From contig CAYQTU010000002.1 in NCBI GenBank assembly GCA_964420575.1, positions 18,534 through 82,533 of the forward strand: a DNA stretch of 64,000 bases. The letters are read 5' to 3'. The notes below the pieces were generated by a model. It was not told where the DNA came from. It saw only the letters and a list, made by a program, of their open reading frames with translations, and searched no databases. The translations under genes were made by a program, and so were the position numbers. This DNA is from an uncultured bacterium. Its GTDB lineage: Bacteria > Omnitrophota > Omnitrophia > Omnitrophales > Aquincolibacteriaceae. Positions 1 to 64,000 of this stretch are shown here, piece after piece; positions within the stretch are counted from its first letter, which is position 1; every line of letters starts with the position of its first letter.

Positions 1-248
1 ATATTCTTTGCACAGATCTGACCATGCCAAAGATGCATGGCGATGAGTTCATCAAAATATTAAAAGCTTCACCTGAATACTCTTCAATCAAAATTTACAT
101 TGGCACAACTGGGGATCATTATGCGAATAATCGATTCCTTGCGGTGGGTGTGCGAGAAGTAATAAACAAGCCATTTGATCTCACGGGGCTTACTCTTGCG
201 ATGAGGCGATGGGCAGCCTGGGCAAATGAATTAAAGGAGACTAAGTAA
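1..248 (+). CDS. response regulator receiver domain protein, 5'-truncated by window edge
   Basis: In-frame translation from nt 3 reads ILCTDLTMPKMHGDEF..., closely paralleling the second receiver domain of the 6296..7093 protein (VLCTDLKMQEIDGDEL... KPVNLTDFLAALQRW); stop at 246-248. Confidence 0.7.
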   Translation, partial: ILCTDLTMPKMHGDEFIKILKASPEYSSIKIYIGTTGDHYANNRFLAVGVREVINKPFDLTGLTLAMRRWAAWANELKETK

Positions 249-251
249 AGA

Positions 252-644
252 ATGCCAGAAGCAGAGATCAAAAAATTACTGATCGTAGAAGATGATCCAG
301 GCGTGCTTGAAATGACCAGCGATCATTTCAAAGGAAAAGGATATGTGGTTCTGACCGCGAATAATGTCGAAGAGGGTTGGCGGACAGCTTATCGAGAGAG
401 GCCAGATGGCGTTTTGCTCGATTACAACTTACCCGATCATACTGGTGAAGAATTACTCAAACGGATAAAGAAAAATCTACCTCATATCCAAGTCGTTATT
501 ATTTCAGCCTGCGATGATGAGAAGATTAAAGAACAGCTCATGAAATCGGGGGCTGCTGCTTTTTTTGAAAAAGGTGATTGTTCAATTTCTAATGTGGAAA
601 AAAATATTAAAAAGTTGTTAGATGAGGCGGGAAAGATTAAATGA
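252..644 (+). CDS. CheY-like response regulator receiver (stand-alone)
   Basis: LLIVEDDPGVLE... acidic pocket, LLDYNLPDHTGEEL phosphoacceptor region, conserved K near C-terminus; 130 aa with no output domain. Confidence 0.85.
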   Translation: MPEAEIKKLLIVEDDPGVLEMTSDHFKGKGYVVLTANNVEEGWRTAYRERPDGVLLDYNLPDHTGEELLKRIKKNLPHIQVVIISACDDEKIKEQLMKSGAAAFFEKGDCSISNVEKNIKKLLDEAGKIK

Positions 645-1084
645 ATATAGTGTCATGCGACCATTGCCGGGATACGGAATATGTATTGGAATACCCGCTC
701 GAAAATACCTTACTCCAAAATGGCATCCACATGACCGATATTCCTCCGGATATTTTCAAAAAAATTCCTGTCGAATTACTACGCTACTGCCATTGTAATG
801 TTAGGATCCTTTTTTTCCCTCGCCAGATTAAAGCGATACATTGTTCAGGATGCGAAGACACGACGTGGCAGTTTTCTGAAAAAGCGAAACAAAAAGGATA
901 TTATTCGAAAAAGGTTCGAGATTTAAGCAGGAATGATCTTAAAAGTCTTCCCTGTGATTATTTTGAGCGTTGCCCATGCACAATTGATGAGCAAGGTTTC
1001 CGAGGGACAAAGCGTAAAAAAGCATTAAATGAGATTTTTGAATCTTTGAAGATCAGAATACCCAGATTCGGGTTTGGATTTTAA
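641..1084 (+). CDS. hypothetical Cys-rich protein
   Basis: 147-aa ORF overlapping upstream stop (ATGA); multiple CxxC/HC motifs; no recognisable family. Confidence 0.5.
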   Translation: MNIVSCDHCRDTEYVLEYPLENTLLQNGIHMTDIPPDIFKKIPVELLRYCHCNVRILFFPRQIKAIHCSGCEDTTWQFSEKAKQKGYYSKKVRDLSRNDLKSLPCDYFERCPCTIDEQGFRGTKRKKALNEIFESLKIRIPRFGFGF

Positions 1085-1164
1085 AGATTTATAGGCGTTA
1101 AAAGTGAAGCGTATCAGCCGATAATTTAGAGAGGTTAACTTTAAAAAGGTGGTCCATCGGCCGG

Positions 1165-1404
1165 ATGGAAAACATCGAGGAACAGGTAATAAAGATCATT
1201 GCGAGTCAACTTGAGCTACCTATCGAGAAAGTCAAACTCGAATCTCGTTTTGTGGAAGATTTAGGGATGGACAGCTTAGATAGCGTGGAGATCGTTATTG
1301 CTCTGGAAGAGTCATTTGGACGCCAAATTCCAGACATTGAAATTGAGAGGATGAAGCGAGTTGGCGATATGGTGAAATACCTGAAGCTACATCCCGAATC
1401 ATAA
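1165..1404 (+). CDS. acyl carrier protein
   Basis: 79 aa; canonical ACP phosphopantetheine attachment motif LGMDSLDSVEIVIALEESF; RBS AAAAGGTGG upstream. Confidence 0.85.
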   Translation: MENIEEQVIKIIASQLELPIEKVKLESRFVEDLGMDSLDSVEIVIALEESFGRQIPDIEIERMKRVGDMVKYLKLHPES

Positions 1405-1418
1405 AGGAAATCCGACCG

Positions 1419-1835
1419 ATGGAACAGAATCGTAAAGAACCAATCAAGATACTTTTTGTAGATGATGAAAGTGAAATTACAGAATTCCTCAATGATTTTT
1501 TTAGAGACAAAGGATATAAGCCTTATGTTGCCGGCACGGGTGAAAAAGCTATCGAACTTGTACATACGCAAAATCCAAACGTTGTTCTGCTTGATATACG
1601 GTTAACAGGGAGTCCAGGAAAAAATGACGGCATCGAACTGCTCAACGAAATAAAACAGTATGATGCCAAAATTAAAGTGATTATGGTTACCGGAGTCGAA
1701 GATTCATTCATTATAAACAAGGCTATGGAACTTGGGGCAAGCGATTATATTACTAAGCCGCTAAGCCTAGATTATCTCGAGAATACAGTAATCGCTAAAG
1801 TTCAAGAAGCTCTTTCGTCAAAACCGATCGCCTAG
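1419..1835 (+). CDS. CheY-like response regulator receiver (stand-alone)
   Basis: ILFVDDESEI..., VLLDIRL phospho-Asp region, MVTG...KP; 138 aa. Confidence 0.85.
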   Translation: MEQNRKEPIKILFVDDESEITEFLNDFFRDKGYKPYVAGTGEKAIELVHTQNPNVVLLDIRLTGSPGKNDGIELLNEIKQYDAKIKVIMVTGVEDSFIINKAMELGASDYITKPLSLDYLENTVIAKVQEALSSKPIA

Positions 1836-1857
1836 TTATAAAATTTTTAGATATGAA

Positions 1858-2085
1858 TTGGTAAAATTTGGTAGAAATACTATGACGAGTCCATGGTTTA
1901 CTATCGGACAAATTGCAAAGCATCTTCAAGTTTCGCGTGAGAAGATATACATCCTATGCCGGCAAGGGAAAATGCCTGCCTTCAAAGTTGGAGGCCAATG
2001 GCGTTTTGACGTGGAAGAAATTGATGCTTGGGTTAGACAATCAAGACAAAAGCAAAAAAGAAGCCATAACCTTAAAAGGAAATAA
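1858..2085 (+). CDS. excisionase/MerR-family helix-turn-helix DNA-binding protein
   Basis: TIGQIAKHLQVSREKIYILCRQGKMPAFKVGGQWRFDVEEIDAWV matches excisionase-type HTH (HTH_17-like) pattern. Confidence 0.6.
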   Translation: MVKFGRNTMTSPWFTIGQIAKHLQVSREKIYILCRQGKMPAFKVGGQWRFDVEEIDAWVRQSRQKQKRSHNLKRK

Positions 2086-2469
2086 TTGATGGTTAAAAAA
2101 AAGAAAATTCTTGTGATTGACGACGAAGAAATACTGACTCGAACATTTGTGAAGTTGTTGGAAAAAAGTGGCTATGATGCGTTTTTTGTTAAAACAGGTG
2201 ACGACGCTATCGAGATCTTTAAAGAAGTGGATTTTGATCTGATAATTTGTGATATGAGAATGCCGGGTATGAATGGATGTGAAACCTTAAAAGGCATTCG
2301 ATCAATGTTAAAAGAACAAAATAAAAAATATCCGCCAGAAATAGTGGTGACGGGTTATGCAGATGAAGATCTAGAACGGCAAGTTAAAGAATTACATCCC
2401 GCCGTTTATATGCATAAACCCTTCGATATTAACGAGCTTCTGAATCACGTTAAAAGGTTTATTTTATGA
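2086..2469 (+). CDS. CheY-like response regulator receiver (stand-alone)
   Basis: ILVIDDEEIL..., LIICDMRMPGMNG, HKPFDINEL; 127 aa. Confidence 0.85.
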   Translation: MMVKKKKILVIDDEEILTRTFVKLLEKSGYDAFFVKTGDDAIEIFKEVDFDLIICDMRMPGMNGCETLKGIRSMLKEQNKKYPPEIVVTGYADEDLERQVKELHPAVYMHKPFDINELLNHVKRFIL

Positions 2470-3455
2470 AATTTCTGGGCATTGTGCATTCATACGAAAA
2501 AGAAATTGATTTGTTAAAAAAGGCTATTGATAAGGAACAAGGCAATTGGTCCGCATATCAGCAGAAGGTTAATCAAATAATAAATTCAGTATTTGGTCTT
2601 TGTTGGGAATTTGAACGGCAGCATGCTGACAATGAAACGAAACTATACAAATTAAAACGATTGTTTAATAAGAATTTTATGCATTATTTCAGGCTCGGTC
2701 GATTGGGCAAGATGGTCATTGACAAGCCGTATGGCTATCATGGCGATTTTTATATTATTGATGAAATTTATAGAAATAAGGCCGCAACGTCGGGATTGGA
2801 AAGATGCCTAGATAATTATTTTCTTGAAACACCGGCATCTATCGCGACAAGAAACCGAAAGGAAGATTTTAAATCATACTTGAAAGAAATTATTGATAGC
2901 ACATCTTCAAACGAAATTCGCATAATGGATCTTGCGTCTGGTCCATGTCGCGATATCAAAGAATTGCTTGAAGAATATAAATCGGTTAGCGTTCCTATAA
3001 TCTTTGATTGTGTTGATCATGATCCTAATGCGATTGATTACGGCAAAAAAATATTAAGTGCTATCGACGCTAATGGAACCTCAATTAACTTTATTCAAAA
3101 AAATGCTATGAGGGTTGCTTTAACTAAATCAATCGAAAATTATTTTTGTTATAAATATGACGTAATTTTTTCTACGGGATTATTCGATTATCTCGATGAG
3201 CGTATTGCCACCCCTTTAATAAGAAATTTAAGAAAGATTCTAAAAAAAAATGGATTGCTCATAATTTCAAACTATCGGGACAAATGGGCTAATCCCTCTC
3301 GGCATTATATGGAATGGGGAGGCGGGTGGGAATTAATCTATCGAACAGAAGAACAATTTATTCAGTTATTTAAAGACGCTGGATTTAAGAATAATGAGTT
3401 ATCTTTAAAGTATGAACCTCAAAAAATAATGCAATATCGATTCGCAAGGAATTAA
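2466..3455 (+). CDS. class I SAM-dependent methyltransferase-like protein
   Basis: Motif I-like IRIMDLASGPCRDIKEL followed by acidic-loop FDCVDHD and motif IV-like DVIFSTGLFDYL; gene overlaps the histidine kinase gene start region (operonic). Confidence 0.5.
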   Translation: MKFLGIVHSYEKEIDLLKKAIDKEQGNWSAYQQKVNQIINSVFGLCWEFERQHADNETKLYKLKRLFNKNFMHYFRLGRLGKMVIDKPYGYHGDFYIIDEIYRNKAATSGLERCLDNYFLETPASIATRNRKEDFKSYLKEIIDSTSSNEIRIMDLASGPCRDIKELLEEYKSVSVPIIFDCVDHDPNAIDYGKKILSAIDANGTSINFIQKNAMRVALTKSIENYFCYKYDVIFSTGLFDYLDERIATPLIRNLRKILKKNGLLIISNYRDKWANPSRHYMEWGGGWELIYRTEEQFIQLFKDAGFKNNELSLKYEPQKIMQYRFARN

Positions 3456-3457
3456 AT

Positions 3458-5785
3458 TTGACCCCCGCGCAACATTATTTCACATCCGCGCTTATCACAG
3501 CTTTGGCCGCGTTCATTTTCGCGATATTTGTTTTTAAAAATTCACCAAATAGAAAATTGGCACATCATTTTATTTGGTATGCGCTCTGTATATCTCACTG
3601 GAGTTTTTTTGTTTTTGCTTGCACTTCTGTGTCAAACCATAAGCTTTCATACTTGTTGGCGCAAATATGTCATTTTATCGGCGTTTTTATACCCGTGGCT
3701 TTTTTACATTTTGTATATGTCCTAATGAATGATGAATCAAAAATTTTACGGCGAATTATAAAAATCTCATACGTAATTGTTGGATTGATATCATTGTGTA
3801 TTCTTATCAGGCCGCAACTTTTTATTACTGATGTTGTTCCAAAGCTAACGTTCTCATTTTTCCCAAATCCTGGACCACTATTCTATCTATGGACGGCTTT
3901 GTTTGTACTGCTTGTTCTGGTCGCTTTGATAGCCTTGTTTTTAGAAGCGAAAACAAAAAGCGGTGGCGAAAAGAAAAGAATATTATTTTTTTTAATCGCA
4001 AACTCACTTGGCTATCTAGGAGGAATCGGTTGTTTTTTTCCAGTTTATAACATTAGCGCGTTTCCGTTCCCCTACGGTATTTGGGGAGTGTTTTTTTTCG
4101 TCTGTGTTACTTTTTATGCCGTCCTCCGCTATCAGTTCATTGATGTTGAAATTATCGTCAAGAAGACATTGATTTTTGCTGGAGTGTTTTCTTTTATATT
4201 TGGGGTTCTTGCATTCGTACTCTTTTTTGCCATAGACATTTTGCAGCAACGCTTTGGAGGATCGCTGCGTTGGTGGTTGTTAGCAGTAACCACAGGTATT
4301 GTGGTATTTACAAGCAGAAAAGTAGAATTATTTCTTGTGGATGCGACTGACAAATATTTGTTTCAAAAAAAGTTTGATTATCGAAAAATTTTGAAGCATG
4401 CCAGTGATGGACTTTCGAGAGTCAATAGTCTGAAATACCAATTGGAGCTAGTAACTCACTTTTTGACATTGCGAACTCGAATAAGATCAGCAGCCATTTA
4501 TATCAGGGAAAATGGTGCGCCTGATTTTGTTCTTAAATCCTCTCGTTGCTTTGAAGGGGCGACATCATTTCCGACTCAACTATCCTTCGATTCCCAAATT
4601 ATTATGTATCTTAAAAAGGAAAGAACTAAACCATTTCTTGAACGATATGACATCGAGAATCAGAGCCGTAAGTATCAAAAAAACAGCTCCATGTTTCGCT
4701 ATGATTTGCTCGAGTTGAGAGATGAGATGCACAAGCTAAATGCCTATTTGGTTATTCCCAGTTTTTATCAAGATGAGTTGCAGGGTGTCCTCGTGCTTGG
4801 CGAGAAGCGTTCTGAAGAACCTTATAATGAGGAAGACATTAACCTCTTCCAGACGATCGCACAGGAGTCTGCGATTGCATTTGAGAATGCCCGCAAGCAC
4901 GATAAGTTAGTCGAACAGCATGAAGAAATGAAGCGCATTAACGAGGAACTCAGAAGAACACAGGAGGAAGTCATCCAGGCTAAGGAGGCCGCTGCGGTGG
5001 CTGCCATTTCAGCAGGCATTAGTCATGAGGTAAATAACGCTATTGTTGGTTTAACTGGCGCTATTGCAGAAATCAAGACCGTTTTCAATGGCGTTCGTAA
5101 AAGTATGATCGAATGGTTCCGATCCGGAGAAGCTGTGCCTGAGCGTCAGAAATACGACATCTTCATGAATTTAAAGTTAGCGACCGAGCATTTGACCTAC
5201 GCCAAAAACGCTAGTCACTATATCGAAGATGTCGTTCAAACTTTGAGTCAGATCGCTAAAGGCAAGAACGCGAAAATGACCAGGATTTCGCCCCGTATCT
5301 TTCTTAAAAATGCTGTCAGCGCGAGCATTCTTAGAACCTATGGGGACCGTGTGCGTAGCGAGGCTCTTGAAAATCCTCCCGAGCTTGATATGGAGAAGGA
5401 TATTCCTGCCATTAAAGGGCATACGGCTCTTCTCGATTCTGTATTTGTGAATCTCTTTAAAAATGCCATCTATGCCATGAAAGGTATTTCGCCCAAGAAA
5501 ATTAAAATTACCGCCATGGCCGATCCAGATGATAAAAGTATGGTTCGCATTGAATTTTCGGATAATGGCTGCGGAATCCCGCCGGAAGTGCTTCCAAAAA
5601 TATTCGATTATGGAGTCACTACCAAAGGAGAGCATGGTGAGGGGAAAGGCCTTTATAATGTTAAAATGATTATCGAGGAGCAGCACAAGGGAAAGATCGA
5701 TGTTCAAAGCGAAGTTGGGAAGGGTACGACATTTATTATTAGACTTCCTGTTTGGCAGGATGAGGAAGAGGACGAGGAAGAATGA
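3458..5785 (+). CDS. sensor histidine kinase, polytopic membrane N-terminus + GAF-like + HisKA + HATPase_c
   Basis: About 8 hydrophobic helices in aa 1-300; GAF-like region; H-box AISAGISHEVNNAIVGLTG; ATP-lid FSDNGCGIP...GEGKGLY...GKGTTFIIRLP; start codon TTG at 3458 per ORF track. Confidence 0.85.
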   Translation: MTPAQHYFTSALITALAAFIFAIFVFKNSPNRKLAHHFIWYALCISHWSFFVFACTSVSNHKLSYLLAQICHFIGVFIPVAFLHFVYVLMNDESKILRRIIKISYVIVGLISLCILIRPQLFITDVVPKLTFSFFPNPGPLFYLWTALFVLLVLVALIALFLEAKTKSGGEKKRILFFLIANSLGYLGGIGCFFPVYNISAFPFPYGIWGVFFFVCVTFYAVLRYQFIDVEIIVKKTLIFAGVFSFIFGVLAFVLFFAIDILQQRFGGSLRWWLLAVTTGIVVFTSRKVELFLVDATDKYLFQKKFDYRKILKHASDGLSRVNSLKYQLELVTHFLTLRTRIRSAAIYIRENGAPDFVLKSSRCFEGATSFPTQLSFDSQIIMYLKKERTKPFLERYDIENQSRKYQKNSSMFRYDLLELRDEMHKLNAYLVIPSFYQDELQGVLVLGEKRSEEPYNEEDINLFQTIAQESAIAFENARKHDKLVEQHEEMKRINEELRRTQEEVIQAKEAAAVAAISAGISHEVNNAIVGLTGAIAEIKTVFNGVRKSMIEWFRSGEAVPERQKYDIFMNLKLATEHLTYAKNASHYIEDVVQTLSQIAKGKNAKMTRISPRIFLKNAVSASILRTYGDRVRSEALENPPELDMEKDIPAIKGHTALLDSVFVNLFKNAIYAMKGISPKKIKITAMADPDDKSMVRIEFSDNGCGIPPEVLPKIFDYGVTTKGEHGEGKGLYNVKMIIEEQHKGKIDVQSEVGKGTTFIIRLPVWQDEEEDEEE

Positions 5786-6294
5786 TCCGGCAATTAATGG
5801 TGCTTGATAAGACGGGCGATATGGTTAAACACATCACTAAAGTGTTTACAGGGTTTATTCGAGGTTATCAAGTATTTCATGTTACCGATACCGATGAAGC
5901 GATCGCCCTAGCAAAGAAGCAGATGATAGACGTAGTCATCGTCAACGGTGAGGCATCTTTATCGGCGGATGCCATGAAAGTTCTAAAAGACAAGATCTAT
6001 CCTAAACCTAAAATTGTGTTATTGCTAGAACCAAACTTACTTGATACCCTTCCGGGGCTTGAAGGCAAGGCCGATTGTGTTATTAATTCTTCCAATTTTC
6101 GATCTTCTAAATTGCGGCGCACTATTATTGATTTGGCGCACAAGAAGTACATGGAAGAATACGAGCGTGAAAAAAAGGAGATCGTTGATCAAAAACATCA
6201 AGCCCAAATTGTCGAGCAAGAATTCGATGCAATTTGCGAGGAATTGAAGCAAAAATACGGGGATAAGCCGAAGGATTCGGAAGAGGAGAAATAA
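5782..6294 (+). CDS. degenerate receiver-like domain protein (phosphoacceptor Asp replaced by Asn) with C-terminal coiled-coil
   Basis: Receiver-like fold (LMVLDKTGDM...IDVVIVNGE...KPKIVLLLEP) but the beta3 position reads VIVNGE rather than D; overlaps HK stop (ATGA). Confidence 0.55.
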   Translation: MIRQLMVLDKTGDMVKHITKVFTGFIRGYQVFHVTDTDEAIALAKKQMIDVVIVNGEASLSADAMKVLKDKIYPKPKIVLLLEPNLLDTLPGLEGKADCVINSSNFRSSKLRRTIIDLAHKKYMEEYEREKKEIVDQKHQAQIVEQEFDAICEELKQKYGDKPKDSEEEK

Positions 6295-6295
6295 A

Positions 6296-7093
6296 ATGGG
6301 GAAAGAAAACGCGTATTCCGTACTGCTTTTGGATGATGAGATCATGGTTATTCGTCCTCTTGAAAGAGCGCTTAAAGCTAAAGGCTTTATCGTTTGGGGA
6401 ACCACGGATACGGAAGAAGCGGTTCATCTTGTTGAAGGGCACCGACCGAGCGTAGCGTGTATCGATCTTCATATGCCAAAAGTGAACGGTATTGAAGTGA
6501 TCAAAAAAATGCGGCAAATCATGCCCGACATTCGCATAGTTGTTGTTACGGGACATTTGGCAGAATTCCAAGAGGCGGTAGGAAGCCTTAATCTGCGAGT
6601 TGTTGAAAAAACTTCCCGCGTTGCACGAGAACTCGAAGCGGTCATTGCTGAGGAGCTGGAGCTTTCAAGGAAGGATCTTGATGGTCTCAAGACCCGCGAA
6701 AAGGTCAAGACCAAGCTCAGAGTTCTTTTTGTCGATGATGAAGCGGAGCAAGCCGATTTTAGTTGCGAAATAGTTACCTCTAGCGGCGCTGAGGCAGAAG
6801 CCGCGCACTCCCCGGAAGAAGCTATGGAGAAGATTCGGAATTTTAAACCAAACGTTCTGTGCACTGATCTTAAAATGCAGGAGATAGACGGCGACGAGCT
6901 GATTCGCAGGGCAAAAGCGTCCCCCGATAATTCCTGTATTAAATTGTATGTGGGGATGACCGGATTCTTTCACGAAAAAGAACGTTTATTGAATGCCGGT
7001 GCTGCCGAAGTGTTAACAAAGCCTGTCAATCTCACGGATTTCCTTGCCGCTCTCCAGAGGTGGGAAGAATTGATCGCCGGCCGTTCAAAATAA
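6296..7093 (+). CDS. tandem double receiver domain response regulator
   Basis: Two REC domains: VLLLDDEIMV...ACIDLHMPKVNG...VVVTGH and VLFVDDEAEQ...LCTDLKMQEIDGDEL...TKP. Confidence 0.85.
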   Translation: MGKENAYSVLLLDDEIMVIRPLERALKAKGFIVWGTTDTEEAVHLVEGHRPSVACIDLHMPKVNGIEVIKKMRQIMPDIRIVVVTGHLAEFQEAVGSLNLRVVEKTSRVARELEAVIAEELELSRKDLDGLKTREKVKTKLRVLFVDDEAEQADFSCEIVTSSGAEAEAAHSPEEAMEKIRNFKPNVLCTDLKMQEIDGDELIRRAKASPDNSCIKLYVGMTGFFHEKERLLNAGAAEVLTKPVNLTDFLAALQRWEELIAGRSK

Positions 7094-8479
7094 AGACGGA
7101 TTTGTAACGAGGAAAAAGTTAGTAGGTTCCGCAGGCGAGTAATTCCTGAACGAATAGCCAAGCGACATATCGCAGTAGATGGTATCTTCCCGGTCGATAT
7201 CCGGGTAATTGTGCCGCTCTCCAAGCTGGGCCCCAATTTTTCCATTCATTCCTTTGACAAGTAAATACCCGGGATTTTTTCCTTCCCATATCTTTTCTTT
7301 CAGCGGCGTGCTTCCTACGGTTGCTCCCTGTGGCATTGAATGAGTGCCCATGTTGGCTTGCCCCATAAAGAAACGCTGTTTTTCCAATCCGATTTTAAGC
7401 CAGGGATAAAAAGTCATTCCGAACCTGGCGCTATAATCATAAATCCCGCGCTCCGATCCTTTTGTGATCTGTGCATTCAGGCCGGAATTGAATGGTTCAC
7501 CGCGGAAGAACTGATCCATCGAGACCCCTACGCATTCGGCCAGACGTTCGAGTTTATCGATGGGGAAATTAAGGACCATCCCTTTCATGACTCTATCCAA
7601 ATCTCTCGGCGGAAGACCCGCTAGGAGCGCCACCTCACTCAATGGGATGGGCTTCTCGGGATCCGGCGATAACCAGATGCGAACCTGTTCAATGAGTGCG
7701 GGAATATCGAGATTCTCGCTTGTGAATCGTTTTGAACGGGGCATTTTTTTATCGTAGGCCAATACCGCTGTTGGGCTAAAACTTATAAGGATTTCCGCTT
7801 CGCGGTCTTTAGAAAGATTGACGATCGAATGTTCAACGCCTCCATTAAAAAGCACCGGCTGTCCGGCCATAATTTCTTCCGTTTCATTTTCCTCCGATAA
7901 AATTTTGATTCGTCCATTCATGTTCGCAAGATGAATGGTTATTGGTTTCGGAAGTTTTAAGCCAGTTATCGTTTTCCCCGGGGCGATCAGGAATGATGCC
8001 GCGAAAAAGTCCACCAGACTTTCAACCGGTGGGGTATGGACAATCACCCGGAAATCCGGCGATTCGGTATTTGGGTATTTGAAAAGCGTTTGTAAGTGTA
8101 AAAAAACACCATGCTTTGCATAGTCTTTTACTTCTTTTTCCGGAGGCATTGCCGCTTTCGTGATAAAAAAGTTGCCATAAAATTCTTCCCGCGCCATCTG
8201 AAAAAAATCATCAAGATTTGTATCTACCGCATGGGCCAGTTGCTTCACTTTTTGGGGGGTTGTAGTGAGCTGATGTGATGCACTCATTCGGATAATCGAC
8301 CCTTCCGAGATCCCAGTTTTCGTGGCGATTTGGATGTATTTGATTCGCTTTTGCCGGCTGATCGCCCAAAGCGCTCTTCCCACGGAAAATGTCTTTTGCC
8401 GCGGGAGCCGCGGGTTTTTTCTGAAGAATTCCTTTTGATAGTCCTTCCAGATCCTCGAGTACATACCTTTACTATACAT
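7085..8479 (-). CDS. XRE-family HTH / cupin-domain transcriptional regulator
   Basis: N-terminal HTH (IKYIQIATKTGISEGSIIRMSASHQ), central cupin-like beta region (GRIKILSEENETEEIMAGQPVLFNGGVEHSIVNL), second HTH-like segment (PLSEVALLAGLPPRDLDRVM); only long minus-strand ORF in this region. Confidence 0.7.
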   Translation of the reverse strand: MYSKGMYSRIWKDYQKEFFRKNPRLPRQKTFSVGRALWAISRQKRIKYIQIATKTGISEGSIIRMSASHQLTTTPQKVKQLAHAVDTNLDDFFQMAREEFYGNFFITKAAMPPEKEVKDYAKHGVFLHLQTLFKYPNTESPDFRVIVHTPPVESLVDFFAASFLIAPGKTITGLKLPKPITIHLANMNGRIKILSEENETEEIMAGQPVLFNGGVEHSIVNLSKDREAEILISFSPTAVLAYDKKMPRSKRFTSENLDIPALIEQVRIWLSPDPEKPIPLSEVALLAGLPPRDLDRVMKGMVLNFPIDKLERLAECVGVSMDQFFRGEPFNSGLNAQITKGSERGIYDYSARFGMTFYPWLKIGLEKQRFFMGQANMGTHSMPQGATVGSTPLKEKIWEGKNPGYLLVKGMNGKIGAQLGERHNYPDIDREDTIYCDMSLGYSFRNYSPAEPTNFFLVTNPSLF

Positions 8480-8585
8480 GATAAATTCTTAAATTGCAAT
8501 TTAGAGTGATAAATCAGCGTATATATTCAAGGGCCCAATTATTTGACTAACGCAAACTGATCGAGCATAGTTAGGTTAGAAGGAG

Positions 8586-9077
8586 GTGATGAAAATGGAG
8601 ATAACGGAAGCGAAACAAGGAGAAGCTGGAGTGGGAGAAAGCCATCGTATAAAGTCATATATTAGTCATAATTCTCGTATTTATGGCGGTGGCTTATTTA
8701 AACCCTTAGCAACGGCTAACAAGAAGATGGAAGATTTAGCTCATAGAGCGGCCATCATGAAAGCGTGGTTCGATAACCGGATGTGCTTAATTCTCATGCT
8801 TATTGAAATTCCGCGCTTCAAGGATCTGCGTACGATGCTGAAAAACGAGATGTTCCTGGAAGACATTGAACGTCATTTTATCGAATCGGGTGCTGCTGCC
8901 TATTTCCGGAACGCGTTTCGATATTTGCGGTGTTATTTTGGAGCTTATCCATGCGTAAAAAGACGTCAATCGGAAAAGGCCATTGAAATGATTGGACGGA
9001 TTTATCACGCCATGGGTTATGAGTTCCATTATTCGACCGGTCGCAGGCCGGTCCTAGCGCAAGCGCTTATTGCTTAA
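8586..9077 (+). CDS. hypothetical protein
   Basis: 163-aa ORF with RBS-like GGAGGTGA upstream; no family recognised. Confidence 0.5.
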   Translation: MMKMEITEAKQGEAGVGESHRIKSYISHNSRIYGGGLFKPLATANKKMEDLAHRAAIMKAWFDNRMCLILMLIEIPRFKDLRTMLKNEMFLEDIERHFIESGAAAYFRNAFRYLRCYFGAYPCVKRRQSEKAIEMIGRIYHAMGYEFHYSTGRRPVLAQALIA

Positions 9078-9256
9078 AACTTTAAAGCCGGCTTACTGCC
9101 GGCAGAAAAGGAGAATACAAGATGAACGGTAAATCGAAAAATAAACGGAAAGGATCCTTGATGTGGCACGTGGCCCTTCGTTACCGTTGGCTGCGCCGGA
9201 ACTGGAGTTATGTGCAGAGGATCATGTCAACGGAGCGCGAGATCGGAGGCGAGCTT

Positions 9257-9707
9257 CATGCGTGTTAATCAAGCGGACTTAACTTCTGATAAGCCCGTAT
9301 GGAGGAAAGATTTTTTAACCGTCGAATGGAACGGCCGGACTTTTCCCATCATGAGTTTTTACATGATCCACAAGGTCACCAAGCAGTTTTTGAATATCCT
9401 TGAATCGGATCAAGAAAGCAATGAAGACGAGAAAGTCCGGAGCTTCACTCCTCTCATGAATTGGTATCAGAATTTAAGTCAGTCTGTTCAGAATCTTTTT
9501 GCATCCGAGCTTTGGTGCGAATCCTTTAATGCGTGGCTTGCGATGCAGCGCTGGTGGTGGGAGGACGATGAGGTGAGTCGGTATGAAGCGATCCTGAAGT
9601 ACCACAAATTACGTCTTATTCTCAATCTTGATGAGCTTTTTGCGGGGCGCGCTGTAGCGGAAGAAGTGAAACAAGAAGGAGTTCGGAGTTTAGCAGTAAG
9701 TCGATAA
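9257..9707 (+). CDS. hypothetical protein
   Basis: ATG at 9257 preceded by GGAGG (9244-9248); in-frame with ORF-track 9210 start; Trp-rich C-terminal half. Confidence 0.5.
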
Positions 9708-9811
9708 ATCCCTGAATAGGGATCCGCCAGGATACTGGCGGAGGCAAACCCGCCGAAAGGCGGGGACGCAAAACCACGGATCTAAATCTTCCTTAAGGGG
9801 GATAAGATGGC

Positions 9812-9853
9812 CGGGTTACCGATGAGAAAAACGGTAACCCGGTTTTTTATTTG
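9812..9853 (+). terminator. rho-independent terminator
   Basis: CCGGGTTACCG-loop-CGGTAACCCGG 11-bp stem followed by TTTTTTATTT. Confidence 0.7.
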
Positions 9854-9896
9854 AACGGGAAATCGGAAAAATGAATGGGAGAGGACCCTTTTTAAA

Positions 9897-10112
9897 ATGT
9901 CTCAAGCGGAAGATTTGAAAAAGATCGTTGAAGCGCTTGTTCTCGAGAAGAACAAGACCGCTGCTGAAGTCCGGGATGCCGCTCGGGAGGGCCAAGAAGC
10001 GGTTGAGCGGATGCAGCGTTCCGTTTATCGCTTATACGATCTCGTCAGCAAACTATCGGAAAAACTCCTTCGCGTTGCCGGAGAATTCCAGAAAGAAGGG
10101 AATGCCCAATGA
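9897..10112 (+). CDS. hypothetical small coiled-coil protein
   Basis: 71-aa ORF overlapping the next gene by ATGA; heptad-like sequence. Confidence 0.45.
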   Translation: MSQAEDLKKIVEALVLEKNKTAAEVRDAAREGQEAVERMQRSVYRLYDLVSKLSEKLLRVAGEFQKEGNAQ

Positions 10113-10507
10113 TTCACGACCTAAAAGATCTTCGCGCCAAAAATAGCGCTGCCTATGACCTTATGGTGGAATTTTTGACAAGCGCCCGTGGTTCCAACCG
10201 GTTCTATGCGATCCGGAAATTTATGGAGCATCTTCTCCAGGAATGTTCCGAGAAGGAGATGGAAGCGGTGGATTTGAATGAAGTATTTCAGTTCGCTTTT
10301 TTCGGGTCCCATCTTTTGGTGATCCCTAAGGATCCTTTTGGGGATAACGATTTGCTGGTTTTGAAGAATTTTCGGGGAACTCATGATTTTGAATCCGAGC
10401 GGATTGTATTTTCGGAAGATTCTTTTAAAGTCGAGCCTTCGTTTTCGCTCAAGGACTATATCAAACGCTGTCTTTTAAGAGGAATTAACCGTGGATTTCT
10501 TTGTTAG
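10109..10507 (+). CDS. hypothetical protein
   Basis: 132-aa ORF translationally coupled to 9897..10112. Confidence 0.5.
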   Translation: MIHDLKDLRAKNSAAYDLMVEFLTSARGSNRFYAIRKFMEHLLQECSEKEMEAVDLNEVFQFAFFGSHLLVIPKDPFGDNDLLVLKNFRGTHDFESERIVFSEDSFKVEPSFSLKDYIKRCLLRGINRGFLC

Positions 10508-10843
10508 GTTTGGGACGGATAAGAAACGGGGAAAGTGGCGAAAAAGTCTTCCGGCCGAAGGCCCTGGTAGTTGCGCTCTGGCTGAGTTCGCGCTGCCTAG
10601 CTGCTTTCCCTCTACTTTCAAGCCTAACTGATCAAATTTGAGTTGTAAAGTTGCTGGGAACAAAAAATCGCATAAATTTTCTATAGATTTTAAAGGGAGT
10701 ATAAGGGGTCCGGTGCCTTATTTGCCGTAGAGTGCTTGGAAAAATAAAAATAAGTTAGTAAAAAATTTGAAAAATTCAAAGGTGTCGGGTATACTTCGAA
10801 ACGCTTTCGGAAGTTTTCGAGATAAAAGATTTCCCGAAAGCTA

Positions 10844-10908
10844 ACTCAGCCAAATAGACTCAGCCAGCAGTTCAAATAAACTCAGCCAACAAAATTAGAC
10901 TCAGCCAG
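10844..10908 (+). repeat. four direct repeats of ACTCAGCCA(A/G) in leader of giant gene
   Basis: Copies at 10844, 10858, 10880, 10899 (14-22 bp spacing), each followed by A-rich sequence; a fifth copy in inverse orientation (CTGGCTGAGT) at 10578-10587. Confidence 0.7.
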
Positions 10909-10988
10909 AGCGGAAGCGGTCCGCATTATTAAGGAGCGTTTAGCTTCTTAAGGGCTAATTAAAACTTTCGTTCTTCACAGGATTTCTT

Positions 10989-13900
10989 GTGAAGACTATT
11001 GGCTGGCTGAGATTCCGATTTGCGTTCAGGCTTATTTCTCTCGTTTTAATCCTAAGCCTCATTTCTTCGGATATTCTCTGGGCAAATCCCGTCTCCATGG
11101 TTCCATCTGCGGGGCAATCCGTCTATTCGCCGGGAACGGGTCTTGAGGGTTTTGCCCGTTTAAACGAATCCACTCGCTCCGATCAAAAAGATAAATCCCC
11201 GATTATCTACCACATTCAAGACGCGCATGCGGTCTTTGAAGCTCAACAAAACCTGGCGAAGATTGTTGAGGCGCTTATTCAGAAGGAAGGCATTGATCTT
11301 GTTTTGGTGGAAGGCGGTGCCGGGAATGTCAGCCTGACTTCTTTAAGGAGTCTAGCTTGGAAAAAAGTCCGTAAGCGCGTTGGCGAATCTTTTCTAAGGC
11401 AAGGAAAGATTACTGGCGAAGAATTCCTCGAACTTTCAAGCGATTATCCTTTTGAGCTTTATGGGATCGAAGACCCCGCGCTTTACCGCCAGAACCTGGA
11501 TGTTTTCTTAAGCGGCATCAGCAAAAAAGAGAAACTCTCAAAAGAGCTTGGGCGTCTTGATAGCGCTTTTTCGTCCCTGGAGTCATCCATTTATCCTTCC
11601 CGGTTTCGGGATCTCGAGGAACTGCGTTTGGCATGGCGGTTCGGGAAAGGAGATTTTCAGGTTTATCTCAATACCCTTCGCAAACTCATCAATGAATCTA
11701 AAGTCCCCGCGCATGATCTCCTGGAATGGCGTAAGCTCGGCAACTCCGAAACTGTGCGCTCCATTGACGCAGAGAAATTCCTGAAAGAGATAAACGTCCT
11801 TGAATCCAGACTCAGGGAGTCATTGCTTAATACTCAAGCGAAAAGGTTGTGGCGAGCACAGGAACACTTGAGGCTTCTCGGCCGTCTTTTTTCTTTCGAA
11901 CTCACTTCGGATGAGTACGCGCTTCTTAACGGTCAGCAGCATTTTGATTTAAAAAAGACTGGAGCCGATATCGAGCGTTTAATCCAGGATTCAGTGCATC
12001 TCCGAAAATCCTTCGCGTTTCTTCGCTCCGAATTCCCGGAATTTCTCAAGTTCTACGATCTTGCCCGGAAACGCGATAAAGCATTTATCAAAAATATTAA
12101 CTCTATCCTTCGGGAAAAACGGGAACGAAAAGTCATTCTTATCACCGGCGGTTTCCATTCGAAACATCTAGGAGCTTTGCTTAAAGAAGAGGGCATCTCC
12201 CGTATTTTAATCTCTCCCGAAATCACGGGAGCCAGTAAAAACATTGATTCTGATTACGCAAAGATTTTACGGGCGAAATCGAAATCCACGCTTCGCGCGC
12301 CGGCAACTTTGGGAAGCCCCTTCTATCCTGAACTCAAAATAACATTGGGGCGTGAGCAGGCAAAGGAACTCGGGGGGCATATCAAGCAGCTCATCAGTTT
12401 ACTGAATGTCGATCATCTGATGGCACCGGCTGCCTCGAAATCCGTTCTCCTTCGTTCCGAGCTTCGCATGGAATTATTCAATCATCTTGGTACATTTTTC
12501 GCTTTATCCAATAATGGGACGGCAGTCCATTGGATAGTCATAGGGAGCGCGGGTATCCTGGGTATCGGGATACTCGCGTTTCTCCTATCCAAGTGGAAGA
12601 AAAAACATAAAGCTACCCATCAAAATCCAGTTTTATTAGCTGATTCCGAGTATTCAAGCGACACGGAGCTTTCTTCTGATGAAAACAACGCCGATGAAGC
12701 CTTTGCAAACTTCGAAGCGACACTTGGTCACGCGGCTACTCCCGCGCAGGCATTTGCTTTTGAAAGCGGCCGGTTCTTCGGTTCAAGTTTTCCCGTCGCT
12801 TCTCAGGACCAGCATCTTCCGCCTCCGCCTCAGGAACTTCCTCTGCCGGTTCCGTTAAACGCGATCCCGGCGGATCTTGATCAAAAGGGAAAAACCGTGT
12901 TTGTGCTTCGTGAAGTTTTGCAGGCGATGGAAACGATGGATTCGACCATGCGCGGCCACCAGAAAGAATCCGCGGAACGCGCGATTCGCCGTGTCGTTTC
13001 GGAGGGGGACGGCACCCTCGATCACAGACGGTTCAGACAGTATCTCGAGGAAGACATTCATCAGTTTTTCGGGACTATCTTTCGGGAGATGCAGAAGCTT
13101 TCAACTACGCACAGAGAAACCGGAAATTATCAAGTCTCGGAGGAGATTGAAAAAGCGTTTCCCCGGTTCCCGCGCTATGTGAAATCCATTCTTAGCGAAA
13201 ACCCTGGTCTTAGCGAGGATGTTGAAGTCAGAGGGCTCATGAACCGGATCTCCGCGAAGCTTGGCGCAAGACCGCCCGTCGCAGAAGACCTCGGCGATTA
13301 CGTGGAACGTTCCTTTTCTCGGATCATGGAAGAGCGCGCTCAAACTCGGATGCCGGTTCTTCCCGTAGTCGAAACTCCCAAGCCCGCTCCTAAGAAGACC
13401 GTGGACCTTGGAAGAATTCAAGGACAGTTGCGGGATGTTCAAAGAATGCGGGAACGTTTTGAGGCGGATCAAATCAGTCTTCATGTGGAACTTACGCAAC
13501 TCGAGACGGAGTACCGGGAGCTTCAGGAAAGCATGGAGGATGCGAGACAAAAGAATGACACCGTGATACAGGAGGCGTTAGGCCCCTCCATTGACGCTTA
13601 TGAGAGCCGCATTCAACTTCTCCGGCATAACGATGGGGAGATAAAGGACCGTCTTCGCCAGATCAAAGGCGAGGAAGCGAAATTATCCGAGGAGCTGGAT
13701 GAGGCGACCGGGAGATCGGAACTGCGTGAGTTTCTTTCTTTCCCGATTGTATTTTCCTCGCTCGGGACCGGACTTCTCATGCTAACGGCTCTTTATCTGA
13801 CTAAGATCAATAGAGCCATACACCGGATCAGGGAGCTTACGGTAAAGAGCGGCAGGAGCTGGCCCTTTACATGGAAACAAGTCTTTGATGAAACCGTTCA

Positions 13901-16900
13901 TCTCAAAAAGGAGGAGAAACTCAGCATTTTTGACGGAACCTCGGAGCCTCCCGCTCAAGGGTTTGCCGGGTTTGGGGTATTTCTCGGCTGGGTCATTGGC
14001 GGTTGGGCTCTTTATCAGGCATATCACGGATGGGGTTGGAACACGGCTAAGATTCTACGCGGCGAGGGCGATAGCGCGTTTACTTTCGGGGGCTTGCTCT
14101 GGTGCCTTGAAATCTTTGCCGCGCCTATCGTTGGCGCGATCGTAGCTCCATTTTTAGCGTTCTTGGGAACTATCGCGATCAATCGCGGGAGAATGATTGC
14201 CCGCATTCTCAAATTCCCATTCGACTACGAAAAAGTTTTAGAACTTCATCTATCTGACTTTCATGCATATCACCAGCCTTTCTTGAAAAAAGCAGCCCGG
14301 TTTCTTTCCCACATGAAAAGCTCTACTCTTGAAACGATCCTTCGTGGCTGGTTCGATCGCGGGGAGGATGAAAAACTCAAAGCCGTTTTGGAGAAAAACG
14401 TTTGGTCCGGCGAAAATTACGCGCTCATTGCCCGGTTCCGGGACGAATTCGGTCTTAAGGAAGCGAAGAAAGCGCTTTTTACTGCCGCTGGCGAGGAGTT
14501 TGGGGGAAGACTTCTCCAAATCATTGATACGTTTAAAGCGGGGCTTATCGCGAAGAAGGTGAGCGGTGCTGGAATATTAAAGGACGTGATCCTCGAGGTC
14601 TTGAAGACCGAGAAAGAAAAACACATGGCGACGTACTGGATGACGCAGCTTATGTCCGATCCCGCGACTCCGTGGAACGCGGGTTTCGATAAAGTAAAAG
14701 CTTATTACGCGGTCCGGAAACGCGTGGATGTCTTGAAAACCGACGCCGCAAAAAAGTTCGGGCTCGATAAGGAGGATCTGGCTCAGGTTGATGCTCACAT
14801 CGGGAAATGGCGGGAGCGAATTCTCGCTCCGGAAAATAAGGTAACGGAACCTTCATGGGTGTGGTCGCTTATCTCGGAACTTCTCGGGAAAATCATCGCC
14901 CGTTCATCTACAAAAGTTTGGTTCATGCACATCCTCGAAAAATCCCATAGCTTGAACGCACCGTTTTTTGCACCGGCCAGGCAGCGGGAGCTGCTTTCGA
15001 GGCTTGACTGGCTCATTAATTACGAGATCGCGAAAAGCGATGTTTGGGCATCTGCGAGCGAATCTGAAAAGTCCGTTCTTTTAAGCGAGATGACGAGTCT
15101 TGAAGCTTTCCTTAAAGAAAACGGGGTGGATTACTCAATAGCTCTTCCGGATACTTTCACGAAAATCAAGGCTCTGAGTGCGCCAGAGCGGATCATGGTT
15201 CTTCGTGCCTTTAGAGGCCTGAATCCATCGGTCTACAAAAAAGATCCTCAGGCGGCGGGCCGTGCTTTTCAGCTTTTAGCGGACAAAGAAATACTGCGGG
15301 GGAGACTTGCCGCGAATAACGGATCGGCGGGGAGCATTCGCGAGCTTGAAGCGAGACTTGCCGTGCAAACTCCTGAGGACATTCAAACCCTTAAGAGTTG
15401 TTACGGCGTTCTCGCTGAAAAAGCGGACGCGAAAGCGCAGGGTGTTTTACTCGCGCTTGCCGCTCGCGCTCCTCCCGCGGTACTTCCTGTTTTTCTTAAG
15501 TCCTCGGATCATCTTGTGAGTTATTACGCGGCCCATCCCAAGGGCCGGGATTACGACAACCTTCCACTGTTGGCCGATGAATACCGGAAACGTTACGGCA
15601 GTCTTTTTTCCCTGAACGGGATTCTTCTTAATATCCTTACCGATCCCTCAAAACCTCAAGCTGTAAGAATTGAGGAAGCCGGGAAAACCATCGCGGGACA
15701 AGTCTTGGTCCGGATGGGATTTCCCGAAAACACGATCGGGGTCTGGGACAGCGTGAGCCCCGAGGAAATCATCCATGCGGTCGGGTACGAGGTCTTAAGG
15801 TATTCGGAAGAAAAGAAATCCGACGACGAGGAGAAACGAAGTTATTTCAGTCCCGAAGAAATCCGAGGCGAGGGCGAGAGATTCCTTCCGGCGCGGACCC
15901 GAAACCCGGTCGTGCGGAAAGCTCTCGAGAAAATGGGCCGGTTCGGTCTTTACAGCCACTGGGAAAGCGCAAGGCCCGCCTATTACCTTCAGTTTCTTGA
16001 AGACACGAAGGGTCTTGATCCCGAGTTCTTTAAACCCGGTGAAAAGGTTCGGGCCTCTTACGACGGCGAGTTCGTTTCTCCGAGGCGCGCAGGTTCTCTT
16101 GCTCCCATCAAAGATCCCATTCAGACCATGAAAGGCCTGATTCGAAATCTCCGGGACCGTTATCCGAATATTTACGACAATTTCATTGGTCCGAAGCGCG
16201 AGATCCTTGCCGGGAAACCTCTCGAGGATTTCATCACCGACGAGAAGAGTTTAATGTCCGTTGCCGGTCAGTTCCGCAAGAAAGTCGCGGATTGGCCTCT
16301 CTCCGAGGATGAACGCGTTGAAATGATGATACTTATTTATCAGGTGGCCTTTTCAAGCTCTCTTCAGCCTGTGCTAGGGAAATCCTCCGAGACGGAAGAA
16401 ACGAGGTACTGGCAGGACACTTTAAAAGCGTTTCAATCGGCAAGCGGTCTTAAGAAACAATCGGAGCTTTACCGAAACGTCACGGCCCGGATCAAGAAAC
16501 GAATCGATGAACTCATTGAGGAGGCCGGAGCGGGCCGCGAGGGAGTCGTTCAGTTTGTTTTGACGCGTGGTAGCGTCTCCGATTTCTTCAGGGGCGAGAT
16601 ATCGGAAGACTGCACTTCAGAGTTATGGAACATGCATTTTACGGACACGGTCGGTCTTCCGACCGATCCCGCGTTTTTATCGTTCCGTCTTGTCGAGAAC
16701 GGACGATGGATCGGAAACGCATACGCAATCGTGTTAAAAGACTCTTCCGGGAAATTCATTTTTTATCTGGATAACATTCCGGTCATGCTCAGGCACCCCG
16801 CGACAACCGTTCAGGTTAAATCCGATAAACTGATCCAGAATTTCTTCAAACAGTTGAAACCCGTTCTCGAGAACGCGGGCTTCGATTATTTCGTGATCGC

Positions 16901-19900
16901 GAACGATCCGTCCTCCCGCGCCAATCTCAGGACGTCCATAAAAGCGCTCGGCGGATCGGCAGAAACGAAGACCGTAACAAAACCCGGTGGATTCGGCGGG
17001 CAAAGCGAGTTCGGCGTATCAAGCGAATACATTCAAGGTCTCGGGACGTTATCTTCCTCGATTTCCGCGGCCGGCACCTGGATCACTCTCGATAACCGCT
17101 CGGCGCAGGCGCAGAAAAGCAAAGCGGAGCTTACCGCCCTTGAAAAACAGATTCAGGCGATGGAAGAAGACCGGAAACGCCTCGCGGCGCTCAAGGCCGA
17201 AAAAACGGGTCGCGCGAATCATCTTAAGACCGTTCTTCAAACGATCTCGCAGGGCTCGAAACGCGCGACAGCGCAGGCGCTTAATGAAGCGGCGCAAAAA
17301 GAAGAACTCGAAGCCGAGAGACTTTCCATCGAAACAAGAACGCTTGAAGAACAGGTGAAAGCGGTCCGGGGCCGTCTTACCGGGCTAAGGAATGAAGTAG
17401 CGCAAAGAAGCGAATTGAGAATGCCGGCTCTTTTAGCGCAATCGTTATTTCCTGATCTGTCTCCTGGGTTATTGCTCTTCGGACTCTGCGCCCTTCTTTT
17501 CGGCGGTCTCATAGTGATCCTCATCATTGACTGGTATAGCGAGCAAGTGAAGCGGGATGAGGAATATACCCGCTCCCTTGAAAGACATTCCGATGATTTT
17601 AGATACACTCTAAGACCGATTAATGAAACTCCCGGATGGATGAAGCATCCTCTCGTCGTCGAAGTTGGTGAGCTTTTCAAAACGGTTCTCGCGAATGTCT
17701 CTGCCGAGATCCGGGAACTCGTTCCACACCGCATTTTTTTACCGATCATGGGTTGGAGTATGGACCTTTCAAAAGAGGTCGTTAATGTCCTTTCCACGGC
17801 CCGGATCGTGCTTCTTGCCCTTAAGGAAAAAGGCTCGCTTATCCCGTTTCTAAAAGAGCAGCCTTACTATCAGAAATTCAAGGAGGAGGCCTCCGCGTTA
17901 GGTCTTGATCCCGAGTTTGATAAGCCGGGTCTTGTCTCGGAATTCGAGCTTTCCCGGCATAACGGCACAAAGATTTCTTTTGCGCTCGAAGTATCGGAAC
18001 GCACAGCGGACGATTTATTGCGCGGCGATATCAGCCGCGATTGCACCGGGCTTGGCGCGCACGCCGCGTTTTACGAAACAATCCCGCAATTTTTGCTCGA
18101 TCCCGGGTTCATTGATCTGAAACTCAGGATGCATGGAAGATGGGTGGGAAACGTTTACGTGATCGCGATGAAACGGGAAGGGAAACCCGTTCTTGTCATT
18201 GACGCCGTACAGCTGCATCCCAGTTTTGTGCTGTGGCCGATTCGTCCGGCGACGATTGCCGATGAAGCGGTGAAGCAGGTGACGGAATGGGCGAAAACGA
18301 AGAACTTCCAAGCTGTGTATATGAGCCGATTCATTTCAAACTTCTTTTATCTATACGACCATTTCGATCCGAAATACCCGCCCCAAAAAACCGAGATCGA
18401 GAAACTCGGAGGATTCAAGCACCTGAAAGCGCTCGGGCTTTGGGACGCGGACACTCGCCGCAATCAATACATCGAAACGTTTTCTCCGCACTGGAACGAA
18501 CCGCTAAGAGTGGACGCAAATAGCGCTCACCAGACACTTCTCCTTCGTCCTATTTGGAGCGCCGAAGCTCCAGCCCGTTCCGAAATGCGGACGGATAAGG
18601 TGTGGGATCTTGACGGATTCCATTTCGAAGTTCCGGAAAGCGATTTGAAGGGACTCCGCGGTGTGGAGGCGGAAAAGGAATCCAAGAATCAGAACCTGCT
18701 TTTGCGCGCTCTTGCGAGCAAGGAACTCGGTCTTTCGGCGGCGCTCAAGGAAGCGGTTCTTGATCCCGCCACGAAAATCCGGGTAAGAATCCATGACGAG
18801 ACAAAAACGGAACGCATTTATAAATTCATCATCGTTCGTCCCGACGGCCGCCGGAATTTCATTCTGGAAATCAATCCAAGAGGCGGGAAGTTCCATCCCT
18901 ATACCGAAGAGCTGAATCTTGTGGATACTGCGCTTATGACGGCCACGGATTCAACTGGGGAGGTGGATCTTCGGGATATTTTCACCAAGTTCGGGGAGCC
19001 GCCCGATCCTAAACTTCACGTGATCCCGTCCTTCGGAACCCTTTATGCACAGGAAATCCACAAGCACGGGTATGTGGACCAGGGCATGAAGATATTCGAT
19101 CTTACGATTAAGGACCATCCCACTCCGTCTATCCGGATCGCGACGAAAGCAAAGAACGCTTCCGAATTCTCGGGCGCAAAAGTGATTTATGATTTTAATT
19201 GGCAGAAGACGCCGTATGTTTTGGCTGTTTATTCTCCGGGAGCGGAGGTTTCGTTATCCGAACCTAGTACACCAATTCCTTCTGAAACCGTTGTTGTAGA
19301 AGCGCCGGTGAAAGCGGAAGCTCCAGAAGATTTAAGTCCGGTGAGCGTGCCGGAGCCTCCAGAGCCCGAAACTCCGGAGCCTGCGGCCGCAGTTGCTCAA
19401 AGCGCGGGAACAGCGGGAGTGTTGGGAGCGGGTGCCGCTTTCATCAAAGCGATCCTTGCCAAGAAACGGGAATCGTTATTTAAGGCCTCCATCCAGAAGA
19501 TTGAAAGAATCGGAAGCGATATTCTCGGGATTGCCCGGAAAGCCAAGGAAGCGGTAGAAACTGCTGTGGAACCCTCAGACCTTGACCGGCTGGAAGCCGA
19601 GCTTGCGTCTTCAGCAAGCGCGATTGACGAAGGCCTCGCCAAGCTCGAAGCGGAAGTCGCCAAATACAAAGACGGTTCGAAGGAAAGAACGGAACTTGAC
19701 GCTCTGAAACAAAAAATCAGCGGAGAAATCGAAGCGCTTAAGGAAGCGGATATTGCTCGCGAGGCTGCGGTTCAAGCGACAGATGATCACGCTAAAGCGG
19801 AGGAAATCTCCCAGGCCTTGGCCGAGGAATCCAGGAAATTAACCGCTCTGAAATCTCAGACTGATAAGGCCCGTGAAGAACTCGAGCGTTTAGAGCAAAA

Positions 19901-22900
19901 GACGCGGGATTTCACTACCCAGGAAAAGAAACGCAATGACCTGCTTAAAACCGTGGAGGAATTAAGCGCGCGGATCCGGGGAGAGGAAGAAACCCTTGCC
20001 GCTCTTAGCGAAAAAACCACGCAGGCCGAACGTGATCTGGAAGTCAAGAGATCCCAAGGGGAGACTCTCGCCCGGGAACTCGCCAGCCAGGAGTCCCGGC
20101 TTAAAGCGCTCCAAGCGGACCAGGAACAAGCGAGAACCGAGCTGACTGAAATCCTTTCGAAACTCAAATCCGCGAAACGCAGAGCTTCGGATTTAGCGAG
20201 AAAAACGAAGCAACTCGAAGAAATTTCGCGAAAGACCGAAGAAAAAGACCGGAAACTTTCCGCGAAAAACGATGAGCTTTCAAAAGCCGATCAAGCTCTG
20301 ACCGAAAAACAAAGATCTCTTCAGGCCCTCGATGAGACGTTAGCGGCTCGTGGCAGGGAAATCGCGGCCTTGGAAGAAAAAGCGGCAGGTCTTCGAACCG
20401 AAACCGAGGCGCTCGAACGGAGAAAAGAAACGCTTTCGAAATCGACTGAGGAGCTTGGCACGATGCAGTCCGAGGTATCCGCTGCCGAAGCCGAGCTTTC
20501 AGGGATCCGAAAACAGTACGAGGACGCAAAAGCCGAGTATGAGCGTGTTCTCGCGCTTAGCCGGGAGGAGCGCGGTAACCTAGCAACCATTCAGGCCGAA
20601 CTTTCAAAAGCACAGGAAGCGGCGCAGGCGATGGAAACGAAATTATCCGATCTGAAGGAGCAGGAGCGGAAAAGAGAAGCGCTACTTCGTCAAATCGCCG
20701 AGGCTGAAAGAGAGCTTGAAGTAAAGGCCGCTTCCTTAAAAGAGATAAACGCGGAACTTTTAAAACTCGATTCGAAGAAAACGGAGCAAATTCAAGACTC
20801 GGAAAAAACGGACTCTGAAATCGCGGCAAAAGCCGCGGAGCTTACCCAAGTCAAGGCGGAGACGGCAAAGCTTCAGAGCGACCTCGAAACTTTAAGAGGA
20901 AACATCGCATCGCTTCTGGGTGACATCGAAGCTAAAAAGCGGGAGGCCGCCGCTTTAGAAGAGGAAAAAGTCCGGCTGCTTGGGGAAGCGAAATCCATTG
21001 AAGAGAAAAACCGGGAGATTGAGGAAGCCCGGAGAAAATTAGAGGCCGAGCAAGCCGAAAGAACCAAGGCCGAGCAGGCGCTTGCTGAGGAACAAAGAAA
21101 AGCAAGTGATACGGCTCAGGGTCTTAAGACAGTCGGGGAACGTTTGAAACAGACTGTTCGTGATATCGCGGACCGCGAGACAAAAATCGCGGGTCTTACG
21201 TCTGAGGTTGAGACTGAGAAAGCGAAGACAAGACAGGCCGAGGCCGGGAAATCCCAAGCCGAGGCCGAGCGCGAGCAGCTTGAAGCGGATCTCACGCATG
21301 CACAGCAGGAGAAAAATGTTTTAGAGGAAGCTTTACGACAGGCCCAGAAAACTTCAAAAGCGACCGGAACTACCGATTCCGTGCTGGAAGGGCGGGAGAG
21401 CCTCGAAGCCCTTCTTTCGGAACTTCCCGAAAGTTTATGGCAGCTTCTCGGGCGTCATTTTCCGGGGCAGCATCAAACTTCCTTTCAACTCACGGTAAGT
21501 TCTGTCGCGAATGAACTCGCTAACGCGTGGAGCCGGAGCCCATTTTTCAGACGCATCATAAAAAATCTCGTGCTTTACCGTTCTCTTTATGTCTGGCTTC
21601 AAAAACAACCGTTCTATCGAGAGTTTAAGAAGGAAGCGGAAAAACTCGGGGTAAAATCCGATTTCGATAAACCGGGGGAATGGATCCGTTTTAATATTCC
21701 GGGCGATTCCGAAGGCTATTCTCTCGAACTTTCCAAAAGGGACGCGGAATATCTTCTTCGCGGATTCATGTCCGGGGACTGCACGAACTGCGGTCCCGGT
21801 TATGTGACAGGCTCATTCCTGACCGCTACCGCAAGCCACATCGTCGATCCCGGTTTCTTTAACTTCAAGATCTTGAGGAACGGCGAGTGGGTCGGGAATG
21901 TCTACGTGATGGCGATCCGCGAGAAAAATAAACCAGTGCTCGTAATCGATGCGATGCAGATTCCGTGGCAGAGCGCTTCTCCTCTTTTCATTCCTTTTGA
22001 TTTATCGCAGAGCAAGTTCCCGATCGTAAGTGAGAAGGACGCGATCACGTTGGCGGACGCGGTGATTCGTGCGCTGTCCGAATACTCCTCAAAAGCCGGG
22101 TTCCAGGAGCTTTGGCTCTCGAGCTTCGTTTCCAATTTCAGCGCGCTCAAACATCATTTCTATGGCGCTAACCAAGATGAATTTGATAAGCGCGTAACCG
22201 GGGAAGCGAAGATCGGCGGCTGGAGTGCGTTAAAAGCGCTCGGGTACGAAGGTCATCCTTATGTGGAATCTATTGGGAACCCCGAAGCGAAGAAAGTCTG
22301 GGAAGCGGAGGAAGTGCCGCCTCCAACTCAAGTTGAACCGCCAAAAGTCACTCCATCCACTCCAGAACAGCCCGTTAAAGGAACCCAGAATATTAAAGGT
22401 CTTGTTCAGCAGATAAGAGAAAGCGTCATGTTCTCGTACGGGAACATTGTCCCTCGCGGCATGGAATTCGTCGTGAAAGCACCGGGAGCCGGAGTACGGT
22501 GGATCGCTTTTGATGAAACGGCCAATGAATGGAGACTTTACGAGAAAGCGAATGGCAGAACCGAGAGTTATCCCTTATTTGAGATAGGAAGCGGTGTTCG
22601 CCAGCAATCCGGAACTCTCAATCTTTCAGTCATTGCTGTGGAACGCGGCGGAAAGAGGATTCCTGTCATCAGATTCTTGATGCTTCCGCCCATTAAACCC
22701 GGAATTCTTGAAACGCACGTTGAAGAAGGCGGAGCTATTTTCGAGGAATCGGGTGAGATGAAAGTAATGCCTTTTACGAAGAAAGGCTTCATCGTGGACG
22801 ATTCCCGTGGCGCGTTCTTTGTCCATCCGGGCGGAGACCAAGGTCTTGATTCGAAGGAAAATATCTCATTGCCACTTTCGAATCATTATGACGTGAGCCG

Positions 22901-25900
22901 TTCAAGGTTCCCGACCGCGAAATTCATTCTTGGGTGGCACACGAACCCCGGAGGAGAGCCCGCGCTTCACTCCGAAGAAGAAAACGAGATAATCCGTTCC
23001 AATGTCGAAGGCTTCCAGCTTGTCGCGAGCCCAAAGGGTATTTCTCTTGTCAGGTATTACAAAGAGGGAGAAGCATGGAAGAAAAGAACCCTTTTCACGA
23101 AAACACTGAATGAGGATTGGGCGAGCGATCTTGAAGCGGCGTTACAGGCGGAACTGGACGACAACGTTAATTTCTCGGCATCCGGGTTCCAGTTAAAGCT
23201 GGAGGACCGGAAGCTTCTTGACGTGGCTCTTGAGGAAGGCTCCAAATCCGCGTCACGGAACATCAAACCCGAGATCGAAAGACTACGATTTGACCTGACC
23301 ACTTATTACGAACTTGTGCCGGAGTCGCTACTCTCGTTTATTCAAGATTCGGATTTTAAGCTTGTCGTGGTTCGTCCCAAAACCCCAAGGGGAGAAAGAG
23401 CGCCTCCCATGGGTCTTGGCGTGTATCTCGGAAAACCGGGGCGTGATGTGTTCGCATCATTCAACGTCGCTCCGAAGGAAGACGCGGATGGTTTCGATGT
23501 CACAATTTATGTTGGAAATGGTATTTACGAACTTGCCGGTGAAAAAGAACGCCTTGAAATCATCGCGCACGAGCTTTATCAAGCTTTTAAGGTTGTCAGC
23601 GCCCAAAATCCAAGGAAATATCAGGCTGACATCGATCTTGAGATCAAGATCGATCAGGAAATCCGAAACGCCGAAGCGTGGGAGGCCCGGATTCCGAATG
23701 AGGAACGAGCGGACCTCGGTTTGATCGGCGGCGTGGCGAATAGAACGAACGCGCATGTCCGGGCCCGCGCATTTGCCCGGTTGCTTGGTTCAAAAAGCTC
23801 GGACGGTGTCGGGACGACTTATACCGCGCTTCTCAGGAACGCATGGGCGCTTGCCCGTAGGTTCTCAGGGAACGTTTCTCAAGAGGATACTCTAAATCCC
23901 GTTCCGCCCGTTTCTCACGATGCGTTTCGTTATACCCAGGACAGTTATCAGAATGTGGTGAGCCCGGAAAGTCTCAAGACTCTTTTTGAGATGAGCGCCT
24001 ACGTTCATGAGAACAAAGAAGAAGACCTCCTTCAATTTTTAGATCGAAAGATCGAGGATGGGAAACGCGTTCTTCTTTTCAACACGAACGCTCCGACCCC
24101 TTGGATTTTGAAGGACCTCAGGAAGATCGTCGAAGGTCTTTCCGCGGAAGGGAAACTCGGGACGCTTTATATCGATTTGCCGCCCGAAAGCCAGCGCTTA
24201 ATCGATGAATTTTTGCGGACCGGGCAAAGCTCCGAGAAACTTTCGAAAATTCTCGCGACCCGTTTCCCGGTCTTTCTCCCGCGCGAGTTTCAAAGACCCG
24301 ATTTGTACGAAAATCTTCTGCGCGCGGTTTACGAATTCAATCTTGAGGCGCGTGATTCGCAGAAAATAAAGGTGGTTGCTTATTACCGGGGCCGGATGCT
24401 TCCGTCCATGCCGGGACCGGGACAGGTTCCAGGCCGGCCGGGCAATGTTCCGCAGCCACCCGCTGGGTTCCCATTTGGGAACGCCGGTGAAAACGAGTTT
24501 CCCGCCGTGATGCCGCGGATGAACGAGCTGCCGTTCGCTCAAGGGATGTCTCTTCCTCCGCTTCCGCTTACGCCGGGGGTGAGAGAAGCGTTTAGCAGCG
24601 CTCTCTCTGAAGCCGGGAGGAATCAAGGGATTGCAATATTCATAAAACCTTTGGATGAGTTTCTGCCGGAGGATCTTGTCAGGAATCCGGAAGTCGCTTC
24701 CATTCTTCAGATCGATAAATACACAGGATTCGGTCCTGAGAAACCCGAGAATAAACTCGCGCTTTATATGTCGGAGCAAGCCTCTCCGAACCAGAAATCC
24801 TTCGCACTTCCCATTGGTTCGGAAGCGCCGTTCTATGAGGAATCCATTAATCCCGGCCTTCCTGGAGGAATGCGTTTTAATGAGTTTAACGCGTACCCGG
24901 ACCTGATCCTGAGCACGGCGGGAGACGGAGAAGATACGTTTGAACCCACTCCCGACGAGCTTGTTCCCGACGAAATCGCGCCGCTTGTTCCGGTAGGGAG
25001 CCGTTCCGAACTCAGGTTGCAAACGACACCGGCCGCTATAAAAGCTCTTCATGAAAGAAAAGCGGCCATTCGTGAGCTTTCGCGGATCGGGGAGCCTGCT
25101 GTGGGTCCTTTGATCGAGGCTCTCAATTTCCCGAGCGTATCTGTGCAACTGGGCGCAATCCAAGCGCTTGGCGCGATTGGAAGCGCGCGGGCCGTGAACC
25201 CCATAAACCATGTTGCCCAGGCCGCCGCATTAAAAGACGCGGCTCGGCTCGCGGTCGAGGAGATAAAAAGCAAGACGCCCGTGCCATCGAAGCGGGAACC
25301 GAACCATCATCAGCCGGTTCCTCAAATCCCGTCCGGGCGTTCCATTTATTCTTCCTTTAACAGTACTCGTTCCGACGAATTTATCCGTGTTCTTTTGAAA
25401 GCCGCTCCGATTGCCCTTGATATCGATGCCGAGACATTGATCCGGAAAGAACACGGGCGACTTTCTCTTTCCGGCTGGGGATTCGTGGAAGCCATTAAGT
25501 CTCTTGAGCGGAAACTTCCGGACGAGCTTTTGGGGCGGATACAGATCCGTGTGATCAATCTGAATCCCGAACTTCGCGAGGAAGAGATTCGGCGCGCGTT
25601 TGGAATCACGCCGGAACTTCAGAGCCTGATCCGGATCGAGAATGTGCCCGTCCGCCACCGCGCGTTTAAAGGTCTTGGAAATTTCCTCGAGAAAACAGCG
25701 CTTAAGATCGGTTCTGAGAAAAACCAGGCGCTTTGGAAAGACAGTCTCGACATTCTGGTGGAGAACCCGCGGCCAAGCGAAGTAATCGACGGCAGAAAGC
25801 TGTTCCTTACGGCGCTGCTTCATAAAACGCTTCGTTCCAGGATTTCGGAGGCTCTGAAAGCCGTCGTCGTCCGGTTGCTTCACGAACTCGGGGAAAGCTC

Positions 25901-26006
25901 GTTCATGGCCCCGGTTCATTTCAGTTCCGAGAACCGGAGCGCGCTTGGCCTTGAGTTTGTCGCGGAGCTGGACCGGGTCAATAAGCTTCTGGCGACAATG
26001 GCATAG
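10989..26006 (+). CDS. giant 5005-aa secreted/membrane-anchored multidomain protein
   Basis: Single uninterrupted frame of 15,018 nt; GTG start. N-terminal signal-peptide-like MKTIGWLRFRFAFRLISLVLILSLISSDILWANP. Several internal TM helices; Pro-rich linkers; a triplicated ~170-aa module with G-x-S-x-DCT / DPxF / NGxWVGNxYV motifs; coiled-coil of ~680 aa; C-terminal HEAT/PBS-lyase-like repeats (PAVGPLIEALN...VQLGAIQALGAIGSARAV). Minus-strand ORFs inside are short. Confidence 0.8.
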   Translation: MKTIGWLRFRFAFRLISLVLILSLISSDILWANPVSMVPSAGQSVYSPGTGLEGFARLNESTRSDQKDKSPIIYHIQDAHAVFEAQQNLAKIVEALIQKEGIDLVLVEGGAGNVSLTSLRSLAWKKVRKRVGESFLRQGKITGEEFLELSSDYPFELYGIEDPALYRQNLDVFLSGISKKEKLSKELGRLDSAFSSLESSIYPSRFRDLEELRLAWRFGKGDFQVYLNTLRKLINESKVPAHDLLEWRKLGNSETVRSIDAEKFLKEINVLESRLRESLLNTQAKRLWRAQEHLRLLGRLFSFELTSDEYALLNGQQHFDLKKTGADIERLIQDSVHLRKSFAFLRSEFPEFLKFYDLARKRDKAFIKNINSILREKRERKVILITGGFHSKHLGALLKEEGISRILISPEITGASKNIDSDYAKILRAKSKSTLRAPATLGSPFYPELKITLGREQAKELGGHIKQLISLLNVDHLMAPAASKSVLLRSELRMELFNHLGTFFALSNNGTAVHWIVIGSAGILGIGILAFLLSKWKKKHKATHQNPVLLADSEYSSDTELSSDENNADEAFANFEATLGHAATPAQAFAFESGRFFGSSFPVASQDQHLPPPPQELPLPVPLNAIPADLDQKGKTVFVLREVLQAMETMDSTMRGHQKESAERAIRRVVSEGDGTLDHRRFRQYLEEDIHQFFGTIFREMQKLSTTHRETGNYQVSEEIEKAFPRFPRYVKSILSENPGLSEDVEVRGLMNRISAKLGARPPVAEDLGDYVERSFSRIMEERAQTRMPVLPVVETPKPAPKKTVDLGRIQGQLRDVQRMRERFEADQISLHVELTQLETEYRELQESMEDARQKNDTVIQEALGPSIDAYESRIQLLRHNDGEIKDRLRQIKGEEAKLSEELDEATGRSELREFLSFPIVFSSLGTGLLMLTALYLTKINRAIHRIRELTVKSGRSWPFTWKQVFDETVHLKKEEKLSIFDGTSEPPAQGFAGFGVFLGWVIGGWALYQAYHGWGWNTAKILRGEGDSAFTFGGLLWCLEIFAAPIVGAIVAPFLAFLGTIAINRGRMIARILKFPFDYEKVLELHLSDFHAYHQPFLKKAARFLSHMKSSTLETILRGWFDRGEDEKLKAVLEKNVWSGENYALIARFRDEFGLKEAKKALFTAAGEEFGGRLLQIIDTFKAGLIAKKVSGAGILKDVILEVLKTEKEKHMATYWMTQLMSDPATPWNAGFDKVKAYYAVRKRVDVLKTDAAKKFGLDKEDLAQVDAHIGKWRERILAPENKVTEPSWVWSLISELLGKIIARSSTKVWFMHILEKSHSLNAPFFAPARQRELLSRLDWLINYEIAKSDVWASASESEKSVLLSEMTSLEAFLKENGVDYSIALPDTFTKIKALSAPERIMVLRAFRGLNPSVYKKDPQAAGRAFQLLADKEILRGRLAANNGSAGSIRELEARLAVQTPEDIQTLKSCYGVLAEKADAKAQGVLLALAARAPPAVLPVFLKSSDHLVSYYAAHPKGRDYDNLPLLADEYRKRYGSLFSLNGILLNILTDPSKPQAVRIEEAGKTIAGQVLVRMGFPENTIGVWDSVSPEEIIHAVGYEVLRYSEEKKSDDEEKRSYFSPEEIRGEGERFLPARTRNPVVRKALEKMGRFGLYSHWESARPAYYLQFLEDTKGLDPEFFKPGEKVRASYDGEFVSPRRAGSLAPIKDPIQTMKGLIRNLRDRYPNIYDNFIGPKREILAGKPLEDFITDEKSLMSVAGQFRKKVADWPLSEDERVEMMILIYQVAFSSSLQPVLGKSSETEETRYWQDTLKAFQSASGLKKQSELYRNVTARIKKRIDELIEEAGAGREGVVQFVLTRGSVSDFFRGEISEDCTSELWNMHFTDTVGLPTDPAFLSFRLVENGRWIGNAYAIVLKDSSGKFIFYLDNIPVMLRHPATTVQVKSDKLIQNFFKQLKPVLENAGFDYFVIANDPSSRANLRTSIKALGGSAETKTVTKPGGFGGQSEFGVSSEYIQGLGTLSSSISAAGTWITLDNRSAQAQKSKAELTALEKQIQAMEEDRKRLAALKAEKTGRANHLKTVLQTISQGSKRATAQALNEAAQKEELEAERLSIETRTLEEQVKAVRGRLTGLRNEVAQRSELRMPALLAQSLFPDLSPGLLLFGLCALLFGGLIVILIIDWYSEQVKRDEEYTRSLERHSDDFRYTLRPINETPGWMKHPLVVEVGELFKTVLANVSAEIRELVPHRIFLPIMGWSMDLSKEVVNVLSTARIVLLALKEKGSLIPFLKEQPYYQKFKEEASALGLDPEFDKPGLVSEFELSRHNGTKISFALEVSERTADDLLRGDISRDCTGLGAHAAFYETIPQFLLDPGFIDLKLRMHGRWVGNVYVIAMKREGKPVLVIDAVQLHPSFVLWPIRPATIADEAVKQVTEWAKTKNFQAVYMSRFISNFFYLYDHFDPKYPPQKTEIEKLGGFKHLKALGLWDADTRRNQYIETFSPHWNEPLRVDANSAHQTLLLRPIWSAEAPARSEMRTDKVWDLDGFHFEVPESDLKGLRGVEAEKESKNQNLLLRALASKELGLSAALKEAVLDPATKIRVRIHDETKTERIYKFIIVRPDGRRNFILEINPRGGKFHPYTEELNLVDTALMTATDSTGEVDLRDIFTKFGEPPDPKLHVIPSFGTLYAQEIHKHGYVDQGMKIFDLTIKDHPTPSIRIATKAKNASEFSGAKVIYDFNWQKTPYVLAVYSPGAEVSLSEPSTPIPSETVVVEAPVKAEAPEDLSPVSVPEPPEPETPEPAAAVAQSAGTAGVLGAGAAFIKAILAKKRESLFKASIQKIERIGSDILGIARKAKEAVETAVEPSDLDRLEAELASSASAIDEGLAKLEAEVAKYKDGSKERTELDALKQKISGEIEALKEADIAREAAVQATDDHAKAEEISQALAEESRKLTALKSQTDKAREELERLEQKTRDFTTQEKKRNDLLKTVEELSARIRGEEETLAALSEKTTQAERDLEVKRSQGETLARELASQESRLKALQADQEQARTELTEILSKLKSAKRRASDLARKTKQLEEISRKTEEKDRKLSAKNDELSKADQALTEKQRSLQALDETLAARGREIAALEEKAAGLRTETEALERRKETLSKSTEELGTMQSEVSAAEAELSGIRKQYEDAKAEYERVLALSREERGNLATIQAELSKAQEAAQAMETKLSDLKEQERKREALLRQIAEAERELEVKAASLKEINAELLKLDSKKTEQIQDSEKTDSEIAAKAAELTQVKAETAKLQSDLETLRGNIASLLGDIEAKKREAAALEEEKVRLLGEAKSIEEKNREIEEARRKLEAEQAERTKAEQALAEEQRKASDTAQGLKTVGERLKQTVRDIADRETKIAGLTSEVETEKAKTRQAEAGKSQAEAEREQLEADLTHAQQEKNVLEEALRQAQKTSKATGTTDSVLEGRESLEALLSELPESLWQLLGRHFPGQHQTSFQLTVSSVANELANAWSRSPFFRRIIKNLVLYRSLYVWLQKQPFYREFKKEAEKLGVKSDFDKPGEWIRFNIPGDSEGYSLELSKRDAEYLLRGFMSGDCTNCGPGYVTGSFLTATASHIVDPGFFNFKILRNGEWVGNVYVMAIREKNKPVLVIDAMQIPWQSASPLFIPFDLSQSKFPIVSEKDAITLADAVIRALSEYSSKAGFQELWLSSFVSNFSALKHHFYGANQDEFDKRVTGEAKIGGWSALKALGYEGHPYVESIGNPEAKKVWEAEEVPPPTQVEPPKVTPSTPEQPVKGTQNIKGLVQQIRESVMFSYGNIVPRGMEFVVKAPGAGVRWIAFDETANEWRLYEKANGRTESYPLFEIGSGVRQQSGTLNLSVIAVERGGKRIPVIRFLMLPPIKPGILETHVEEGGAIFEESGEMKVMPFTKKGFIVDDSRGAFFVHPGGDQGLDSKENISLPLSNHYDVSRSRFPTAKFILGWHTNPGGEPALHSEEENEIIRSNVEGFQLVASPKGISLVRYYKEGEAWKKRTLFTKTLNEDWASDLEAALQAELDDNVNFSASGFQLKLEDRKLLDVALEEGSKSASRNIKPEIERLRFDLTTYYELVPESLLSFIQDSDFKLVVVRPKTPRGERAPPMGLGVYLGKPGRDVFASFNVAPKEDADGFDVTIYVGNGIYELAGEKERLEIIAHELYQAFKVVSAQNPRKYQADIDLEIKIDQEIRNAEAWEARIPNEERADLGLIGGVANRTNAHVRARAFARLLGSKSSDGVGTTYTALLRNAWALARRFSGNVSQEDTLNPVPPVSHDAFRYTQDSYQNVVSPESLKTLFEMSAYVHENKEEDLLQFLDRKIEDGKRVLLFNTNAPTPWILKDLRKIVEGLSAEGKLGTLYIDLPPESQRLIDEFLRTGQSSEKLSKILATRFPVFLPREFQRPDLYENLLRAVYEFNLEARDSQKIKVVAYYRGRMLPSMPGPGQVPGRPGNVPQPPAGFPFGNAGENEFPAVMPRMNELPFAQGMSLPPLPLTPGVREAFSSALSEAGRNQGIAIFIKPLDEFLPEDLVRNPEVASILQIDKYTGFGPEKPENKLALYMSEQASPNQKSFALPIGSEAPFYEESINPGLPGGMRFNEFNAYPDLILSTAGDGEDTFEPTPDELVPDEIAPLVPVGSRSELRLQTTPAAIKALHERKAAIRELSRIGEPAVGPLIEALNFPSVSVQLGAIQALGAIGSARAVNPINHVAQAAALKDAARLAVEEIKSKTPVPSKREPNHHQPVPQIPSGRSIYSSFNSTRSDEFIRVLLKAAPIALDIDAETLIRKEHGRLSLSGWGFVEAIKSLERKLPDELLGRIQIRVINLNPELREEEIRRAFGITPELQSLIRIENVPVRHRAFKGLGNFLEKTALKIGSEKNQALWKDSLDILVENPRPSEVIDGRKLFLTALLHKTLRSRISEALKAVVVRLLHELGESSFMAPVHFSSENRSALGLEFVAELDRVNKLLATMA

Positions 26007-26018
26007 GAAAGGGATGAC

Positions 26019-27824
26019 ATGATTACCATGGAGAAGAAGAAACCGGAGAATGGTATTTCTGAGGAAGATAAGATCTATTTAAACGTTATCGAGAAAGCGG
26101 CTTTTGAAGGGTTTGCGAAACTCATCGATCCGGTCACGGAATTCCCGGTGGATATTGCGTCCGTTACGGGCGGGAATCTCGAATGGGATTATAAAAATCC
26201 GTATCGCAGCAAAACCTCTCCCACCAATATCGCGCTTGGATTCTTGTATGTATTGCTCGCTTGCGAAAGAGGCTTTATCAGTTGGGTAAAGACATACGAA
26301 CACGCGCTTCGGATGTTTGGGATGCTCAGGCTTTTGGAAACGTTCGAAGGATTTCATTACAACTGGTATTACCTAAACGGGAAAAGCGAGACGGTGCCTG
26401 TCGTGACGTATAACCGTTTTATCTCGTCGGTAGATAACGGCAACCTCGATATTGCGCTTATGATCGTCGCGGAATATTTCAAGAACTCGACTCTCGCGAA
26501 AAAAATACATAAACTGCTTGTAAACAGGGACTACCGTTTCTTTTTTGATAAGAACCCGAGCCGGCCGGGAAATCAAATGATAAGCGTGGGGTTTGACGCA
26601 CGGAAGGAGCAGTTCACTCCCTCCGATTACTCGGTTTTTAATACAGAAGCGCGAATGATGGTTCTGCTTTCGGTTTTGAAGGACCATGTTCCGGAATCCG
26701 CGTGGAAAAAACAATCTAGGCTTGTACGTACTTACAAAACCACGGAAGGAGAAATTATTCCAGTCGTGGCTCCTTGGGGCGGCAATCTCTTTGAAGGACT
26801 CTTTGCGGATGAACTGATTGGGGGAGATAGAATTGCGCCGAAAGCGTTTCTTTCGAATGCGCTTAATTTAATCAAAATCCATCAGGATTACGGGAAACGA
26901 ATCTCGGAATCCGGGATTTGGGGGATCTCAAATGGGGAAGTGCCGGGAGAGGATCGTTACGAGATGGCGGGAGTAAGAGACATTGCTTACAGCCAGTTCC
27001 CCGGCGAGTTCGTTACACCGTACTCGACTTTTCTTGCGCTTAAATACGATACCGCTGCTGCCATAGAAAATTTGAGGAAGATGGAAGAGCTGAATCCCGA
27101 TAGCTTTAACCGGAATTTCGGGTTTGTCGATTCCCTCGATCCCAAGACCGGCGTAATTAACCGAAACATTCTGAGCCTTGATAAAGGAATGGAATGTTTG
27201 GCGCTTGGGAATTTCCTGAACGCTATGGATGGAAAGAAAAGGACTTCCGATTATTTCCAGGATTATTTGAAAAACTGTCTTTGGCGCGAGAAAGCGGAAA
27301 AACTTTTGAAGGATGAAGAACGCCATCCTTCGTTTCAGGCGCTATCGGTTACGGGAAAACGCACGAAAAGAATCCAAGCGTCCTTTGTGATCTATATCCT
27401 TGGCCTTGAACGGGAGATCGTATCTTTTAAGGGCGAGGGAAAAGCGAAGGCCGAGTTTGAAATCGTTGGAAATCAAAGCAATAAAACACTGTGTGTGCTC
27501 TATGACGTCAGTGAGCGGTATTCTTTCTCGGGGATCTCACTTCGGATGACGGAAATTGGCATCGAACCTTTTGAGAATCTTCTTTTTACAATAAAAGGCA
27601 ATGAAAGACTCGGGATTCCAAAAACCATAAAAGTGGATCTCAAATGGAAAGGCGAGCTGATTCAATTCGGACATTTTCCAATAACGAAAGACTGGACCAC
27701 TGCGAGCCTTTCTTGTCCCTCGTATCCGAAGAGGCTGGATGAAATCTCCTTTGTCTTTGAGAATTCGGCAGTGGGAGACGATTTAAGTGGGGAGATTTAT
27801 ATACAAGCGCTGGCTTTGAAATGA
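26019..27824 (+). CDS. putative glycoside-hydrolase-like protein (six-hairpin / glucoamylase- or DUF3131-like)
   Basis: 601 aa; motifs SPTNIALGFLYVLLACERGFISW, GFHYNWYYLNG, GFVDSLDPKTG...LSLDKGMECLALGNFLNAM reminiscent of (alpha/alpha)6-barrel glycosidases; family assignment untested. Confidence 0.4.
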   Translation: MITMEKKKPENGISEEDKIYLNVIEKAAFEGFAKLIDPVTEFPVDIASVTGGNLEWDYKNPYRSKTSPTNIALGFLYVLLACERGFISWVKTYEHALRMFGMLRLLETFEGFHYNWYYLNGKSETVPVVTYNRFISSVDNGNLDIALMIVAEYFKNSTLAKKIHKLLVNRDYRFFFDKNPSRPGNQMISVGFDARKEQFTPSDYSVFNTEARMMVLLSVLKDHVPESAWKKQSRLVRTYKTTEGEIIPVVAPWGGNLFEGLFADELIGGDRIAPKAFLSNALNLIKIHQDYGKRISESGIWGISNGEVPGEDRYEMAGVRDIAYSQFPGEFVTPYSTFLALKYDTAAAIENLRKMEELNPDSFNRNFGFVDSLDPKTGVINRNILSLDKGMECLALGNFLNAMDGKKRTSDYFQDYLKNCLWREKAEKLLKDEERHPSFQALSVTGKRTKRIQASFVIYILGLEREIVSFKGEGKAKAEFEIVGNQSNKTLCVLYDVSERYSFSGISLRMTEIGIEPFENLLFTIKGNERLGIPKTIKVDLKWKGELIQFGHFPITKDWTTASLSCPSYPKRLDEISFVFENSAVGDDLSGEIYIQALALK

Positions 27825-27990
27825 GCGCGCGGAACTTGTAAACACGGCAAGATAGTTCAAAAGATCGTCCTCAATGCAGAACGCTAAAAATTACAAGAGC
27901 CGGGAGGGGAAAGGCGGATGCTTATTTCGATGAATAAGTTCATTTTTCGGGTTCGAAAATTGATGAATTCATCACTGATCTCGACGGGGT

Positions 27991-28230
27991 TTAACCTTCT
28001 TCTTCCATCTTTTTTAGTAATTCCCATTTCAAAAGGCCAAGGCTTTTCGCGATCAGTCCGATTTTATGCAAGGTGACCGACGCCTCGCCTCGTTCTATTC
28101 TCCCTTGATAACTGCGGTCCACACCTACATGATCGGCGAACGCCTCCTGGCTGAATCGTTTCTCGATTCGTAGCTTCCGGACGGTGCTTCCAAACTTTCT
28201 TTCTTCTTCACCCACGTTCCTTCTTTTCAT
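27991..28230 (-). CDS. XRE-family HTH transcriptional regulator
   Basis: VRKLRIEKRFSQEAFADHVGVDRSYQGRIERGEASVTLHKIGLIAKSLG is a canonical Cro/C1-type HTH. Confidence 0.8.
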   Translation of the reverse strand: MKRRNVGEEERKFGSTVRKLRIEKRFSQEAFADHVGVDRSYQGRIERGEASVTLHKIGLIAKSLGLLKWELLKKMEEEG

Positions 28231-28267
28231 AGCGTGTATGGTGAGCGAATGTTTTATTTATGTCCAC

Positions 28268-28325
28268 GGACTATAATCCTTCATGTTGCAGGAAGGTTTG
28301 CGGGATCACATCAAGGACTATAATC
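28268..28325. promoter_or_regulatory. two direct copies of GGACTATAATCC in divergent XRE/LacI intergenic region
   Basis: GGACTATAATCC at 28268-28279 and 28314-28325; each contains a TATAAT -10 hexamer; located between minus-strand XRE gene and plus-strand LacI gene. Confidence 0.5.
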
Positions 28326-28389
28326 CGTTGAAAATACGTAATAAACACGTTACTTTTTATTTATCGTTACTAAGTCAGCGAGGATTGAT

Positions 28390-29475
28390 ATGAGCGAAGA
28401 ATCGAGATTTCAAAGCCCGAAAAAAAGACCATCGATGAAAGACGTGGCCCGCGAGGCTGGCGTTTCAACGATGAGCGTAACCCGCTTCCTGAACACCCGG
28501 AAGCGAATGGAACTAAGTCCCGAAACGCGGGCGAGGATTGAGCTTGCAATCCAGAAACTCGCGTATGCGCCGAGTCCTTTCGCGAGGAAGCGAAACGCCC
28601 GGGAAAAATACACCTTCGGGTTATTAACCTCTCTGTCCAAAGAGATCATGAAATCCGGCTATCACATGGGAATCCTGGGCGGGATCGTGGATCGGGTATT
28701 TCAGACGGGGCATGCGATCAAGTTCTTTCATTACGCGAATCGTCCTTATGAAAGGCTGGAAGAAATCCTTTATGAGCAGGGGGTGGACGGTCTTCTTATC
28801 ATCACCTGGAGAATGGAACCCTCGCTTGTGCGGCTCGTTGGGAAAAGCCCGGTCGATCTGCCTCTTATTATTTTCAATGATTATACTGAAGAACTTAAAA
28901 CCAATATTCTTTATACAGACGTTCGGACCGGCATGAAAACCGCCGTTTCATATCTCGTGAGCAAAGGGTATTCGAAAATCGGTCTGATCAAAGCTCCGTC
29001 TGAACTTCTTTTCCAAAACGGAGGTGAATCCGAGATGCTTCCCTCCATGGATATTCAGGAAAAACACAAAGGGTTTCTTGCCGCTTTAAAGGAATACTCT
29101 CTTTTAAAGAAACAGTCCTGGATCCGGGAATGTCCGACTTATAAAGAATCGGACGCTTATACCGTGATGAAAAAATGGATTCAGACGGGAAATCTTCCCG
29201 AGGCCATTATTTGCACGAATGACGAGATGGCCTTAGGCGCGCTAAAGGCCTTAAAAGAGGCGAAACTCTGGTGCCCTGAGAAGATCGCTCTCATGGGTTT
29301 TGACGATATTGACCGGGGCCGATGCATTTCTCCGTCGCTTACGACGATGCGTCAGCCGCTTCATCAGATGGGCTCTGACGCTGTGGATTCATTGATTGAC
29401 CGGATCCAGTTCCCGGAGCATAAACCAATCCAGAAGCGATACGACGCGGAACTGGTTCCCAGGCAAACGGCATAG
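28390..29475 (+). CDS. LacI-family transcriptional regulator
   Basis: N-terminal HTH MKDVAREAGVSTMSVTRFLN plus periplasmic-binding-protein-like sugar-binding core; 361 aa. Confidence 0.9.
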   Translation: MSEESRFQSPKKRPSMKDVAREAGVSTMSVTRFLNTRKRMELSPETRARIELAIQKLAYAPSPFARKRNAREKYTFGLLTSLSKEIMKSGYHMGILGGIVDRVFQTGHAIKFFHYANRPYERLEEILYEQGVDGLLIITWRMEPSLVRLVGKSPVDLPLIIFNDYTEELKTNILYTDVRTGMKTAVSYLVSKGYSKIGLIKAPSELLFQNGGESEMLPSMDIQEKHKGFLAALKEYSLLKKQSWIRECPTYKESDAYTVMKKWIQTGNLPEAIICTNDEMALGALKALKEAKLWCPEKIALMGFDDIDRGRCISPSLTTMRQPLHQMGSDAVDSLIDRIQFPEHKPIQKRYDAELVPRQTA

Positions 29476-29600
29476 CAGTTTTTTCAAAGTGTCTTGTTCT
29501 ATAAAATTTTAACAGGAGTTATTGGCGTCAAGCCGGAAGGTGTCACCGTAAGTGAATTGCGTTGCGGGACTACCTGGAGATTCCGAGGAGGTATCCGTGA

Positions 29601-30002
29601 ATGACCGCGGATGCAAGGATAGAAAACTCAATACGAAAACAAGAGCTGAAAGGCGGTTTTGGATTGGAGCGTTGCGCGAACCCGAACTGCTCGCAGGTGC
29701 TTTATGAGAAATCCCAGGCTTACTGGAAGCACGCTCCCCGCAGGATGGTTTGCGGTGAATGCGAAAGGGACGTCATATTCCAGGGCACGGCATTCGCATC
29801 GAGCAACATGGGCGAGATTATTTATGTGTATTGGTGTGATTTCTGCAAAAGCGAATATCACGTGCGTATCCCTCTCGTGAAAAAATTCTGTTCCGTTTGC
29901 AAAATCGAATGGTACAAAAGCCGTAGTTTTCATTTGAGGGCCCCGCTTCCTCCTCACGATCCATCGTCCATCTCCTGCGCTCCTGCCACGATCATCGGTT
30001 GA
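29601..30002 (+). CDS. hypothetical double zinc-ribbon protein
   Basis: Four CxxC pairs (CANPNC, CGEC, CDFC, CSVC). Confidence 0.45.
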   Translation: MTADARIENSIRKQELKGGFGLERCANPNCSQVLYEKSQAYWKHAPRRMVCGECERDVIFQGTAFASSNMGEIIYVYWCDFCKSEYHVRIPLVKKFCSVCKIEWYKSRSFHLRAPLPPHDPSSISCAPATIIG

Positions 30003-30062
30003 TGGCTTAGTCGCGCTCGGTCAACCCCTTAATCCGCTAACCGTTAATTTTTTCCAAGCCAT

Positions 30063-30215
30063 CCGGCTTCCGCACCCGGGCATGCCGCCTTTTGGCCGCC
30101 TCTACACGCTTTTTCAGGTGTACGAACCGTTCGACTACGCTCCCTCGTCATATTTATTTTGCCTCGGGACCGTAGTCGAACGCTTCTAAGCCGGCATGCC
30201 GGGTGCGAATTCAAA
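30063..30215. repeat. long imperfect inverted repeat, candidate element boundary / recombination site
   Basis: TTCCGCACCCGGGCATGCCG...GAACCGTTCGACTACG (30063-30145) mirrored by CGTAGTCGAACG...CGGCATGCCGGGTGCGAA (30170-30212), asymmetric spacing; lies exactly where the + strand-only conjugation gene block begins. Confidence 0.5.
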
Positions 30216-30263
30216 GAAAAACTCCTTTTCCAACCTCTATTTTTAAAAAACAGAAAAAATATT

Positions 30264-30321
30264 TCTCAAAACCTACGAAAACCTATTCCGAACCCCCCTG
30301 TTTTGGCCCAATACTATGAGA
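30264..30321 (+). promoter_or_regulatory. conserved ~60-bp promoter-like element, copy 1 of 3
   Basis: TCTCAAAACCTACGAAAACCTATTCCGAA-N8-GTTTTGGCCCAATACTATGAG; near-identical copies at 47305-47365 and 52998-53063, all ~80-100 bp upstream of + strand genes. Confidence 0.6.
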
Positions 30322-30406
30322 GAACCTATAAATCAAAACGACCAGTCTTAAACCTGGTGCTACTTTTTTGGCCTTAAAGCCATAGACATAGAAAAGGAGA
30401 ACGACA

Positions 30407-30850
30407 ATGAAACGAGAACTGGACATCAGACGACGTGACTGTGCAATTTCCGTGAACTCGCAAAAGACCGTTTCCGGAAGTTTTTTGGCAAGATTGGGAA
30501 GGTTATTCGGTGCTGGCGTAAGTCTTGGTTTTGTGCTTTTTGTGGCCATAACCTCTTGCGCTTTGATGAACCGTGGTTCCAATTTTGCGTGGGCATCCTG
30601 GCAGGAGATGTGGAAAGAAGAAACACCGAAGCAGTCCCGGGAGATTGCGCTTCCGGTGCTGCCGAGCACCCGGAAAGCCCAACCCTATCGTCCGCAGGTT
30701 GTTGTGGCGCAGCAGCCATCCGTTATGGCTGCGGCGACCGTGAGACCTGTGGAGGATTACCGAATCGCGCAAGAGCGGCGCTTGCTTTTGAGCGATCTCT
30801 GGAGCCGTTTGAATCAGACGTTATCAACGGCCCGAAGTTTTTCGCGGTAA
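30407..30850 (+). CDS. hypothetical membrane protein
   Basis: RBS AAAGGAG 7 nt upstream of ATG; one TM helix (GAGVSLGFVLFVAITSCAL). Confidence 0.5.
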   Translation: MKRELDIRRRDCAISVNSQKTVSGSFLARLGRLFGAGVSLGFVLFVAITSCALMNRGSNFAWASWQEMWKEETPKQSREIALPVLPSTRKAQPYRPQVVVAQQPSVMAAATVRPVEDYRIAQERRLLLSDLWSRLNQTLSTARSFSR

Positions 30851-30946
30851 TCTTGATCGCAGGGTAAAAGGGGGAAGAGAGCAAATCTTCCCCCTTGCGG
30901 CGGTAAGCTTCTCCTTGGCGGGCCATTTCACAAGGAGGAGCTTCTA

Positions 30947-31711
30947 ATGAATCAACCGCCCGATAGCGAAAGTACCGCAATCGACGATTCTGACGATGAG
31001 TCAAAGATTATCACCCCGATTGAGTTAACGGATCGAGACATCGCGATTTTTAAATTGATCCACGAACACCGGTATTTGGCCTACGGCCAGATCCGGGAAG
31101 CGTTCTGGAAAGAGCGTTCGGAGTCGGCTAAAGCCTGTTACCGGCGGATCGAGCGGCTCATTAATTCAGGGTATCTTTCGAAAGGTTATTCCGGCCGAAA
31201 GAATCTGAACATCTATTTCGCGACCGAAAAATCCCTGGAGATCCTGAAAACTCGAAATCTCGATTCCGATATCCGACTTTATGAGCCCACCCCGTATTTC
31301 GATCGCTCCATCGACCATGATTTGAAAGTCGCAAGCGTAAGGATTTTCTTCCGGGAGTTTGGCCTGAGTGACTGGACCCCCGAAAGGGTGTTAAGGGAAC
31401 GCGATCATTTCTTTCGCGTCCCGGACGGTGTTTTGAATATTCGCGGGAAAAAGCTCGCAATCGAGTTCGAAAATCATCTGACGAAGAGCATGAAACGCTA
31501 TCAGGAAGTTTTTGATTATTACAGCGATCACAAGATCTATCTCCTGCTTCTCATGATTATCGACGGGGATACCAAGGACTGGCTCGTTCACGGAATGCGC
31601 TATAACGCCCAGAAGATCTGGATCACAACGTATCAGGAGCTGCTGAATGACAGGGAAGACACGCTTTTTGAAAATAAACGGGCCAGTTTCAAGCTGAGCC
31701 GGCTCTTTTAG
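30947..31711 (+). CDS. replication-relaxation (Replic_Relax) family protein
   Basis: 254 aa; N-terminal wHTH-like LTDRDIAIFKLIHEHRYLAYGQIREAFW...RRIERLINSGYL and C-terminal core HDLKVASVRIFF...VPDGVLNIRGKKLAIEFENH typical of this mobile-element family; RBS AAGGAGG. Confidence 0.55.
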   Translation: MNQPPDSESTAIDDSDDESKIITPIELTDRDIAIFKLIHEHRYLAYGQIREAFWKERSESAKACYRRIERLINSGYLSKGYSGRKNLNIYFATEKSLEILKTRNLDSDIRLYEPTPYFDRSIDHDLKVASVRIFFREFGLSDWTPERVLRERDHFFRVPDGVLNIRGKKLAIEFENHLTKSMKRYQEVFDYYSDHKIYLLLLMIIDGDTKDWLVHGMRYNAQKIWITTYQELLNDREDTLFENKRASFKLSRLF

Positions 31712-31719
31712 GGGGCGCG

Positions 31720-33540
31720 ATGCAAAAACCTCCTGTTAAAAGAGAACCGTTCCTCGTCCGTATGATCGGCGGGATTTTTGTGGGGATCCCTTTCGGGATT
31801 TCGAAGAGCATTCTGAATCTTTTGACGAGCCTTAAGCGTCCATCGCTTCAAAGACTGATCCCTGGGATACTTGTCTCGTTTTCGCTGTTTTGTGTTTTAA
31901 GGCTCGGCGCTCTTTTCGATCTGCTCGACCTTCTCTTTCAAAGCAGGCGGGTCGATCCCGGCTGGGCTGCGGGCGTGAAATTCGGGTTCTTTTTCCTGCT
32001 TTATCTCGTCATCACTCTCCCCGTTTTCCTGTGCTTTGCTTATTTGAATCAGGAAGCACGATTTTTCAAACAGGATCCAGTCAAACGAGACCCGTCTCCG
32101 GAACGGATGCGGTCTTTCCGCATGAAATCCGATTATCACAAGGTTTATCTGGGGTACGGCCTGAACCAGGAGAAACCTCTTTATCTCACCAACGACCAGC
32201 GCCTGATGCACTGCGAGGTGGTGGGAAGCACCGGCACCGGAAAAACGGAGTCCGTGCTTCTTCCGATGCTCGCCCATGACATCTCGCATGGGAAAGGCGC
32301 GATCATCATTGACGGAAAAGGGGACCTGGAACTCAGGGACAAGATCCGTTACATCGTCCATAAACAGAAGCGCGAGGATGACTTTTACTTCTTCTCGTTA
32401 AGCCATCCCCAAAAATCGAATACTTATAACCCGCTTTACCGCGGGAACCCCACGGAACTGAAAGACAAGCTCGTCAACAGCATGTCCTGGAGCGAGGAGT
32501 TTTACCGGCGCATGGCGGAACAAGCTGCGCTCACGCTTCTTAACGCCATCGCTTCCGCAGGCCGGAAACCCCGGTTTCGCGAGCTTCACGGCTATTTAAC
32601 GGACCTGCAAGCCTTACAAAAACTCTCGGATGAAACCAGGAGCCCGGTCCTGAAGGAAGACATTGGAAAAATGGTCACGGGTTTCAAGGACAATCACAAG
32701 TTTCTGGCCGGGTTAATATCCGATCTTTTCCTCACCTCAAGGAGCGAGTTCTCGGACCTTCTGGATACGGATGATCCCGATATCGATCTGCTTTCGCTTT
32801 ACGAGAATAACCAAATCTGCTATTTCGCGCTCGATCTTCAGAAATACGCGGATACTTCGCGGCGTCTCGGCCGGATGATCATCCAGGATATCCGTGCCGC
32901 TTCGAGCCATATCGTGTCCCATCTTACGGCTTACCGCCGTCATTTCTTCCCGGTGTTTATCGATGACGCCTCGAGTTTTTTGGAGCTTAATTTCATCGAT
33001 TTCCTGAATAAATGCCGGGCGAGCGGATATGCCGTTACGATTCTCCATCAATCCCTGGGGGACCTTGTTTACCGGGGGATGTCCAATTTCCAACAGCAGG
33101 TGGTCGAGAACACCAATATCAAGGTCATTTTGCGCCAGGATGATCCCTTTTCCGTGGAGAAGTTCGTGAAAATCGCCGGGACGCGCCGCACCATGATCGC
33201 GACTTACCAGACGCAGGAACAAATCCTTGGAAAAGGACTGACCGGCGCGGGCTCCGTTCGCGAAGGCCAGACTTTCCGCATCGAGCCGGACCTGATCCGG
33301 GGCCTTAAACGCGGCGAGGCCGCCTTGATCTGGAAAAACCCGTCTTTGTTGACCGATCATATTAAACTCGATTTCTTCGGGTACTCGAGTTATCCGGAAG
33401 AACCGTCCTCAAAAGACAACGGGGAGAAGATTCCAAAGAAAAAACGTGCAATAAAAACTCTCACCGAAGAAAAGGAGAAAACTCATGAGGAGATCAAAAA
33501 TCCGCTTGATATCATCAATCAATTAGAAAAAGAGAAATGA
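31720..33540 (+). CDS. type IV secretion coupling protein (VirD4/TraD/TraG-like ATPase)
   Basis: N-terminal TM helices, Walker A VVGSTGTGKTES, Walker B-like region FFPVFIDDASSFL, 606 aa. Confidence 0.8.
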   Translation: MQKPPVKREPFLVRMIGGIFVGIPFGISKSILNLLTSLKRPSLQRLIPGILVSFSLFCVLRLGALFDLLDLLFQSRRVDPGWAAGVKFGFFFLLYLVITLPVFLCFAYLNQEARFFKQDPVKRDPSPERMRSFRMKSDYHKVYLGYGLNQEKPLYLTNDQRLMHCEVVGSTGTGKTESVLLPMLAHDISHGKGAIIIDGKGDLELRDKIRYIVHKQKREDDFYFFSLSHPQKSNTYNPLYRGNPTELKDKLVNSMSWSEEFYRRMAEQAALTLLNAIASAGRKPRFRELHGYLTDLQALQKLSDETRSPVLKEDIGKMVTGFKDNHKFLAGLISDLFLTSRSEFSDLLDTDDPDIDLLSLYENNQICYFALDLQKYADTSRRLGRMIIQDIRAASSHIVSHLTAYRRHFFPVFIDDASSFLELNFIDFLNKCRASGYAVTILHQSLGDLVYRGMSNFQQQVVENTNIKVILRQDDPFSVEKFVKIAGTRRTMIATYQTQEQILGKGLTGAGSVREGQTFRIEPDLIRGLKRGEAALIWKNPSLLTDHIKLDFFGYSSYPEEPSSKDNGEKIPKKKRAIKTLTEEKEKTHEEIKNPLDIINQLEKEK

Positions 33541-33585
33541 AAATAACCGCTATTTAAAAGAGTTTCATAAGCGTTCGAGTTGCAA

Positions 33586-33633
33586 GGGGAGAGCACTGGG
33601 TTTCGATCCGGCCGCTCTCCTCTTTTTTATTTT
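33586..33633 (+). terminator. rho-independent terminator
   Basis: GGGGAGAGC...GCTCTCC stem followed by TTTTTTATTTT. Confidence 0.65.
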
Positions 33634-33728
33634 CAGCCCGGAAAAAGGAGGTGATTTTGGCAAAGAAAAAAGCTTCAGCAGTTTCATAAATGTTTCAAAA
33701 AACCAATAAATCCAAAAGGAGAAAGACA

Positions 33729-34241
33729 ATGAATACCAAGAAAGAAAGCACCAAACACAGCGACAAGATCATCAAGGACGTTCCGCGTTTCGAGAACGAT
33801 ATTTACCGCGTCAGTTCGTGGACCGGTAAGGACGGAGCGTCCTTTTTGGATCTTCACGTGTATTACAAGAAGAACGGGGAGTTCACAAAAACGAAGGAAG
33901 GGATGAACGTCCGCTCGGACTTCCGCAAGGAAATCGCGGAAGCTCTTGTGGCCGCGAAATCCGCTCCGGCGCTTTCCCTTCCCGCCGAAGGCAAGAACTG
34001 TGAAACGGTTCTCGTGACAAGCGTCTCGATTTCCGAAACCGAGCAGTACCAGGTTTCGAAAGTCCGCGGTCCGAAGAACAGTTTCGTGCGGATCTCGTAC
34101 GCCTTCAAGGGGGACGAAGGAAACTTCATCCCGAATGGCAAGAAAGCCCTGTCCATTCTGGAGTCTTCCGTGGAAGGCGTGGTGGAGGCCCTCAAAAGCC
34201 CGGAAGCCGAGCCTGCGAAGGCGGCCGTTCACGCCGCTTAA
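33729..34241 (+). CDS. tandem PC4/YdbC-like putative ssDNA-binding protein
   Basis: ATG at 33729 after RBS AAAAGGAGAAAG. Two repeats resembling the PC4 fold signature: IYRVSSWTGKDGASFLDLHVYYKKNGEFTKTKEGMNV and YQVSKVRGPKNSFVRISYAFKGDEGNFIPNGKKALSI. Confidence 0.45.
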   Translation: MNTKKESTKHSDKIIKDVPRFENDIYRVSSWTGKDGASFLDLHVYYKKNGEFTKTKEGMNVRSDFRKEIAEALVAAKSAPALSLPAEGKNCETVLVTSVSISETEQYQVSKVRGPKNSFVRISYAFKGDEGNFIPNGKKALSILESSVEGVVEALKSPEAEPAKAAVHAA

Positions 34242-34268
34242 TTCGCGCGGTATCAACCGGAAACTTAA

Positions 34269-34312
34269 GGGAGAGGTGGTTTTAACAAAACCGCTTCTCC
34301 CTTTTTGTTTTT
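34269..34312 (+). terminator. rho-independent terminator
   Basis: GGGAGAGGTGGTTTT-AAC-AAAACCGCTTCTCCC stem then TTTTTGTTTTT. Confidence 0.6.
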
Positions 34313-34495
34313 CAAGGAGGAGGTGATTTTTGTGCGGCTCATCATTCGCAAGCAGGATGAACTAAAACACGCCCATCTGATCCAGCGTTTCAAGCGCTTC
34401 GGCTGGGAAGTGATCGTGAAATGAATATCGGAACATGGGCGGGAAGTAACGCGTTCATTCCCGCCCATGTCTTCTACCGGGAAAGGAGTAGTCGT

Positions 34496-34726
34496 ATGAC
34501 GCGTTGTATTCGTTGCAAGAAAAGAATCAAAAGGAACGGTTATCAAATTTCTATCGTAAGACGGACAAGATCCGCGAACATTTTTAAGCCCGTATTTTTT
34601 TGGCACAGGGTTCTTGTCTCATTTTTGTGCTGGGCTTGCGTTCAAAATCCGGTCCGAATTGACAGGTTATTCAACCCAAAAGAAAAAAAGCAGGCTCTGA
34701 AACTTGCCCGGCTACGGGACTGGTAA
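34496..34726 (+). CDS. hypothetical small basic Cys-containing protein
   Basis: ATG 34496 preceded by GAAAGGAG; the ORF-track start (34421) would run through a perfect 11-bp hairpin (34433-34470), so the downstream start is preferred. Confidence 0.4.
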   Translation: MTRCIRCKKRIKRNGYQISIVRRTRSANIFKPVFFWHRVLVSFLCWACVQNPVRIDRLFNPKEKKQALKLARLRDW

Positions 34727-34740
34727 AGGAGGTTTTAAAG

Positions 34741-35199
34741 ATGCTTACACGCAAAGAATTACTCGAAATCGTGAATGAATTGAACAGCCAGAACGCCGGC
34801 CGCCAGGTCGGATACATCTCAGGTTACCGCGATCAATGGTTCATCGGGGGTTATATCGGCAGGGATAACTCCGACCGTCAGGAACTCGAACTGCATTTTT
34901 GTCAGGGGAGGAATGTCGGCCGGATCAATTTCAACGGCGGGTACACGGTTACGTTGGATATTACCCGTTGCAAGAACCAGCAGGAGGTGTTCGAGGAATT
35001 CGAACTCCTCGATCATCACAAGCGCTGCGAGAAGGAGCGGGCGGAAGAGCGGCAGGCAAAACTCGATGCCCGCTGTTTACGCTGCGTCAATTTTCTCGGA
35101 AGACTTACGAGAAACTGCAAACCCTCTTCAGAGTGCGGCTACAAACGTACTCGCCGCCGCGTCAAAGAAGCCCTAGCCTCGGTTAACGCCGGCTCATGA
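34741..35199 (+). CDS. hypothetical protein
   Basis: RBS AAAGGAGG 8 nt upstream; 152 aa; C-terminal Cys pairs. Confidence 0.55.
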   Translation: MLTRKELLEIVNELNSQNAGRQVGYISGYRDQWFIGGYIGRDNSDRQELELHFCQGRNVGRINFNGGYTVTLDITRCKNQQEVFEEFELLDHHKRCEKERAEERQAKLDARCLRCVNFLGRLTRNCKPSSECGYKRTRRRVKEALASVNAGS

Positions 35200-35483
35200 C
35201 CGTTAACAGAAAGGAAACTCTTATGCAACTCACTCGCCTCACCAAAAAAATTCATGGCAGTACCGCCTATATCTTCACGCCGATTCAGCAGGAAACCGGG
35301 AAGCGGATCAAACTCTGGATCAAAGAGAAATGGACCCCGAGAGGAAGATTAACCGGTTTTGACGTTACGGACGCGCGGACGGGAAGGAAATACCAGGCTA
35401 GAACCGCGCACTGCGATTTAGAGGGCTGTATTTGCGATGCCGTCATTCTCGGTTATCCCTCCCGACCCGATCGCAAAAAATAA
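35196..35483 (+). CDS. hypothetical protein
   Basis: 95-aa ORF overlapping previous stop; alternative ATG at 35223 with AAAGGAAA RBS. Confidence 0.45.
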   Translation: MTVNRKETLMQLTRLTKKIHGSTAYIFTPIQQETGKRIKLWIKEKWTPRGRLTGFDVTDARTGRKYQARTAHCDLEGCICDAVILGYPSRPDRKK

Positions 35484-35516
35484 GCGTCGTCTCAAATCAA
35501 ACCTAAGGAGAAAGTT

Positions 35517-35873
35517 ATGAAACTAAGAAAAAGAGAACTCGCCACCGTGCTTGCCGCGCTTCGAATGTTTCAGGCCCGGCCATCCACCGAAACCGGTCAT
35601 TTTGAGGATGTCCGGCCGCTTGGCGCAAAAAAGATTGATGGTCTGTGCGAGCGTCTAAATTGCGGTGTTTGTATCGGAGGGCTCAGCCACCGTAAGAATA
35701 AGGTCTTAAAGATCGTGGTGCATATCGAGGAAGGAATCGTTCAGGCGGTATACGCGAACGTTCCAAAAGCGAACGTCAGTGTTTATGACACTGATCCCGA
35801 ATTTAGAGAACTCGAGAAAGAGAAAAGGAATTTGAAACGGGCCATTAAGGGATTAATCGACGTTCGTAAATAA
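35517..35873 (+). CDS. hypothetical protein
   Basis: RBS TAAGGAGAAAG; 118 aa. Confidence 0.55.
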   Translation: MKLRKRELATVLAALRMFQARPSTETGHFEDVRPLGAKKIDGLCERLNCGVCIGGLSHRKNKVLKIVVHIEEGIVQAVYANVPKANVSVYDTDPEFRELEKEKRNLKRAIKGLIDVRK

Positions 35874-35899
35874 ACCGCACCATTCATTTAGAAATTCAC

Positions 35900-35936
35900 C
35901 GGGCAGGGCCGTGAAAGCGTCCCTGCCTTTTTCATT
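35900..35936 (+). terminator. rho-independent terminator
   Basis: GGCAGGG-CCGTGAAAGCGT-CCCTGCC then TTTTTCATT. Confidence 0.6.
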
Positions 35937-35952
35937 AAAGGAGGGAGAGTTT

Positions 35953-36456
35953 ATGGAATATCCGAACCGCGAAACGCTTCAAGCGGAGCTTTACCAGGAC
36001 CTGAAAAAACTGCTTCTTGAATATCACTCCGGTCTTTTTGAAACGAAGAAAAAGGAGGATGAAGGGGAACTTCTTATCAAGAAACTTTATCTCGATTCGC
36101 AGGAGGGCTGCGTTCCCGACGAATTTATCGGGGAGGAACTTCTCTATGCCGTGAAAGAGAAGTTTTACGCGATTTTCAGCGTGATCCGGGACAAAGTAGC
36201 GGCGGATTATTTGCACAAGAAGAACATCCATTGCCCCCCGATTTCAATTCTCATTGAAGCCTCGTATGAGGATGTCACGTATGTCGTTGTCTTGTTTCAA
36301 AACGCAGTGATCTCGGAGTACAACGCGAAGGCCTGGAATTTCGTGTGGATTTCACCCGAGGAACTCCAAAAAGAAATGGCGGATCTCTTTTACAAGATGA
36401 GGGACCGCCTTAACCAGTATTTCGTCGAAGGCATTCGCTACGTTAAACAAAAATGA
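35953..36456 (+). CDS. hypothetical protein
   Basis: ATG 35953 with AAAGGAGGGAG RBS (ORF-track start 35911 overlaps the terminator hairpin). Confidence 0.55.
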   Translation: MEYPNRETLQAELYQDLKKLLLEYHSGLFETKKKEDEGELLIKKLYLDSQEGCVPDEFIGEELLYAVKEKFYAIFSVIRDKVAADYLHKKNIHCPPISILIEASYEDVTYVVVLFQNAVISEYNAKAWNFVWISPEELQKEMADLFYKMRDRLNQYFVEGIRYVKQK

Positions 36457-36486
36457 CCCTGCTCACTTTAAAAGGAGAACATTCCC

Positions 36487-37593
36487 ATGAAGAAACTTTA
36501 TACAGAGTACAAAGGCATTTACGTGCTTCAGGATCCGGGGGATCTCGCGGCCCTGAAACTTGATTCGTGCGTTGTTTCAAGGAAAAGACACCAGATTTAT
36601 ATCGCTCCGCTTGAGAATCTTCAAACAAAGCAGGTGGAGGACAAGCGTAGTTCCGGGTATTCCGACCCTGTTTTCGGATTTTACGCCGCGAAACCCGAAA
36701 GATTCCTCGTGATTAATGGCGAGCGCAAGAACTCGAAATTCTGCGATCTTTGCAAGGACCGGTTGCACGGGATCACCGGCAACTGTTTTAACTATGGGGC
36801 GAAACCAGGCGGCTGTTCTTTCCGTCCGGCAAAGGCTCCGGGGAAATTCAATATCTCGCTTGCCGGATGGAAGTATTTAAAGCCCTCGCGCGTCAATCAA
36901 TACTCACCCTTTAAGAAACCTTGGAGCGCGGAATACATCCATCTCGATTCGAAAATAATTAACCGGAACAAACGCGCCCTCGCCGCGCGCAATGATTTTT
37001 GGGGCCAGCTTGAGAAGAAGAAGGCGAAATATTGCGCCCGCTGCATCTTCAAAGGCCGCTGTTACATGAACAGCATGCGGATCGCAGAGCGCTGCATGGT
37101 CACGGTCGAGAAAACCGAGAAACGCTCTTTAGGGAAAATTCATTCGAGATTCGGAAGTGTTGAGGAGTTTTTGAACCGGCTTGCTTATTGCGGGAAGGAG
37201 ATCGTCTGCCGTCCGAAGGGCGAGAAGCGGAAAACGAGGTGGGTGGTCACGAAACCCGTAGGCCGTAACAAATTCCTCATTCGAAAAAGAAGCCGGCCTT
37301 TCAAAAGAGCGATCGTTTCAAAGACGAGAATCGAAAGAAACGTGGTTCCGGAAGCGTTGCCGTCGCTTGAGCGTGAGAAGATAGCGACTTTTGCCTGGTA
37401 CTTTTTCGAAAAGTACTGCGCGAAAGATCAGGACGCGTACCGGGGATACCGGGGCCGCACGATTCGTATTCTTTCGGTCACTCCGGTTCCTAGCGGCATC
37501 GAGGTGAGCTATTACCCTTACGGCTGGGGCACTCCAAGCATCTCTCGAAAACAATTCCATTCATTTAATGAGATTGTGAGTTTCGAGCGTTGA
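36487..37593 (+). CDS. Cys-rich hypothetical protein, paralog A of tandem pair
   Basis: 368 aa; RBS AAAGGAGAAC; conserved with 37622..38680 over whole length (KFCDLCKDRLHGITGNCFN / CSFRPA / KYCARCIFKGRCYMNSMRIAERCMVT). Confidence 0.7.
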   Translation: MKKLYTEYKGIYVLQDPGDLAALKLDSCVVSRKRHQIYIAPLENLQTKQVEDKRSSGYSDPVFGFYAAKPERFLVINGERKNSKFCDLCKDRLHGITGNCFNYGAKPGGCSFRPAKAPGKFNISLAGWKYLKPSRVNQYSPFKKPWSAEYIHLDSKIINRNKRALAARNDFWGQLEKKKAKYCARCIFKGRCYMNSMRIAERCMVTVEKTEKRSLGKIHSRFGSVEEFLNRLAYCGKEIVCRPKGEKRKTRWVVTKPVGRNKFLIRKRSRPFKRAIVSKTRIERNVVPEALPSLEREKIATFAWYFFEKYCAKDQDAYRGYRGRTIRILSVTPVPSGIEVSYYPYGWGTPSISRKQFHSFNEIVSFER

Positions 37594-37621
37594 TTCACAT
37601 TCAAACCAAAGGAGAACCAAG

Positions 37622-38680
37622 ATGGAAAAAGTTTATACGGAGATCGATGGGACTTATGTTTTTCCGAAGCCCCGCGACCTTAGATCCCTCAAGCCTGATT
37701 CGTGCGCGGTACGGATCATGAAGGATAAACCCTGCGTGATTCCATTGAAAAATCTTCAGGGGAAGGAGGTCGAGAATGGGAACCGGCACGGCTATTCTTG
37801 CGTGTGGGGATATCACGACGATAAGAGCGATCCTTACATCGTCATGAACGGCGAGAAAAAGAAACCGAAGTTCTGCGATTTCTGTAAGGACCGTTTGAGC
37901 GGGATTACCGGCAATTGCCTGAACCGGGCCGTTAAACCCTCAGGATGTTCGTTCCAGCCGGCGGATGATTTGAAGCCTTTTGAGATCAATTTGACGGGCT
38001 GGAAGAAACTCCGTGCGATCGATCTCAACGAACGGACTCCTTTTTTAAAACCGTACATGGGCGGTGTTTCTTTTGATCCGAAACTCATCAAACAAAACCG
38101 AAAAATCCGGATGATCGCGAGGCACCTCCCGGAATATCAGGAACGGAAGCTCGAGAAATACTGTTCCCGCTGTATTTTTCAGGGAACTTGTTATCTCTAT
38201 AGCACTAAAGTGGCCGAGCACTGCATGGTCACCGAGGAAAAGACCATAAAAGGGTGTTTGGTGCAGATTCGGCGGCGGTTTGGGAACGTCGATGAATACC
38301 TCGGAATGCTTGCTTACTGCGGCGGCAAATTGACGTACAAACCCGAGGGGCAACCCCAAGAATCGGAATGGCGGGTCTCGCAGCCTTTCAGCAAGAAACA
38401 GTATGAGATCGTCGGGTCTTATTCCGGGTATAGCGGTTCGAAAGCACCAAGAAAACTCGTCGAGGATTCCGTAACGCCCGTTCGTGTTCCGACACGGAAT
38501 CGTGAAAAGATCGCGGCCCTCGCCTGGTATTACCTGGATCACTATCCTTTTCACCGGCTCTGGATTTCGCTTAAACAGGGGGGTATTGAAGCGACGCATC
38601 AAGTGCACGGCCACAACCGTTTCTTCCGCGCTGAGGTTTTTACGTCCTTCAACGAGATCCATTACTTCTTCTGTCGTTAG
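37622..38680 (+). CDS. Cys-rich hypothetical protein, paralog B of tandem pair
   Basis: 352 aa; RBS AAAGGAGAACC; KFCDFCKDRLSGITGNCLN / CSFQPA / KYCSRCIFQGTCYLYSTKVAEHCMVT. Confidence 0.7.
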   Translation: MEKVYTEIDGTYVFPKPRDLRSLKPDSCAVRIMKDKPCVIPLKNLQGKEVENGNRHGYSCVWGYHDDKSDPYIVMNGEKKKPKFCDFCKDRLSGITGNCLNRAVKPSGCSFQPADDLKPFEINLTGWKKLRAIDLNERTPFLKPYMGGVSFDPKLIKQNRKIRMIARHLPEYQERKLEKYCSRCIFQGTCYLYSTKVAEHCMVTEEKTIKGCLVQIRRRFGNVDEYLGMLAYCGGKLTYKPEGQPQESEWRVSQPFSKKQYEIVGSYSGYSGSKAPRKLVEDSVTPVRVPTRNREKIAALAWYYLDHYPFHRLWISLKQGGIEATHQVHGHNRFFRAEVFTSFNEIHYFFCR

Positions 38681-38733
38681 TCCTTTCACTTAATTTCAAA
38701 TCCATCACAAAAAACCAAGGGAGAAAACTGTTT

Positions 38734-39780
38734 ATGAATACCGTCGATTTAGTGAAAATCCTGAAACAATGTTTCCAGGCGAATGTCACGCCTCTTATCT
38801 GGGGTCAGCACGGGATCGGGAAAAGCCAGATCGTGCAGGCCCTCGCTTCTGAACTGAAATACGAATGCGTGGATCTCCGGCTTGGCCAGATGGAGGTTGG
38901 AGACCTGATCGGTCTTCCCTCAAAGGAGGAGGGAAGAACCGTATGGCTCAAGCCCTCCTGGTTCCCGAAAGAAGGAACGGTTGGGATCCTATTCCTCGAT
39001 GAGCTGAACCGTGCGCGGCTTGACGTGTTGCAAGCGATCTTTCAGCTTGTCTTGGAGAGGAGACTCCACACCCATCGTCTTCCGGACGGCTGGAAAATCG
39101 TGTGCGCTTCCAATCCTTCCGGGAGCGATTATTTCGTCAATGAACTCGATCCGGCGCTTCTTGATCGGTTTCTTCACATTCAGTTCCGGCCGGAACCCAA
39201 CGAATGGATCGGCTGGGGCAAGGACACCGGCAAAATCCGGGGAGAGATCCTCGATTTAATCGCGCGGTATACGCATCTTCTCGGAAGCCCCTCGAACGAG
39301 CTTCCTCTCGAAGTGCTTCCATCCCCGAGGTCCTGGGAGATGCTTTCCCGGATGTTGAACGGTCTTGAGGACCGGCTCTGGCTGCAATGCTCGATGGGTC
39401 TTGTGGGGAAGGAGGCGGCCATCGCGTTTATCGAGAGCCTAAAAAAGGATCAGGAGATCCCGATCAAAGCCGAGGAAATACTTTCGGATTACGCGAAAGT
39501 GAAAGCACGCGTTAAAAAATACTCGTCCGGGAAGAAGGCGCGTCTCGATCTTCTCAGGATCACGGGCGACGAGTTTTTAAGGATCCTCGCCAAGGAAGGG
39601 AAAGCAAAAGCGTTAAGCGCGAAAGAGAAAACGAATCTCGTGGATTTTCTCGATGAACTTCCCGTCGATCTCGCGTTTGCGCTCGTCAAGGAACTCGTCA
39701 AGATCCCGGAAGTGAACACGCTTCTTCATTCCCAGGAGAAATTCACGGAGAAGCTCGCGCAGGCCGCGCAAGCCTCTTAA
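38734..39780 (+). CDS. MoxR-like AAA+ ATPase (AAA_5)
   Basis: Walker A LIWGQHGIGKSQ, Walker B ILFLDELNRA, sensor region IVCASNP; 348 aa. Confidence 0.8.
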   Translation: MNTVDLVKILKQCFQANVTPLIWGQHGIGKSQIVQALASELKYECVDLRLGQMEVGDLIGLPSKEEGRTVWLKPSWFPKEGTVGILFLDELNRARLDVLQAIFQLVLERRLHTHRLPDGWKIVCASNPSGSDYFVNELDPALLDRFLHIQFRPEPNEWIGWGKDTGKIRGEILDLIARYTHLLGSPSNELPLEVLPSPRSWEMLSRMLNGLEDRLWLQCSMGLVGKEAAIAFIESLKKDQEIPIKAEEILSDYAKVKARVKKYSSGKKARLDLLRITGDEFLRILAKEGKAKALSAKEKTNLVDFLDELPVDLAFALVKELVKIPEVNTLLHSQEKFTEKLAQAAQAS

Positions 39781-39800
39781 ACGTACTTTTCAGAAATATA

Positions 39801-39830
39801 GGCGGGGATTTTTTTCCCCGCCTTTTTTCT
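39801..39830 (+). terminator. rho-independent terminator
   Basis: GGCGGGGA-TTTTTTT-CCCCGCC followed by TTTTTTCT. Confidence 0.65.
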
Positions 39831-39853
39831 GTCTACCCAAGGAGGAAAACCGC

Positions 39854-40237
39854 ATGGGTTATTACACGGATTTTACGGGCTCCATTGATTTACCGGGCAT
39901 TTCCGAAAAAGACACGCAGCATCTTGAAAACATCATTCGTCGTCATTTCCGGAACGCGGAAAGCGGAATCCGTCTTGAGAAAAACAAAGACGGCTGTTCC
40001 CTTGAGTTTTTTGCCAACTGGAAAAACTATAACGAGGAGTTCCAGCGGTTCGTGATGGCGGTTGTCCGGGCGTTTCCCAAAGCCGCAGCCGGCCGGATTG
40101 ATGCCTGCGGAGAGGATAGGGATGACAACTGGGCGCTCGAAGTCGGAGGTGGCAAAGTGATTTATATCAGCTACGAACAAGTCGCGAAAGATCGAACCGT
40201 CTATTTTGACGCAAAAGGAGGAAGACATCATGATTGA
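39854..40237 (+). CDS. hypothetical protein
   Basis: RBS CAAGGAGGAAAAC; 127 aa; between MoxR ATPase and VWA genes. Confidence 0.55.
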   Translation: MGYYTDFTGSIDLPGISEKDTQHLENIIRRHFRNAESGIRLEKNKDGCSLEFFANWKNYNEEFQRFVMAVVRAFPKAAAGRIDACGEDRDDNWALEVGGGKVIYISYEQVAKDRTVYFDAKGGRHHD

Positions 40238-41315
40238 GGAAATGGTCGTTTCACTGGTACAGACAAAACCGTTTTACGCGCATTTCATCCAGCAGATGAA
40301 CCGGATCGAGACGGAGAAGATCCCGACGCTTGGCGTGAATATAAAAGAGCGCATCAACCTCTATTTCAATCCGAAGTTTCTGGACCATCTCCGATTTGAC
40401 GAACGGGTCGCGTGTCTGGAGCACGAGGTACTGCATCTTTTGCATCTCCATCTTTTCCGGGGCGATGGCAAGAACCACCGGGTTTTCAATATCGCCTGCG
40501 ATCTTGCCATTAACACCTATATCGAGAACCTTCCGAAGATCGCGCTTTTCCCGAAACTCTTCGGGTTCGAGGAAGGCCAAACCGCGGAATGGTATTACAA
40601 GAAATTAATCGAGAACTCGGAGAAGCTCGCAGCAAAGATCGCGAAGGCGGGAGAATCCTTCCTTGACGATCACGAACTTTGGAAAGACTCGGAAGGAGAT
40701 CCCGAGTATCAGCAGGAATTTTTAAGGCGCGCCATCAAGATCTCGCTTGATGAAACGCAGGACTACGGTTCTTTGCCTGGGAACATGAGCGAGGAACTGA
40801 AGGAATTCCTGAAAGGCTCCCGCGTGAATTGGAAGAGCGTGCTTGAGCGATTTTTGATTCACGCCACGCTTGTCCGTTCGATTTTCTCGAGGAAACGTCC
40901 GAACCGGAGGTTCGAGGAGTTCCCGGGCGAAAAAGTGGAACAGAAACTCAAGCTCCTGATCGGGCTTGATACGAGCGGGAGCGTAAGCGACTGTGACCTC
41001 GCGCTTTTCTTCGCCGAGATCGAGAAAATCAAAGCGCTCGGCATGGACATCACGGTCGCTGAGTGCGACACAGAGATCGGAAACGTTTACCGCTACAAAA
41101 CACGGCCGAAAGCCGTATCGGGCCGCGGCGGCACGAGTTTCCGGCCGGTCTTTGATTTGGCCGAAAAACTCCGGCCCGATGCCGTTCTTTATCTCACGGA
41201 TGGAGAAGGCGCTTATCCGGAACGTTCGAAGTATTCGACGCTCTGGTGTCTTACTCCGGACGGGAATTTCTCGGGCTCATTCGGCAAAGTCCTGAAACTT
41301 CCGCAGAAAAAATAA
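40230..41315 (+). CDS. putative metallopeptidase-like N-domain + VWA (MIDAS) domain protein (DUF2201-type MoxR partner)
   Basis: ATG 40230 with AAAGGAGG RBS. N-terminal HExxH-like LEHEVLHLLHLHLF, C-terminal MIDAS motif LIGLDTSGSVSD plus conserved GGTSF...YLTDGEG. Confidence 0.65.
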   Translation: MIEEMVVSLVQTKPFYAHFIQQMNRIETEKIPTLGVNIKERINLYFNPKFLDHLRFDERVACLEHEVLHLLHLHLFRGDGKNHRVFNIACDLAINTYIENLPKIALFPKLFGFEEGQTAEWYYKKLIENSEKLAAKIAKAGESFLDDHELWKDSEGDPEYQQEFLRRAIKISLDETQDYGSLPGNMSEELKEFLKGSRVNWKSVLERFLIHATLVRSIFSRKRPNRRFEEFPGEKVEQKLKLLIGLDTSGSVSDCDLALFFAEIEKIKALGMDITVAECDTEIGNVYRYKTRPKAVSGRGGTSFRPVFDLAEKLRPDAVLYLTDGEGAYPERSKYSTLWCLTPDGNFSGSFGKVLKLPQKK

Positions 41316-41386
41316 GCAGCTCACGGCAATTAACCGGATCGGGCGGGAATGAATTCTCGTCCTTCCATTTTTAAGGAGACGATCTT

Positions 41387-41599
41387 ATGAAACCGCTTAG
41401 CGTGAAAGGATTAGTCGAGGTTCTTGGCGTGTTGTGCGGGCAGGGAGCCATCAAAAAAGACTTTGAAGTGTGGCTTGCTTCGGATGAAGAGGGTAATAGT
41501 TTCAGTCCGCTTCTTAACGAAACCAAGATCAGTATCGGAGTCGAAGACGGGAAAATCATTTTTTATCCGTCCTCGGCGCATGAAGTAACGGAACTTTAA
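41387..41599 (+). CDS. hypothetical protein
   Basis: RBS TTAAGGAGACG; 70 aa. Confidence 0.5.
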   Translation: MKPLSVKGLVEVLGVLCGQGAIKKDFEVWLASDEEGNSFSPLLNETKISIGVEDGKIIFYPSSAHEVTEL

Positions 41600-41621
41600 C
41601 TGAAATTTATGGGAGGAACCT

Positions 41622-42263
41622 ATGAGCAGAACACCATCTCCAAGATCGAGATCTGAAATGATTGATTTTCTCGAAAATCATTTCAGATATCCCACGATGA
41701 ATTCGTGGAACCGCGCGACAAGTTACGCTCGGAATATCAAGATCCACCGGCTCGGTCTGGATCGGGATACCGAAAGCCGCTGCTTCGAAATGCTTGGAAT
41801 CGAAGAAGCTTTCGAAGATTTTTCCGGCGTGCTTCGTGAGTTCGCCATCCGCCATGATTATGAGTGGCAGATCGGTCAAAACGGACGAAGCGGAGGGTAT
41901 CTGGTCCTTTACCGTGGAGGGAAGAGGGATTCTGGCCACAAAACGCGGTGTAATGTTTGCCGGATCCCGACGTGGTACGAGACCGAACAGCCGTGTCATG
42001 TGAGCGGCTGTCAAGGAACTCTCGAGATCGTCAAATCGCCTGTTTTGGAAGTTTATACGCAGCCCGGATTAGGAGTTGATGACGATCGGGATTACGAGTC
42101 CATGAATTACGATGATCTCCGTAAGCGGGTGCTTTTGATCAAGGACTTTGACGAGACCTGCGAGCGCGCGGTGAAAGCGTTCGTGGATTTCGCACGGTCT
42201 CACAAAATCGCGGAAGAGGAGATCATGGTTCCGAAGACCGTGAAAGTCCCGGTCGAAATCTGA
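41622..42263 (+). CDS. hypothetical zinc-ribbon protein
   Basis: RBS GGGAGGAACC; RCNVCRIPTWYETEQPCHVSGCQG Cys cluster. Confidence 0.55.
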   Translation: MSRTPSPRSRSEMIDFLENHFRYPTMNSWNRATSYARNIKIHRLGLDRDTESRCFEMLGIEEAFEDFSGVLREFAIRHDYEWQIGQNGRSGGYLVLYRGGKRDSGHKTRCNVCRIPTWYETEQPCHVSGCQGTLEIVKSPVLEVYTQPGLGVDDDRDYESMNYDDLRKRVLLIKDFDETCERAVKAFVDFARSHKIAEEEIMVPKTVKVPVEI

Positions 42264-42349
42264 GCTTCCAACCGATCGTTTCAATACCCTCTCGGGATGC
42301 AATAACGCATCTCTTCATTTCAATTCCAATCTTACGAAGGAGGACACTC

Positions 42350-42739
42350 ATGAACGAATGCGATATGGCCTGCGACATTTTAAGAAAAACGAAGGACGGG
42401 GATGACCTGTCTCCGGAACATCTTTGGCTCGTGGAGAACGCGGTCAACGGATTTTTGAACGAGAAAGGGCAGGAAAAGTTCCGTGAGCTTTACGCGGAAG
42501 TATCGTCCGGAAAGTACCGGAAACCCTATCTCCACGATATCGAGTTTCTGACCATCAGCCATGAGGGATTTGTTCATTGGCGCGGCAAGCATGTGGAGCA
42601 TTACGACATCTCGTTTGCATTCTCGGAGAAAGGGCGGGAAGCCGCGCTTGAGCTTGCCAAGCGGTGCCGGTACTTGGAGCAAAAGGACATCGAGGTGAAC
42701 GCGACAAACGTTATCTGGCGCTGGAGTAAATTCCAATAA
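42350..42739 (+). CDS. hypothetical protein
   Basis: RBS GAAGGAGGACACTC; 129 aa. Confidence 0.55.
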   Translation: MNECDMACDILRKTKDGDDLSPEHLWLVENAVNGFLNEKGQEKFRELYAEVSSGKYRKPYLHDIEFLTISHEGFVHWRGKHVEHYDISFAFSEKGREAALELAKRCRYLEQKDIEVNATNVIWRWSKFQ

Positions 42740-42776
42740 AAGCATTCACGATTTAAACGAAAGAAAAAATCAACGC

Positions 42777-42812
42777 AAGAGAAGCGACTTCGGCCTCTTC
42801 TCTTTTTTATTT
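42777..42812 (+). terminator. rho-independent terminator
   Basis: AAGAGAAG...CTTCTCTT stem with GC-rich inner stem then TTTTTTATTTTT. Confidence 0.6.
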
Positions 42813-42828
42813 TTAAAGGAGGTTTCCG

Positions 42829-43290
42829 ATGGGATTTGACATTGTTGGGCACGATCCAAAAACAGAAAAAGGCGAATATTTCAGGAATAACGTCTGGTGG
42901 TGGCATCCGTTATGGGGGTTTGTATCCAAACATTGCCGGGACATTCTGACCCCTCAAGAGATCGAAGCCGGATCCTTTAATAACGGCACGCTTATTCCCG
43001 CAAGAAAAGCGCGTTTGATCGGGCTTCGCCTCAGGTTCCTGCTCGATCAAAAAGAAGTGAAAGAGTTCGAGGAGGAATACAGAAAACACCTCGATTCACT
43101 GCCGGATGAGCCCTGCGATCTTTGCGCGGGCACGGGGAAACGTTACGACGAATTCGTGAAAGGGGATTGCAACGGCTGTGGGGGCAAAGGGAAGAAACGT
43201 CCCTGGGTCACGAACTATCCGTTTAAGGAAGAAAACGTAAAAGATTTCGCGGATTTCGCGATCGAATCCGGAGGGTTCAGGATTTGTTAA
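42829..43290 (+). CDS. hypothetical protein with DnaJ-type CxxCxGxG zinc-finger repeats
   Basis: CDLCAGTGKRYDEFVKGDCNGCGGKGKK; RBS AAAGGAGG. Confidence 0.55.
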   Translation: MGFDIVGHDPKTEKGEYFRNNVWWWHPLWGFVSKHCRDILTPQEIEAGSFNNGTLIPARKARLIGLRLRFLLDQKEVKEFEEEYRKHLDSLPDEPCDLCAGTGKRYDEFVKGDCNGCGGKGKKRPWVTNYPFKEENVKDFADFAIESGGFRIC

Positions 43291-43332
43291 AACGTAAGTA
43301 ATCGCAACATTTCAATATTTCAAAACTACGGA

Positions 43333-43370
43333 AAAGCGGGACGCGTGAAAGTGCGCGTTCCGCTTTTTCT
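43333..43370 (+). terminator. rho-independent terminator
   Basis: AAAGCGGGACGCG-TGAAAGTG-CGCGTTCCGCTTT then TTTCTCTTC. Confidence 0.55.
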
Positions 43371-43390
43371 CTTCTAGGAGGAAAAATCAA

Positions 43391-44011
43391 ATGGGATACA
43401 CACATTATTGGTATCGCAAGGACAGGGAAATAGAAGGGAAGATATTTGAGCGGATCGTCTCGGATTTCAGGAAATTACTGCCGGCGATTGAGAAACTCGG
43501 GATCGCACTTGCCGGCGGCAATGGATCAGGAGATCCCGTGATTGACGGCACTCTCGTTTGTTTCAACGGTTTTGAGAAGTGCGGCCATCCGGCGTCTTAC
43601 GAGCTTGGGATCGCATGGCCGTCTCAGAACGCCAAGGGTGTTGCGAATCCTTGGCGGGAAGATGTCGAAAGCGGGCATTGGTTTGGCGGCGCGACGATCG
43701 ATAAACGTACGTGTTCCGGGGATTGCAGCCACGAAACCTGCTGGTTTCCGCGGATTCTTCCGGAGGACCGTCACACCCGGTTCGATTCACACCCCACCGA
43801 AGAAGGCGGCAGCGGCTGGCACTTCAGTTTCTGCAAGACAGCCTACAAACCATATGACCTCGCGGTGACCGCGTTTCTTGTGATTGCGAAACATCATCTA
43901 AAAGAGAAACTCTCGGTCCAGTCGGACGGCGAGACCCAGCATTGGGCGGATGCCCGGATCCTGTGCGAACAGGTTCTCAGCTACGGCATCGGCTTCGAAC
44001 TGGACCGTTAA
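43391..44011 (+). CDS. hypothetical Cys/His-rich protein
   Basis: RBS TAGGAGGAAAAATC; 206 aa; CSGDCSHETCWF. Confidence 0.55.
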   Translation: MGYTHYWYRKDREIEGKIFERIVSDFRKLLPAIEKLGIALAGGNGSGDPVIDGTLVCFNGFEKCGHPASYELGIAWPSQNAKGVANPWREDVESGHWFGGATIDKRTCSGDCSHETCWFPRILPEDRHTRFDSHPTEEGGSGWHFSFCKTAYKPYDLAVTAFLVIAKHHLKEKLSVQSDGETQHWADARILCEQVLSYGIGFELDR

Positions 44012-44086
44012 AGTCAACCCATCCCTTAAACGAGCGGAAGGCGCTTTAGGGCGTCTTTCGCTTTTTCATTTGAAAGGAGCTTCGTA

Positions 44087-44254
44087 TGCATGAGGTGCTT
44101 ATGGAAACCGATGATCGCAGTTATTACACGGATCGTCTTACCGAGTTCACGGGAAAACCCCGGATTTTCTGGGCTCATGTCCCGTTCTCCGAACTCAAAC
44201 GAATCTTCGTGAGAAAGATCAAGGAAAAGGAGGAGGTGATCAGCCGTGAATGAA
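44087..44254 (+). CDS. hypothetical small protein (55 aa)
   Basis: ATG 44087 preceded by GAAAGGAG; not in ORF track because shorter than its length cutoff. Confidence 0.35.
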
Positions 44255-44393
44255 ACAGATTGGATCATTCTGCTTTTCATCGTCATTCCGGGGATCATTC
44301 TTTGCGCCGTCTTGGATACCCGGCGTGAGCAAAAAGAATTCAGGAAATGGCTAAGAGAGGGCAGATGGAAATTTGAAAAATTCAAGCACTGAA
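44247..44393 (+). CDS. hypothetical small membrane protein (48 aa)
   Basis: GTG start overlapping previous stop; hydrophobic WIILLFIVIPGIILCAVL. Confidence 0.3.
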
Positions 44394-44421
44394 AATCAAG
44401 AACATCAAAAAACAAATCCAA

Positions 44422-44454
44422 AACGCGAGGCCTTTCCGCCTCGCTTTTTCATTT
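44422..44454 (+). terminator. rho-independent terminator
   Basis: GCGAGGC-CTTTCC-GCCTCGC then TTTTTCATTTT. Confidence 0.65.
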
Positions 44455-44473
44455 TAAAGGAGGATATAAACCC

Positions 44474-45544
44474 ATGAAACTCGAAGAATTGGTCAAGACA
44501 CTCGAATCCGAAAAACTGAGGAAGTTCGATTATCTGGTGGACTCCCGCGATCTTTCGGCCGTTTCACAAGTCGGAGGTTCGCACGGGATTTCGTTCCGGG
44601 ATGCCGGAAAATTCCGGGAGTTATCCGAAACCACTCAATTCAACCTGCTGCGCGGCGCTCACCGTCAGATCGCGGATAAACTGGAGATCCCGGAAAAGTA
44701 TTACGATCGCCTTCTCCTGCATCCCGACGCCTGGGCCTTCAATGTGAACTGGTGGCTTGAGCGGGAGCCGAAGCATTTTCTGATGCGGACTTTTCAGGAG
44801 AAAAATGACGGTATGGGAATCATCCGGGCGCTTCTTTCGAATAGATACCGGGTGATCGATCACATGGACGCGCTTTTTACCGCTCTTGAGGAACTCCGGA
44901 AGTTTTCGGGGGTCCGCGTCGAATCCTGCGATCTTACCGAAGACCGGATGTATTTGCGGGTGAGTCATCCCGGGATTCGTGCCGAGATAAAACCGGGCGA
45001 TGAAATACTTGCCGGGATGATCCTCGCCAATTCGGAAACCGGGATCGGCAAACTCTATGTGAAACCCCGGCTTCTTCGTCTGGTCTGCAAAAACGGATTG
45101 GTGACGGATCTCGGGGTGGAGCAGGTTCATCTCGGGAAAAAACTTTCCGAGGAGTTTCTTTACTCGGATGAAACCCAGCGTCTCGAAAACGAGCTTCTTT
45201 TTCGGAAGATCAAGGACATGGTCCGCTCTATTTTCTCGCCGGACACGTTTCAGAAACTCGTCGATCTTCTTCGCGAGTCCGCTGAAGTGCGCGTTCTCGA
45301 ACCTGAGAAAGCGGTCAAGAATATCGTCACCCGTTATGTCCTTCGGGAAACTCAAAAAGAAGAGATCCTCCGGAGTTTCATTGACGGCGGCGATTCCTCC
45401 AAGTACGGCCTGATCCAGGCCGTGACGCACGCTGCTCACGCGGAAACTGATCCAAATGAAGCGTCTCGAATTGAGGCGATTGGCGGTGAGATTCTCGAGA
45501 TGGACCCGGCTCGTTTCGAGGAGTTAGTTACGATTAAAGCCTAA
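44474..45544 (+). CDS. DUF932-family protein (conjugative-element/phage-plasmid-associated)
   Basis: 356 aa; RBS TAAAGGAGGATAT; pattern HRQIADKLEIPEKYYDRLL...PDAWAFNVNWWL...LSNRYRVIDHMD...GMILANSETGIGKLYVKPRLLRLVCKNG resembles DUF932; untested by search. Confidence 0.5.
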   Translation: MKLEELVKTLESEKLRKFDYLVDSRDLSAVSQVGGSHGISFRDAGKFRELSETTQFNLLRGAHRQIADKLEIPEKYYDRLLLHPDAWAFNVNWWLEREPKHFLMRTFQEKNDGMGIIRALLSNRYRVIDHMDALFTALEELRKFSGVRVESCDLTEDRMYLRVSHPGIRAEIKPGDEILAGMILANSETGIGKLYVKPRLLRLVCKNGLVTDLGVEQVHLGKKLSEEFLYSDETQRLENELLFRKIKDMVRSIFSPDTFQKLVDLLRESAEVRVLEPEKAVKNIVTRYVLRETQKEEILRSFIDGGDSSKYGLIQAVTHAAHAETDPNEASRIEAIGGEILEMDPARFEELVTIKA

Positions 45545-45636
45545 GATCTGCCGCATGCTCTGGCGGGGAGTTTTTATTCTCCCCGCCGGGGGTCCTCCCT
45601 GGATTTTTCAATTGCATCGAAAGTGAGGTGATAAAA

Positions 45637-46017
45637 ATGAGAGGTTACGTTCTTGGCGAGATGCGGAAAGCTTGGGCTTGGTATAAACGGATCGTTTCGT
45701 TTTTCGCGCAGTGGATATTTCAGATGTTTCTTCGTTTGTTTATTCTCTGCGTGACGCTCTATGTTCTGGGTGGCGGCTGCCTTTTAAAGTCCTATCAAAA
45801 TAGCGGAAAAGGATCTGAACCGCCCGTTTCAACTCCGCTTGGAAACGGTCCCACCAACACGGATTATGAGTTTAATTCGCGAGGAGCGGTTCCCATTTAC
45901 CGTGAAAGAAACGAAGGACTCCAGAGCCAGCTTCGAACCAGTCAGTCGCAAGTGCGATCGTGGGATTATACGATCAACTCGATTAAAAACGATATCGAGC
46001 GTTGGTTCCGGAAATGA
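45637..46017 (+). CDS. hypothetical membrane protein
   Basis: ATG 45637 after AGTGAGGTGA; TM helix FQMFLRLFILCVTLYVLGGGCLL. Confidence 0.5.
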   Translation: MRGYVLGEMRKAWAWYKRIVSFFAQWIFQMFLRLFILCVTLYVLGGGCLLKSYQNSGKGSEPPVSTPLGNGPTNTDYEFNSRGAVPIYRERNEGLQSQLRTSQSQVRSWDYTINSIKNDIERWFRK

Positions 46018-46025
46018 CGGGGATC

Positions 46026-46070
46026 GGGGAGAGGGGTTGCTCCCTCTCCCCGAAAAGCGCTCTTTTTTTT
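46026..46070 (+). terminator. rho-independent terminator
   Basis: GGGGAGAGGG-GTTGCT-CCCTCTCCCC then GAAAAGCGCTC-TTTTTTTT. Confidence 0.6.
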
Positions 46071-46289
46071 GCCCAAAATCAGCTAATAATTTCACGTTTT
46101 CCTATTGTGTTTCTCGCAATTTTGATCATCCCTCATCAACCTCAAAAAATGTTTCGGCCGCCCCTTGCAAAAAAGAATTTCATACATTACAGTTCCTTTG
46201 CCCAAATGGGCACCCTGAAAAAAGTCTTTTCTTTTTTCGGGACGTTTGCGGTGGGTGATATGAGGCATCCACGCATGACATAAAGAACC

Positions 46290-46620
46290 ACCTATAGTTG
46301 GAGGCGAGACGCAAGCGCGTCTCGACGTATGCAGACTATAACTCAAGGCCGTGTGAGTCTGGACACGGCAACGCGGAAGGGTTGTTCGCGTCAGAGTTGT
46401 AGTGTGCCTCCAATCCCTTTTCCCCTCAGTTCGATCTTCACTCCTGTTTAAGTCCTGACCCTGTCAGGCGTCTGATCCTGGCCTGAATTTTTCCATTCAG
46501 GAACCTTCTCTCTTTTTTCAATGTCGATCCCTATCTTGGGATTCCTTCCAATGGGCATGGTGTCTTCGCATACTTCGCGGCCTTAAAAATCTTTTTTCGT
46601 TTTTAAGGCCCTCATTTCTT
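46290..46620 (+). ncRNA. candidate structured noncoding RNA or oriT-like multi-hairpin locus
   Basis: No credible ORF. Nested long-range pairings (TGGAGGC 46297 / GCCTCCA 46406 enclosing hairpins GAGACGC-aagc-GCGTCTC, CCGTGT-gagtctgga-CACGG, ACGCG-gaagggttgtt-CGCGT); further hairpins CCTGAC/GTCAGG, CCTGAAT/ATTCAGG, 11-bp perfect IR GGCCTTAAAAA/TTTTTAAGGCC (46579-46610). Bracketed by its own terminator. Confidence 0.35.
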
Positions 46621-46623
46621 GAA

Positions 46624-46658
46624 ACGGGCAGCCCCTTTCCGGGTTGCCCGTTTTTTTT
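46624..46658 (+). terminator. rho-independent terminator
   Basis: ACGGGCAGCC-loop-GGTTGCCCGT 10-bp stem then TTTTTTTT. Confidence 0.7.
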
Positions 46659-46697
46659 CCTCATTCCAGTTCTTCGCACGGCGGAAAGGACACCGCC

Positions 46698-47306
46698 GTG
46701 TCTACAAAGAACGAAAACGAAGAACAGAATCAAAACCTTGCCGAGGAGGCTGGGGAAGAAAGAGAAGAACGAACCAAATCAAGAACAAGGGCGGTTGATT
46801 TCATGCGTGTGGAAGATACGCAAGGCCAAACTCTCACTCACTTTGAACTGAAAGTGAAAGAAAAGATCGCCTGTGTCCCGAGTCCTTTTGAAGAACTCGC
46901 CAGGAAGGAGGATGAGGAAAACCGGTCCGAAGAGGTTCGAAACACACTGAGGGACTTAGTGGAGAAGGCTTTGACCGAGAAACAGAAAGCCTGGTTCCAT
47001 CTTGCGTACGTGGAAGAACTCCCGGACTTTGAGATCGCGAAACGCCTCGGCGTTACGAAACGCCGGGTTTCGTCTCTTAGAGCCGAGGCCTTAAACGCCT
47101 TCAAGCGCGTTTATGAGAAAGAACGGCTCAAGCAATATCTGGACACCTGCGCTCTCACGGAAAAACAGAGGCTTGTGATCGAACTCCGCTTTGAGAAGCG
47201 GCTCTCCTATAAAGAGATCGCGGAACGGTTGGGAGTGACGGTTTGGGCCGTGGATGACGTTTTAAAACGGATCCGGAAAAATTTTTTCTCTCGGGAAAAT
47301 TCGTGA
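46698..47306 (+). CDS. transcriptional regulator with two tandem sigma-70 region-4-like HTH domains
   Basis: LTEKQKAWFHLAYVEELPDFEIAKRLGVTKRRVSSLRAEALNAFKRV and LTEKQRLVIELRFEKRLSYKEIAERLGVTVWAVDDVLKRIRKNF; no region-2 detected. Start taken as GTG 46698 (alternative ATG 46803) because the ORF-track start 46644 lies inside the upstream terminator. Confidence 0.6.
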   Translation: MSTKNENEEQNQNLAEEAGEEREERTKSRTRAVDFMRVEDTQGQTLTHFELKVKEKIACVPSPFEELARKEDEENRSEEVRNTLRDLVEKALTEKQKAWFHLAYVEELPDFEIAKRLGVTKRRVSSLRAEALNAFKRVYEKERLKQYLDTCALTEKQRLVIELRFEKRLSYKEIAERLGVTVWAVDDVLKRIRKNFFSRENS

Positions 47307-47365
47307 AACCTACGAAGACCTATTCCGAACAGGGTCGTTTTGGCCCAATACTATGAGGGGAGATG
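47305..47365 (+). promoter_or_regulatory. conserved ~60-bp promoter-like element, copy 2 of 3
   Basis: GAAACCTACGAAGACCTATTCCGAACAGGGTCGTTTTGGCCCAATACTATGAGGGGAGATG; begins immediately after the stop of the region-4 regulator gene and ~95 bp upstream of the pilin gene. Confidence 0.6.
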
Positions 47366-47461
47366 CCACCCATTCAAATTTATTTGTGAGCGTCGCGATT
47401 CGCGGCTACCCCAGGGGGTTTAAGGCAAATCCCCCCTCACCTTATGAGGAGGGTAAAGAAC

Positions 47462-47779
47462 GTGAATGGAAAAAGTATTGGTCCAAAAATTCAAAAACTG
47501 GCCCTGTTCGGATTGCTCCTGTTGATCCGGGCACAGGTCGCGTACGCGGAAGCGACCTCGGAATCGGATTTAGGATCGTTTCTCGAGGGTGTCGGTGATT
47601 TTCTGATCCGAACGGTCGGTCCCGCCGTGCTCGTGATCGGGGTCGGAGTGGCCGGGGTCGGGATGGCGCTTGGCGATGAGCGCGCCATGCAGCGCGGCGC
47701 GCTTGCCGCGGGCGGCGGCGCTCTCATTTTGCTTTCCCGCGCGATTCTCGATTTCATCACGCACATCGCGCATTTTTAG
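47462..47779 (+). CDS. VirB2/TrbC-like conjugative pilin precursor
   Basis: GTG 47462 8 nt after GAGGAGGG; signal peptide ...LLLLIRAQVAYA|EA, two hydrophobic helices (TVGPAVLVIGVGVAGVGMALG; AAGGGALILLSRAILDFI). Confidence 0.6.
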   Translation: MNGKSIGPKIQKLALFGLLLLIRAQVAYAEATSESDLGSFLEGVGDFLIRTVGPAVLVIGVGVAGVGMALGDERAMQRGALAAGGGALILLSRAILDFITHIAHF

Positions 47780-47790
47780 GAGGTTTTGAA

Positions 47791-48069
47791 GTGAAAACGC
47801 TGAAAGGTTTCACGAAAATTCAAAGCAAGAACAAGATCCTCGGGCTCGAGTTCCTTGATCTTTTGATCCTGCTTCTTGTTTATCTGGTGGTGTTCGTTTT
47901 CTCCGCGAACCTTCTCCTCAACCTCGCGCTCGTGGCGGGAGCCTATTTTATTTTACGGCTCTACAAAAAAGGGAAGGCCCCGCACTGGGCGGGTTCTGTG
48001 ATCCGGTTCTTGCTAAAGCCCCGGAAATACGTTTTATGCCGGGAAAAAGAAGAGGAGCTTCCCCGATGA
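47791..48069 (+). CDS. VirB3/TrbD-like small membrane protein
   Basis: GTG after GGAGG; 92 aa with one or two TM helices; position between pilin and VirB4-like ATPase with 4-nt overlap. Confidence 0.45.
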   Translation: MKTLKGFTKIQSKNKILGLEFLDLLILLLVYLVVFVFSANLLLNLALVAGAYFILRLYKKGKAPHWAGSVIRFLLKPRKYVLCREKEEELPR

Positions 48070-50579
48070 AAACGAGTCTTCTCACTAAAACTCGGGACCT
48101 CATCCAGCGGGAGAATAGTCCCTCGTTTCTGCGTCAGATCGATCTTTATGACATTGAGGACGGAATTCTGCTTGGGGTAAGCGGCAGCATGGCTCGCGGG
48201 TTCTGGTTTGGCGGAAAGGATGTACTGCTTTCAAGCGAGGCCGAGATCGAGGATTTCGAAAGAAAGATGCGAAAGTTCTTAAACGCGCTCCCGGAAGGAG
48301 CAACTCTCCATTTCGTGGTCCGATCCGGGACTGGGGATGAAGACTCACTCAAGCAATACGCCTCTTCGATTCAAAGCGGAGTTTCGCTTGGAAAAACCTT
48401 TCTTGACGCGAAACTCGGCGCGTACCGGAAACATCCTCTTTTGAAAAAGGAAGTTTTTTTGTTTGTGGTGATCCATCCGAAGACGAGAAAACCGCGTTCC
48501 TCGTTTCTTCCGGATCTGTCCGTCGCATTCGGGAAAAAAGCGCACCGCCTCTCCGAACTTGAATACTCCGCATCGAGAGAAACGCTTCACGCGCTTACGA
48601 CCGAGATCGAGGAAAGTTTCCGTACGCTCGGTTTCGATATGCGCGCGCTTTCCGACCCAGAACTCACCAAGTACTTGTATGAGTTCCTGAACCCGTTTTA
48701 TTCGAAGGAATTCGTTCCCTTCGAGAAAGCCAATTTTAAAGCGAGCGACTCTGACCCGGCGAGCCTCAGAAGCCGTCTTTCGCTTCATCCTCCGCGTCTT
48801 GGGTACGAGTATTTCTATCTCGACCACTATTTTTACCGGGCATTGAATCTCGTCCGTTTGCCTGACTCCACGACTCTTAAATCCATGAAAGATTTCGAGC
48901 GCTCGCTCGGTAACGATTATTTCCTTACGGTCACTTTCGAGGTTCCCGATCAGGACCGCGAGAAATCGGAGATCCGGCGGTACGGGAACTTCGCGAGAGC
49001 GAAAACCTTTTACTCCCGAGCGAAGGATCATGACGCGCTCGCGCAAGCCGGGGAAACGGACGAGCTTTTGACGGAGATTGCCCAAAGCGCGGACAAGCTC
49101 TTTTACGTTTCGTTTTCCGTGATGGTGCGTGCCGAGACCTTGGGAGAAAGCGTCCGGTCTTCCAGGCAGGCGCTTCGTGCTTTCCGGGATCTCGGGGACG
49201 CTCAGGGGATCGAGGACCACATGAATCACGACCGTTTATTTCTTTCGTTTTTGCCGCTTCAGGGCGATGAAAACCCGCTCGCGTTCATAGTTCGTTCCGA
49301 AGTCCTAACGCATCTTCTTCCGCTTCAGGCGAGCTGGCGAGGGACGGACCGGATCGGGCTGCTTCTCAAGACTTACCGTAACGAACCGCTCCGCCTCGAT
49401 CTTTTCGATTCGAAGCTTCAGGCGAAACACAGCGTAATGCTCGGCACGACCGGGAGCGGAAAGAGTTTTTTTACGAACCACTTACTCCTTCATTTCCTGA
49501 TTGAGTCTCTGGATCATGAAGTGATCGTGATCGACCTGGGCGGCAGTTACCGGAAACTGGCCGGAGTTCTGGGCGGGTCTTATCTCGAAGTAGAATGCTC
49601 GGAAAAATACGCGTTAAACCCTTTTCCTGCCAAGGCAGTTCTTTTCCCGGACGGAGGAGCGGACGCGACTTTCATTCAGTTCCTGAAGGAACTGCTCAGG
49701 CAGATGATCGCCCCGAGACGGGAATGGTCCTCAAGCGAGAAGATGATCCTTGAACGGGCGATTCTGGAAGTCTACCGGAATATTGGTGCCCAGGATGCCC
49801 CGCTTCTCGGGGACATCGAAAAATGCCTTCGCAATTTCCAGATCGGGGATGAGGAGGACCGCAAGAAAGCGTATCAGTTCGCGAAAGAACTTACGCTTTT
49901 CACGGAAGGCGAGTACGGGAAGATCCTTAACCGATGCGGGGTCTTTGATTTTAATTCGCGGTTCACGGTTTTCGATCTCCGGAAGATTTCGCAATACCCC
50001 GAGCTTCAGGAGATCCTGCTGCTCATTATTCCGTTCGCGCTTCGCCGTAAATTCGAGAACTTGAATCTAAAGAAGATCCTCGTTTTGGACGAATGCTGGC
50101 AGCTTCTGAAAGACAGTCAGGGGACGGATCTTGTCGAGACCTTCTACAGGACCGCCCGGAAAATGAACGCCGCGGTTTGCTCGATCTCTCAAAACCCAGC
50201 GGATTTTCTCGAGGCGTCCATCGCGAGCGTCATGATCAATAACTCTCCGGTTAAATACATCCTTCGGCTCAAGGAAGGCCACGGGAAACTCTCGCTTTTC
50301 GGGCTGAACGAAAACGAGATCAAAGCGGTCGGGGAGCTTGAGGTGAGACCGGGCCGGTACTCGGAAGTGTTTATCAAATTCGACGATCGAAGCGTCATTG
50401 CCCGTCTTGAGCCAAGCGCTCTCGAGTATTGGGCCGCCACGACGGACGCTCTGGATTTGGCAGAGGAAACCCGGCTCCGGAAAGAACATCCGGATTATCC
50501 GCCGATCAAGATCCTCGAAACGCTTTCCCGGGAGTTTCCAAACGGCGTTAAGAAATCAAACGAGGCGGATCATGTCTGA
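48066..50579 (+). CDS. VirB4/TrbE/CagE-like type IV secretion ATPase
   Basis: ATG 48066 after GAGGAG; Walker A MLGTTGSGKSFF, Walker B ILVLDECWQLL, ~840 aa, conserved C-terminal region. Confidence 0.9.
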   Translation: MKTSLLTKTRDLIQRENSPSFLRQIDLYDIEDGILLGVSGSMARGFWFGGKDVLLSSEAEIEDFERKMRKFLNALPEGATLHFVVRSGTGDEDSLKQYASSIQSGVSLGKTFLDAKLGAYRKHPLLKKEVFLFVVIHPKTRKPRSSFLPDLSVAFGKKAHRLSELEYSASRETLHALTTEIEESFRTLGFDMRALSDPELTKYLYEFLNPFYSKEFVPFEKANFKASDSDPASLRSRLSLHPPRLGYEYFYLDHYFYRALNLVRLPDSTTLKSMKDFERSLGNDYFLTVTFEVPDQDREKSEIRRYGNFARAKTFYSRAKDHDALAQAGETDELLTEIAQSADKLFYVSFSVMVRAETLGESVRSSRQALRAFRDLGDAQGIEDHMNHDRLFLSFLPLQGDENPLAFIVRSEVLTHLLPLQASWRGTDRIGLLLKTYRNEPLRLDLFDSKLQAKHSVMLGTTGSGKSFFTNHLLLHFLIESLDHEVIVIDLGGSYRKLAGVLGGSYLEVECSEKYALNPFPAKAVLFPDGGADATFIQFLKELLRQMIAPRREWSSSEKMILERAILEVYRNIGAQDAPLLGDIEKCLRNFQIGDEEDRKKAYQFAKELTLFTEGEYGKILNRCGVFDFNSRFTVFDLRKISQYPELQEILLLIIPFALRRKFENLNLKKILVLDECWQLLKDSQGTDLVETFYRTARKMNAAVCSISQNPADFLEASIASVMINNSPVKYILRLKEGHGKLSLFGLNENEIKAVGELEVRPGRYSEVFIKFDDRSVIARLEPSALEYWAATTDALDLAEETRLRKEHPDYPPIKILETLSREFPNGVKKSNEADHV

Positions 50580-50699
50580 GGCGGTAGCGGAACGGCACAA
50601 ACGATGGATCGGAAGAATTCGCCGGAGACTGTTTCTCCGGTTCTTTTTGGGGGTTCTGATAATTAGCCTTGGATTTTTACTTTTATTTGGGAGGTAATT
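50571..50699 (+). CDS. hypothetical small membrane protein (42 aa)
   Basis: ATG 50571 overlapping VirB4 end; RRRLFLRFFLGVLIISLGFLLLFG. Confidence 0.3.
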
Positions 50700-50700
50700 T

Positions 50701-51468
50701 ATGAGGAAATCATCAAGGATTCTATTTCTGGCGCTCTTTTTACTGAGCGCCGCGATTCCGAGATCTTACGCGCTCATCGTGAACGATCCAATTCACACCG
50801 CGGTCAATCAGCTTCAAAACTCGATCCTTCAAACCGAGTGGGCGAAACAGATTGCGCTCGCGATCGAGCATCTCAACCAGCTCACGAATCAAACTATGGA
50901 GATCTTCCGGTTTCATTCGGGGCTGGATGAGATTTTAAATTCCATCATCGGCGATCCTTTACGGAATCTTCTCGGGCAGGGCACCACGAATTTGCAGAAC
51001 GCTTTCAGAGATCTCGGCCTTACCGGTTCTCAAATCCAGATCGTGCAGGGAGCGACCGGTCCAGAAGACATCCGTTTCGCTTTGGAGGATCTCACCGGGA
51101 AAATCCCGGAAACGGACGCGAAACCCTACCTCGCGTTTGACGAGATGCAGGTGGTGGACGCCTTCGATCTCGCCCGGCAGATCCGGCAGGCGGGAGACAC
51201 GACGCGCACTGCCGCAACCCAGATCGCGGATGAGGCCGTGACCGCAAGCCCGAAAGGGGCTGTGCGCCTCCAGGCGCAGGCCATGTCCCAGCTCATGGTG
51301 CTCAGTCAACAGAACCAGGAAGCCATGGCGAAACTGCTTGAACTTGAAGCCACAAAAATCTCTCAGGTCACGCGCGAAGAAAAACGCGTGGAAACGGAAC
51401 GCCTCAAATTCATGGAAGACGCCGGCGATTACGCGGACGGTATTGCCCGGGCGTTTATAGGAGCGTAA
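50701..51468 (+). CDS. secreted alpha-helical protein, possible VirB5/TrbJ-like
   Basis: Signal peptide MRKSSRILFLALFLLSAAIPRSYA; helical/coiled content; position after VirB4. Confidence 0.35.
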   Translation: MRKSSRILFLALFLLSAAIPRSYALIVNDPIHTAVNQLQNSILQTEWAKQIALAIEHLNQLTNQTMEIFRFHSGLDEILNSIIGDPLRNLLGQGTTNLQNAFRDLGLTGSQIQIVQGATGPEDIRFALEDLTGKIPETDAKPYLAFDEMQVVDAFDLARQIRQAGDTTRTAATQIADEAVTASPKGAVRLQAQAMSQLMVLSQQNQEAMAKLLELEATKISQVTREEKRVETERLKFMEDAGDYADGIARAFIGA

Positions 51469-51475
51469 TTATTTT

Positions 51476-52336
51476 ATGGCTGGTTTCTTTAGCGCAAACG
51501 AAGGGTTCCTCTTCACGAATGTGTTGCAGATCCCGAATCTTTTCGAGCAGCCGTATCAGACCATGTCACGGATCGGGTTTATCCTGCTTTCGATCCTTTT
51601 CATCGTGGCGATCCTTCATGAGAATTTTCAGGCGCTTAAAGGCAAGTCCGATTACACGGGCCTTTTCATCCGGGTCCTCTTAGTCGTCGGGCTTCTCATT
51701 CTTTACGAGCGGTTCTTCATCTGGATCGTGTACGGCTCGGATCTTGTGTCGAACGCGATCATGCCGCATGAAGAATTCCAGGAAGTCATTAAAGCGTTCC
51801 TCAAACAACCGTTGAGCTGGAAAACTGCGTGGAAATTCGATCTAAGACTTACCGCCACGGTCCTAAATTACGTGACCTACGCGATTGCCGGGGCGCTCCT
51901 TGGCGCGATTATGATGCTCCGGTTTCTGCTTTTGTCGTTCCTGTATGTTGTCGGCCCGATCGTGATCTCGGCGGGGATCTATAAAGGGACCGCTCAGGGC
52001 CTAAACGCCTGGCTTAAAAGTCTCGTCTCCATTTCCTCATGGAATATTTTTCTCGCGGTTCTCATGAAAGTCGTCTCCGTCATGAATCTGACCGCGATCT
52101 ATCTCACGGAAGAAAGCAATTTCATGATGATCCTCGCCGCGAACGTGCTTTTTATCGTGCTCTTTGTGCTCGTCCCGCTTCTTTCCAACCAGTTCGTTTC
52201 CGGGGGGAACCTGGGCGGTCTTGGCTCCATCGCGCTGGGCGCGTTTACCGCGGTAGCGACCCGTTACATCATTCCTAAATCGCCTTCATCCTCAAAACCT
52301 CAAACCCCAACCGGGCAAGGAGCCGGTTACAAATGA
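51476..52336 (+). CDS. polytopic membrane protein, possible VirB6/TrbL-like
   Basis: 286 aa with >=5 hydrophobic helices; C-terminal Ser/Pro/Gly tail; T4SS operon position. Confidence 0.45.
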   Translation: MAGFFSANEGFLFTNVLQIPNLFEQPYQTMSRIGFILLSILFIVAILHENFQALKGKSDYTGLFIRVLLVVGLLILYERFFIWIVYGSDLVSNAIMPHEEFQEVIKAFLKQPLSWKTAWKFDLRLTATVLNYVTYAIAGALLGAIMMLRFLLLSFLYVVGPIVISAGIYKGTAQGLNAWLKSLVSISSWNIFLAVLMKVVSVMNLTAIYLTEESNFMMILAANVLFIVLFVLVPLLSNQFVSGGNLGGLGSIALGAFTAVATRYIIPKSPSSSKPQTPTGQGAGYK

Positions 52337-52980
52337 AAACTCGATTCCACGAAAGACTCGAGACCATGAAACGCCGTTATTATGAGGTGTTCGGAGATCT
52401 GGAAGCGCAAGTCGAATTCCTGAAACTCATCAGTCTTTTTTTGCTCGCGCTTCTTTTTTTCACGATCTTTGGCGCTTTTCTGCTCGCGAAACGGCCGCCG
52501 GTGGTGATCCGGGTAAATGAGGTGGGACGAGCCGAAGCGATTCACGATCTTGAGCAGAATAACGCTCCGAGCGATTTCGAGCTTTTCGATTTCTCAAAGA
52601 CTTTCACGAAAAGATTCCGGGAACTCAACTCCTATACGCTTGCAAACGATACCGCCGAGGCCTGGAACCGCATGACGACGCGGTATCGGAAAGTCGCGGA
52701 CCGGGATCTTGTGGACTCCGGATTCTTCGCGAAATTCCATGATACCGGTCTTTACACGCATATCGAGTTCAAGGAAGAATCGATCGACCGGAATACTCCG
52801 GAATACGTGAAAATCGCGCTGATCGGGGTGCGGACCATCCTCAATTACAACGACCGGGATTATAAGGAATCGAGTCTCTTTAAAGCCGAGCTGCTTTTAA
52901 AGAAGGTTCCGAGAAGCAAAGAGACGCCTTGGGGCGTCCTTGTCGAAGACTACCGCGAAATCCTCCTCAATAAACTCTAA
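52333..52980 (+). CDS. VirB8/TrbF-like bitopic protein
   Basis: Cytoplasmic N-term, single TM (LISLFLLALLFFTIFGAFLLA), periplasmic ~150-aa domain; 4-nt overlap with upstream gene. Confidence 0.5.
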   Translation: MKTRFHERLETMKRRYYEVFGDLEAQVEFLKLISLFLLALLFFTIFGAFLLAKRPPVVIRVNEVGRAEAIHDLEQNNAPSDFELFDFSKTFTKRFRELNSYTLANDTAEAWNRMTTRYRKVADRDLVDSGFFAKFHDTGLYTHIEFKEESIDRNTPEYVKIALIGVRTILNYNDRDYKESSLFKAELLLKKVPRSKETPWGVLVEDYREILLNKL

Positions 52981-52997
52981 AAATCTTCGTTTTTTTT

Positions 52998-53063
52998 CTC
53001 AAAACCTACGAAAACCTATTCCGAAACACCCCGTTTTGGCCCAATACTATGAGGGGAGATGTA
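52998..53063 (+). promoter_or_regulatory. conserved ~60-bp promoter-like element, copy 3 of 3
   Basis: TCTCAAAACCTACGAAAACCTATTCCGAAACACCCCGTTTTGGCCCAATACTATGAGGGGAGATG, ~85 bp upstream of the VirB9-like gene. Confidence 0.6.
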
Positions 53064-53144
53064 CCGGTCTCCCGGGGGCCATTCGGGCCCTTCAAGATGA
53101 CTTGGTTTCTCATCCCCTCCATTTACATAAGGAGCGGGGAATCC

Positions 53145-54170
53145 ATGAGAAAACCAAATCAAATCTTTAGTTTTGCGGTGCTTGCCGCATTCGTCCTTGT
53201 TCATGCTTATTCTCTTTCCGCCTCGGAGATCAAAGACCCGCAGTCAAATGATGAGCCCGCAGTTCAGGAAGAAAAACAGGACTCGCTAAAAGATCGCCAG
53301 CATTTCAACAAGCTCAAGCGCAGCACGCAGAATATCTACAAAGTGACCATGCGTTCTACGGTCGCCTTCAAACTTCAAACCGCGCTTGGGTACGTCTCTA
53401 CGATCGATCTTCCGGAAAAAGCCCTCAAGGTGTTCGTGGGAGACCAGGAGCTTTATAAAGTCGAGGTCTATGAAAAACAGGTCCTCATAAAACCCATTAC
53501 GGATGAGTTGGATGCGAAAACGAATCTCGTGATCATTACCGCTTCCACGCGTCTTGCGTTCGATGTTTCGGTCGGCCCTCCGGATACTGCCGATTTTGTG
53601 CTCGATTTCCGGCTTCCTCAGGATGACGAAACGCTCGTCCATAACGCGTTTGAGGAAAAGATCCAGGAAAAGGTTGAGGAACTCCAAACCGAGTTCCGGA
53701 AAAAAGAAGAAAAACTCGGAGAGAAGGCCGAGGTGCTTTCCGAAGAGAAGATCAAGGAGAAGGTGGCAAGCGGTGCCCGCGCGCTTGATCTCAAAAAATC
53801 CAAGGCCGAGTCCGAGGTGCAGCTTAATCTGCTTTCGCTTTCCCAGGTTGGAAACAAGCTCTATCTTCGTTTCTCGGTCCTGAATTATTCAAAAACACCA
53901 TACCGCGTTCTTAAAACCTTCGTGGGAATCCAGACCTACGAGAAGAAATTCCTCGGCAAGAAAGAATCCGGGATCATCGAAATCCCCTCCGAACTCAAAC
54001 TCGCTTCAGTCATTAATCCGGACAGCTATGAGTACGGGGTTCTTGTGTTCGATTACCGCGCGATGGGGAAGGATGAAAAACCCGTGCTCCGGCTCCTGGA
54101 AGATACGCCAGCGGCCGGTTCTTCAAAACCCCGGAATTTCGAAATCAAAGGATTCGAGTGGTTCAAATGA
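53145..54170 (+). CDS. VirB9/TrbG/CagX-like outer-membrane T4SS component
   Basis: ATG 53145 after AAGGAG; signal peptide MRKPNQIFSFAVLAAFVLVHAYS; N-domain pattern VAFKLQTALGYVSTIDLPEKALKVFVGDQELYKVEVYEKQVLIKP...TNLVIITASTRLAFDV. Confidence 0.6.
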   Translation: MRKPNQIFSFAVLAAFVLVHAYSLSASEIKDPQSNDEPAVQEEKQDSLKDRQHFNKLKRSTQNIYKVTMRSTVAFKLQTALGYVSTIDLPEKALKVFVGDQELYKVEVYEKQVLIKPITDELDAKTNLVIITASTRLAFDVSVGPPDTADFVLDFRLPQDDETLVHNAFEEKIQEKVEELQTEFRKKEEKLGEKAEVLSEEKIKEKVASGARALDLKKSKAESEVQLNLLSLSQVGNKLYLRFSVLNYSKTPYRVLKTFVGIQTYEKKFLGKKESGIIEIPSELKLASVINPDSYEYGVLVFDYRAMGKDEKPVLRLLEDTPAAGSSKPRNFEIKGFEWFK

Positions 54171-55147
54171 AGGAAAGGATAGAAATGTTTAAGAAAAAAC
54201 CAGAAAAGAAACCGGACGATTTAACGCCTCCGCCGGAACAGGAATTTTTCGATGAACCGAAGCGCGTGAATAAAGCGGCGGGGTTCGTTCAGGATCTGTT
54301 TGAGAAGAAACGGTTCCGTGTTGCATTCGTAATCGCCGGAGTTTTCATCCTTTCAGTGCTTCTTTTCTATAAACCGTCCCCCAAACATATCGAGAGGCCA
54401 GTTCCTCAGCCGGAAGAGAACCGGATCGTTATCACGAGCCAGTCCATGGAACGCGCGATCGATTCCTCTGCGAAAGGGAAGACCTCGCGTGTTAAGCAAA
54501 TCGAATCCCGCCAAAATCTTTCTCAAAAACGCAAATTCACGAGCGAAATGGCAGTCTTCATCGAAAAGGCCGAAAAACCAAGACCGGAACTCTCTTCTCA
54601 GGGACGTACTGTTGATGTGAAGCTCGGTATCCCTTCCGGGACGAAGATTCCGGCACTTTTGAGCGAGCGGATCTTTTCGTTCAATGTCGCCGCTCCCGTG
54701 ACGGCAGTGCTTACCAAAGATTTCAGCCTCAAAAATCAAGTTTTGATCCCCCAAGGTTCCCGGTTCCTGGGGGAAGTGAACGTCGTGAAATCGGTGGACC
54801 GGGTGAACGTTCGATTTGATCTTTTGATCTTTCCGGATGGACGCGAGCTTCGCATCCGGGCGATCGCTCTTTCCGAGGATGGTTCGGGCGGGATTAAAGG
54901 AAAAGTGGATAAACACACCGACACGAAAGTCCTCAAGGCCATTGGGGAGACCCTGCTTGCCGGCGCTTCTCTTTTTGTCGGCGGGAGAAGCCAGGACGCC
55001 TACAGCCTTGAAGATCAGATGCGTGTCAATCTCGCGGACAATCTCACGAATCAGGCGTCGCAGGACTTACGAAGCGTCAAAGTGGACAAGAGCATTACGG
55101 TCGATTCCGGGATCAACATCCAGGTAATGCTTCTCGAAGCAATTTAA
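54158..55147 (+). CDS. VirB10/TrbI-like T4SS protein
   Basis: Cytoplasmic N-term, TM (FVIAGVFILSVLLFY), Pro-rich linker, C-terminal barrel pattern GTKIPALLSERIFS...VTAVLTKD...LIPQGSRFLGEV...RFDLLIFPDGREL...GSGGIKGKVDKH. Confidence 0.7.
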   Translation: MVQMKERIEMFKKKPEKKPDDLTPPPEQEFFDEPKRVNKAAGFVQDLFEKKRFRVAFVIAGVFILSVLLFYKPSPKHIERPVPQPEENRIVITSQSMERAIDSSAKGKTSRVKQIESRQNLSQKRKFTSEMAVFIEKAEKPRPELSSQGRTVDVKLGIPSGTKIPALLSERIFSFNVAAPVTAVLTKDFSLKNQVLIPQGSRFLGEVNVVKSVDRVNVRFDLLIFPDGRELRIRAIALSEDGSGGIKGKVDKHTDTKVLKAIGETLLAGASLFVGGRSQDAYSLEDQMRVNLADNLTNQASQDLRSVKVDKSITVDSGINIQVMLLEAI

Positions 55148-55171
55148 TCAAACAAGGAGGAGTACAAAACA

Positions 55172-55420
55172 ATGAAGAAAAGATACGAAGGCGGATTCAA
55201 GGAAGTGAAGAAGGTGGCTGTGGTCGAGACGCGGGACGGTGAGGAACTGCATTTTACCAAAGTGGAAGTGGACGGAAAAATCCGGGGGGATATCCGGTAT
55301 TTCACAGCTCGGGAAGGACAATCGATGATGCCGGGAAGACGGGGGATCCTGATTCCTGAAAATCCGAAAACGTTTCAGGAGAACGTTGAAAAACTGATCA
55401 AGAGTCTTTCGGAAAAGTAG
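55172..55420 (+). CDS. hypothetical protein
   Basis: RBS AACAAGGAGGAG; 82 aa. Confidence 0.5.
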   Translation: MKKRYEGGFKEVKKVAVVETRDGEELHFTKVEVDGKIRGDIRYFTAREGQSMMPGRRGILIPENPKTFQENVEKLIKSLSEK

Positions 55421-55473
55421 ACAAGGACCGGTGAAAGATCATGTTCGAATCTAAAAGGGAGGAATCGCTCGTG

Positions 55474-56826
55474 ATGAAAAAGGGTAACGTGTGGGGTGTC
55501 GCCGTAACGCTTTTTGCGGTCGTTTTGTTTTCCGCGAATGCTTTCAACGCCGCAGCGGCGGATGTCGCCCTTTCGCCGGAGCAGTTTGGGTCCCTTTTAA
55601 CTCTCGATGAAGCCGTGGCAAGAGCGCTCAAAAACCACGCGGAAGTGAAACGGGCGGTTGCCCGGCTTCAAAAAGAGGAGTCCCTTTACAAAGGGGCCCT
55701 CGCAGAGTTTTTTCCCAAACTATCCGGCGAGATCACGTCCGCAGTCGCGACGGGCGATAAACATTTCGTGAATTACGTGGATACGGGGATTGAGCAGCCG
55801 ATTTTTCAGGGCGGGAAAGCGGTGGCGCAGAAACAGAAACAAAAGGCGATTGTTCAAAGCGAACAATTACGGTTGGAGCAGGCCAAACTCGATGTCGAAG
55901 CCGGCGTCCGGGTCTTGTACGCCGAGGTGCTTTCGGAAAAGGAACTGACCCGGATCGCGCAAGGCGAGGTCAAGGAACTTTCCACGCAGTATGAGCGGAT
56001 CAAGAAACTCGTCGAGCAGGAGGTTCTTCCTCGCTACGAATTTTTCAGGATGGAGACGCTTTTCCAGGGCGCGAAACAAGCGCTCGTCAAACACAAGGAA
56101 ACCTGCGATTACCTGTTTACGGTTCTTAAGGAAACGATCGGGATCGGGGAAGGAGAATCCCTGGATCTGGAACCTCTCGGGGATTTCCAGGAACTTGACG
56201 AGAACGCGCTTTCCTATCTTACAAGCGCCCGCAAAAGCGATCCGGTCTATAAACTCCGGGACCTCAAGATCCGCGAAAAAGAGTATGAGAAAAAGGAGCT
56301 TTCCGCCGACCGGTATCCGCACTTAAGCCTTACCGCGAAATGGAACGAGGCGAGCGATGTTTTCGTGGACACAAACCGCGTGATGGTTGGTTTTGTCGGG
56401 AAATGGAACATCTGGGATTTCGGCAGGCTCGGTTCGAAGATCAACGCGAAATCTCATGAGATCGAGGAAATGAAATGGGAAGGCGAACTTCAGGTGAAAA
56501 AACACGAACGCGGGATTCGCGAGGCGTTTCACGAGGCCCGCGCCGTCCGCGAAAAGATCAGGTTAACGGAAGCGCTCATCCGCGAACGCGAGGAACTCTA
56601 TAAAAACGAAAAGACAAGATTGATCGCCGGGGAAAAAGGCTCCGGAGAATTGATCGATTCCTTTATGGCGCTCGAGGAAGCGAAGATCAAAAACGTGCAG
56701 GCGGTGGCCGAATACCGCGTTCTTCTCGTGAAACTTGAGAAAAAAGCGAATTTCGAAACGGAATCGCAAGGTTCCGAGACCGAAATGCCGGTTCCGCCCT
56801 TCGACTCCGGGGAGGTGGAGGAATGA
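55474..56826 (+). CDS. TolC-family outer membrane efflux protein
   Basis: ATG 55474 after GGGAGG; signal peptide MKKGNVWGVAVTLFAVVLFSANAFNAAAA; two OEP-like repeats with coiled-coil character. Confidence 0.7.
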   Translation: MKKGNVWGVAVTLFAVVLFSANAFNAAAADVALSPEQFGSLLTLDEAVARALKNHAEVKRAVARLQKEESLYKGALAEFFPKLSGEITSAVATGDKHFVNYVDTGIEQPIFQGGKAVAQKQKQKAIVQSEQLRLEQAKLDVEAGVRVLYAEVLSEKELTRIAQGEVKELSTQYERIKKLVEQEVLPRYEFFRMETLFQGAKQALVKHKETCDYLFTVLKETIGIGEGESLDLEPLGDFQELDENALSYLTSARKSDPVYKLRDLKIREKEYEKKELSADRYPHLSLTAKWNEASDVFVDTNRVMVGFVGKWNIWDFGRLGSKINAKSHEIEEMKWEGELQVKKHERGIREAFHEARAVREKIRLTEALIREREELYKNEKTRLIAGEKGSGELIDSFMALEEAKIKNVQAVAEYRVLLVKLEKKANFETESQGSETEMPVPPFDSGEVEE

Positions 56827-58409
56827 TGACGATCAAGATCCCCGTTCCCGGGTGGTTCAAGGACCCTAGAAAAAGAACGGGGCTTTTTCTTGGGACAGTG
56901 TTCGTGCTGACGCTTGCCGCCACTTATCTTGTGGCCTCCTCCGTTGTTATGACGGAAGACACGTTTCTTTTGAGCGCGGCATGGATCGCTGGCTTCGGGT
57001 TTCTCTTCTTTAACGTGGCCTATCTTTTTCTGACAAGCGCGGTGCATCCATTCCTTAAGACGCCTATCCTGAAAGAAGACTACGTGAAACGGTTCCCGAA
57101 AGTGGCGCTGGTTTATCCGATCCGCAATGAATCCTACGGGATGTCGCAGAGAATGCATTATTCGTTTTCCGGCAATAAATTCCATAACGTGGATCTGTGG
57201 ATTCTTTCGGATTCTGCCGAGGAGTTTTCGCCCTATGAAGCGAACCTTGTCGCGAAACTCGAAGCTCTTCATCCCGGCCGCGTGTTTTATAGAAGAAGAG
57301 CGCATCCGGTTGAGCGGAAACAGGGGAATATCGCCGAGTTTCTGCATTCGCATCCGGAGTATGACTACCTATATATATGCGACGCGGATGGAATGGTGCC
57401 CAAGGGGACGCTCCTTAAGCTACTCAGGAAAGCGGAACATCCCGAAAACCGGGATATCGCGATCTTTCAGGCGTTCGTCAGGATCGCGCACGCGACGACC
57501 TGGTACTCGCGCTTTGAAAGGATCGGAACGCAGTTTGCGCAGCGCCTGAACTTCGTCGCGGTTCAAGCGATATTCGGGCGCACTATCTCTTTCGGGCATC
57601 ATCATCTTGCCCGGAGAGAAGCGATTTCCAAGATCCGACTCCCCAAGGGACTGCTTTCGCACGATAACTGGGACACCGTTCGCCTGGATCAGATGGGATA
57701 CCGGGTCGCGTTTTGTCCGGATGTGGAGGCTTATGACGAAGCGCCCTCGAACTACCTTGAGGCGAAGGCAAGGGCGAGCCGCTGGGCACAGGGAACGCTT
57801 CAAGGCGTGCCCCTTATTTTTGAGCCGAACGTGTCGCTCGCTTCCCGGTTTCTCGCCGGCTACGGTATTTATCTTTACCTTTCGGATATCGTGTTCTTTT
57901 TTTGGGTGTTGCTCGGGCTCTTTTCACATTCCTTGGTCACCGGGGAACTGATCTATTTCCGGATCGATTCGCTCTGGATGAATTTTTTCTCGAATCAGAT
58001 CCTGAAATGGATCCTTCTGTTCAGTCTTGCGGTTGTTTTTCTGCATAAAGCCGTGATCGTGAAAACGTGGGAAGATGTCCGCCATTATCTTTATGAACTC
58101 GTTATCTCGACTTTGGTCACGCTCAATAACTTTATCTACAGCCCGCTCGCCATTCTGAGCATCCCTTTAAAGAAGCTGAACTGGCGGCCCATGGTGAAAA
58201 ACCCGTTCGCCACGGTAGATTTCGCCACCGCGGTCCGCTCGCTATGGATCGGGACCGTGTTCGGGCTCTTCGGTCTTTATTTTTGCACGAATCTCACGCC
58301 GTACTTCGTTTGGCAGATAACGCCCATTCTCATCAGTCTTATTTTTTCGATACCTGCAGTCTATTTCACAGCAAAATCAATTCCCGCGAAATTGAGAAGC
58401 TGGATTTGA
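56823..58409 (+). CDS. membrane glycosyltransferase family 2, OpgH/MdoH-like
   Basis: KQGNIAEF, YLYICDADGMV (D,D), DNWDTVR, RASRWAQGTLQ (QxxRW-type) plus N- and C-terminal TM helices; 4-nt overlap with TolC-like gene. Confidence 0.7.
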   Translation: MMTIKIPVPGWFKDPRKRTGLFLGTVFVLTLAATYLVASSVVMTEDTFLLSAAWIAGFGFLFFNVAYLFLTSAVHPFLKTPILKEDYVKRFPKVALVYPIRNESYGMSQRMHYSFSGNKFHNVDLWILSDSAEEFSPYEANLVAKLEALHPGRVFYRRRAHPVERKQGNIAEFLHSHPEYDYLYICDADGMVPKGTLLKLLRKAEHPENRDIAIFQAFVRIAHATTWYSRFERIGTQFAQRLNFVAVQAIFGRTISFGHHHLARREAISKIRLPKGLLSHDNWDTVRLDQMGYRVAFCPDVEAYDEAPSNYLEAKARASRWAQGTLQGVPLIFEPNVSLASRFLAGYGIYLYLSDIVFFFWVLLGLFSHSLVTGELIYFRIDSLWMNFFSNQILKWILLFSLAVVFLHKAVIVKTWEDVRHYLYELVISTLVTLNNFIYSPLAILSIPLKKLNWRPMVKNPFATVDFATAVRSLWIGTVFGLFGLYFCTNLTPYFVWQITPILISLIFSIPAVYFTAKSIPAKLRSWI

Positions 58410-58428
58410 AGAGGAGGAGCCAAAAGAA

Positions 58429-59496
58429 ATGAGTGACACACAGACGAACGAAAAACCCGAGAAAGACAAAAATAAAAACACGCAGGAGCCAGCTCTTTTT
58501 GAAGAGAAAACGGAGGGGGGCGGTAAATGGAAAACGAGAGTTTTCCTGATCCTTCTTATCCTGGGAGTGGGCCTTATTTTCTGGCCCAAGGGATACATCA
58601 AGGGAGAAGGGATTGTTCAAGCCGATCGGTTTGCGAGGATCGGGCTTACGAGTTCGGGGATTCTGAGGGAGCTGCTGCATAAGAAAGGGGATACGGTGAA
58701 GAAAGGAGAGTTGCTCGTGCGTTTCGAGAATCCGGAACTCTCCCGGAAATTCGAGGAACGGAAACTGAACCTCGAGATCCTGAATCACGATAAAACACGG
58801 CTTGAAAAGCAGGTTGAATTTCTCGCTAAAGACAAAGACCGGAAGAGCATTCTTTTCGAGAACGGAGTAATCGGCCGTCTTCAGTTCGATAAAGCCGCGC
58901 TGGATTATACCCAGGTCGCGGAAGAACTCAGTATGCGCTTAAAAGAGATCGAGTCGGTTGAAGGGGAAGTGAAATATTTGAAGGAAAGAGCGGAGTCACT
59001 TGAGCTTAAAGCGCCGTTTGACGGAATGCTTCTTACGGATCCCGGTATTACGATCGGGAATCTCTTGAAGGAAGGCGATTTTGTTTTGGAATTTGCGGAC
59101 CCGCGAAGTTTCTTTCTTGAAGTTCTTGTGTTTGAAAAGGAAGTGGAAAAGGTCGCGCCGGGAAACACCGTCACGGCCCGATTCCGTGCTTTTCCCTGGA
59201 AGACTTATTCCGGGGTTGTGACGGAGGTTGGTCCTCGCACCACCGATGAGATCGAGAAAGTTTTTAATGTGAAACACGTGGTCCCTTGCGAGATCAAATT
59301 GGATGAGTTCCCATCAAACGCGAAATACGGAATGCGTGCCTGGATCAAGATCAGCGGAAGACGCCGGATCTTGCAAAATAAGACGCCAGTAATCCAAAAA
59401 CCTTCTCAGGAGGAGCTTGCGAGATTCATCAATCCGAAGGCGCTCGATATGAAAGCTCCGGGTAAGGAGAAAGCAAACGATGTACCGGTTAAATAA
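58429..59496 (+). CDS. HlyD-family membrane fusion / periplasmic adaptor protein
   Basis: N-terminal TM, biotinyl/lipoyl-like hairpin TSSGILRELLHKKGDTVKKGELLVRFENPEL, coiled-coil, beta-barrel C-term. Confidence 0.75.
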   Translation: MSDTQTNEKPEKDKNKNTQEPALFEEKTEGGGKWKTRVFLILLILGVGLIFWPKGYIKGEGIVQADRFARIGLTSSGILRELLHKKGDTVKKGELLVRFENPELSRKFEERKLNLEILNHDKTRLEKQVEFLAKDKDRKSILFENGVIGRLQFDKAALDYTQVAEELSMRLKEIESVEGEVKYLKERAESLELKAPFDGMLLTDPGITIGNLLKEGDFVLEFADPRSFFLEVLVFEKEVEKVAPGNTVTARFRAFPWKTYSGVVTEVGPRTTDEIEKVFNVKHVVPCEIKLDEFPSNAKYGMRAWIKISGRRRILQNKTPVIQKPSQEELARFINPKALDMKAPGKEKANDVPVK

Positions 59497-59538
59497 AACA
59501 GCTTATTTATCAATTATTAAAAGGAGGGGGCATTACAC

Positions 59539-60336
59539 ATGAACGCAATTATTCTGGCAGCCGGTTTTGGAACGCGCCTTTATCCGTTGACCCAATTCAA
59601 ACCGAAAGCGCTTCTTGAAATCGGAGATAAAACCATCCTCGATCATTTGGTCGAGAAATTGGAAGCTTCTCCGGTCATTCAAAAGATCGTTTTAGTGACG
59701 AATGGAAGGTTTGCCGTCGATTTCATGGAATGGGCAAAGAAAAGGACCGCGTTGACTCGAAAACCGATCCGGATCGTTGAAAATAACGTGTACGAACCGG
59801 AAAAAAGATTGGGAGCGGTTCAGGACCTGCGGCTTGGAATGCAAGTCGAACGAAACCGCACGGCTGGTTATGTTGTTTTGTGCGGGGACAATTACTTTGA
59901 TTATCCGTTGACGCATTTCATTGGTCTTTACTGTACCGGGCACAGGAACGGCGCTTTCGTCGGACTTTATGACGTGAAAGACAAATCCGTCGCGACGCAA
60001 TACGGTGTCGTGGAAGTCGATCACACGGGACGTATTAAGGATTTTCAGGAAAAACCGGAAAATCCAAAATCAACGCAGGTAAGTGTCGGTGTCTACTACA
60101 TTCCGAATAAATTCCAAAGGTACGTTACGGAATACCTCGAAATCGAGAAACTGAATCCCGACAAGATCGGCGATTTTTTCGCGTGGCTTGCCAAAAAGGA
60201 AATTCTGCACGGCGTGGACTTTGACGGAGCCTGGTTTGATATCGGTTCAATCGAATCCTACGAAGAAGCGAGAGAGTATTTCGATACCAAGCGGTCTGCT
60301 GAATGCGCCTCAAAGGAGGGCAAGGGAAATGAATGA
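59539..60336 (+). CDS. sugar-phosphate nucleotidyltransferase (NTP_transferase family)
   Basis: MNAIILAAGFGTRLYPLTQFKPKALL signature G-x-G-T-R-L. Confidence 0.85.
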   Translation: MNAIILAAGFGTRLYPLTQFKPKALLEIGDKTILDHLVEKLEASPVIQKIVLVTNGRFAVDFMEWAKKRTALTRKPIRIVENNVYEPEKRLGAVQDLRLGMQVERNRTAGYVVLCGDNYFDYPLTHFIGLYCTGHRNGAFVGLYDVKDKSVATQYGVVEVDHTGRIKDFQEKPENPKSTQVSVGVYYIPNKFQRYVTEYLEIEKLNPDKIGDFFAWLAKKEILHGVDFDGAWFDIGSIESYEEAREYFDTKRSAECASKEGKGNE

Positions 60337-61513
60337 AAAAAATAGTCTCGTGAAAAAGGGGGAGGAAATAGCGAAAAGATCGGCGGAATACCGCGAGCTT
60401 TTCACTCAGATTTCGACACTGATTGAGGAAGGAAGAAAAGCCGCGGTTCGTCAGATTAATACGACGCTGATTGCGACTTATTGGATGATCGGGATGAGGA
60501 TTGTTGAATTTGAGCAGGGAGGCAAGGAAAGGGCCGCTTATGGGGAAGAGACCTTACGAAATCTCGCTGGGGAGCTTTCGAAGAAGTACGGCAATGGATT
60601 CAGCTTCCCACAGCTTAAAAATATACGTCAGTTCTATTTGGTGTATCGACAAGATGGGTTTAAACCATCCAGTCAGGTAGCACTCCAAAAAGGCTACACA
60701 CTGTGTAGCCAATTTCCCTACCTTCTTAGAGAAATAAACACCCATTTCACTCTTTCATGGTCTCATTACCGGCTCCTTATGCGAATAGAAGATCCTTACA
60801 AGCGCTCTTTTTATGAAAAATTGAGTGTTCAGAATCATTGGTCGGTCCGACAGCTCGACCGGGAAATCAATGCGCTGCTTTATGAAAGAACAGCTCTATC
60901 GAAACGTAAGGATATTGTGCTTGCTCGAGCCAATGAGAACCCGATTGTCGCAAGACCTGAAGATGAGGTTAAAGATTCCTATGTTTTAGACTTTCTCGGG
61001 CTTAAAAAAGATTACGCGGAATCCGATCTAGAGGATGCGTTGATCCGCCATCTTGAGAATTTCCTCCTTGAACTTGGCCGGGGTTTTGCGTTTGTTGCTC
61101 GTCAGAAAAGATTTGCCGTAGACGGCGACGAATACCGGATCGATTTGTTGCTCTACAACATCCTCTTGAAGGCCTATATAGTTCTGGAGCTGAAACTTAC
61201 CAAGTTCACTCATGCCCACGCCGGCCAAACGAATTTCTATGTCAATTGGGTAAAAGACAACGTTCTGCCGCAAGCGGAAAATGATCCGATCGGCATTATC
61301 CTCTGTTCTGACAAGAACAATACGACCGTCAGGTACGCGACCGGCGGCCTCAATAACAAGATTTTTGTCTCCAAATACCAGCTTCAATTACCAAAACCGG
61401 AAGAACTCGAAAGAGAGCTTGAACGCGGGAAGCAGCTATTCTTGCAAAATCACGTTAACCGTGAGGCCGGTCTCGATCAGAAAGCCCAAGAGAAGCGGGA
61501 GAAAGAGCAATGA
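60329..61513 (+). CDS. YhcG/DUF1016-type PD-(D/E)xK nuclease family protein
   Basis: ATG 60329 after AAAGGAGGG; N-terminal helical domain (LSWSHYRLLMRIEDPYKRSFYEKLSVQNHWSVRQLDREI) and C-terminal restriction-endonuclease-like core (RIDLLLYNILLKAYIVLELK). Confidence 0.7.
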   Translation: MNEKNSLVKKGEEIAKRSAEYRELFTQISTLIEEGRKAAVRQINTTLIATYWMIGMRIVEFEQGGKERAAYGEETLRNLAGELSKKYGNGFSFPQLKNIRQFYLVYRQDGFKPSSQVALQKGYTLCSQFPYLLREINTHFTLSWSHYRLLMRIEDPYKRSFYEKLSVQNHWSVRQLDREINALLYERTALSKRKDIVLARANENPIVARPEDEVKDSYVLDFLGLKKDYAESDLEDALIRHLENFLLELGRGFAFVARQKRFAVDGDEYRIDLLLYNILLKAYIVLELKLTKFTHAHAGQTNFYVNWVKDNVLPQAENDPIGIILCSDKNNTTVRYATGGLNNKIFVSKYQLQLPKPEELERELERGKQLFLQNHVNREAGLDQKAQEKREKEQ

Positions 61514-62151
61514 GAAAGATGATTTTTTTGATCCTGTGTTTTATCACGGTTGCCGGATGTGCGGCGCCTAAGCTCCCGGGAAAACCAGATATCGATAGTT
61601 CGCTCCATTCGGATCAGAGGCTATCGGTTGGGGTGGCGAATACCATAGATGAAAGAGACAGTGAAAAAATAGGAATGATCGGCGCGGCAGCCGTCATTGT
61701 TAAGAAAAGCGATCTCGCTGACTTAGTGGGAAACCGTTTGATTCGCTACATCAATGAAAAAATTGGCCTCGATGTGGAACGCGTCCAGCTCAATGAAACA
61801 GATTCCATAAAATTGATCACGACTAGAAAAAAGATGAAAGGCGTCATTATTTTGAAAATCAAGTCACTTAGCATATTTGCGGCGGGGGCTTTAACTCATC
61901 CCATTGAAGCAAAAATGATCCTTGAACTGACCGTTCTGGATGAAACCGGCCAAAAAGTTTATCAAAGGATAGCGAATGGTCACCATAAACAGCAGGTGAC
62001 GATTCCCATAACCGAAGAAACAACGAAAGCTCTTGTTGAATCGGTTATTAAAACGGCGCTGAGGCAATACGGCGAAGACCCGGATTTGAAAAAAATAATC
62101 GCCAAATTCAAATATGGAACTATTGGCGGAGTGATCGCCAGCATTTTTTAG
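61510..62151 (+). CDS. lipoprotein, hypothetical
   Basis: Lipobox ITVAGC at N-terminus (MRKMIFLILCFITVAGCAAP). Confidence 0.6.
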   Translation: MRKMIFLILCFITVAGCAAPKLPGKPDIDSSLHSDQRLSVGVANTIDERDSEKIGMIGAAAVIVKKSDLADLVGNRLIRYINEKIGLDVERVQLNETDSIKLITTRKKMKGVIILKIKSLSIFAAGALTHPIEAKMILELTVLDETGQKVYQRIANGHHKQQVTIPITEETTKALVESVIKTALRQYGEDPDLKKIIAKFKYGTIGGVIASIF

Positions 62152-62219
62152 AAAAACAAAACAAGGCCTATTCTAAATTTAAACACGGGAAAGGTAATTC
62201 AAAGAAAGGAGTAAGTAAA

Positions 62220-62819
62220 ATGAGACAGAAATTCACGATTGGTATTTTGGCGGGTTTGATGGTCGCGGCCTTCGCGGTTCAATCGCAAGCGATGGCGGCC
62301 GCGGAAGAATTGGTTATCGCTGATTTCAATACGGGTGACAAACCTAATAATATCGGGGGTGATTTCGGCGTATGGAATAAGGATCCGGATGACTCAACGC
62401 AGAAATCCGAAATGAAATTTGAGTCGGATGATACATTGGGTGATAGTACTGGTTATTCGATTCGCTTGGACTATGATGTGGACTCTCCGAATCCTGCATA
62501 TAACGGGTTCTGGATGAAGCTGAACGGCGTGGATGCGACTCCCTATAATTCTCTGACGTTTTATGTGAAAGGGGATACGAAAGCAGGATTCACGAGGCGG
62601 GTAAAGATCGAATTGAAGGATAAGAGCAACAAACCTTCAGCCTACATTGTTGGAAATATCACGGACCAATGGCAAAAGGTTTCAATCCCGTTTGATAAAA
62701 TTCGTCACATTCAGGATTGGAATTCGCTCAACGAATTCGTAATTGTTTTTGATGATCTGAATTCAAATCCTAAAACGGGAACAATTTTTATTGATCAGAT
62801 TGCTTTTTCAAAAGAATAA
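62220..62819 (+). CDS. secreted beta-sandwich protein, possibly carbohydrate-binding (CIA30/CBM11-like)
   Basis: Signal peptide MRQKFTIGILAGLMVAAFAVQSQA; motif GFWMKLNGVDATPYNSLTFYVKGD resembles CIA30-type domains; weak. Confidence 0.4.
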   Translation: MRQKFTIGILAGLMVAAFAVQSQAMAAAEELVIADFNTGDKPNNIGGDFGVWNKDPDDSTQKSEMKFESDDTLGDSTGYSIRLDYDVDSPNPAYNGFWMKLNGVDATPYNSLTFYVKGDTKAGFTRRVKIELKDKSNKPSAYIVGNITDQWQKVSIPFDKIRHIQDWNSLNEFVIVFDDLNSNPKTGTIFIDQIAFSKE

Positions 62820-62913
62820 GTTGGCTCTACTGTAAAGTAGATGACAGGCAATGCCGTCTCTAAGTACAATACGACGATAAATCCTTTTTTATGATAAGAA
62901 TAGAGAGACGGTT

Positions 62914-63123
62914 ATGAGGATTCCTTCTGGATCAATAGAACTGCATGAGGCAGCTCAAAAATACGGTCTTACTTGGGGTGGATTACGGAAAGCCATTGAT
63001 AGAAAACGTCTCAAGGGTTTCAAGATCGGCTTGACATGGTTTACTACTACGAAAGAAGTGAAACAGTATCTAGAGAAGCGAAATGTGGATAAGATCCCAT
63101 TGAAGTACAGGAAAAAAGCTTGA
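62914..63123 (+). CDS. excisionase-like HTH protein (putative recombination directionality factor)
   Basis: LHEAAQKYGLTWGGLRKAIDRKRLKGFKIGLTWFTTTKEVKQYLEKR resembles Xis/HTH_17 pattern; located just upstream of the serine recombinase gene. Confidence 0.45.
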   Translation: MRIPSGSIELHEAAQKYGLTWGGLRKAIDRKRLKGFKIGLTWFTTTKEVKQYLEKRNVDKIPLKYRKKA

Positions 63124-63144
63124 GGGAGCAAAAATTTTTTGATA

Positions 63145-63169
63145 GTATGTGTCTATCAAATAGACACAT
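63145..63169. promoter_or_regulatory. perfect 11-bp inverted repeat TATGTGTCTAT-caa-ATAGACACATA
   Basis: Direct reading of sequence; sits between the Xis-like gene and the recombinase gene. Confidence 0.6.
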
Positions 63170-63478
63170 AAGATAAGCGAAAATTGGTCTAAGAAGAACC
63201 CCGGCTTCAGAAATTTCCTCTTTGGGGCGCATTTAAAACGCTTCCCAAGGGGGTGGGCAACATGGGAGATCATAAGATCTCTCGACCGGGACAAGAGACC
63301 AAAAAGACAAGATTACAAAAAAGAAAAAAGCTCCAAAAAGTCGAGGTTTTGCTCAGATGTGAAGGAGAGCGATCCACTGAAAATGAATCTAATGATAAGA
63401 AAAATTCAAAAAACTCTTGTGAGACGATCGAATCCTTTCGCGACTTTATCTATTATTGGGCATTGGAGGTTGCGATAA

Positions 63479-64000
63479 ATGAACAACACAAGAACAACGG
63501 CTATTTATTGCCGGGTATCGACGGAAATTCAACGGGAAAGAGAAACGATTAATACTCAGAAAAAAAGGCTCGGGGATTTTTGTGAACGACAAGGTTTTAA
63601 TCCATTCGAACAATATATTGATGACGGATTCTCTGGAGGGGATCTGGATCGTCCTGAAATGACAAGATTGTTAAAGGATATCAAAGGCGGGAAAGTTGGA
63701 ATTGTGCTTGTTACTGAACCTTCACGGTTAAGTAGGGACTCGGGCGATAATAGTCACTGGATAGGGATATTCGAAGAGTTTGATATTGAATTTTATGCCA
63801 TAAATTATGGACTTAGGATTAAGCGAAACGAAAATGGCGGGTATAAAAATCCAATTTTGAAAACAGGCAATTTTATATCCGAATCGGAAAGAGATAACAT
63901 TCGGAATCGAGTGAGTTTCGCAATGTATCAAAGAACTAAAGAGGGAAAGTGGAATGGCGGAGTTGTTCCTTTTGGATATACAACCTTTCATGAAGAAGTA
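63479..64000 (+). CDS. large serine recombinase (resolvase/invertase catalytic domain), 3'-truncated by window edge
   Basis: MNNTRTTAIYCRVSTEIQRE... with catalytic-Ser motif Y-x-R-V-S-T-x-x-Q, then DDGFSGGDLDRPEMTRLL and LVTEPSRLSRD conserved blocks. Confidence 0.85.
   Translation, partial: MNNTRTTAIYCRVSTEIQRERETINTQKKRLGDFCERQGFNPFEQYIDDGFSGGDLDRPEMTRLLKDIKGGKVGIVLVTEPSRLSRDSGDNSHWIGIFEEFDIEFYAINYGLRIKRNENGGYKNPILKTGNFISESERDNIRNRVSFAMYQRTKEGKWNGGVVPFGYTTFHEEV

Follow-up and report, generated by a model that had tools for sequence, protein, structure and literature searches.

A putative tandem region-4 regulator and a co-evolving direct-repeat box at conjugation operons of an Omnitrophota element

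Three operons in a 64,000-nt stretch of DNA from an uncultured Omnitrophota bacterium, hereafter called the window, are preceded by copies of the same 59-nt motif, and directly upstream of the second copy lies a gene for a protein with two HTH units of the sigma-70 region-4 type. This raises the question whether the protein, in the following called the regulator, acts at the motif, and whether it would switch the downstream operons on or off. The three copies (the second at 47299-47357) were found by a repeat search and are 81-95% identical; for a 51-nt query taken from the motif, 0 matches are expected by chance. The upstream part of the motif includes an element-specific box, which contains two half-sites. 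In copy 2 these are AACCTA (47307-47312) and GACCTA (47317-47322), arranged as a direct repeat with N4 and a register of 10 bp. The initial annotation had described AACCTA-N5-AACCTA in an 11-bp register, but the N5 pattern gave 0 matches. A search for AAACCT-N4-RRACCTAT returned exactly the three copies. No box was present beyond the three operon starts in the 64-kb window and none beyond operon starts in distant loci, and the core motif had 0 matches in IMG/VR. The TGA stop codon of the regulator gene (47304-47306) shares its final A with the first half-site AAACCT (47306-47311), and with this 1-nt overlap the stop codon indeed abuts copy 2, as had been noted before. The order of the T4SS genes downstream of copy 2 (Table 1) is the same in related loci.

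Table 1. Features of the regulator locus and of the three motif copies, with positions in the window.
Feature	Position	Strand	Remarks
Motif copy 1, box 30269-30292	30262..30320	+	Precedes operon of 147-aa ORF / Replic_Relax / T4 coupling protein
Leader of the regulator gene, conserved, non-coding, ~680 nt	46018..46697	+	
Regulator gene, 202-aa tandem region-4 protein	46698..47306	+	GTG start; identical to database protein P0001
Family-specific N-terminal module, residues 27-92	46776..46973	+	Family alignments
HTH1, sigma-70 region-4 unit, FliA-like	46974..47117	+	Pfam, NCBIfam, AF2, PDB profile; recognition helix TKRRVSSLRAEAL
HTH2, sigma-70 region-4 / YlxM-like unit	47154..47297	+	Pfam, NCBIfam, AF2, PDB profile; recognition helix TVWAVDDVLKRIR
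Copy 2, box (element-specific upstream half)	47306..47329	+	AAACCTACGAAGACCTATTCCGAA
Copy 2, spacer, 8 nt, non-conserved	47330..47337	+	CAGGGTCG
Copy 2, constant core, presumed core promoter	47338..47354	+	TTTTGGCCCAATACTAT; -10 assignment ambiguous
Copy 2, 3' end	from 47355	+	GAGGGGAG...
trbC/virB2 5' leader	47354..47461	+	Compensatory changes across loci
T4SS operon after copy 2	47444..52980	+	TrbC/VirB2, VirB3-like, VirB4 (847 aa), two unknowns, TrbL/VirB6-like, VirB8-like
Motif copy 3, box 53002-53025	52995..53053	+	Precedes operon of CagX(VirB9)/TrbI(VirB10)/OEP
Box of another element, L005-type			AAATGTCCGGGTCATTGATCCGGA

The surroundings of the three operons show further features. Upstream of the transfer region, a single ORF of 5005 aa extends over positions 10989-26006 (+ strand). 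Between this giant ORF and copy 1, a LacI-family regulator (28390-29475) and a glucoamylase-like protein (26019-27824) are encoded, which are probably cargo. After copy 1, the sole relaxase candidate is a 254-aa Replic_Relax protein (PF13814) adjoining the coupling protein (30947-33540); a classical relaxase domain was not found among the ORFs scanned. VirB10 is followed in the same orientation by genes for a TolC-like OEP, an ortholog of glycosyltransferase proteins and an HlyD-type protein (55441-59496); the glycosyltransferase domains are present in the orthologs from related loci, where the arrangement is conserved.

Of the sigma-70 family hallmarks, the regulator has the region-4 HTH and lacks region 2. 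In Pfam, both Sigma70_r4 (E 7e-19) and Sigma70_r4_2 (E 9e-16) matched two stretches of the protein, and the best 25 of the 27 families obtained at E<=10 did not include Sigma70_r2. The NCBIfam model sigma70-ECF (TIGR02937) likewise matched twice, with a score of 73.3 versus a cut-off of 42.9, and the stretch shown corresponds to model positions 106-159 of 165, i.e., the region-4 part. When the family profile was compared with PDB sequences, HTH1 resembled sigma4 of FliA (1rp3, E 3e-6) and HTH2 resembled YlxM/UPF0122 (1s7o, E 1e-5), and no region 2 was detected by this search either. These two proteins are the closest sequence relatives of the respective units, but FliA possesses regions 2 and 3, of which the regulator has neither, and YlxM/UPF0122 is a single-HTH protein of ~110 aa. 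The YlxM equivalog NF045758 scored 53.3 bits against a cut-off of 80, the regulator consisting of two HTHs plus an N-terminal module. HTH1 also gave 25.3 bits with the Pfam family KORA (KorA/TrfB, PF16509), which is below the cut-off of 26.7. An in-frame TTG at 46644, upstream of the GTG, extends the gene in the ORF listing to 46644..47306 (220 aa).

The N-terminal module is the best-conserved part of the family and follows the pattern R.RVR.VDFMRVE...L.PFELEVKEKIA..SP..E, succeeded by a long acidic helix; E39 and E50 are invariant across 34 clusters. A profile of residues 27-92 had no relative in PDB or Pfam and no similarity to sigma2 or sigma3. In the AF2 model of the regulator (pLDDT 75), residues 1-36 are disordered and acidic, and helices 48-59 and 63-91 precede two three-helix HTH units formed by helices 94-105/110-117/121-150 (HTH1) and 155-166/171-178/182-201 (HTH2). 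According to this model, a sigma2 bundle would not fit into the protein, as only ~60 ordered residues (two helices) precede HTH1. A Foldseek search against PDB yielded single-domain matches to sigma4, YlxM and KorA-type proteins only, none with E<1e-3. The initial annotation had proposed two region-4 HTHs without region 2 and had considered the protein unlikely to be a true sigma factor; both statements hold, since Pfam, NCBIfam, PDB profile and AF2 agree on the architecture and the profile searches gave no region 2. Across their first 30 residues HTH1 and HTH2 share 53% identity, which suggests an internal duplication of the region-4 unit. Their recognition helices are unrelated (KRRVSSLRAEAL versus VWAVDDVLKRIR), and HTH2 carries acidic residues (AVDD) at the DNA-contact positions of sigma4, which is unusual for a DNA-reading helix.

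A word-indexed search for relatives of the regulator found only 14 clusters, and an exhaustive profile search of 1.84 billion representatives found 32 clusters at E<=1e-30. Approximately 55-65 full-length clusters (50% identity) contain the N-terminal module and both HTHs. The hosts are labelled Candidatus Omnitrophota (one MAG and the single-cell genome of Ca. Omnitrophus fodinae). Among the carriers, L011 and L013 are from Omnitrophota, and L003 (GCA_030688765.1) is a MAG labelled Candidatus Harrisonbacteria, reflecting either a mis-binned mobile element or a cross-phylum transfer. In PLSDB plasmids no homolog of the regulator was found, the single partial match being spurious. Some metagenomic proteins (P0070, P0096, P0112) are 390-900 aa long and contain 6-10 tandem region-4-like HTH units; such arrays of sigma-4-type HTHs seem not to have been described as an architecture so far.

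In 100% of the relatives with downstream DNA, from 79% down to 28% identity and including the Omnitrophus single-cell genome, trbC-virB3-virB4 lies directly downstream of the regulator gene. In every such locus, a bipartite box of the [AAAyn-N5-AAAyC] type begins 0-15 nt from the stop codon of the regulator gene or overlaps it. After the box come a C-rich spacer and the sequence TTG(G)CCCAAnACT, in this or a recognisably related form. The co-occurrence of protein family and motif in other genomes, which had been suggested as a check, is thus given in all relatives with downstream DNA, with the box at the stop codon and trbC/virB2 thereafter. In L022 (105-773), the reading frame lacks the usual stop and continues for ~30 codons through box and core, which could reflect either an error in sequencing or a genuinely longer C-terminus. 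The features that define the proteins as a new family, namely the N-terminal VDFMRVE...PFELEVKEKIA...SP module, two region-4 units and trbC/virB2 directly downstream, were all found. This trbC-linked family with one N-terminal module and two region-4 units is undescribed.

We compared the motif copies of four elements having both trbC and virB9 promoters. The upstream 24 nt showed 94% identity between paralogous copies within an element versus 67% between elements. For the 8-nt spacer the relation was reversed, with 44% within an element (paralogs) versus 53% between elements (orthologs), and in three close elements 2-3 of 8 positions were identical in paralogs versus 5-8 of 8 in orthologs. 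The core TTTGGCCCAATACT was constant across elements, as expected of a sequence read by the host. Gene conversion does not account for this pattern, because it would have homogenised the spacer between box and core too. Selection for a shared, element-specific reader offers the simpler explanation, and the concerted pattern points to an element-encoded factor reading the upstream half.

Protein and box also differ together in some relatives. In P0008 and P0010, HTH2 and the distal half (AAATCTGTGA) are unchanged, and both HTH1 (RRV to RN[V/L]) and the proximal half are altered. In P0011, P0012 and L019, HTH2 is of the 'AL[D/E]K/AVDK' type and the distal half reads [A/G]AATGTCC. This covariation hints that HTH1 might read the proximal and HTH2 the distal half, although it comprises few independent events, is confounded by phylogeny, and concerns in the distal half a sequence that also overlaps the last codons of the gene. 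A duplicated region-4 unit with unrelated recognition helices would suit the non-identical half-sites of most elements. Among distant elements, both half-sites are best conserved at AAA; in the L005 group the proximal A-tract is lost, and the non-A/T bases of the box (CCTATTCCGAA) are conserved within groups. The half-sites GAAAC/GAAGAC resemble the AAC-containing -35 elements recognised by sigma4 of ECF type, in the same orientation.

A promoter of the sigma-70 type, i.e., TTGACA and TATAAT hexamers together, was not present at the core. If TACTAT is taken as -10 region, the box extends from -54 to -39, and with TACTnT in this role the half-sites are centred near -41.5 and -51.5; with TTGGCC as -10 region, the box extends from -45 to -30, and GACCTA-N16/17-TTGGCC has the canonical -35/-10 spacing. 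The box is separated by the 8-nt spacer and the core from a stem in the trbC leader, which begins at the T of TGAGGGG or, in L024 and L031, 2-4 nt further 5', so that the transcriptional start may fall within ACTnT. A start at the leader stem would result in the arrangement GACCTA-N16/17-TTGGCC-N~7-+1 and would put the proximal half-site precisely at -35. Several other assignments were rejected. A sigma-54 promoter (TTGGCCC...) would need a GG 12 nt ahead of the GC, which copies 1 and 3 lack, and in distant elements the sequence is TTGCCC, with just one G. For a sigma-28 promoter (GCCCAATA versus GCCGATAA), TAAA is missing at the -35 distance. A Bacteroidetes-type -7/-33 motif was not supported, as there is only a partial TTTG and no -33 TTTG. 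TTGGCC as -35 region would require a conserved hexamer 17 bp downstream, which is missing except in copy 1.

The end of the motif, GAGGGGAG, forms the 5' arm of a covarying stem that closes the trbC leader of 75-100 nt. In the window, the 5' arm is TGAGGGGAGAT (47354-47364), and its pairing partner ATCCCCCCTCA (47429-47439) lies directly ahead of the SD sequence GAGGAGGG. The stem thus joins the very 5' end of the leader (UGAGGGGAGAU) to an anti-SD-like 3' arm, CUCCCCUCA, which immediately precedes the SD UGAGGAGGG. Compensatory pairs were found across loci (GGGGGGAGAG/CUCUUCCCCC, GAGGAGAAGC/GCUUCUCCUC, AUGGGGAAGG/CCUUCCCCAU and UGAGGAGGGGUGC/GCGCCCCUCCUCA; many in all), and a similar stem arrangement exists at copy 3 (53050-53144). 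The conserved sequence had originally been regarded as a promoter element, but its 3' end is RNA structure and not promoter. The stem may serve as a 5'-end stabiliser or as a translational switch. A leader peptide starting at ATG 47363 (MPPIQIYL) was discarded, as it is not conserved (MPPN in L010, no ATG in L005). As start codon of trbC, GTG 47462, with the SD GAGGAGGG 8 nt upstream, is more likely than ATG 47444 proposed by the ORF caller.

In the leader of the regulator gene, identity between elements amounts to 77-87%, against only 52-79% for their proteins. Its core of ~130 nt (~46297-46425) is near-invariant and predicted to fold into a three-way junction (z = -5.5). An intrinsic terminator, a 14-bp hairpin (46621-46654) followed by T8, lies ~35 nt ahead of the start codon, and an invariant CGCACGGCGGAAAG surrounds SD and start codon, with a hairpin over SD and GTG. 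Terminator and CGCACGGCGGAAAG motif persist in all family loci. A search of Rfam with positions 45500-47500 gave sub-threshold chance matches only. The leader looks like an attenuator or riboregulator providing attenuation-type control of the regulator. At the leader start, TTTTTTTTGCCCAAAATCAGATAATAAT (46069-46076; also in L003 at 9362, L005 at 4312 and L010 at 2145) resembles the core TTTTGGCCCAATACT without a box, and may be a box-independent promoter for leader and regulator gene. A self-contained regulatory circuit, as suggested in the initial annotation, is not what we found, because no box precedes the regulator gene, which is placed behind a conserved leader RNA and a strong terminator.

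Based on these data, we tentatively propose that the regulator is an activator of the PhoB/MarA type that would work as a monomer through its two HTHs and is predicted to bind at or beside the -35 position, and assign this reading a probability of approximately 0.45. Encoded by the element itself, the regulator would recognise a specific sequence and switch on the conjugation operons. As a monomer with two non-identical sigma-4-type HTHs connected by a short, predicted helical linker, it would occupy the 24-bp box, with HTH1 on the promoter-proximal half-site (G/AACCTAT...) and HTH2 on the distal one (AAACCTA). The half-sites are one helical turn apart, so both HTHs would sit on one face of the double helix. 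The box would be situated directly upstream of, or over, the -35 region of the constant core, which would itself be read by the host RNA polymerase holoenzyme, and the N-terminal module, pointed toward the core promoter, may contact the polymerase. Structured leader, terminator and SD hairpin would gate expression of the regulator and keep the T4SS off by default.

The presence of two region-4 units without region 2, the strict linkage to trbC, the confinement of the box to three operon starts in 64 kb, and the concerted, element-specific evolution of the box argue for an activator. Moreover, a core lacking a sigma-70-type promoter and a regulator gene behind a terminator are both characteristic of systems that are off by default and depend on an activator. 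The covariation hints and the resemblance of the half-sites to ECF-type -35 elements count in favour of this reading as well. Other observations speak against this assignment: the few and phylogeny-confounded covariation events, the acidic AVDD at DNA-contact positions of HTH2, the A-tracts conserved across distant elements, which fit an UP element too, and the possible start site at the leader stem, which would place the proximal half-site at -35 and thereby favour a surrogate of sigma region 4. Repressors, too, can use upstream sites.

Alternatively, the regulator might be a global repressor that binds the same box and silences constitutive conjugation promoters, like KorA/KorB/TrbA on IncP plasmids. 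That a single regulator finds the same site at every transfer operon is a pattern known from IncP and IncW plasmids and counts in favour of repression, as do the near-threshold KORA match of HTH1, the KorA-DNA complex among the fold matches, and the high conservation of the core, which could be a strong host-sigma promoter. Nevertheless, we consider a repressor rather unlikely, since the site lies upstream of the core and not over the -10 region or the start, the core shows no recognisable sigma-70-type promoter, and the regulator gene, lacking a box of its own and following a terminator, has an arrangement unusual for an autoregulated repressor. KorA (TrfB) of IncP is, like the regulator, an HTH protein of small size with identical operators at several transfer and maintenance operons, but it binds as a dimer to a palindromic operator over the -10 region, whereas here one chain with two HTHs would face a direct repeat upstream of the core, and the Pfam and fold similarity of HTH1 to KorA is weak and below the Pfam cut-off.

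The position of the proximal half-site raises another possibility, that the protein replaces region 4 of the host sigma factor or, as an atypical sigma factor, cooperates with an unseen sigma-2 partner in the manner of SigO-RsoA. HTH1 on the proximal half would then represent the -35 contact, HTH2 would read an extra upstream element, and TTGGCC(CAA) would be the -10 region. In agreement with this, GACCTA-N16/17-TTGGCC is canonically spaced, the leader stem with its 5' extension in L024 and L031 puts +1 ~7 nt after TTGGCC, contrary to TACTAT as -10, and the N-terminal module, HTH1 (proximal) and HTH2 (distal) follow one another with the same downstream-to-upstream polarity as the regions of sigma factors. 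In addition, NCBIfam alignments of the FliA/SigX type extend from HTH1 into the N-terminal part, like linker plus region 4, and the acidic disordered N-terminus resembles region 1.1. Such a role is unlikely, though: TTGGCC lacks the A-11/T-7 signature of a sigma-70-type -10 region, the HTHs are joined by a linker that could not reach from -35 to -10, the N-terminal module has no similarity to sigma2 or sigma3, and no region 2 was found in the regulator and no region-2-like match (Sigma70_r2, E<=1) among 20 unknown neighbouring ORFs, a search of limited sensitivity to very divergent partners. The related idea of a mobile 'sigma-4 cassette', in which each element would own a private promoter code and share a constant -10-like core, is similarly doubtful. 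For an anti-sigma-like adaptor, which the initial annotation had offered as an alternative, nothing in our analysis speaks.

We regard it as distinctly unlikely that the box consists of phased A-tracts forming an UP element, or of curved DNA, read by the alpha C-terminal domains, with the regulator acting elsewhere or without reading the box. With TACTAT as -10 region, the A-tracts are centred at ~-42 and ~-52, which are the positions of UP subsites, and the predominance of AAA in both half-sites over distant elements is consistent with such a role. However, a site read by the host should not vary between elements and yet agree within each, non-A/T bases are conserved within groups, and the L005 group lacks the proximal A-tract. 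Finally, an ordinary ECF or group-3 sigma factor with a region 2 too divergent for detection is highly improbable despite the above-cut-off TIGR02937 score and source annotations of relatives as 'sigma factor-like' or 'specialized sigma subunit', because that score combines two matches, with the region-4 part of the model in the stretch shown, and the ~60 ordered residues before HTH1 match no sigma region.

Proteins containing only sigma region 4 and element-encoded regulators of conjugation are both already known. The activator proposed here would be most comparable in layout to PhoB at pho boxes and to MarA/SoxS/Rob at class II marboxes, which also act at asymmetric direct two-unit sites of ~20 bp abutting or replacing the -35 region, with the units one helical turn apart and promoters lacking a good -35 region. 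In MarA, two HTHs of one chain read the site, as proposed for the regulator. However, PhoB uses a winged helix and MarA HTHs of the AraC type where the regulator has sigma-70 region 4, and the regulator has neither a receiver nor an AraC domain and carries a unique N-terminal module, so the likeness is one of predicted architecture and not of homology. In the two-subunit sigma factor SigO-RsoA (YvrI-YvrHa) of Bacillus subtilis, SigO retains region 4 and lacks region 2 (PMC7826278, refs 58-59). Its region 4 is single, and region 2.3 is supplied by a partner encoded next to it, whereas the regulator has two region-4 units. Orf7 and Orf8 of Tn916 are small element-encoded positive regulators upstream of transfer genes, and their own expression is gated by attenuation or antisense control (PMC5812530). 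They belong to another host phylum and T4SS type, and the comparison is one of description; Orf7 is not called a tandem region-4 protein there (PMC5812530).

The literature searched contained no tandem region-4 regulator and nothing specific on the control of conjugation in Omnitrophota, and there is no description in it of a tandem region-4 chain that combines a new N-terminal module with strict linkage to trbC and co-evolves with a direct-repeat box. For Omnitrophota, an uncultured phylum whose cells are very small, the regulator and its box represent a concrete and testable candidate for a regulator-operator pair in conjugation. With region 4 duplicated, region 2 lost and an N-terminal module added, the protein embodies a transcription-factor design absent from the literature searched. 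If it were a surrogate of sigma region 4, mobile elements would have a further, new way of switching promoter specificity. The diverged protein/box pairs provide a data set on how region-4 helices read DNA and for the design of orthogonal promoter/regulator pairs.

Follow-up and report, generated by a model that had tools for sequence, protein, structure and literature searches.

The four genes described here lie side by side on the plus strand of a 64,000-nucleotide stretch of an Omnitrophota genome (the window). They are read, with moderate confidence, as a self-contained synthase-dependent polysaccharide exporter of the Xcs/Bgs type, comprising a TolC-family outer-membrane factor, an OpgH/Cgs-like polytopic family-2 glycosyltransferase (GT2), a HlyD-type membrane fusion protein (MFP) and a sugar-1-phosphate nucleotidyltransferase, and probably making beta-1,2-glucan. 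The module is built into the type IV secretion system (T4SS) operon of an ICE-like element that is common in Omnitrophota.

The TolC-family gene (55474..56826) encodes two Pfam OEP repeats (134.6 bits, E 4.7e-39), and its product falls below the cut-off of the NCBIfam TolC subfamily (E 1e-23). The reading frame is open from 55441 (461 aa) or 55474 (450 aa); the latter, an ATG downstream of a GGGAGGAA ribosome-binding site that yields a signal-peptide-like N-terminus with a hydrophobic segment, is likely the true start. Its stop codon overlaps the start of the GT2 gene (56823..58409, 528 aa) by 4 nt (ATGA), and gaps of 19 and 42 nt precede the genes for the HlyD-type periplasmic adaptor (58429..59496, 355 aa; HlyD_D23, 55.6 bits, E 5.9e-15; HlyD_3, 41.7 bits, E 2.1e-10) and the nucleotidyltransferase (59539..60336, 265 aa; NTP_transferase, 133.6 bits, E 1.1e-38), respectively. 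These Pfam scores, together with that of the GT2 for Glyco_trans_2_3 (46.1 bits), exceed the gathering thresholds, and the adaptor, which carries a single N-terminal transmembrane anchor (residues 39-57), misses every subfamily and equivalog cut-off of the NCBIfam MFP-family models. The open reading frames and Pfam scores thus bear out the earlier note, which had described three overlapping or closely spaced genes for an outer-membrane channel, a GT2 and an adaptor.

The T4SS genes precede the module on the same strand. A VirB4/TraC-type ATPase (48036..50579; P-loop_TraG, 3.2e-34, and TraC_F_IV), syntenic in relatives, is followed by VirB6-like (51476-52336) and VirB8-like (52333-52980) genes assigned from position and synteny, whose homologues in a related locus (L058) bear faint or weak CtnDOT_TraJ and VirB8 Pfam marks, and then by VirB9-like (53049-54170; CagX, 4e-9; NCBIfam VirB9) and VirB10/TrbI-like (54158-55147; TrbI, 1.5e-18; NCBIfam VirB10) core genes. 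A small protein of 82 aa, s82 (55172..55420, plus strand), occupies the interval between VirB10 and TolC, a position conserved in most loci; its top three PDB matches are all to PC4, at an E of only about 0.1, and it is possibly a PC4-like single-stranded DNA binder. Farther upstream, also on the plus strand, a relaxase-like gene (30947-31711; Replic_Relax, 31.1 bits against a cut-off of 25.3) and a type IV coupling protein gene (31720-33540; TrwB_AAD_bind, TraG-D_C and T4SS-DNA_transf) constitute the DNA-processing side of the element. There is no strong intergenic terminator from 46.7 to 62 kb, and the TolC-GT2-HlyD module is apparently co-transcribed with the T4SS genes.

Comparison with relatives, nearly all of them metagenome-assembled genomes (MAGs) of Omnitrophota, revealed that the order from VirB4 through VirB10 to s82, TolC, GT2, HlyD and the nucleotidyltransferase is kept as GT2 identity falls from 92% to 40%. 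Among the T4SS-clade loci, HlyD lies downstream of the GT2 in 35 of 35 and TolC upstream in 28 of 29, VirB10 is present in all 24 and the nucleotidyltransferase in 30 of 32. Taking VirB10 in metagenomes as the starting point, the GT2 follows in 39 of 44 informative loci (38 as counted, with L085 added upon inspection). Four variants (L100, L106, L109 and L115) have lost exactly TolC-GT2-HlyD, with the flanking genes, including the nucleotidyltransferase, kept, and three divergent ones (L127, L132 and L134) carry T4SS genes without the module; any role of the module in transfer would therefore be accessory. The earlier note had placed the genes in a putative mobile element beside the T4SS, which holds, and had seen them as possible cargo, which gives way to a component fixed in the T4SS operon across deep divergence. 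By contrast with this constancy, the YhcG-type PDDEXK nuclease gene that follows (60188..61513, plus strand; YhcG_C, 1.3e-57) is present, absent or displaced among relatives, and is a variable insert 3' of the module rather than a part of the machine.

At the sequence level, the earlier view that the GT2 is closest to OpgH/MdoH proved right. Its best NCBIfam matches are nine MdoH models (top E 7.8e-46), all far under their equivalog cut-offs, and among annotated proteins it is related in sequence only to OpgH/MdoH (24% identity to an annotated MdoH over 471 aa, E 5e-23), with which it shares the LSD, KxGNI, DxD, LSHD and RxxRWxQG motifs. Across 28 homologues of 32-92% identity, D187-A-D189, H280-D281 (SHD) and R317-x-x-R320-W321 are invariant, and D130 (LSDS) is conserved in at least 90%. 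Two N-terminal and at least three C-terminal transmembrane helices flank a cytoplasmic GT-A domain. The AF2 model (pLDDT 90.7, pTM 0.89) finds as its best Foldseek match the cyclic glucan synthase Cgs (8rf0, E 9e-18, TMq 0.71), which is also the sole match of the family profile (A1) among PDB sequences, followed by BcsA (9b8v and 4p00, E 1.5e-17), hyaluronan synthase, CesA and CslF6, with Fks1 also among the matches. The predicted fold and the motifs of the GT2 are those of membrane-integrated processive synthases. A GT2 unrelated to such enzymes, or genes that are not conserved together, would have told against the earlier note, and on both counts the comparison shows the opposite.

What this synthase makes is less firmly indicated: a beta-glucan is the likeliest product, probably beta-1,2-glucan as the best single guess from the following evidence. 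Sequence matches are confined to the beta-1,2-glucan synthases MdoH and Cgs, the CelA cellulose synthase model reaching only E 1.8e-3, and no PilZ domain was detected by Pfam. The T4SS-linked GT2s form a single derived clade in a neighbour-joining tree; in its sister clade, which lacks T4SS genes, the GT2 is adjoined by HlyD in 10 loci and by TolC in 6, and several members (L054, L040, L042, L043 and P0214-P0216, at about 40% GT2 identity) have TolC fused to a Pfam Glycoamylase domain that matches GH144 endo-beta-1,2-glucanases (5gzh, 1e-37; 5z06; 8xul, 3e-53). Characterised GH144 members act on beta-1,2-glucan (PMC11842490). The module thus appears to descend from an older chromosomal GT2-HlyD-TolC system, with TolC often GH144-fused. 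Counting against a beta-1,2 linkage, the fusions belong to the sister clade, and no GH144 gene was found within 10 kb on either side in T4SS-linked loci. The glycosidase-like gene that the earlier note had pointed out elsewhere in the window (26019..27824, plus strand; Glycoamylase, 1.6e-12) does belong to the beta-1,2-glucan-specific GH144/GH189 superfamily (8wy1, the Cgs cyclization domain, 1.6e-18; residues 1238-1440 of Cgs 8rf9); it looks chromosomal rather than a gene of the element, and its homologue in MAG OFTM55 sits among housekeeping genes.

The same export route could instead carry another polymer, be it cellulose, a glucan with beta-1,3 or mixed linkages, or a homopolymer of a sugar other than glucose, and this alternative is unlikely without being negligible. 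The fold similarity to BcsA nearly equals that to Cgs, and the nucleotidyltransferase scores alike against glucose-1-phosphate thymidylyl-, glucose-1-phosphate uridylyl- and mannose-1-phosphate guanylyltransferases. A secreted beta-sandwich protein co-conserved at the cluster end (62220..62819, plus strand) is a candidate glucan binder: its homologues match Pfam CBM_11 (L058, 32 bits, E 1.6e-7; L005, E 1.4e-5; L036, E 1e-3), the window copy giving only weak MAM/CBM-type matches. Modules of the CBM_11 family have beta-1,4 and mixed-linkage glucans as known ligands, so the linkage could differ from beta-1,2. A region like this protein also occurs within GH144-domain proteins (L039 and L044). Before it lies a predicted lipoprotein gene (61510..62151, plus strand; LILCFITVAGC), whose homologues come after the nucleotidyltransferase in many loci and for which the family search gave no assignment.

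It is also conceivable that an unlinked inner-membrane pump works with the MFP and TolC, as in ordinary efflux or type I secretion, and that their adjacency to a GT2 independently making OpgH-like periplasmic glucans is incidental. The nearest solved relatives of the MFP are indeed the drug-pump adaptors EmrA (4tko, 8e-15) and MacA, and the nearest annotated relatives of the GT2 produce periplasmic glucans. However, the GT2 is invariably flanked by TolC and HlyD, with codons that overlap or nearly do so, losses take all three genes jointly, the trio also occurs without a T4SS, a glucanase is fused to TolC, and OpgG/OpgD are not adjacent, as opgD is to the canonical mdoH on Leptospira p74. Moreover, no inner-membrane transporter besides the GT2 is encoded between or beside these genes in any of about 100 loci, which disfavours the pump co-opted around a glycosyltransferase that the earlier note had offered as its second option, while its first, synthase-dependent export through an MFP and TolC, is supported. 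Such an incidental pairing is accordingly quite improbable. Still less credible is the notion that TolC and HlyD are envelope accessories of the T4SS and that the GT2 glycosylates one of its components, for instance the pilin, or alters the cell wall so that the T4SS can be assembled: the module does stand strictly right after virB10 in what is apparently one transcription unit, and the scanned ORFs of the element include no recognisable VirB1 or VirB7, but the trio is older than its T4SS association, T4SS operons survive its clean deletion, and the predicted fold is that of a full channel-forming processive synthase, not of a protein or lipid glycosyltransferase. A glycolipid exporter in the manner of DevBCA-TolC, with the GT2 acting on a lipid acceptor like GT21 ceramide glucosyltransferases, is just as remote, for the matches to Glyco_transf_21 (E 6.6e-9) and to a DevB-family MFP model (E 2.6e-6) are set against stronger matches to generic GT2 families, an RxxRW motif and C-terminal transmembrane bundle that fit polymer-translocating synthases, and the glucanase-fusion link, which favours a polysaccharide.

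The favoured reading, a synthase-MFP-TolC exporter, has precedents. In Sinorhizobium meliloti, BgsA-BgsB-TolC is proposed to form a tripartite complex in which the synthesis of a mixed-linkage beta-glucan is coupled to its export (PMC13438883); it likewise pairs an inner-membrane GT2 synthase with a HlyD-type MFP and requires TolC. BgsA, however, is cellulose-synthase-like and c-di-GMP-activated, and its tolC, which also serves other systems, is not linked to it, whereas here the synthase is OpgH/Cgs-like, and a dedicated TolC and a nucleotidyltransferase stand in the operon, the whole unit lying inside that of the T4SS. For cyanobacterial extracellular cellulose, a review (PMC12430437) describes a proposed XcsA-XcsB-TolC route (Maeda et al. 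2018), a model that it gives as lacking experimental validation; there the gene for the synthase frequently neighbours the HlyD-like one, and the accompanying glucanase, XcsC, parallels the sister-clade GH144. In the present locus all parts are contiguous. A GT2::MFP fusion was looked for and none was found.

OpgH synthesises beta-1,2-glucan backbones that are released to the periplasm (PMC11842490). The present GT2 is smaller (528 aa against roughly 600-850 aa for OpgH/MdoH), has no OpgG/OpgD neighbour and is partnered, unlike OpgH, by an MFP and TolC, which implies an extracellular destination. Cgs/ChvB/NdvB (8rf0 and 8rf9) gives the closest structural match, and the window also carries a homologue of its GH189 cyclization domain, but Cgs is a multidomain enzyme of about 2,800 aa (GT84, GH189 and GH94) that relies on the ABC transporter Cgt/ChvA for export and is genetically unlinked to the T4SS; the synthase here is minimal, takes an MFP-TolC route and is embedded in a T4SS operon. 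The cellulose secretion system BcsA-BcsB-BcsC-BcsZ resembles the module in that a processive GT2 forms its own channel and works with a partner in the periplasm, an exit in the outer membrane and a polymer-specific periplasmic glycoside hydrolase, yet BcsB and the TPR-beta-barrel BcsC are unrelated to the MFP and TolC.

Taken as a machine, the nucleotidyltransferase would make an NDP-sugar, probably UDP- or dTDP-glucose; the earlier note had cast it as the source of activated sugar, and its co-conservation fits this candidate role. The inner-membrane GT2 would polymerise the sugar and pass the polymer through a transmembrane channel of its own, like OpgH, Cgs and BcsA, and the adaptor would span the periplasm to a trimeric TolC-type duct through which the polymer could exit the cell, in a physical GT2-MFP-TolC complex suggested by gene order. 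A conjugative T4SS/ICE lineage of Omnitrophota probably captured the system once, and it has been kept immediately 3' of virB10 since. Beta-1,2-glucans support attachment to the host or infection in Agrobacterium and Brucella, alongside VirB T4SSs. The preferred, though tentative, view of the role here is that glucan at the surface, perhaps retained by the CBM11-like protein, aids the adhesion of these very small cells to mating partners or hosts while the T4SS is at work.

The three overlapping or closely set genes that the earlier note had placed at 55474-59496 are borne out by their open reading frames, spacing and Pfam families. A TolC-family outer-membrane factor (ORF 55441-56826, likely start 55474, two OEP repeats), a 528-aa GT2 synthase (56823-58409, Glyco_trans_2_3), a 355-aa HlyD-type adaptor (58429-59496, HlyD_D23/HlyD_3) and a 265-aa nucleotidyltransferase (59539-60336, NTP_transferase; here NTP) follow one another on the + strand, as does every gene from about 28 kb to the window end, and all four proteins exceed the Pfam gathering thresholds. 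The TolC stop and the GT2 start overlap as ATGA, the remaining gaps being 19 nt (GT2 to HlyD) and 42 nt (HlyD to NTP), and the start at 55474 is preceded by a GGGAGGAA ribosome-binding site and opens a signal-peptide-like N-terminus. The TolC protein matches OEP at 134.6 bits (cut-off 22) in two stretches and begins with a hydrophobic segment (signal); since it misses the cut-off of the NCBIfam TolC subfamily (84 bits against 225), it is a divergent member of the family. The HlyD protein matches HlyD_D23 (55.6 bits, cut-off 30), HlyD_3 (41.7 bits, cut-off 22.2) and EmrA (4tko, E 8e-15), has a single N-terminal TM anchor by hydropathy (residues 39-57) and misses the MFP subfamily cut-offs in NCBIfam. 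No GT2::MFP fusion was found among the longer proteins of the family, P0229, P0234 and P0240 carrying GT2 domains only.

Sequence and modelling together identify the GT2 protein as a predicted processive, channel-forming synthase with a GT-A domain packed on a TM bundle. In an alignment of 28 homologues, D130 (LSDS), D187-A-D189, H280-D281 (SHD) and R317-x-x-R320-W321 are invariant or at least 90% conserved, and the same motifs align with annotated MdoH (24% identity over 471 aa, E 5e-23). By hydropathy, two helices lie N-terminal and three or more C-terminal to the cytoplasmic domain (at least five hydrophobic helices). When the AlphaFold2 model, built with the homologue alignment (pLDDT 90.7, pTM 0.89), was compared with the PDB by Foldseek, the cyclic beta-1,2-glucan synthase Cgs came first (8rf0, E 9e-18, TMq 0.71), followed by BcsA, hyaluronan synthases, plant CesA, CslF6 and Fks1; across Cgs, BcsA, HAS and CesA the matches span TMq 0.5-0.71 and E 1e-9 to 9e-18. 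Cgs is also the sole PDB sequence match of the GT2 family profile. Because of the invariant motifs, a fold of the BcsA/HAS/Cgs/OpgH type and the sequence affinity to Cgs and MdoH, the relation to processive synthases claimed in the earlier note stands. Its further statement that the protein is closest to OpgH/MdoH holds in that the best NCBIfam matches are nine MdoH (OpgH) models (top E 7.8e-46), but all nine lie below their equivalog cut-offs (top score 156.6 bits against 419, PRK05454.x).

Identity with the OpgH equivalog was considered and rejected on these scores, on the shorter length of the Omnitrophota enzyme and on its lack of an OpgG/D neighbour: in all loci the GT2 neighbours are TolC, HlyD and NTP with no OpgG/OpgD partner, whereas the canonical mdoH on Leptospira p74 adjoins opgD (glucan biosynthesis protein D). 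A database search recovered about 106 relatives at 32-92% identity, nearly all labelled Candidatus Omnitrophota, below which there is a sharp fall to MdoH-annotated proteins at about 24% identity. When the GT2 profile was searched exhaustively against 1.84 billion cluster representatives, a small distinct group emerged (about 35-40 clusters above 250 bits, mostly proteins of 485-550 aa), beneath which proteins of 600-860 aa form a broad plateau at about 175-215 bits; these are taken to be OpgH-like because the distant database matches of GT2 carry the MdoH annotation. On GT2 itself, which ends soon after its last TM helix, no PilZ domain for c-di-GMP control was matched at E<=0.01.

A pattern scan starting from GT2 in one genome per GTDB species gave 53 loci, with which the window proteins were compared by tblastn. 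Every locus with enough flank shares the order VirB4, a 255-aa protein, VirB6, VirB8, VirB9, VirB10, an 82-aa protein (s82), TolC, GT2, HlyD and NTP, and the order of module and T4SS genes is kept as GT2 identity falls from 92% to 40%. Where GT2 lies inside the VirB operon and the flank suffices, it is accompanied by HlyD in 35/35 loci, TolC in 28/29, NTP in 30/32 and VirB10 in 24/24; in the single TolC miss (L049) TolC is in place and GT2 is fragmented. Starting instead from VirB10, an alignment of its homologues and a scan of a metagenome collection gave 75 loci, 44 of them with at least 2.6 kb downstream. GT2 follows VirB10 in 39 of the 44, 38 being found by automatic window and one, L085, after inspection (insert of about 2 kb). 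In L100 (3855-5740), L106, L109 and L115 the sequence VirB10, s82, NTP and lipoprotein is kept with TolC-GT2-HlyD exactly gone and about 340 nt in their stead; L127 retains an HlyD-like remnant alone, and the most distant loci, L132 and L134, have other genes at the module site. Given this synteny and the clean joint loss downstream of VirB10, the trio behaves as a single unit, which is usual, yet not obligatory, in this T4SS family. Co-conservation is thus found from both starting points, and variable cargo of a mobile element was rejected on the deep synteny, so that the cargo of the earlier note is better described as a conserved operon module.

GT2 is truncated by the contig end in 14 loci (L006, L013, L017, L020, L021, L026, L028, L029, L033, L035, L037, L038, L048 and L051), and several MAGs hold two to four copies of the locus, as would be expected if short-read assemblies break at element copies that are repeated and nearly identical. 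A few loci come from bins labelled outside the Omnitrophota (L024, Desulfobacterales; L040 and L042, Planctomycetia; L041, Actinomycetota; L050, Rudaea); the cause could be mis-binning, or else the element or system may have spread horizontally.

The gene anatomy of the region is that of a putative integrative conjugative element (ICE), with relaxase, coupling-protein and VirB genes that are joined in relatives by terminal tyrosine recombinases. The conjugative T4SS set comprises VirB4, VirB6, VirB8, VirB9, VirB10, a coupling protein (31720-33540, +) and a relaxase candidate of the Replic_Relax type (30947-31711, +), whose match is weak (31 bits, cut-off 25.3). Further genes of the element, set between those of the coupling protein and the T4SS, encode a MoxR-type AAA ATPase followed by a DUF2201 metallopeptidase/VWA protein (38734-41315, +) and a DUF932 protein (44474-45544, +). 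An HTH/sigma-r4 protein and VirB4 likewise lie upstream of the module in the window, and in the annotated relatives L058 and L059 a TrbC (VirB2) pilin gene is found 5' of VirB4. In relatives, YhcG, a small protein and a CBM_11 protein precede the tyrosine recombinases at the end of the cluster; four of these recombinases in tandem close the syntenic cluster of L058 (18664-21584), and one of 621 aa is followed by housekeeping genes in L059 (ROK kinase, PC4, M48 peptidase, trigger factor). In the window the YhcG-type PDDEXK nuclease ORF (60188-61513, +) has a listed TTG start that overlaps the 3' end of the NTP gene; among relatives this gene is present, absent or displaced, an insertion-like behaviour. 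Att-like direct or inverted repeats were absent around 27.8-31 kb and 62.8-64 kb, the window ending 1.2 kb past the CBM11-like gene, and ARAGORN found no tRNA or tmRNA. A 21-nt inverted repeat (30124-30186, 90% complementary, 21-nt spacer) is located in the intergenic region 5' of the relaxase-like gene and is a possible oriT candidate. No close relative of GT2 was found on annotated plasmids, where all matches are MdoH and below 30% identity. It appears plausible that module and T4SS genes are transcribed together, since a strong terminator-like hairpin at 46621-46654 is followed by no comparably strong intergenic terminator until about 62 kb.

Distant GT2 relatives (32-43% identity) form a sister clade without T4SS genes and usually keep their partners, HlyD being adjacent in 10 loci and OEP/TolC in 6. 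In a neighbour-joining tree rooted on MdoH-like sequences, all T4SS-linked GT2s fall into one derived clade nested among T4SS-less systems, so that in the simplest history a T4SS element would have captured a chromosomal GT2-HlyD-TolC system once. TolC is fused in a single ORF to a Pfam 'Glycoamylase' domain in L054 (7439-9973, -), L040, L042 and L043 (about 12484-16068, +), the fused genes adjoining GT2 and HlyD genes, and three more fusions (P0214-P0216, 60-80% identity) come from assemblies in NCBI and ENA. The domain joined to TolC matches GH144 endo-beta-1,2-glucanases and relatives (XCC2207, 8xul, 3e-53; 5gzh, 1e-37; BDI_3064, 5z06), and characterised members of GH144, GH162 and GH189 act on beta-1,2-glucans (PMC11842490). 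In L040, L042 and L043 the fusion ORFs run about 370 aa past the glucanase domain. As the C-terminus of TolC is periplasmic, the fusion would put the glucanase beside the duct entrance, a site where other synthase-dependent systems also have a polymer-specific hydrolase (BcsZ, XcsC). Stand-alone GH144-domain genes lie within about 8 kb in L039, L044 and L050, and the proteins of L039 (1,234 aa) and L044 (1,277 aa) also hold a region like the window protein at 62220-62819. In the T4SS-linked loci, no GH144 gene was found within 10 kb on either side.

Taken together, fold, motifs and co-conservation support the main proposal of the earlier note, a probable synthase-dependent polysaccharide exporter with an MFP and TolC. 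An NDP-sugar would be produced in the cytoplasm and polymerised by GT2, through whose own channel the chain would pass into the MFP tunnel and leave the cell via TolC. A part for TolC in polymer production or export has genomic support in the dedicated gene of the operon (28/29), the en-bloc loss and the TolC::GH144 fusion. It is about an even chance that the product is beta-1,2-linked, a reading suggested by the exclusive MdoH/Cgs sequence affinity, the top structural match, the GH144 fusion of the sister clade and the beta-1,2-glucan-type enzymes in these genomes. That the same exporter handles a different polymer is a serious alternative, favoured by BcsA being nearly as good a structural match of the GT2 model as Cgs and by the CBM11-like nature of the co-conserved secreted protein. 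TolC and HlyD could also be viewed as structural parts of the T4SS, which is disfavoured by a trio that predates the T4SS association and a T4SS operon that survives its deletion. An ordinary efflux pair beside an unrelated glycosyltransferase is likewise disfavoured: no locus contains an inner-membrane pump gene, GT2 is sandwiched between TolC and HlyD, the three genes are lost jointly and TolC can be fused to a glucanase.

For the exporter, the supply of activated sugar by NTP is a reasonable proposal of ambiguous specificity, because the gene is co-conserved (30/32) and scores as a sugar-1-phosphate nucleotidyltransferase, about equally against Man-1-P guanylyl-, Glc-1-P thymidylyl- and UTP-Glc-1-P uridylyltransferases. 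NTP is also kept in the variants without TolC-GT2-HlyD, which speaks mildly against a purely dedicated role. Co-conserved downstream of it are a predicted lipoprotein (61510-62151, +) and a secreted protein (62220-62819, +) that is assigned as CBM11-like via its homologues and has no match among PDB sequences; in L036, L126 and L128 a CBM-like gene lies between virB10 and tolC instead. The s82 protein (55172-55420, +) has the ssDNA-binding coactivator PC4 as its top three PDB matches, at E of only about 0.1, and a PC4-like identity is a lead at most. The chromosomal flank of L059 holds a separate PC4-family gene.

The glycosidase that the earlier note had seen elsewhere in the window (26019-27824, +) is indeed glycosidase-like, belonging to the GH189/GH144 superfamily (8wy1, 1.6e-18; Cgs residues 1238-1440, the cyclization domain), but is probably chromosomal and no part of the exporter or element. 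It lies 29 kb from the module and has many Omnitrophota homologues. Membership of the element was rejected, and the gene is treated as chromosomal, because its homologue in the Omnitrophota MAG OFTM55 sits among housekeeping genes (SmpB, EF-P, LacI regulator, lipid A acyltransferase), about 26 kb from the T4SS-GT2 locus of that genome. In both genomes it is paired with a LacI-type regulator (28390-29475, +, in the window), and a second DUF3131+Glycoamylase gene occurs near the OFTM55 homologue (L060). Such gene content suggests that Omnitrophota handle beta-1,2-glucans as a matter of routine, whether self-made or derived from hosts or prey. Directly 5' of the GH189-like gene lies a single 5,005-aa ORF (10989-26006, +), in which Pfam shows only a HEAT repeat near the C-terminus; giant genes are a reported Omnitrophota trait (bioRxiv 10.1101/2023.11.21.568195; 10.64898/2026.06.07.730766). 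The G+C content is 0.35-0.40 at both window ends (1-5000, 62000-64000) against about 0.50 in the middle; the left end carries genes for a methyltransferase, a 7TM histidine kinase and a response regulator.

Related routes have been discussed for other polymers. For BgsA-BgsB-TolC, disruption of tolC abolishes mixed-linkage glucan, and a tripartite complex has been proposed with an indirect role of TolC being possible (PMC13438883, 2026), while the cyanobacterial XcsAB-TolC was proposed without validation, partly since tolC is unlinked (PMC12430437, 2025 review). The Omnitrophota system resembles Xcs and Bgs in having a GT2 synthase and an MFP adjacent and co-conserved (HlyD after GT2 in all 35 T4SS-clade loci and adjacent to it in 10 of the sister clade). 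However, its GT2 lacks PilZ and belongs to another synthase lineage, and is therefore placed outside their cellulose-synthase-like group. Within a literature coverage that was incomplete, there was no report of an OpgH-like synthase with HlyD/TolC, of a TolC-GH144 fusion, of a polysaccharide exporter within a T4SS operon or a VirB10 + GT + HlyD + TolC system, or of any link between the Omnitrophota T4SS and a glycosyltransferase.

Direct passage of polysaccharide through TolC could be tested in the compact, portable cassette of TolC, synthase, adaptor and precursor enzyme. The dedicated, linked TolC and the TolC-glucanase fusion of the sister clade offer strong genomic support for the synthase-MFP-TolC model; the route would be extended from cellulose-synthase-like enzymes to the OpgH/Cgs lineage, implying a beta-1,2-type glucan that is secreted rather than periplasmic. 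Moreover, uncultured nanobacteria across a phylum have retained the exporter within the operon of a conjugative T4SS, an arrangement that may bear on cell contact for gene transfer or host interaction. What an ICE would gain from the polymer is a matter of conjecture: adhesion, either in mating or to a host, is the favoured guess, with surface exclusion or protection as alternatives. It is a speculative and rather unlikely proposition that the Omnitrophota T4SS carries an integral, co-transcribed extruder of beta-1,2-glucan via TolC, whose product, read by the CBM11-like protein, serves as an adhesin by which these ultrasmall cells, probably dependent on hosts, stay attached to a partner or host cell during DNA or effector passage. 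In Agrobacterium and Brucella, a partnership of beta-1,2-glucan and VirB is known physiologically. If the adhesin reading were true, the Omnitrophota system would be a genetically linked counterpart of that partnership and would stabilise mating pairs by means of a polysaccharide, as no T4SS accessory described so far does.
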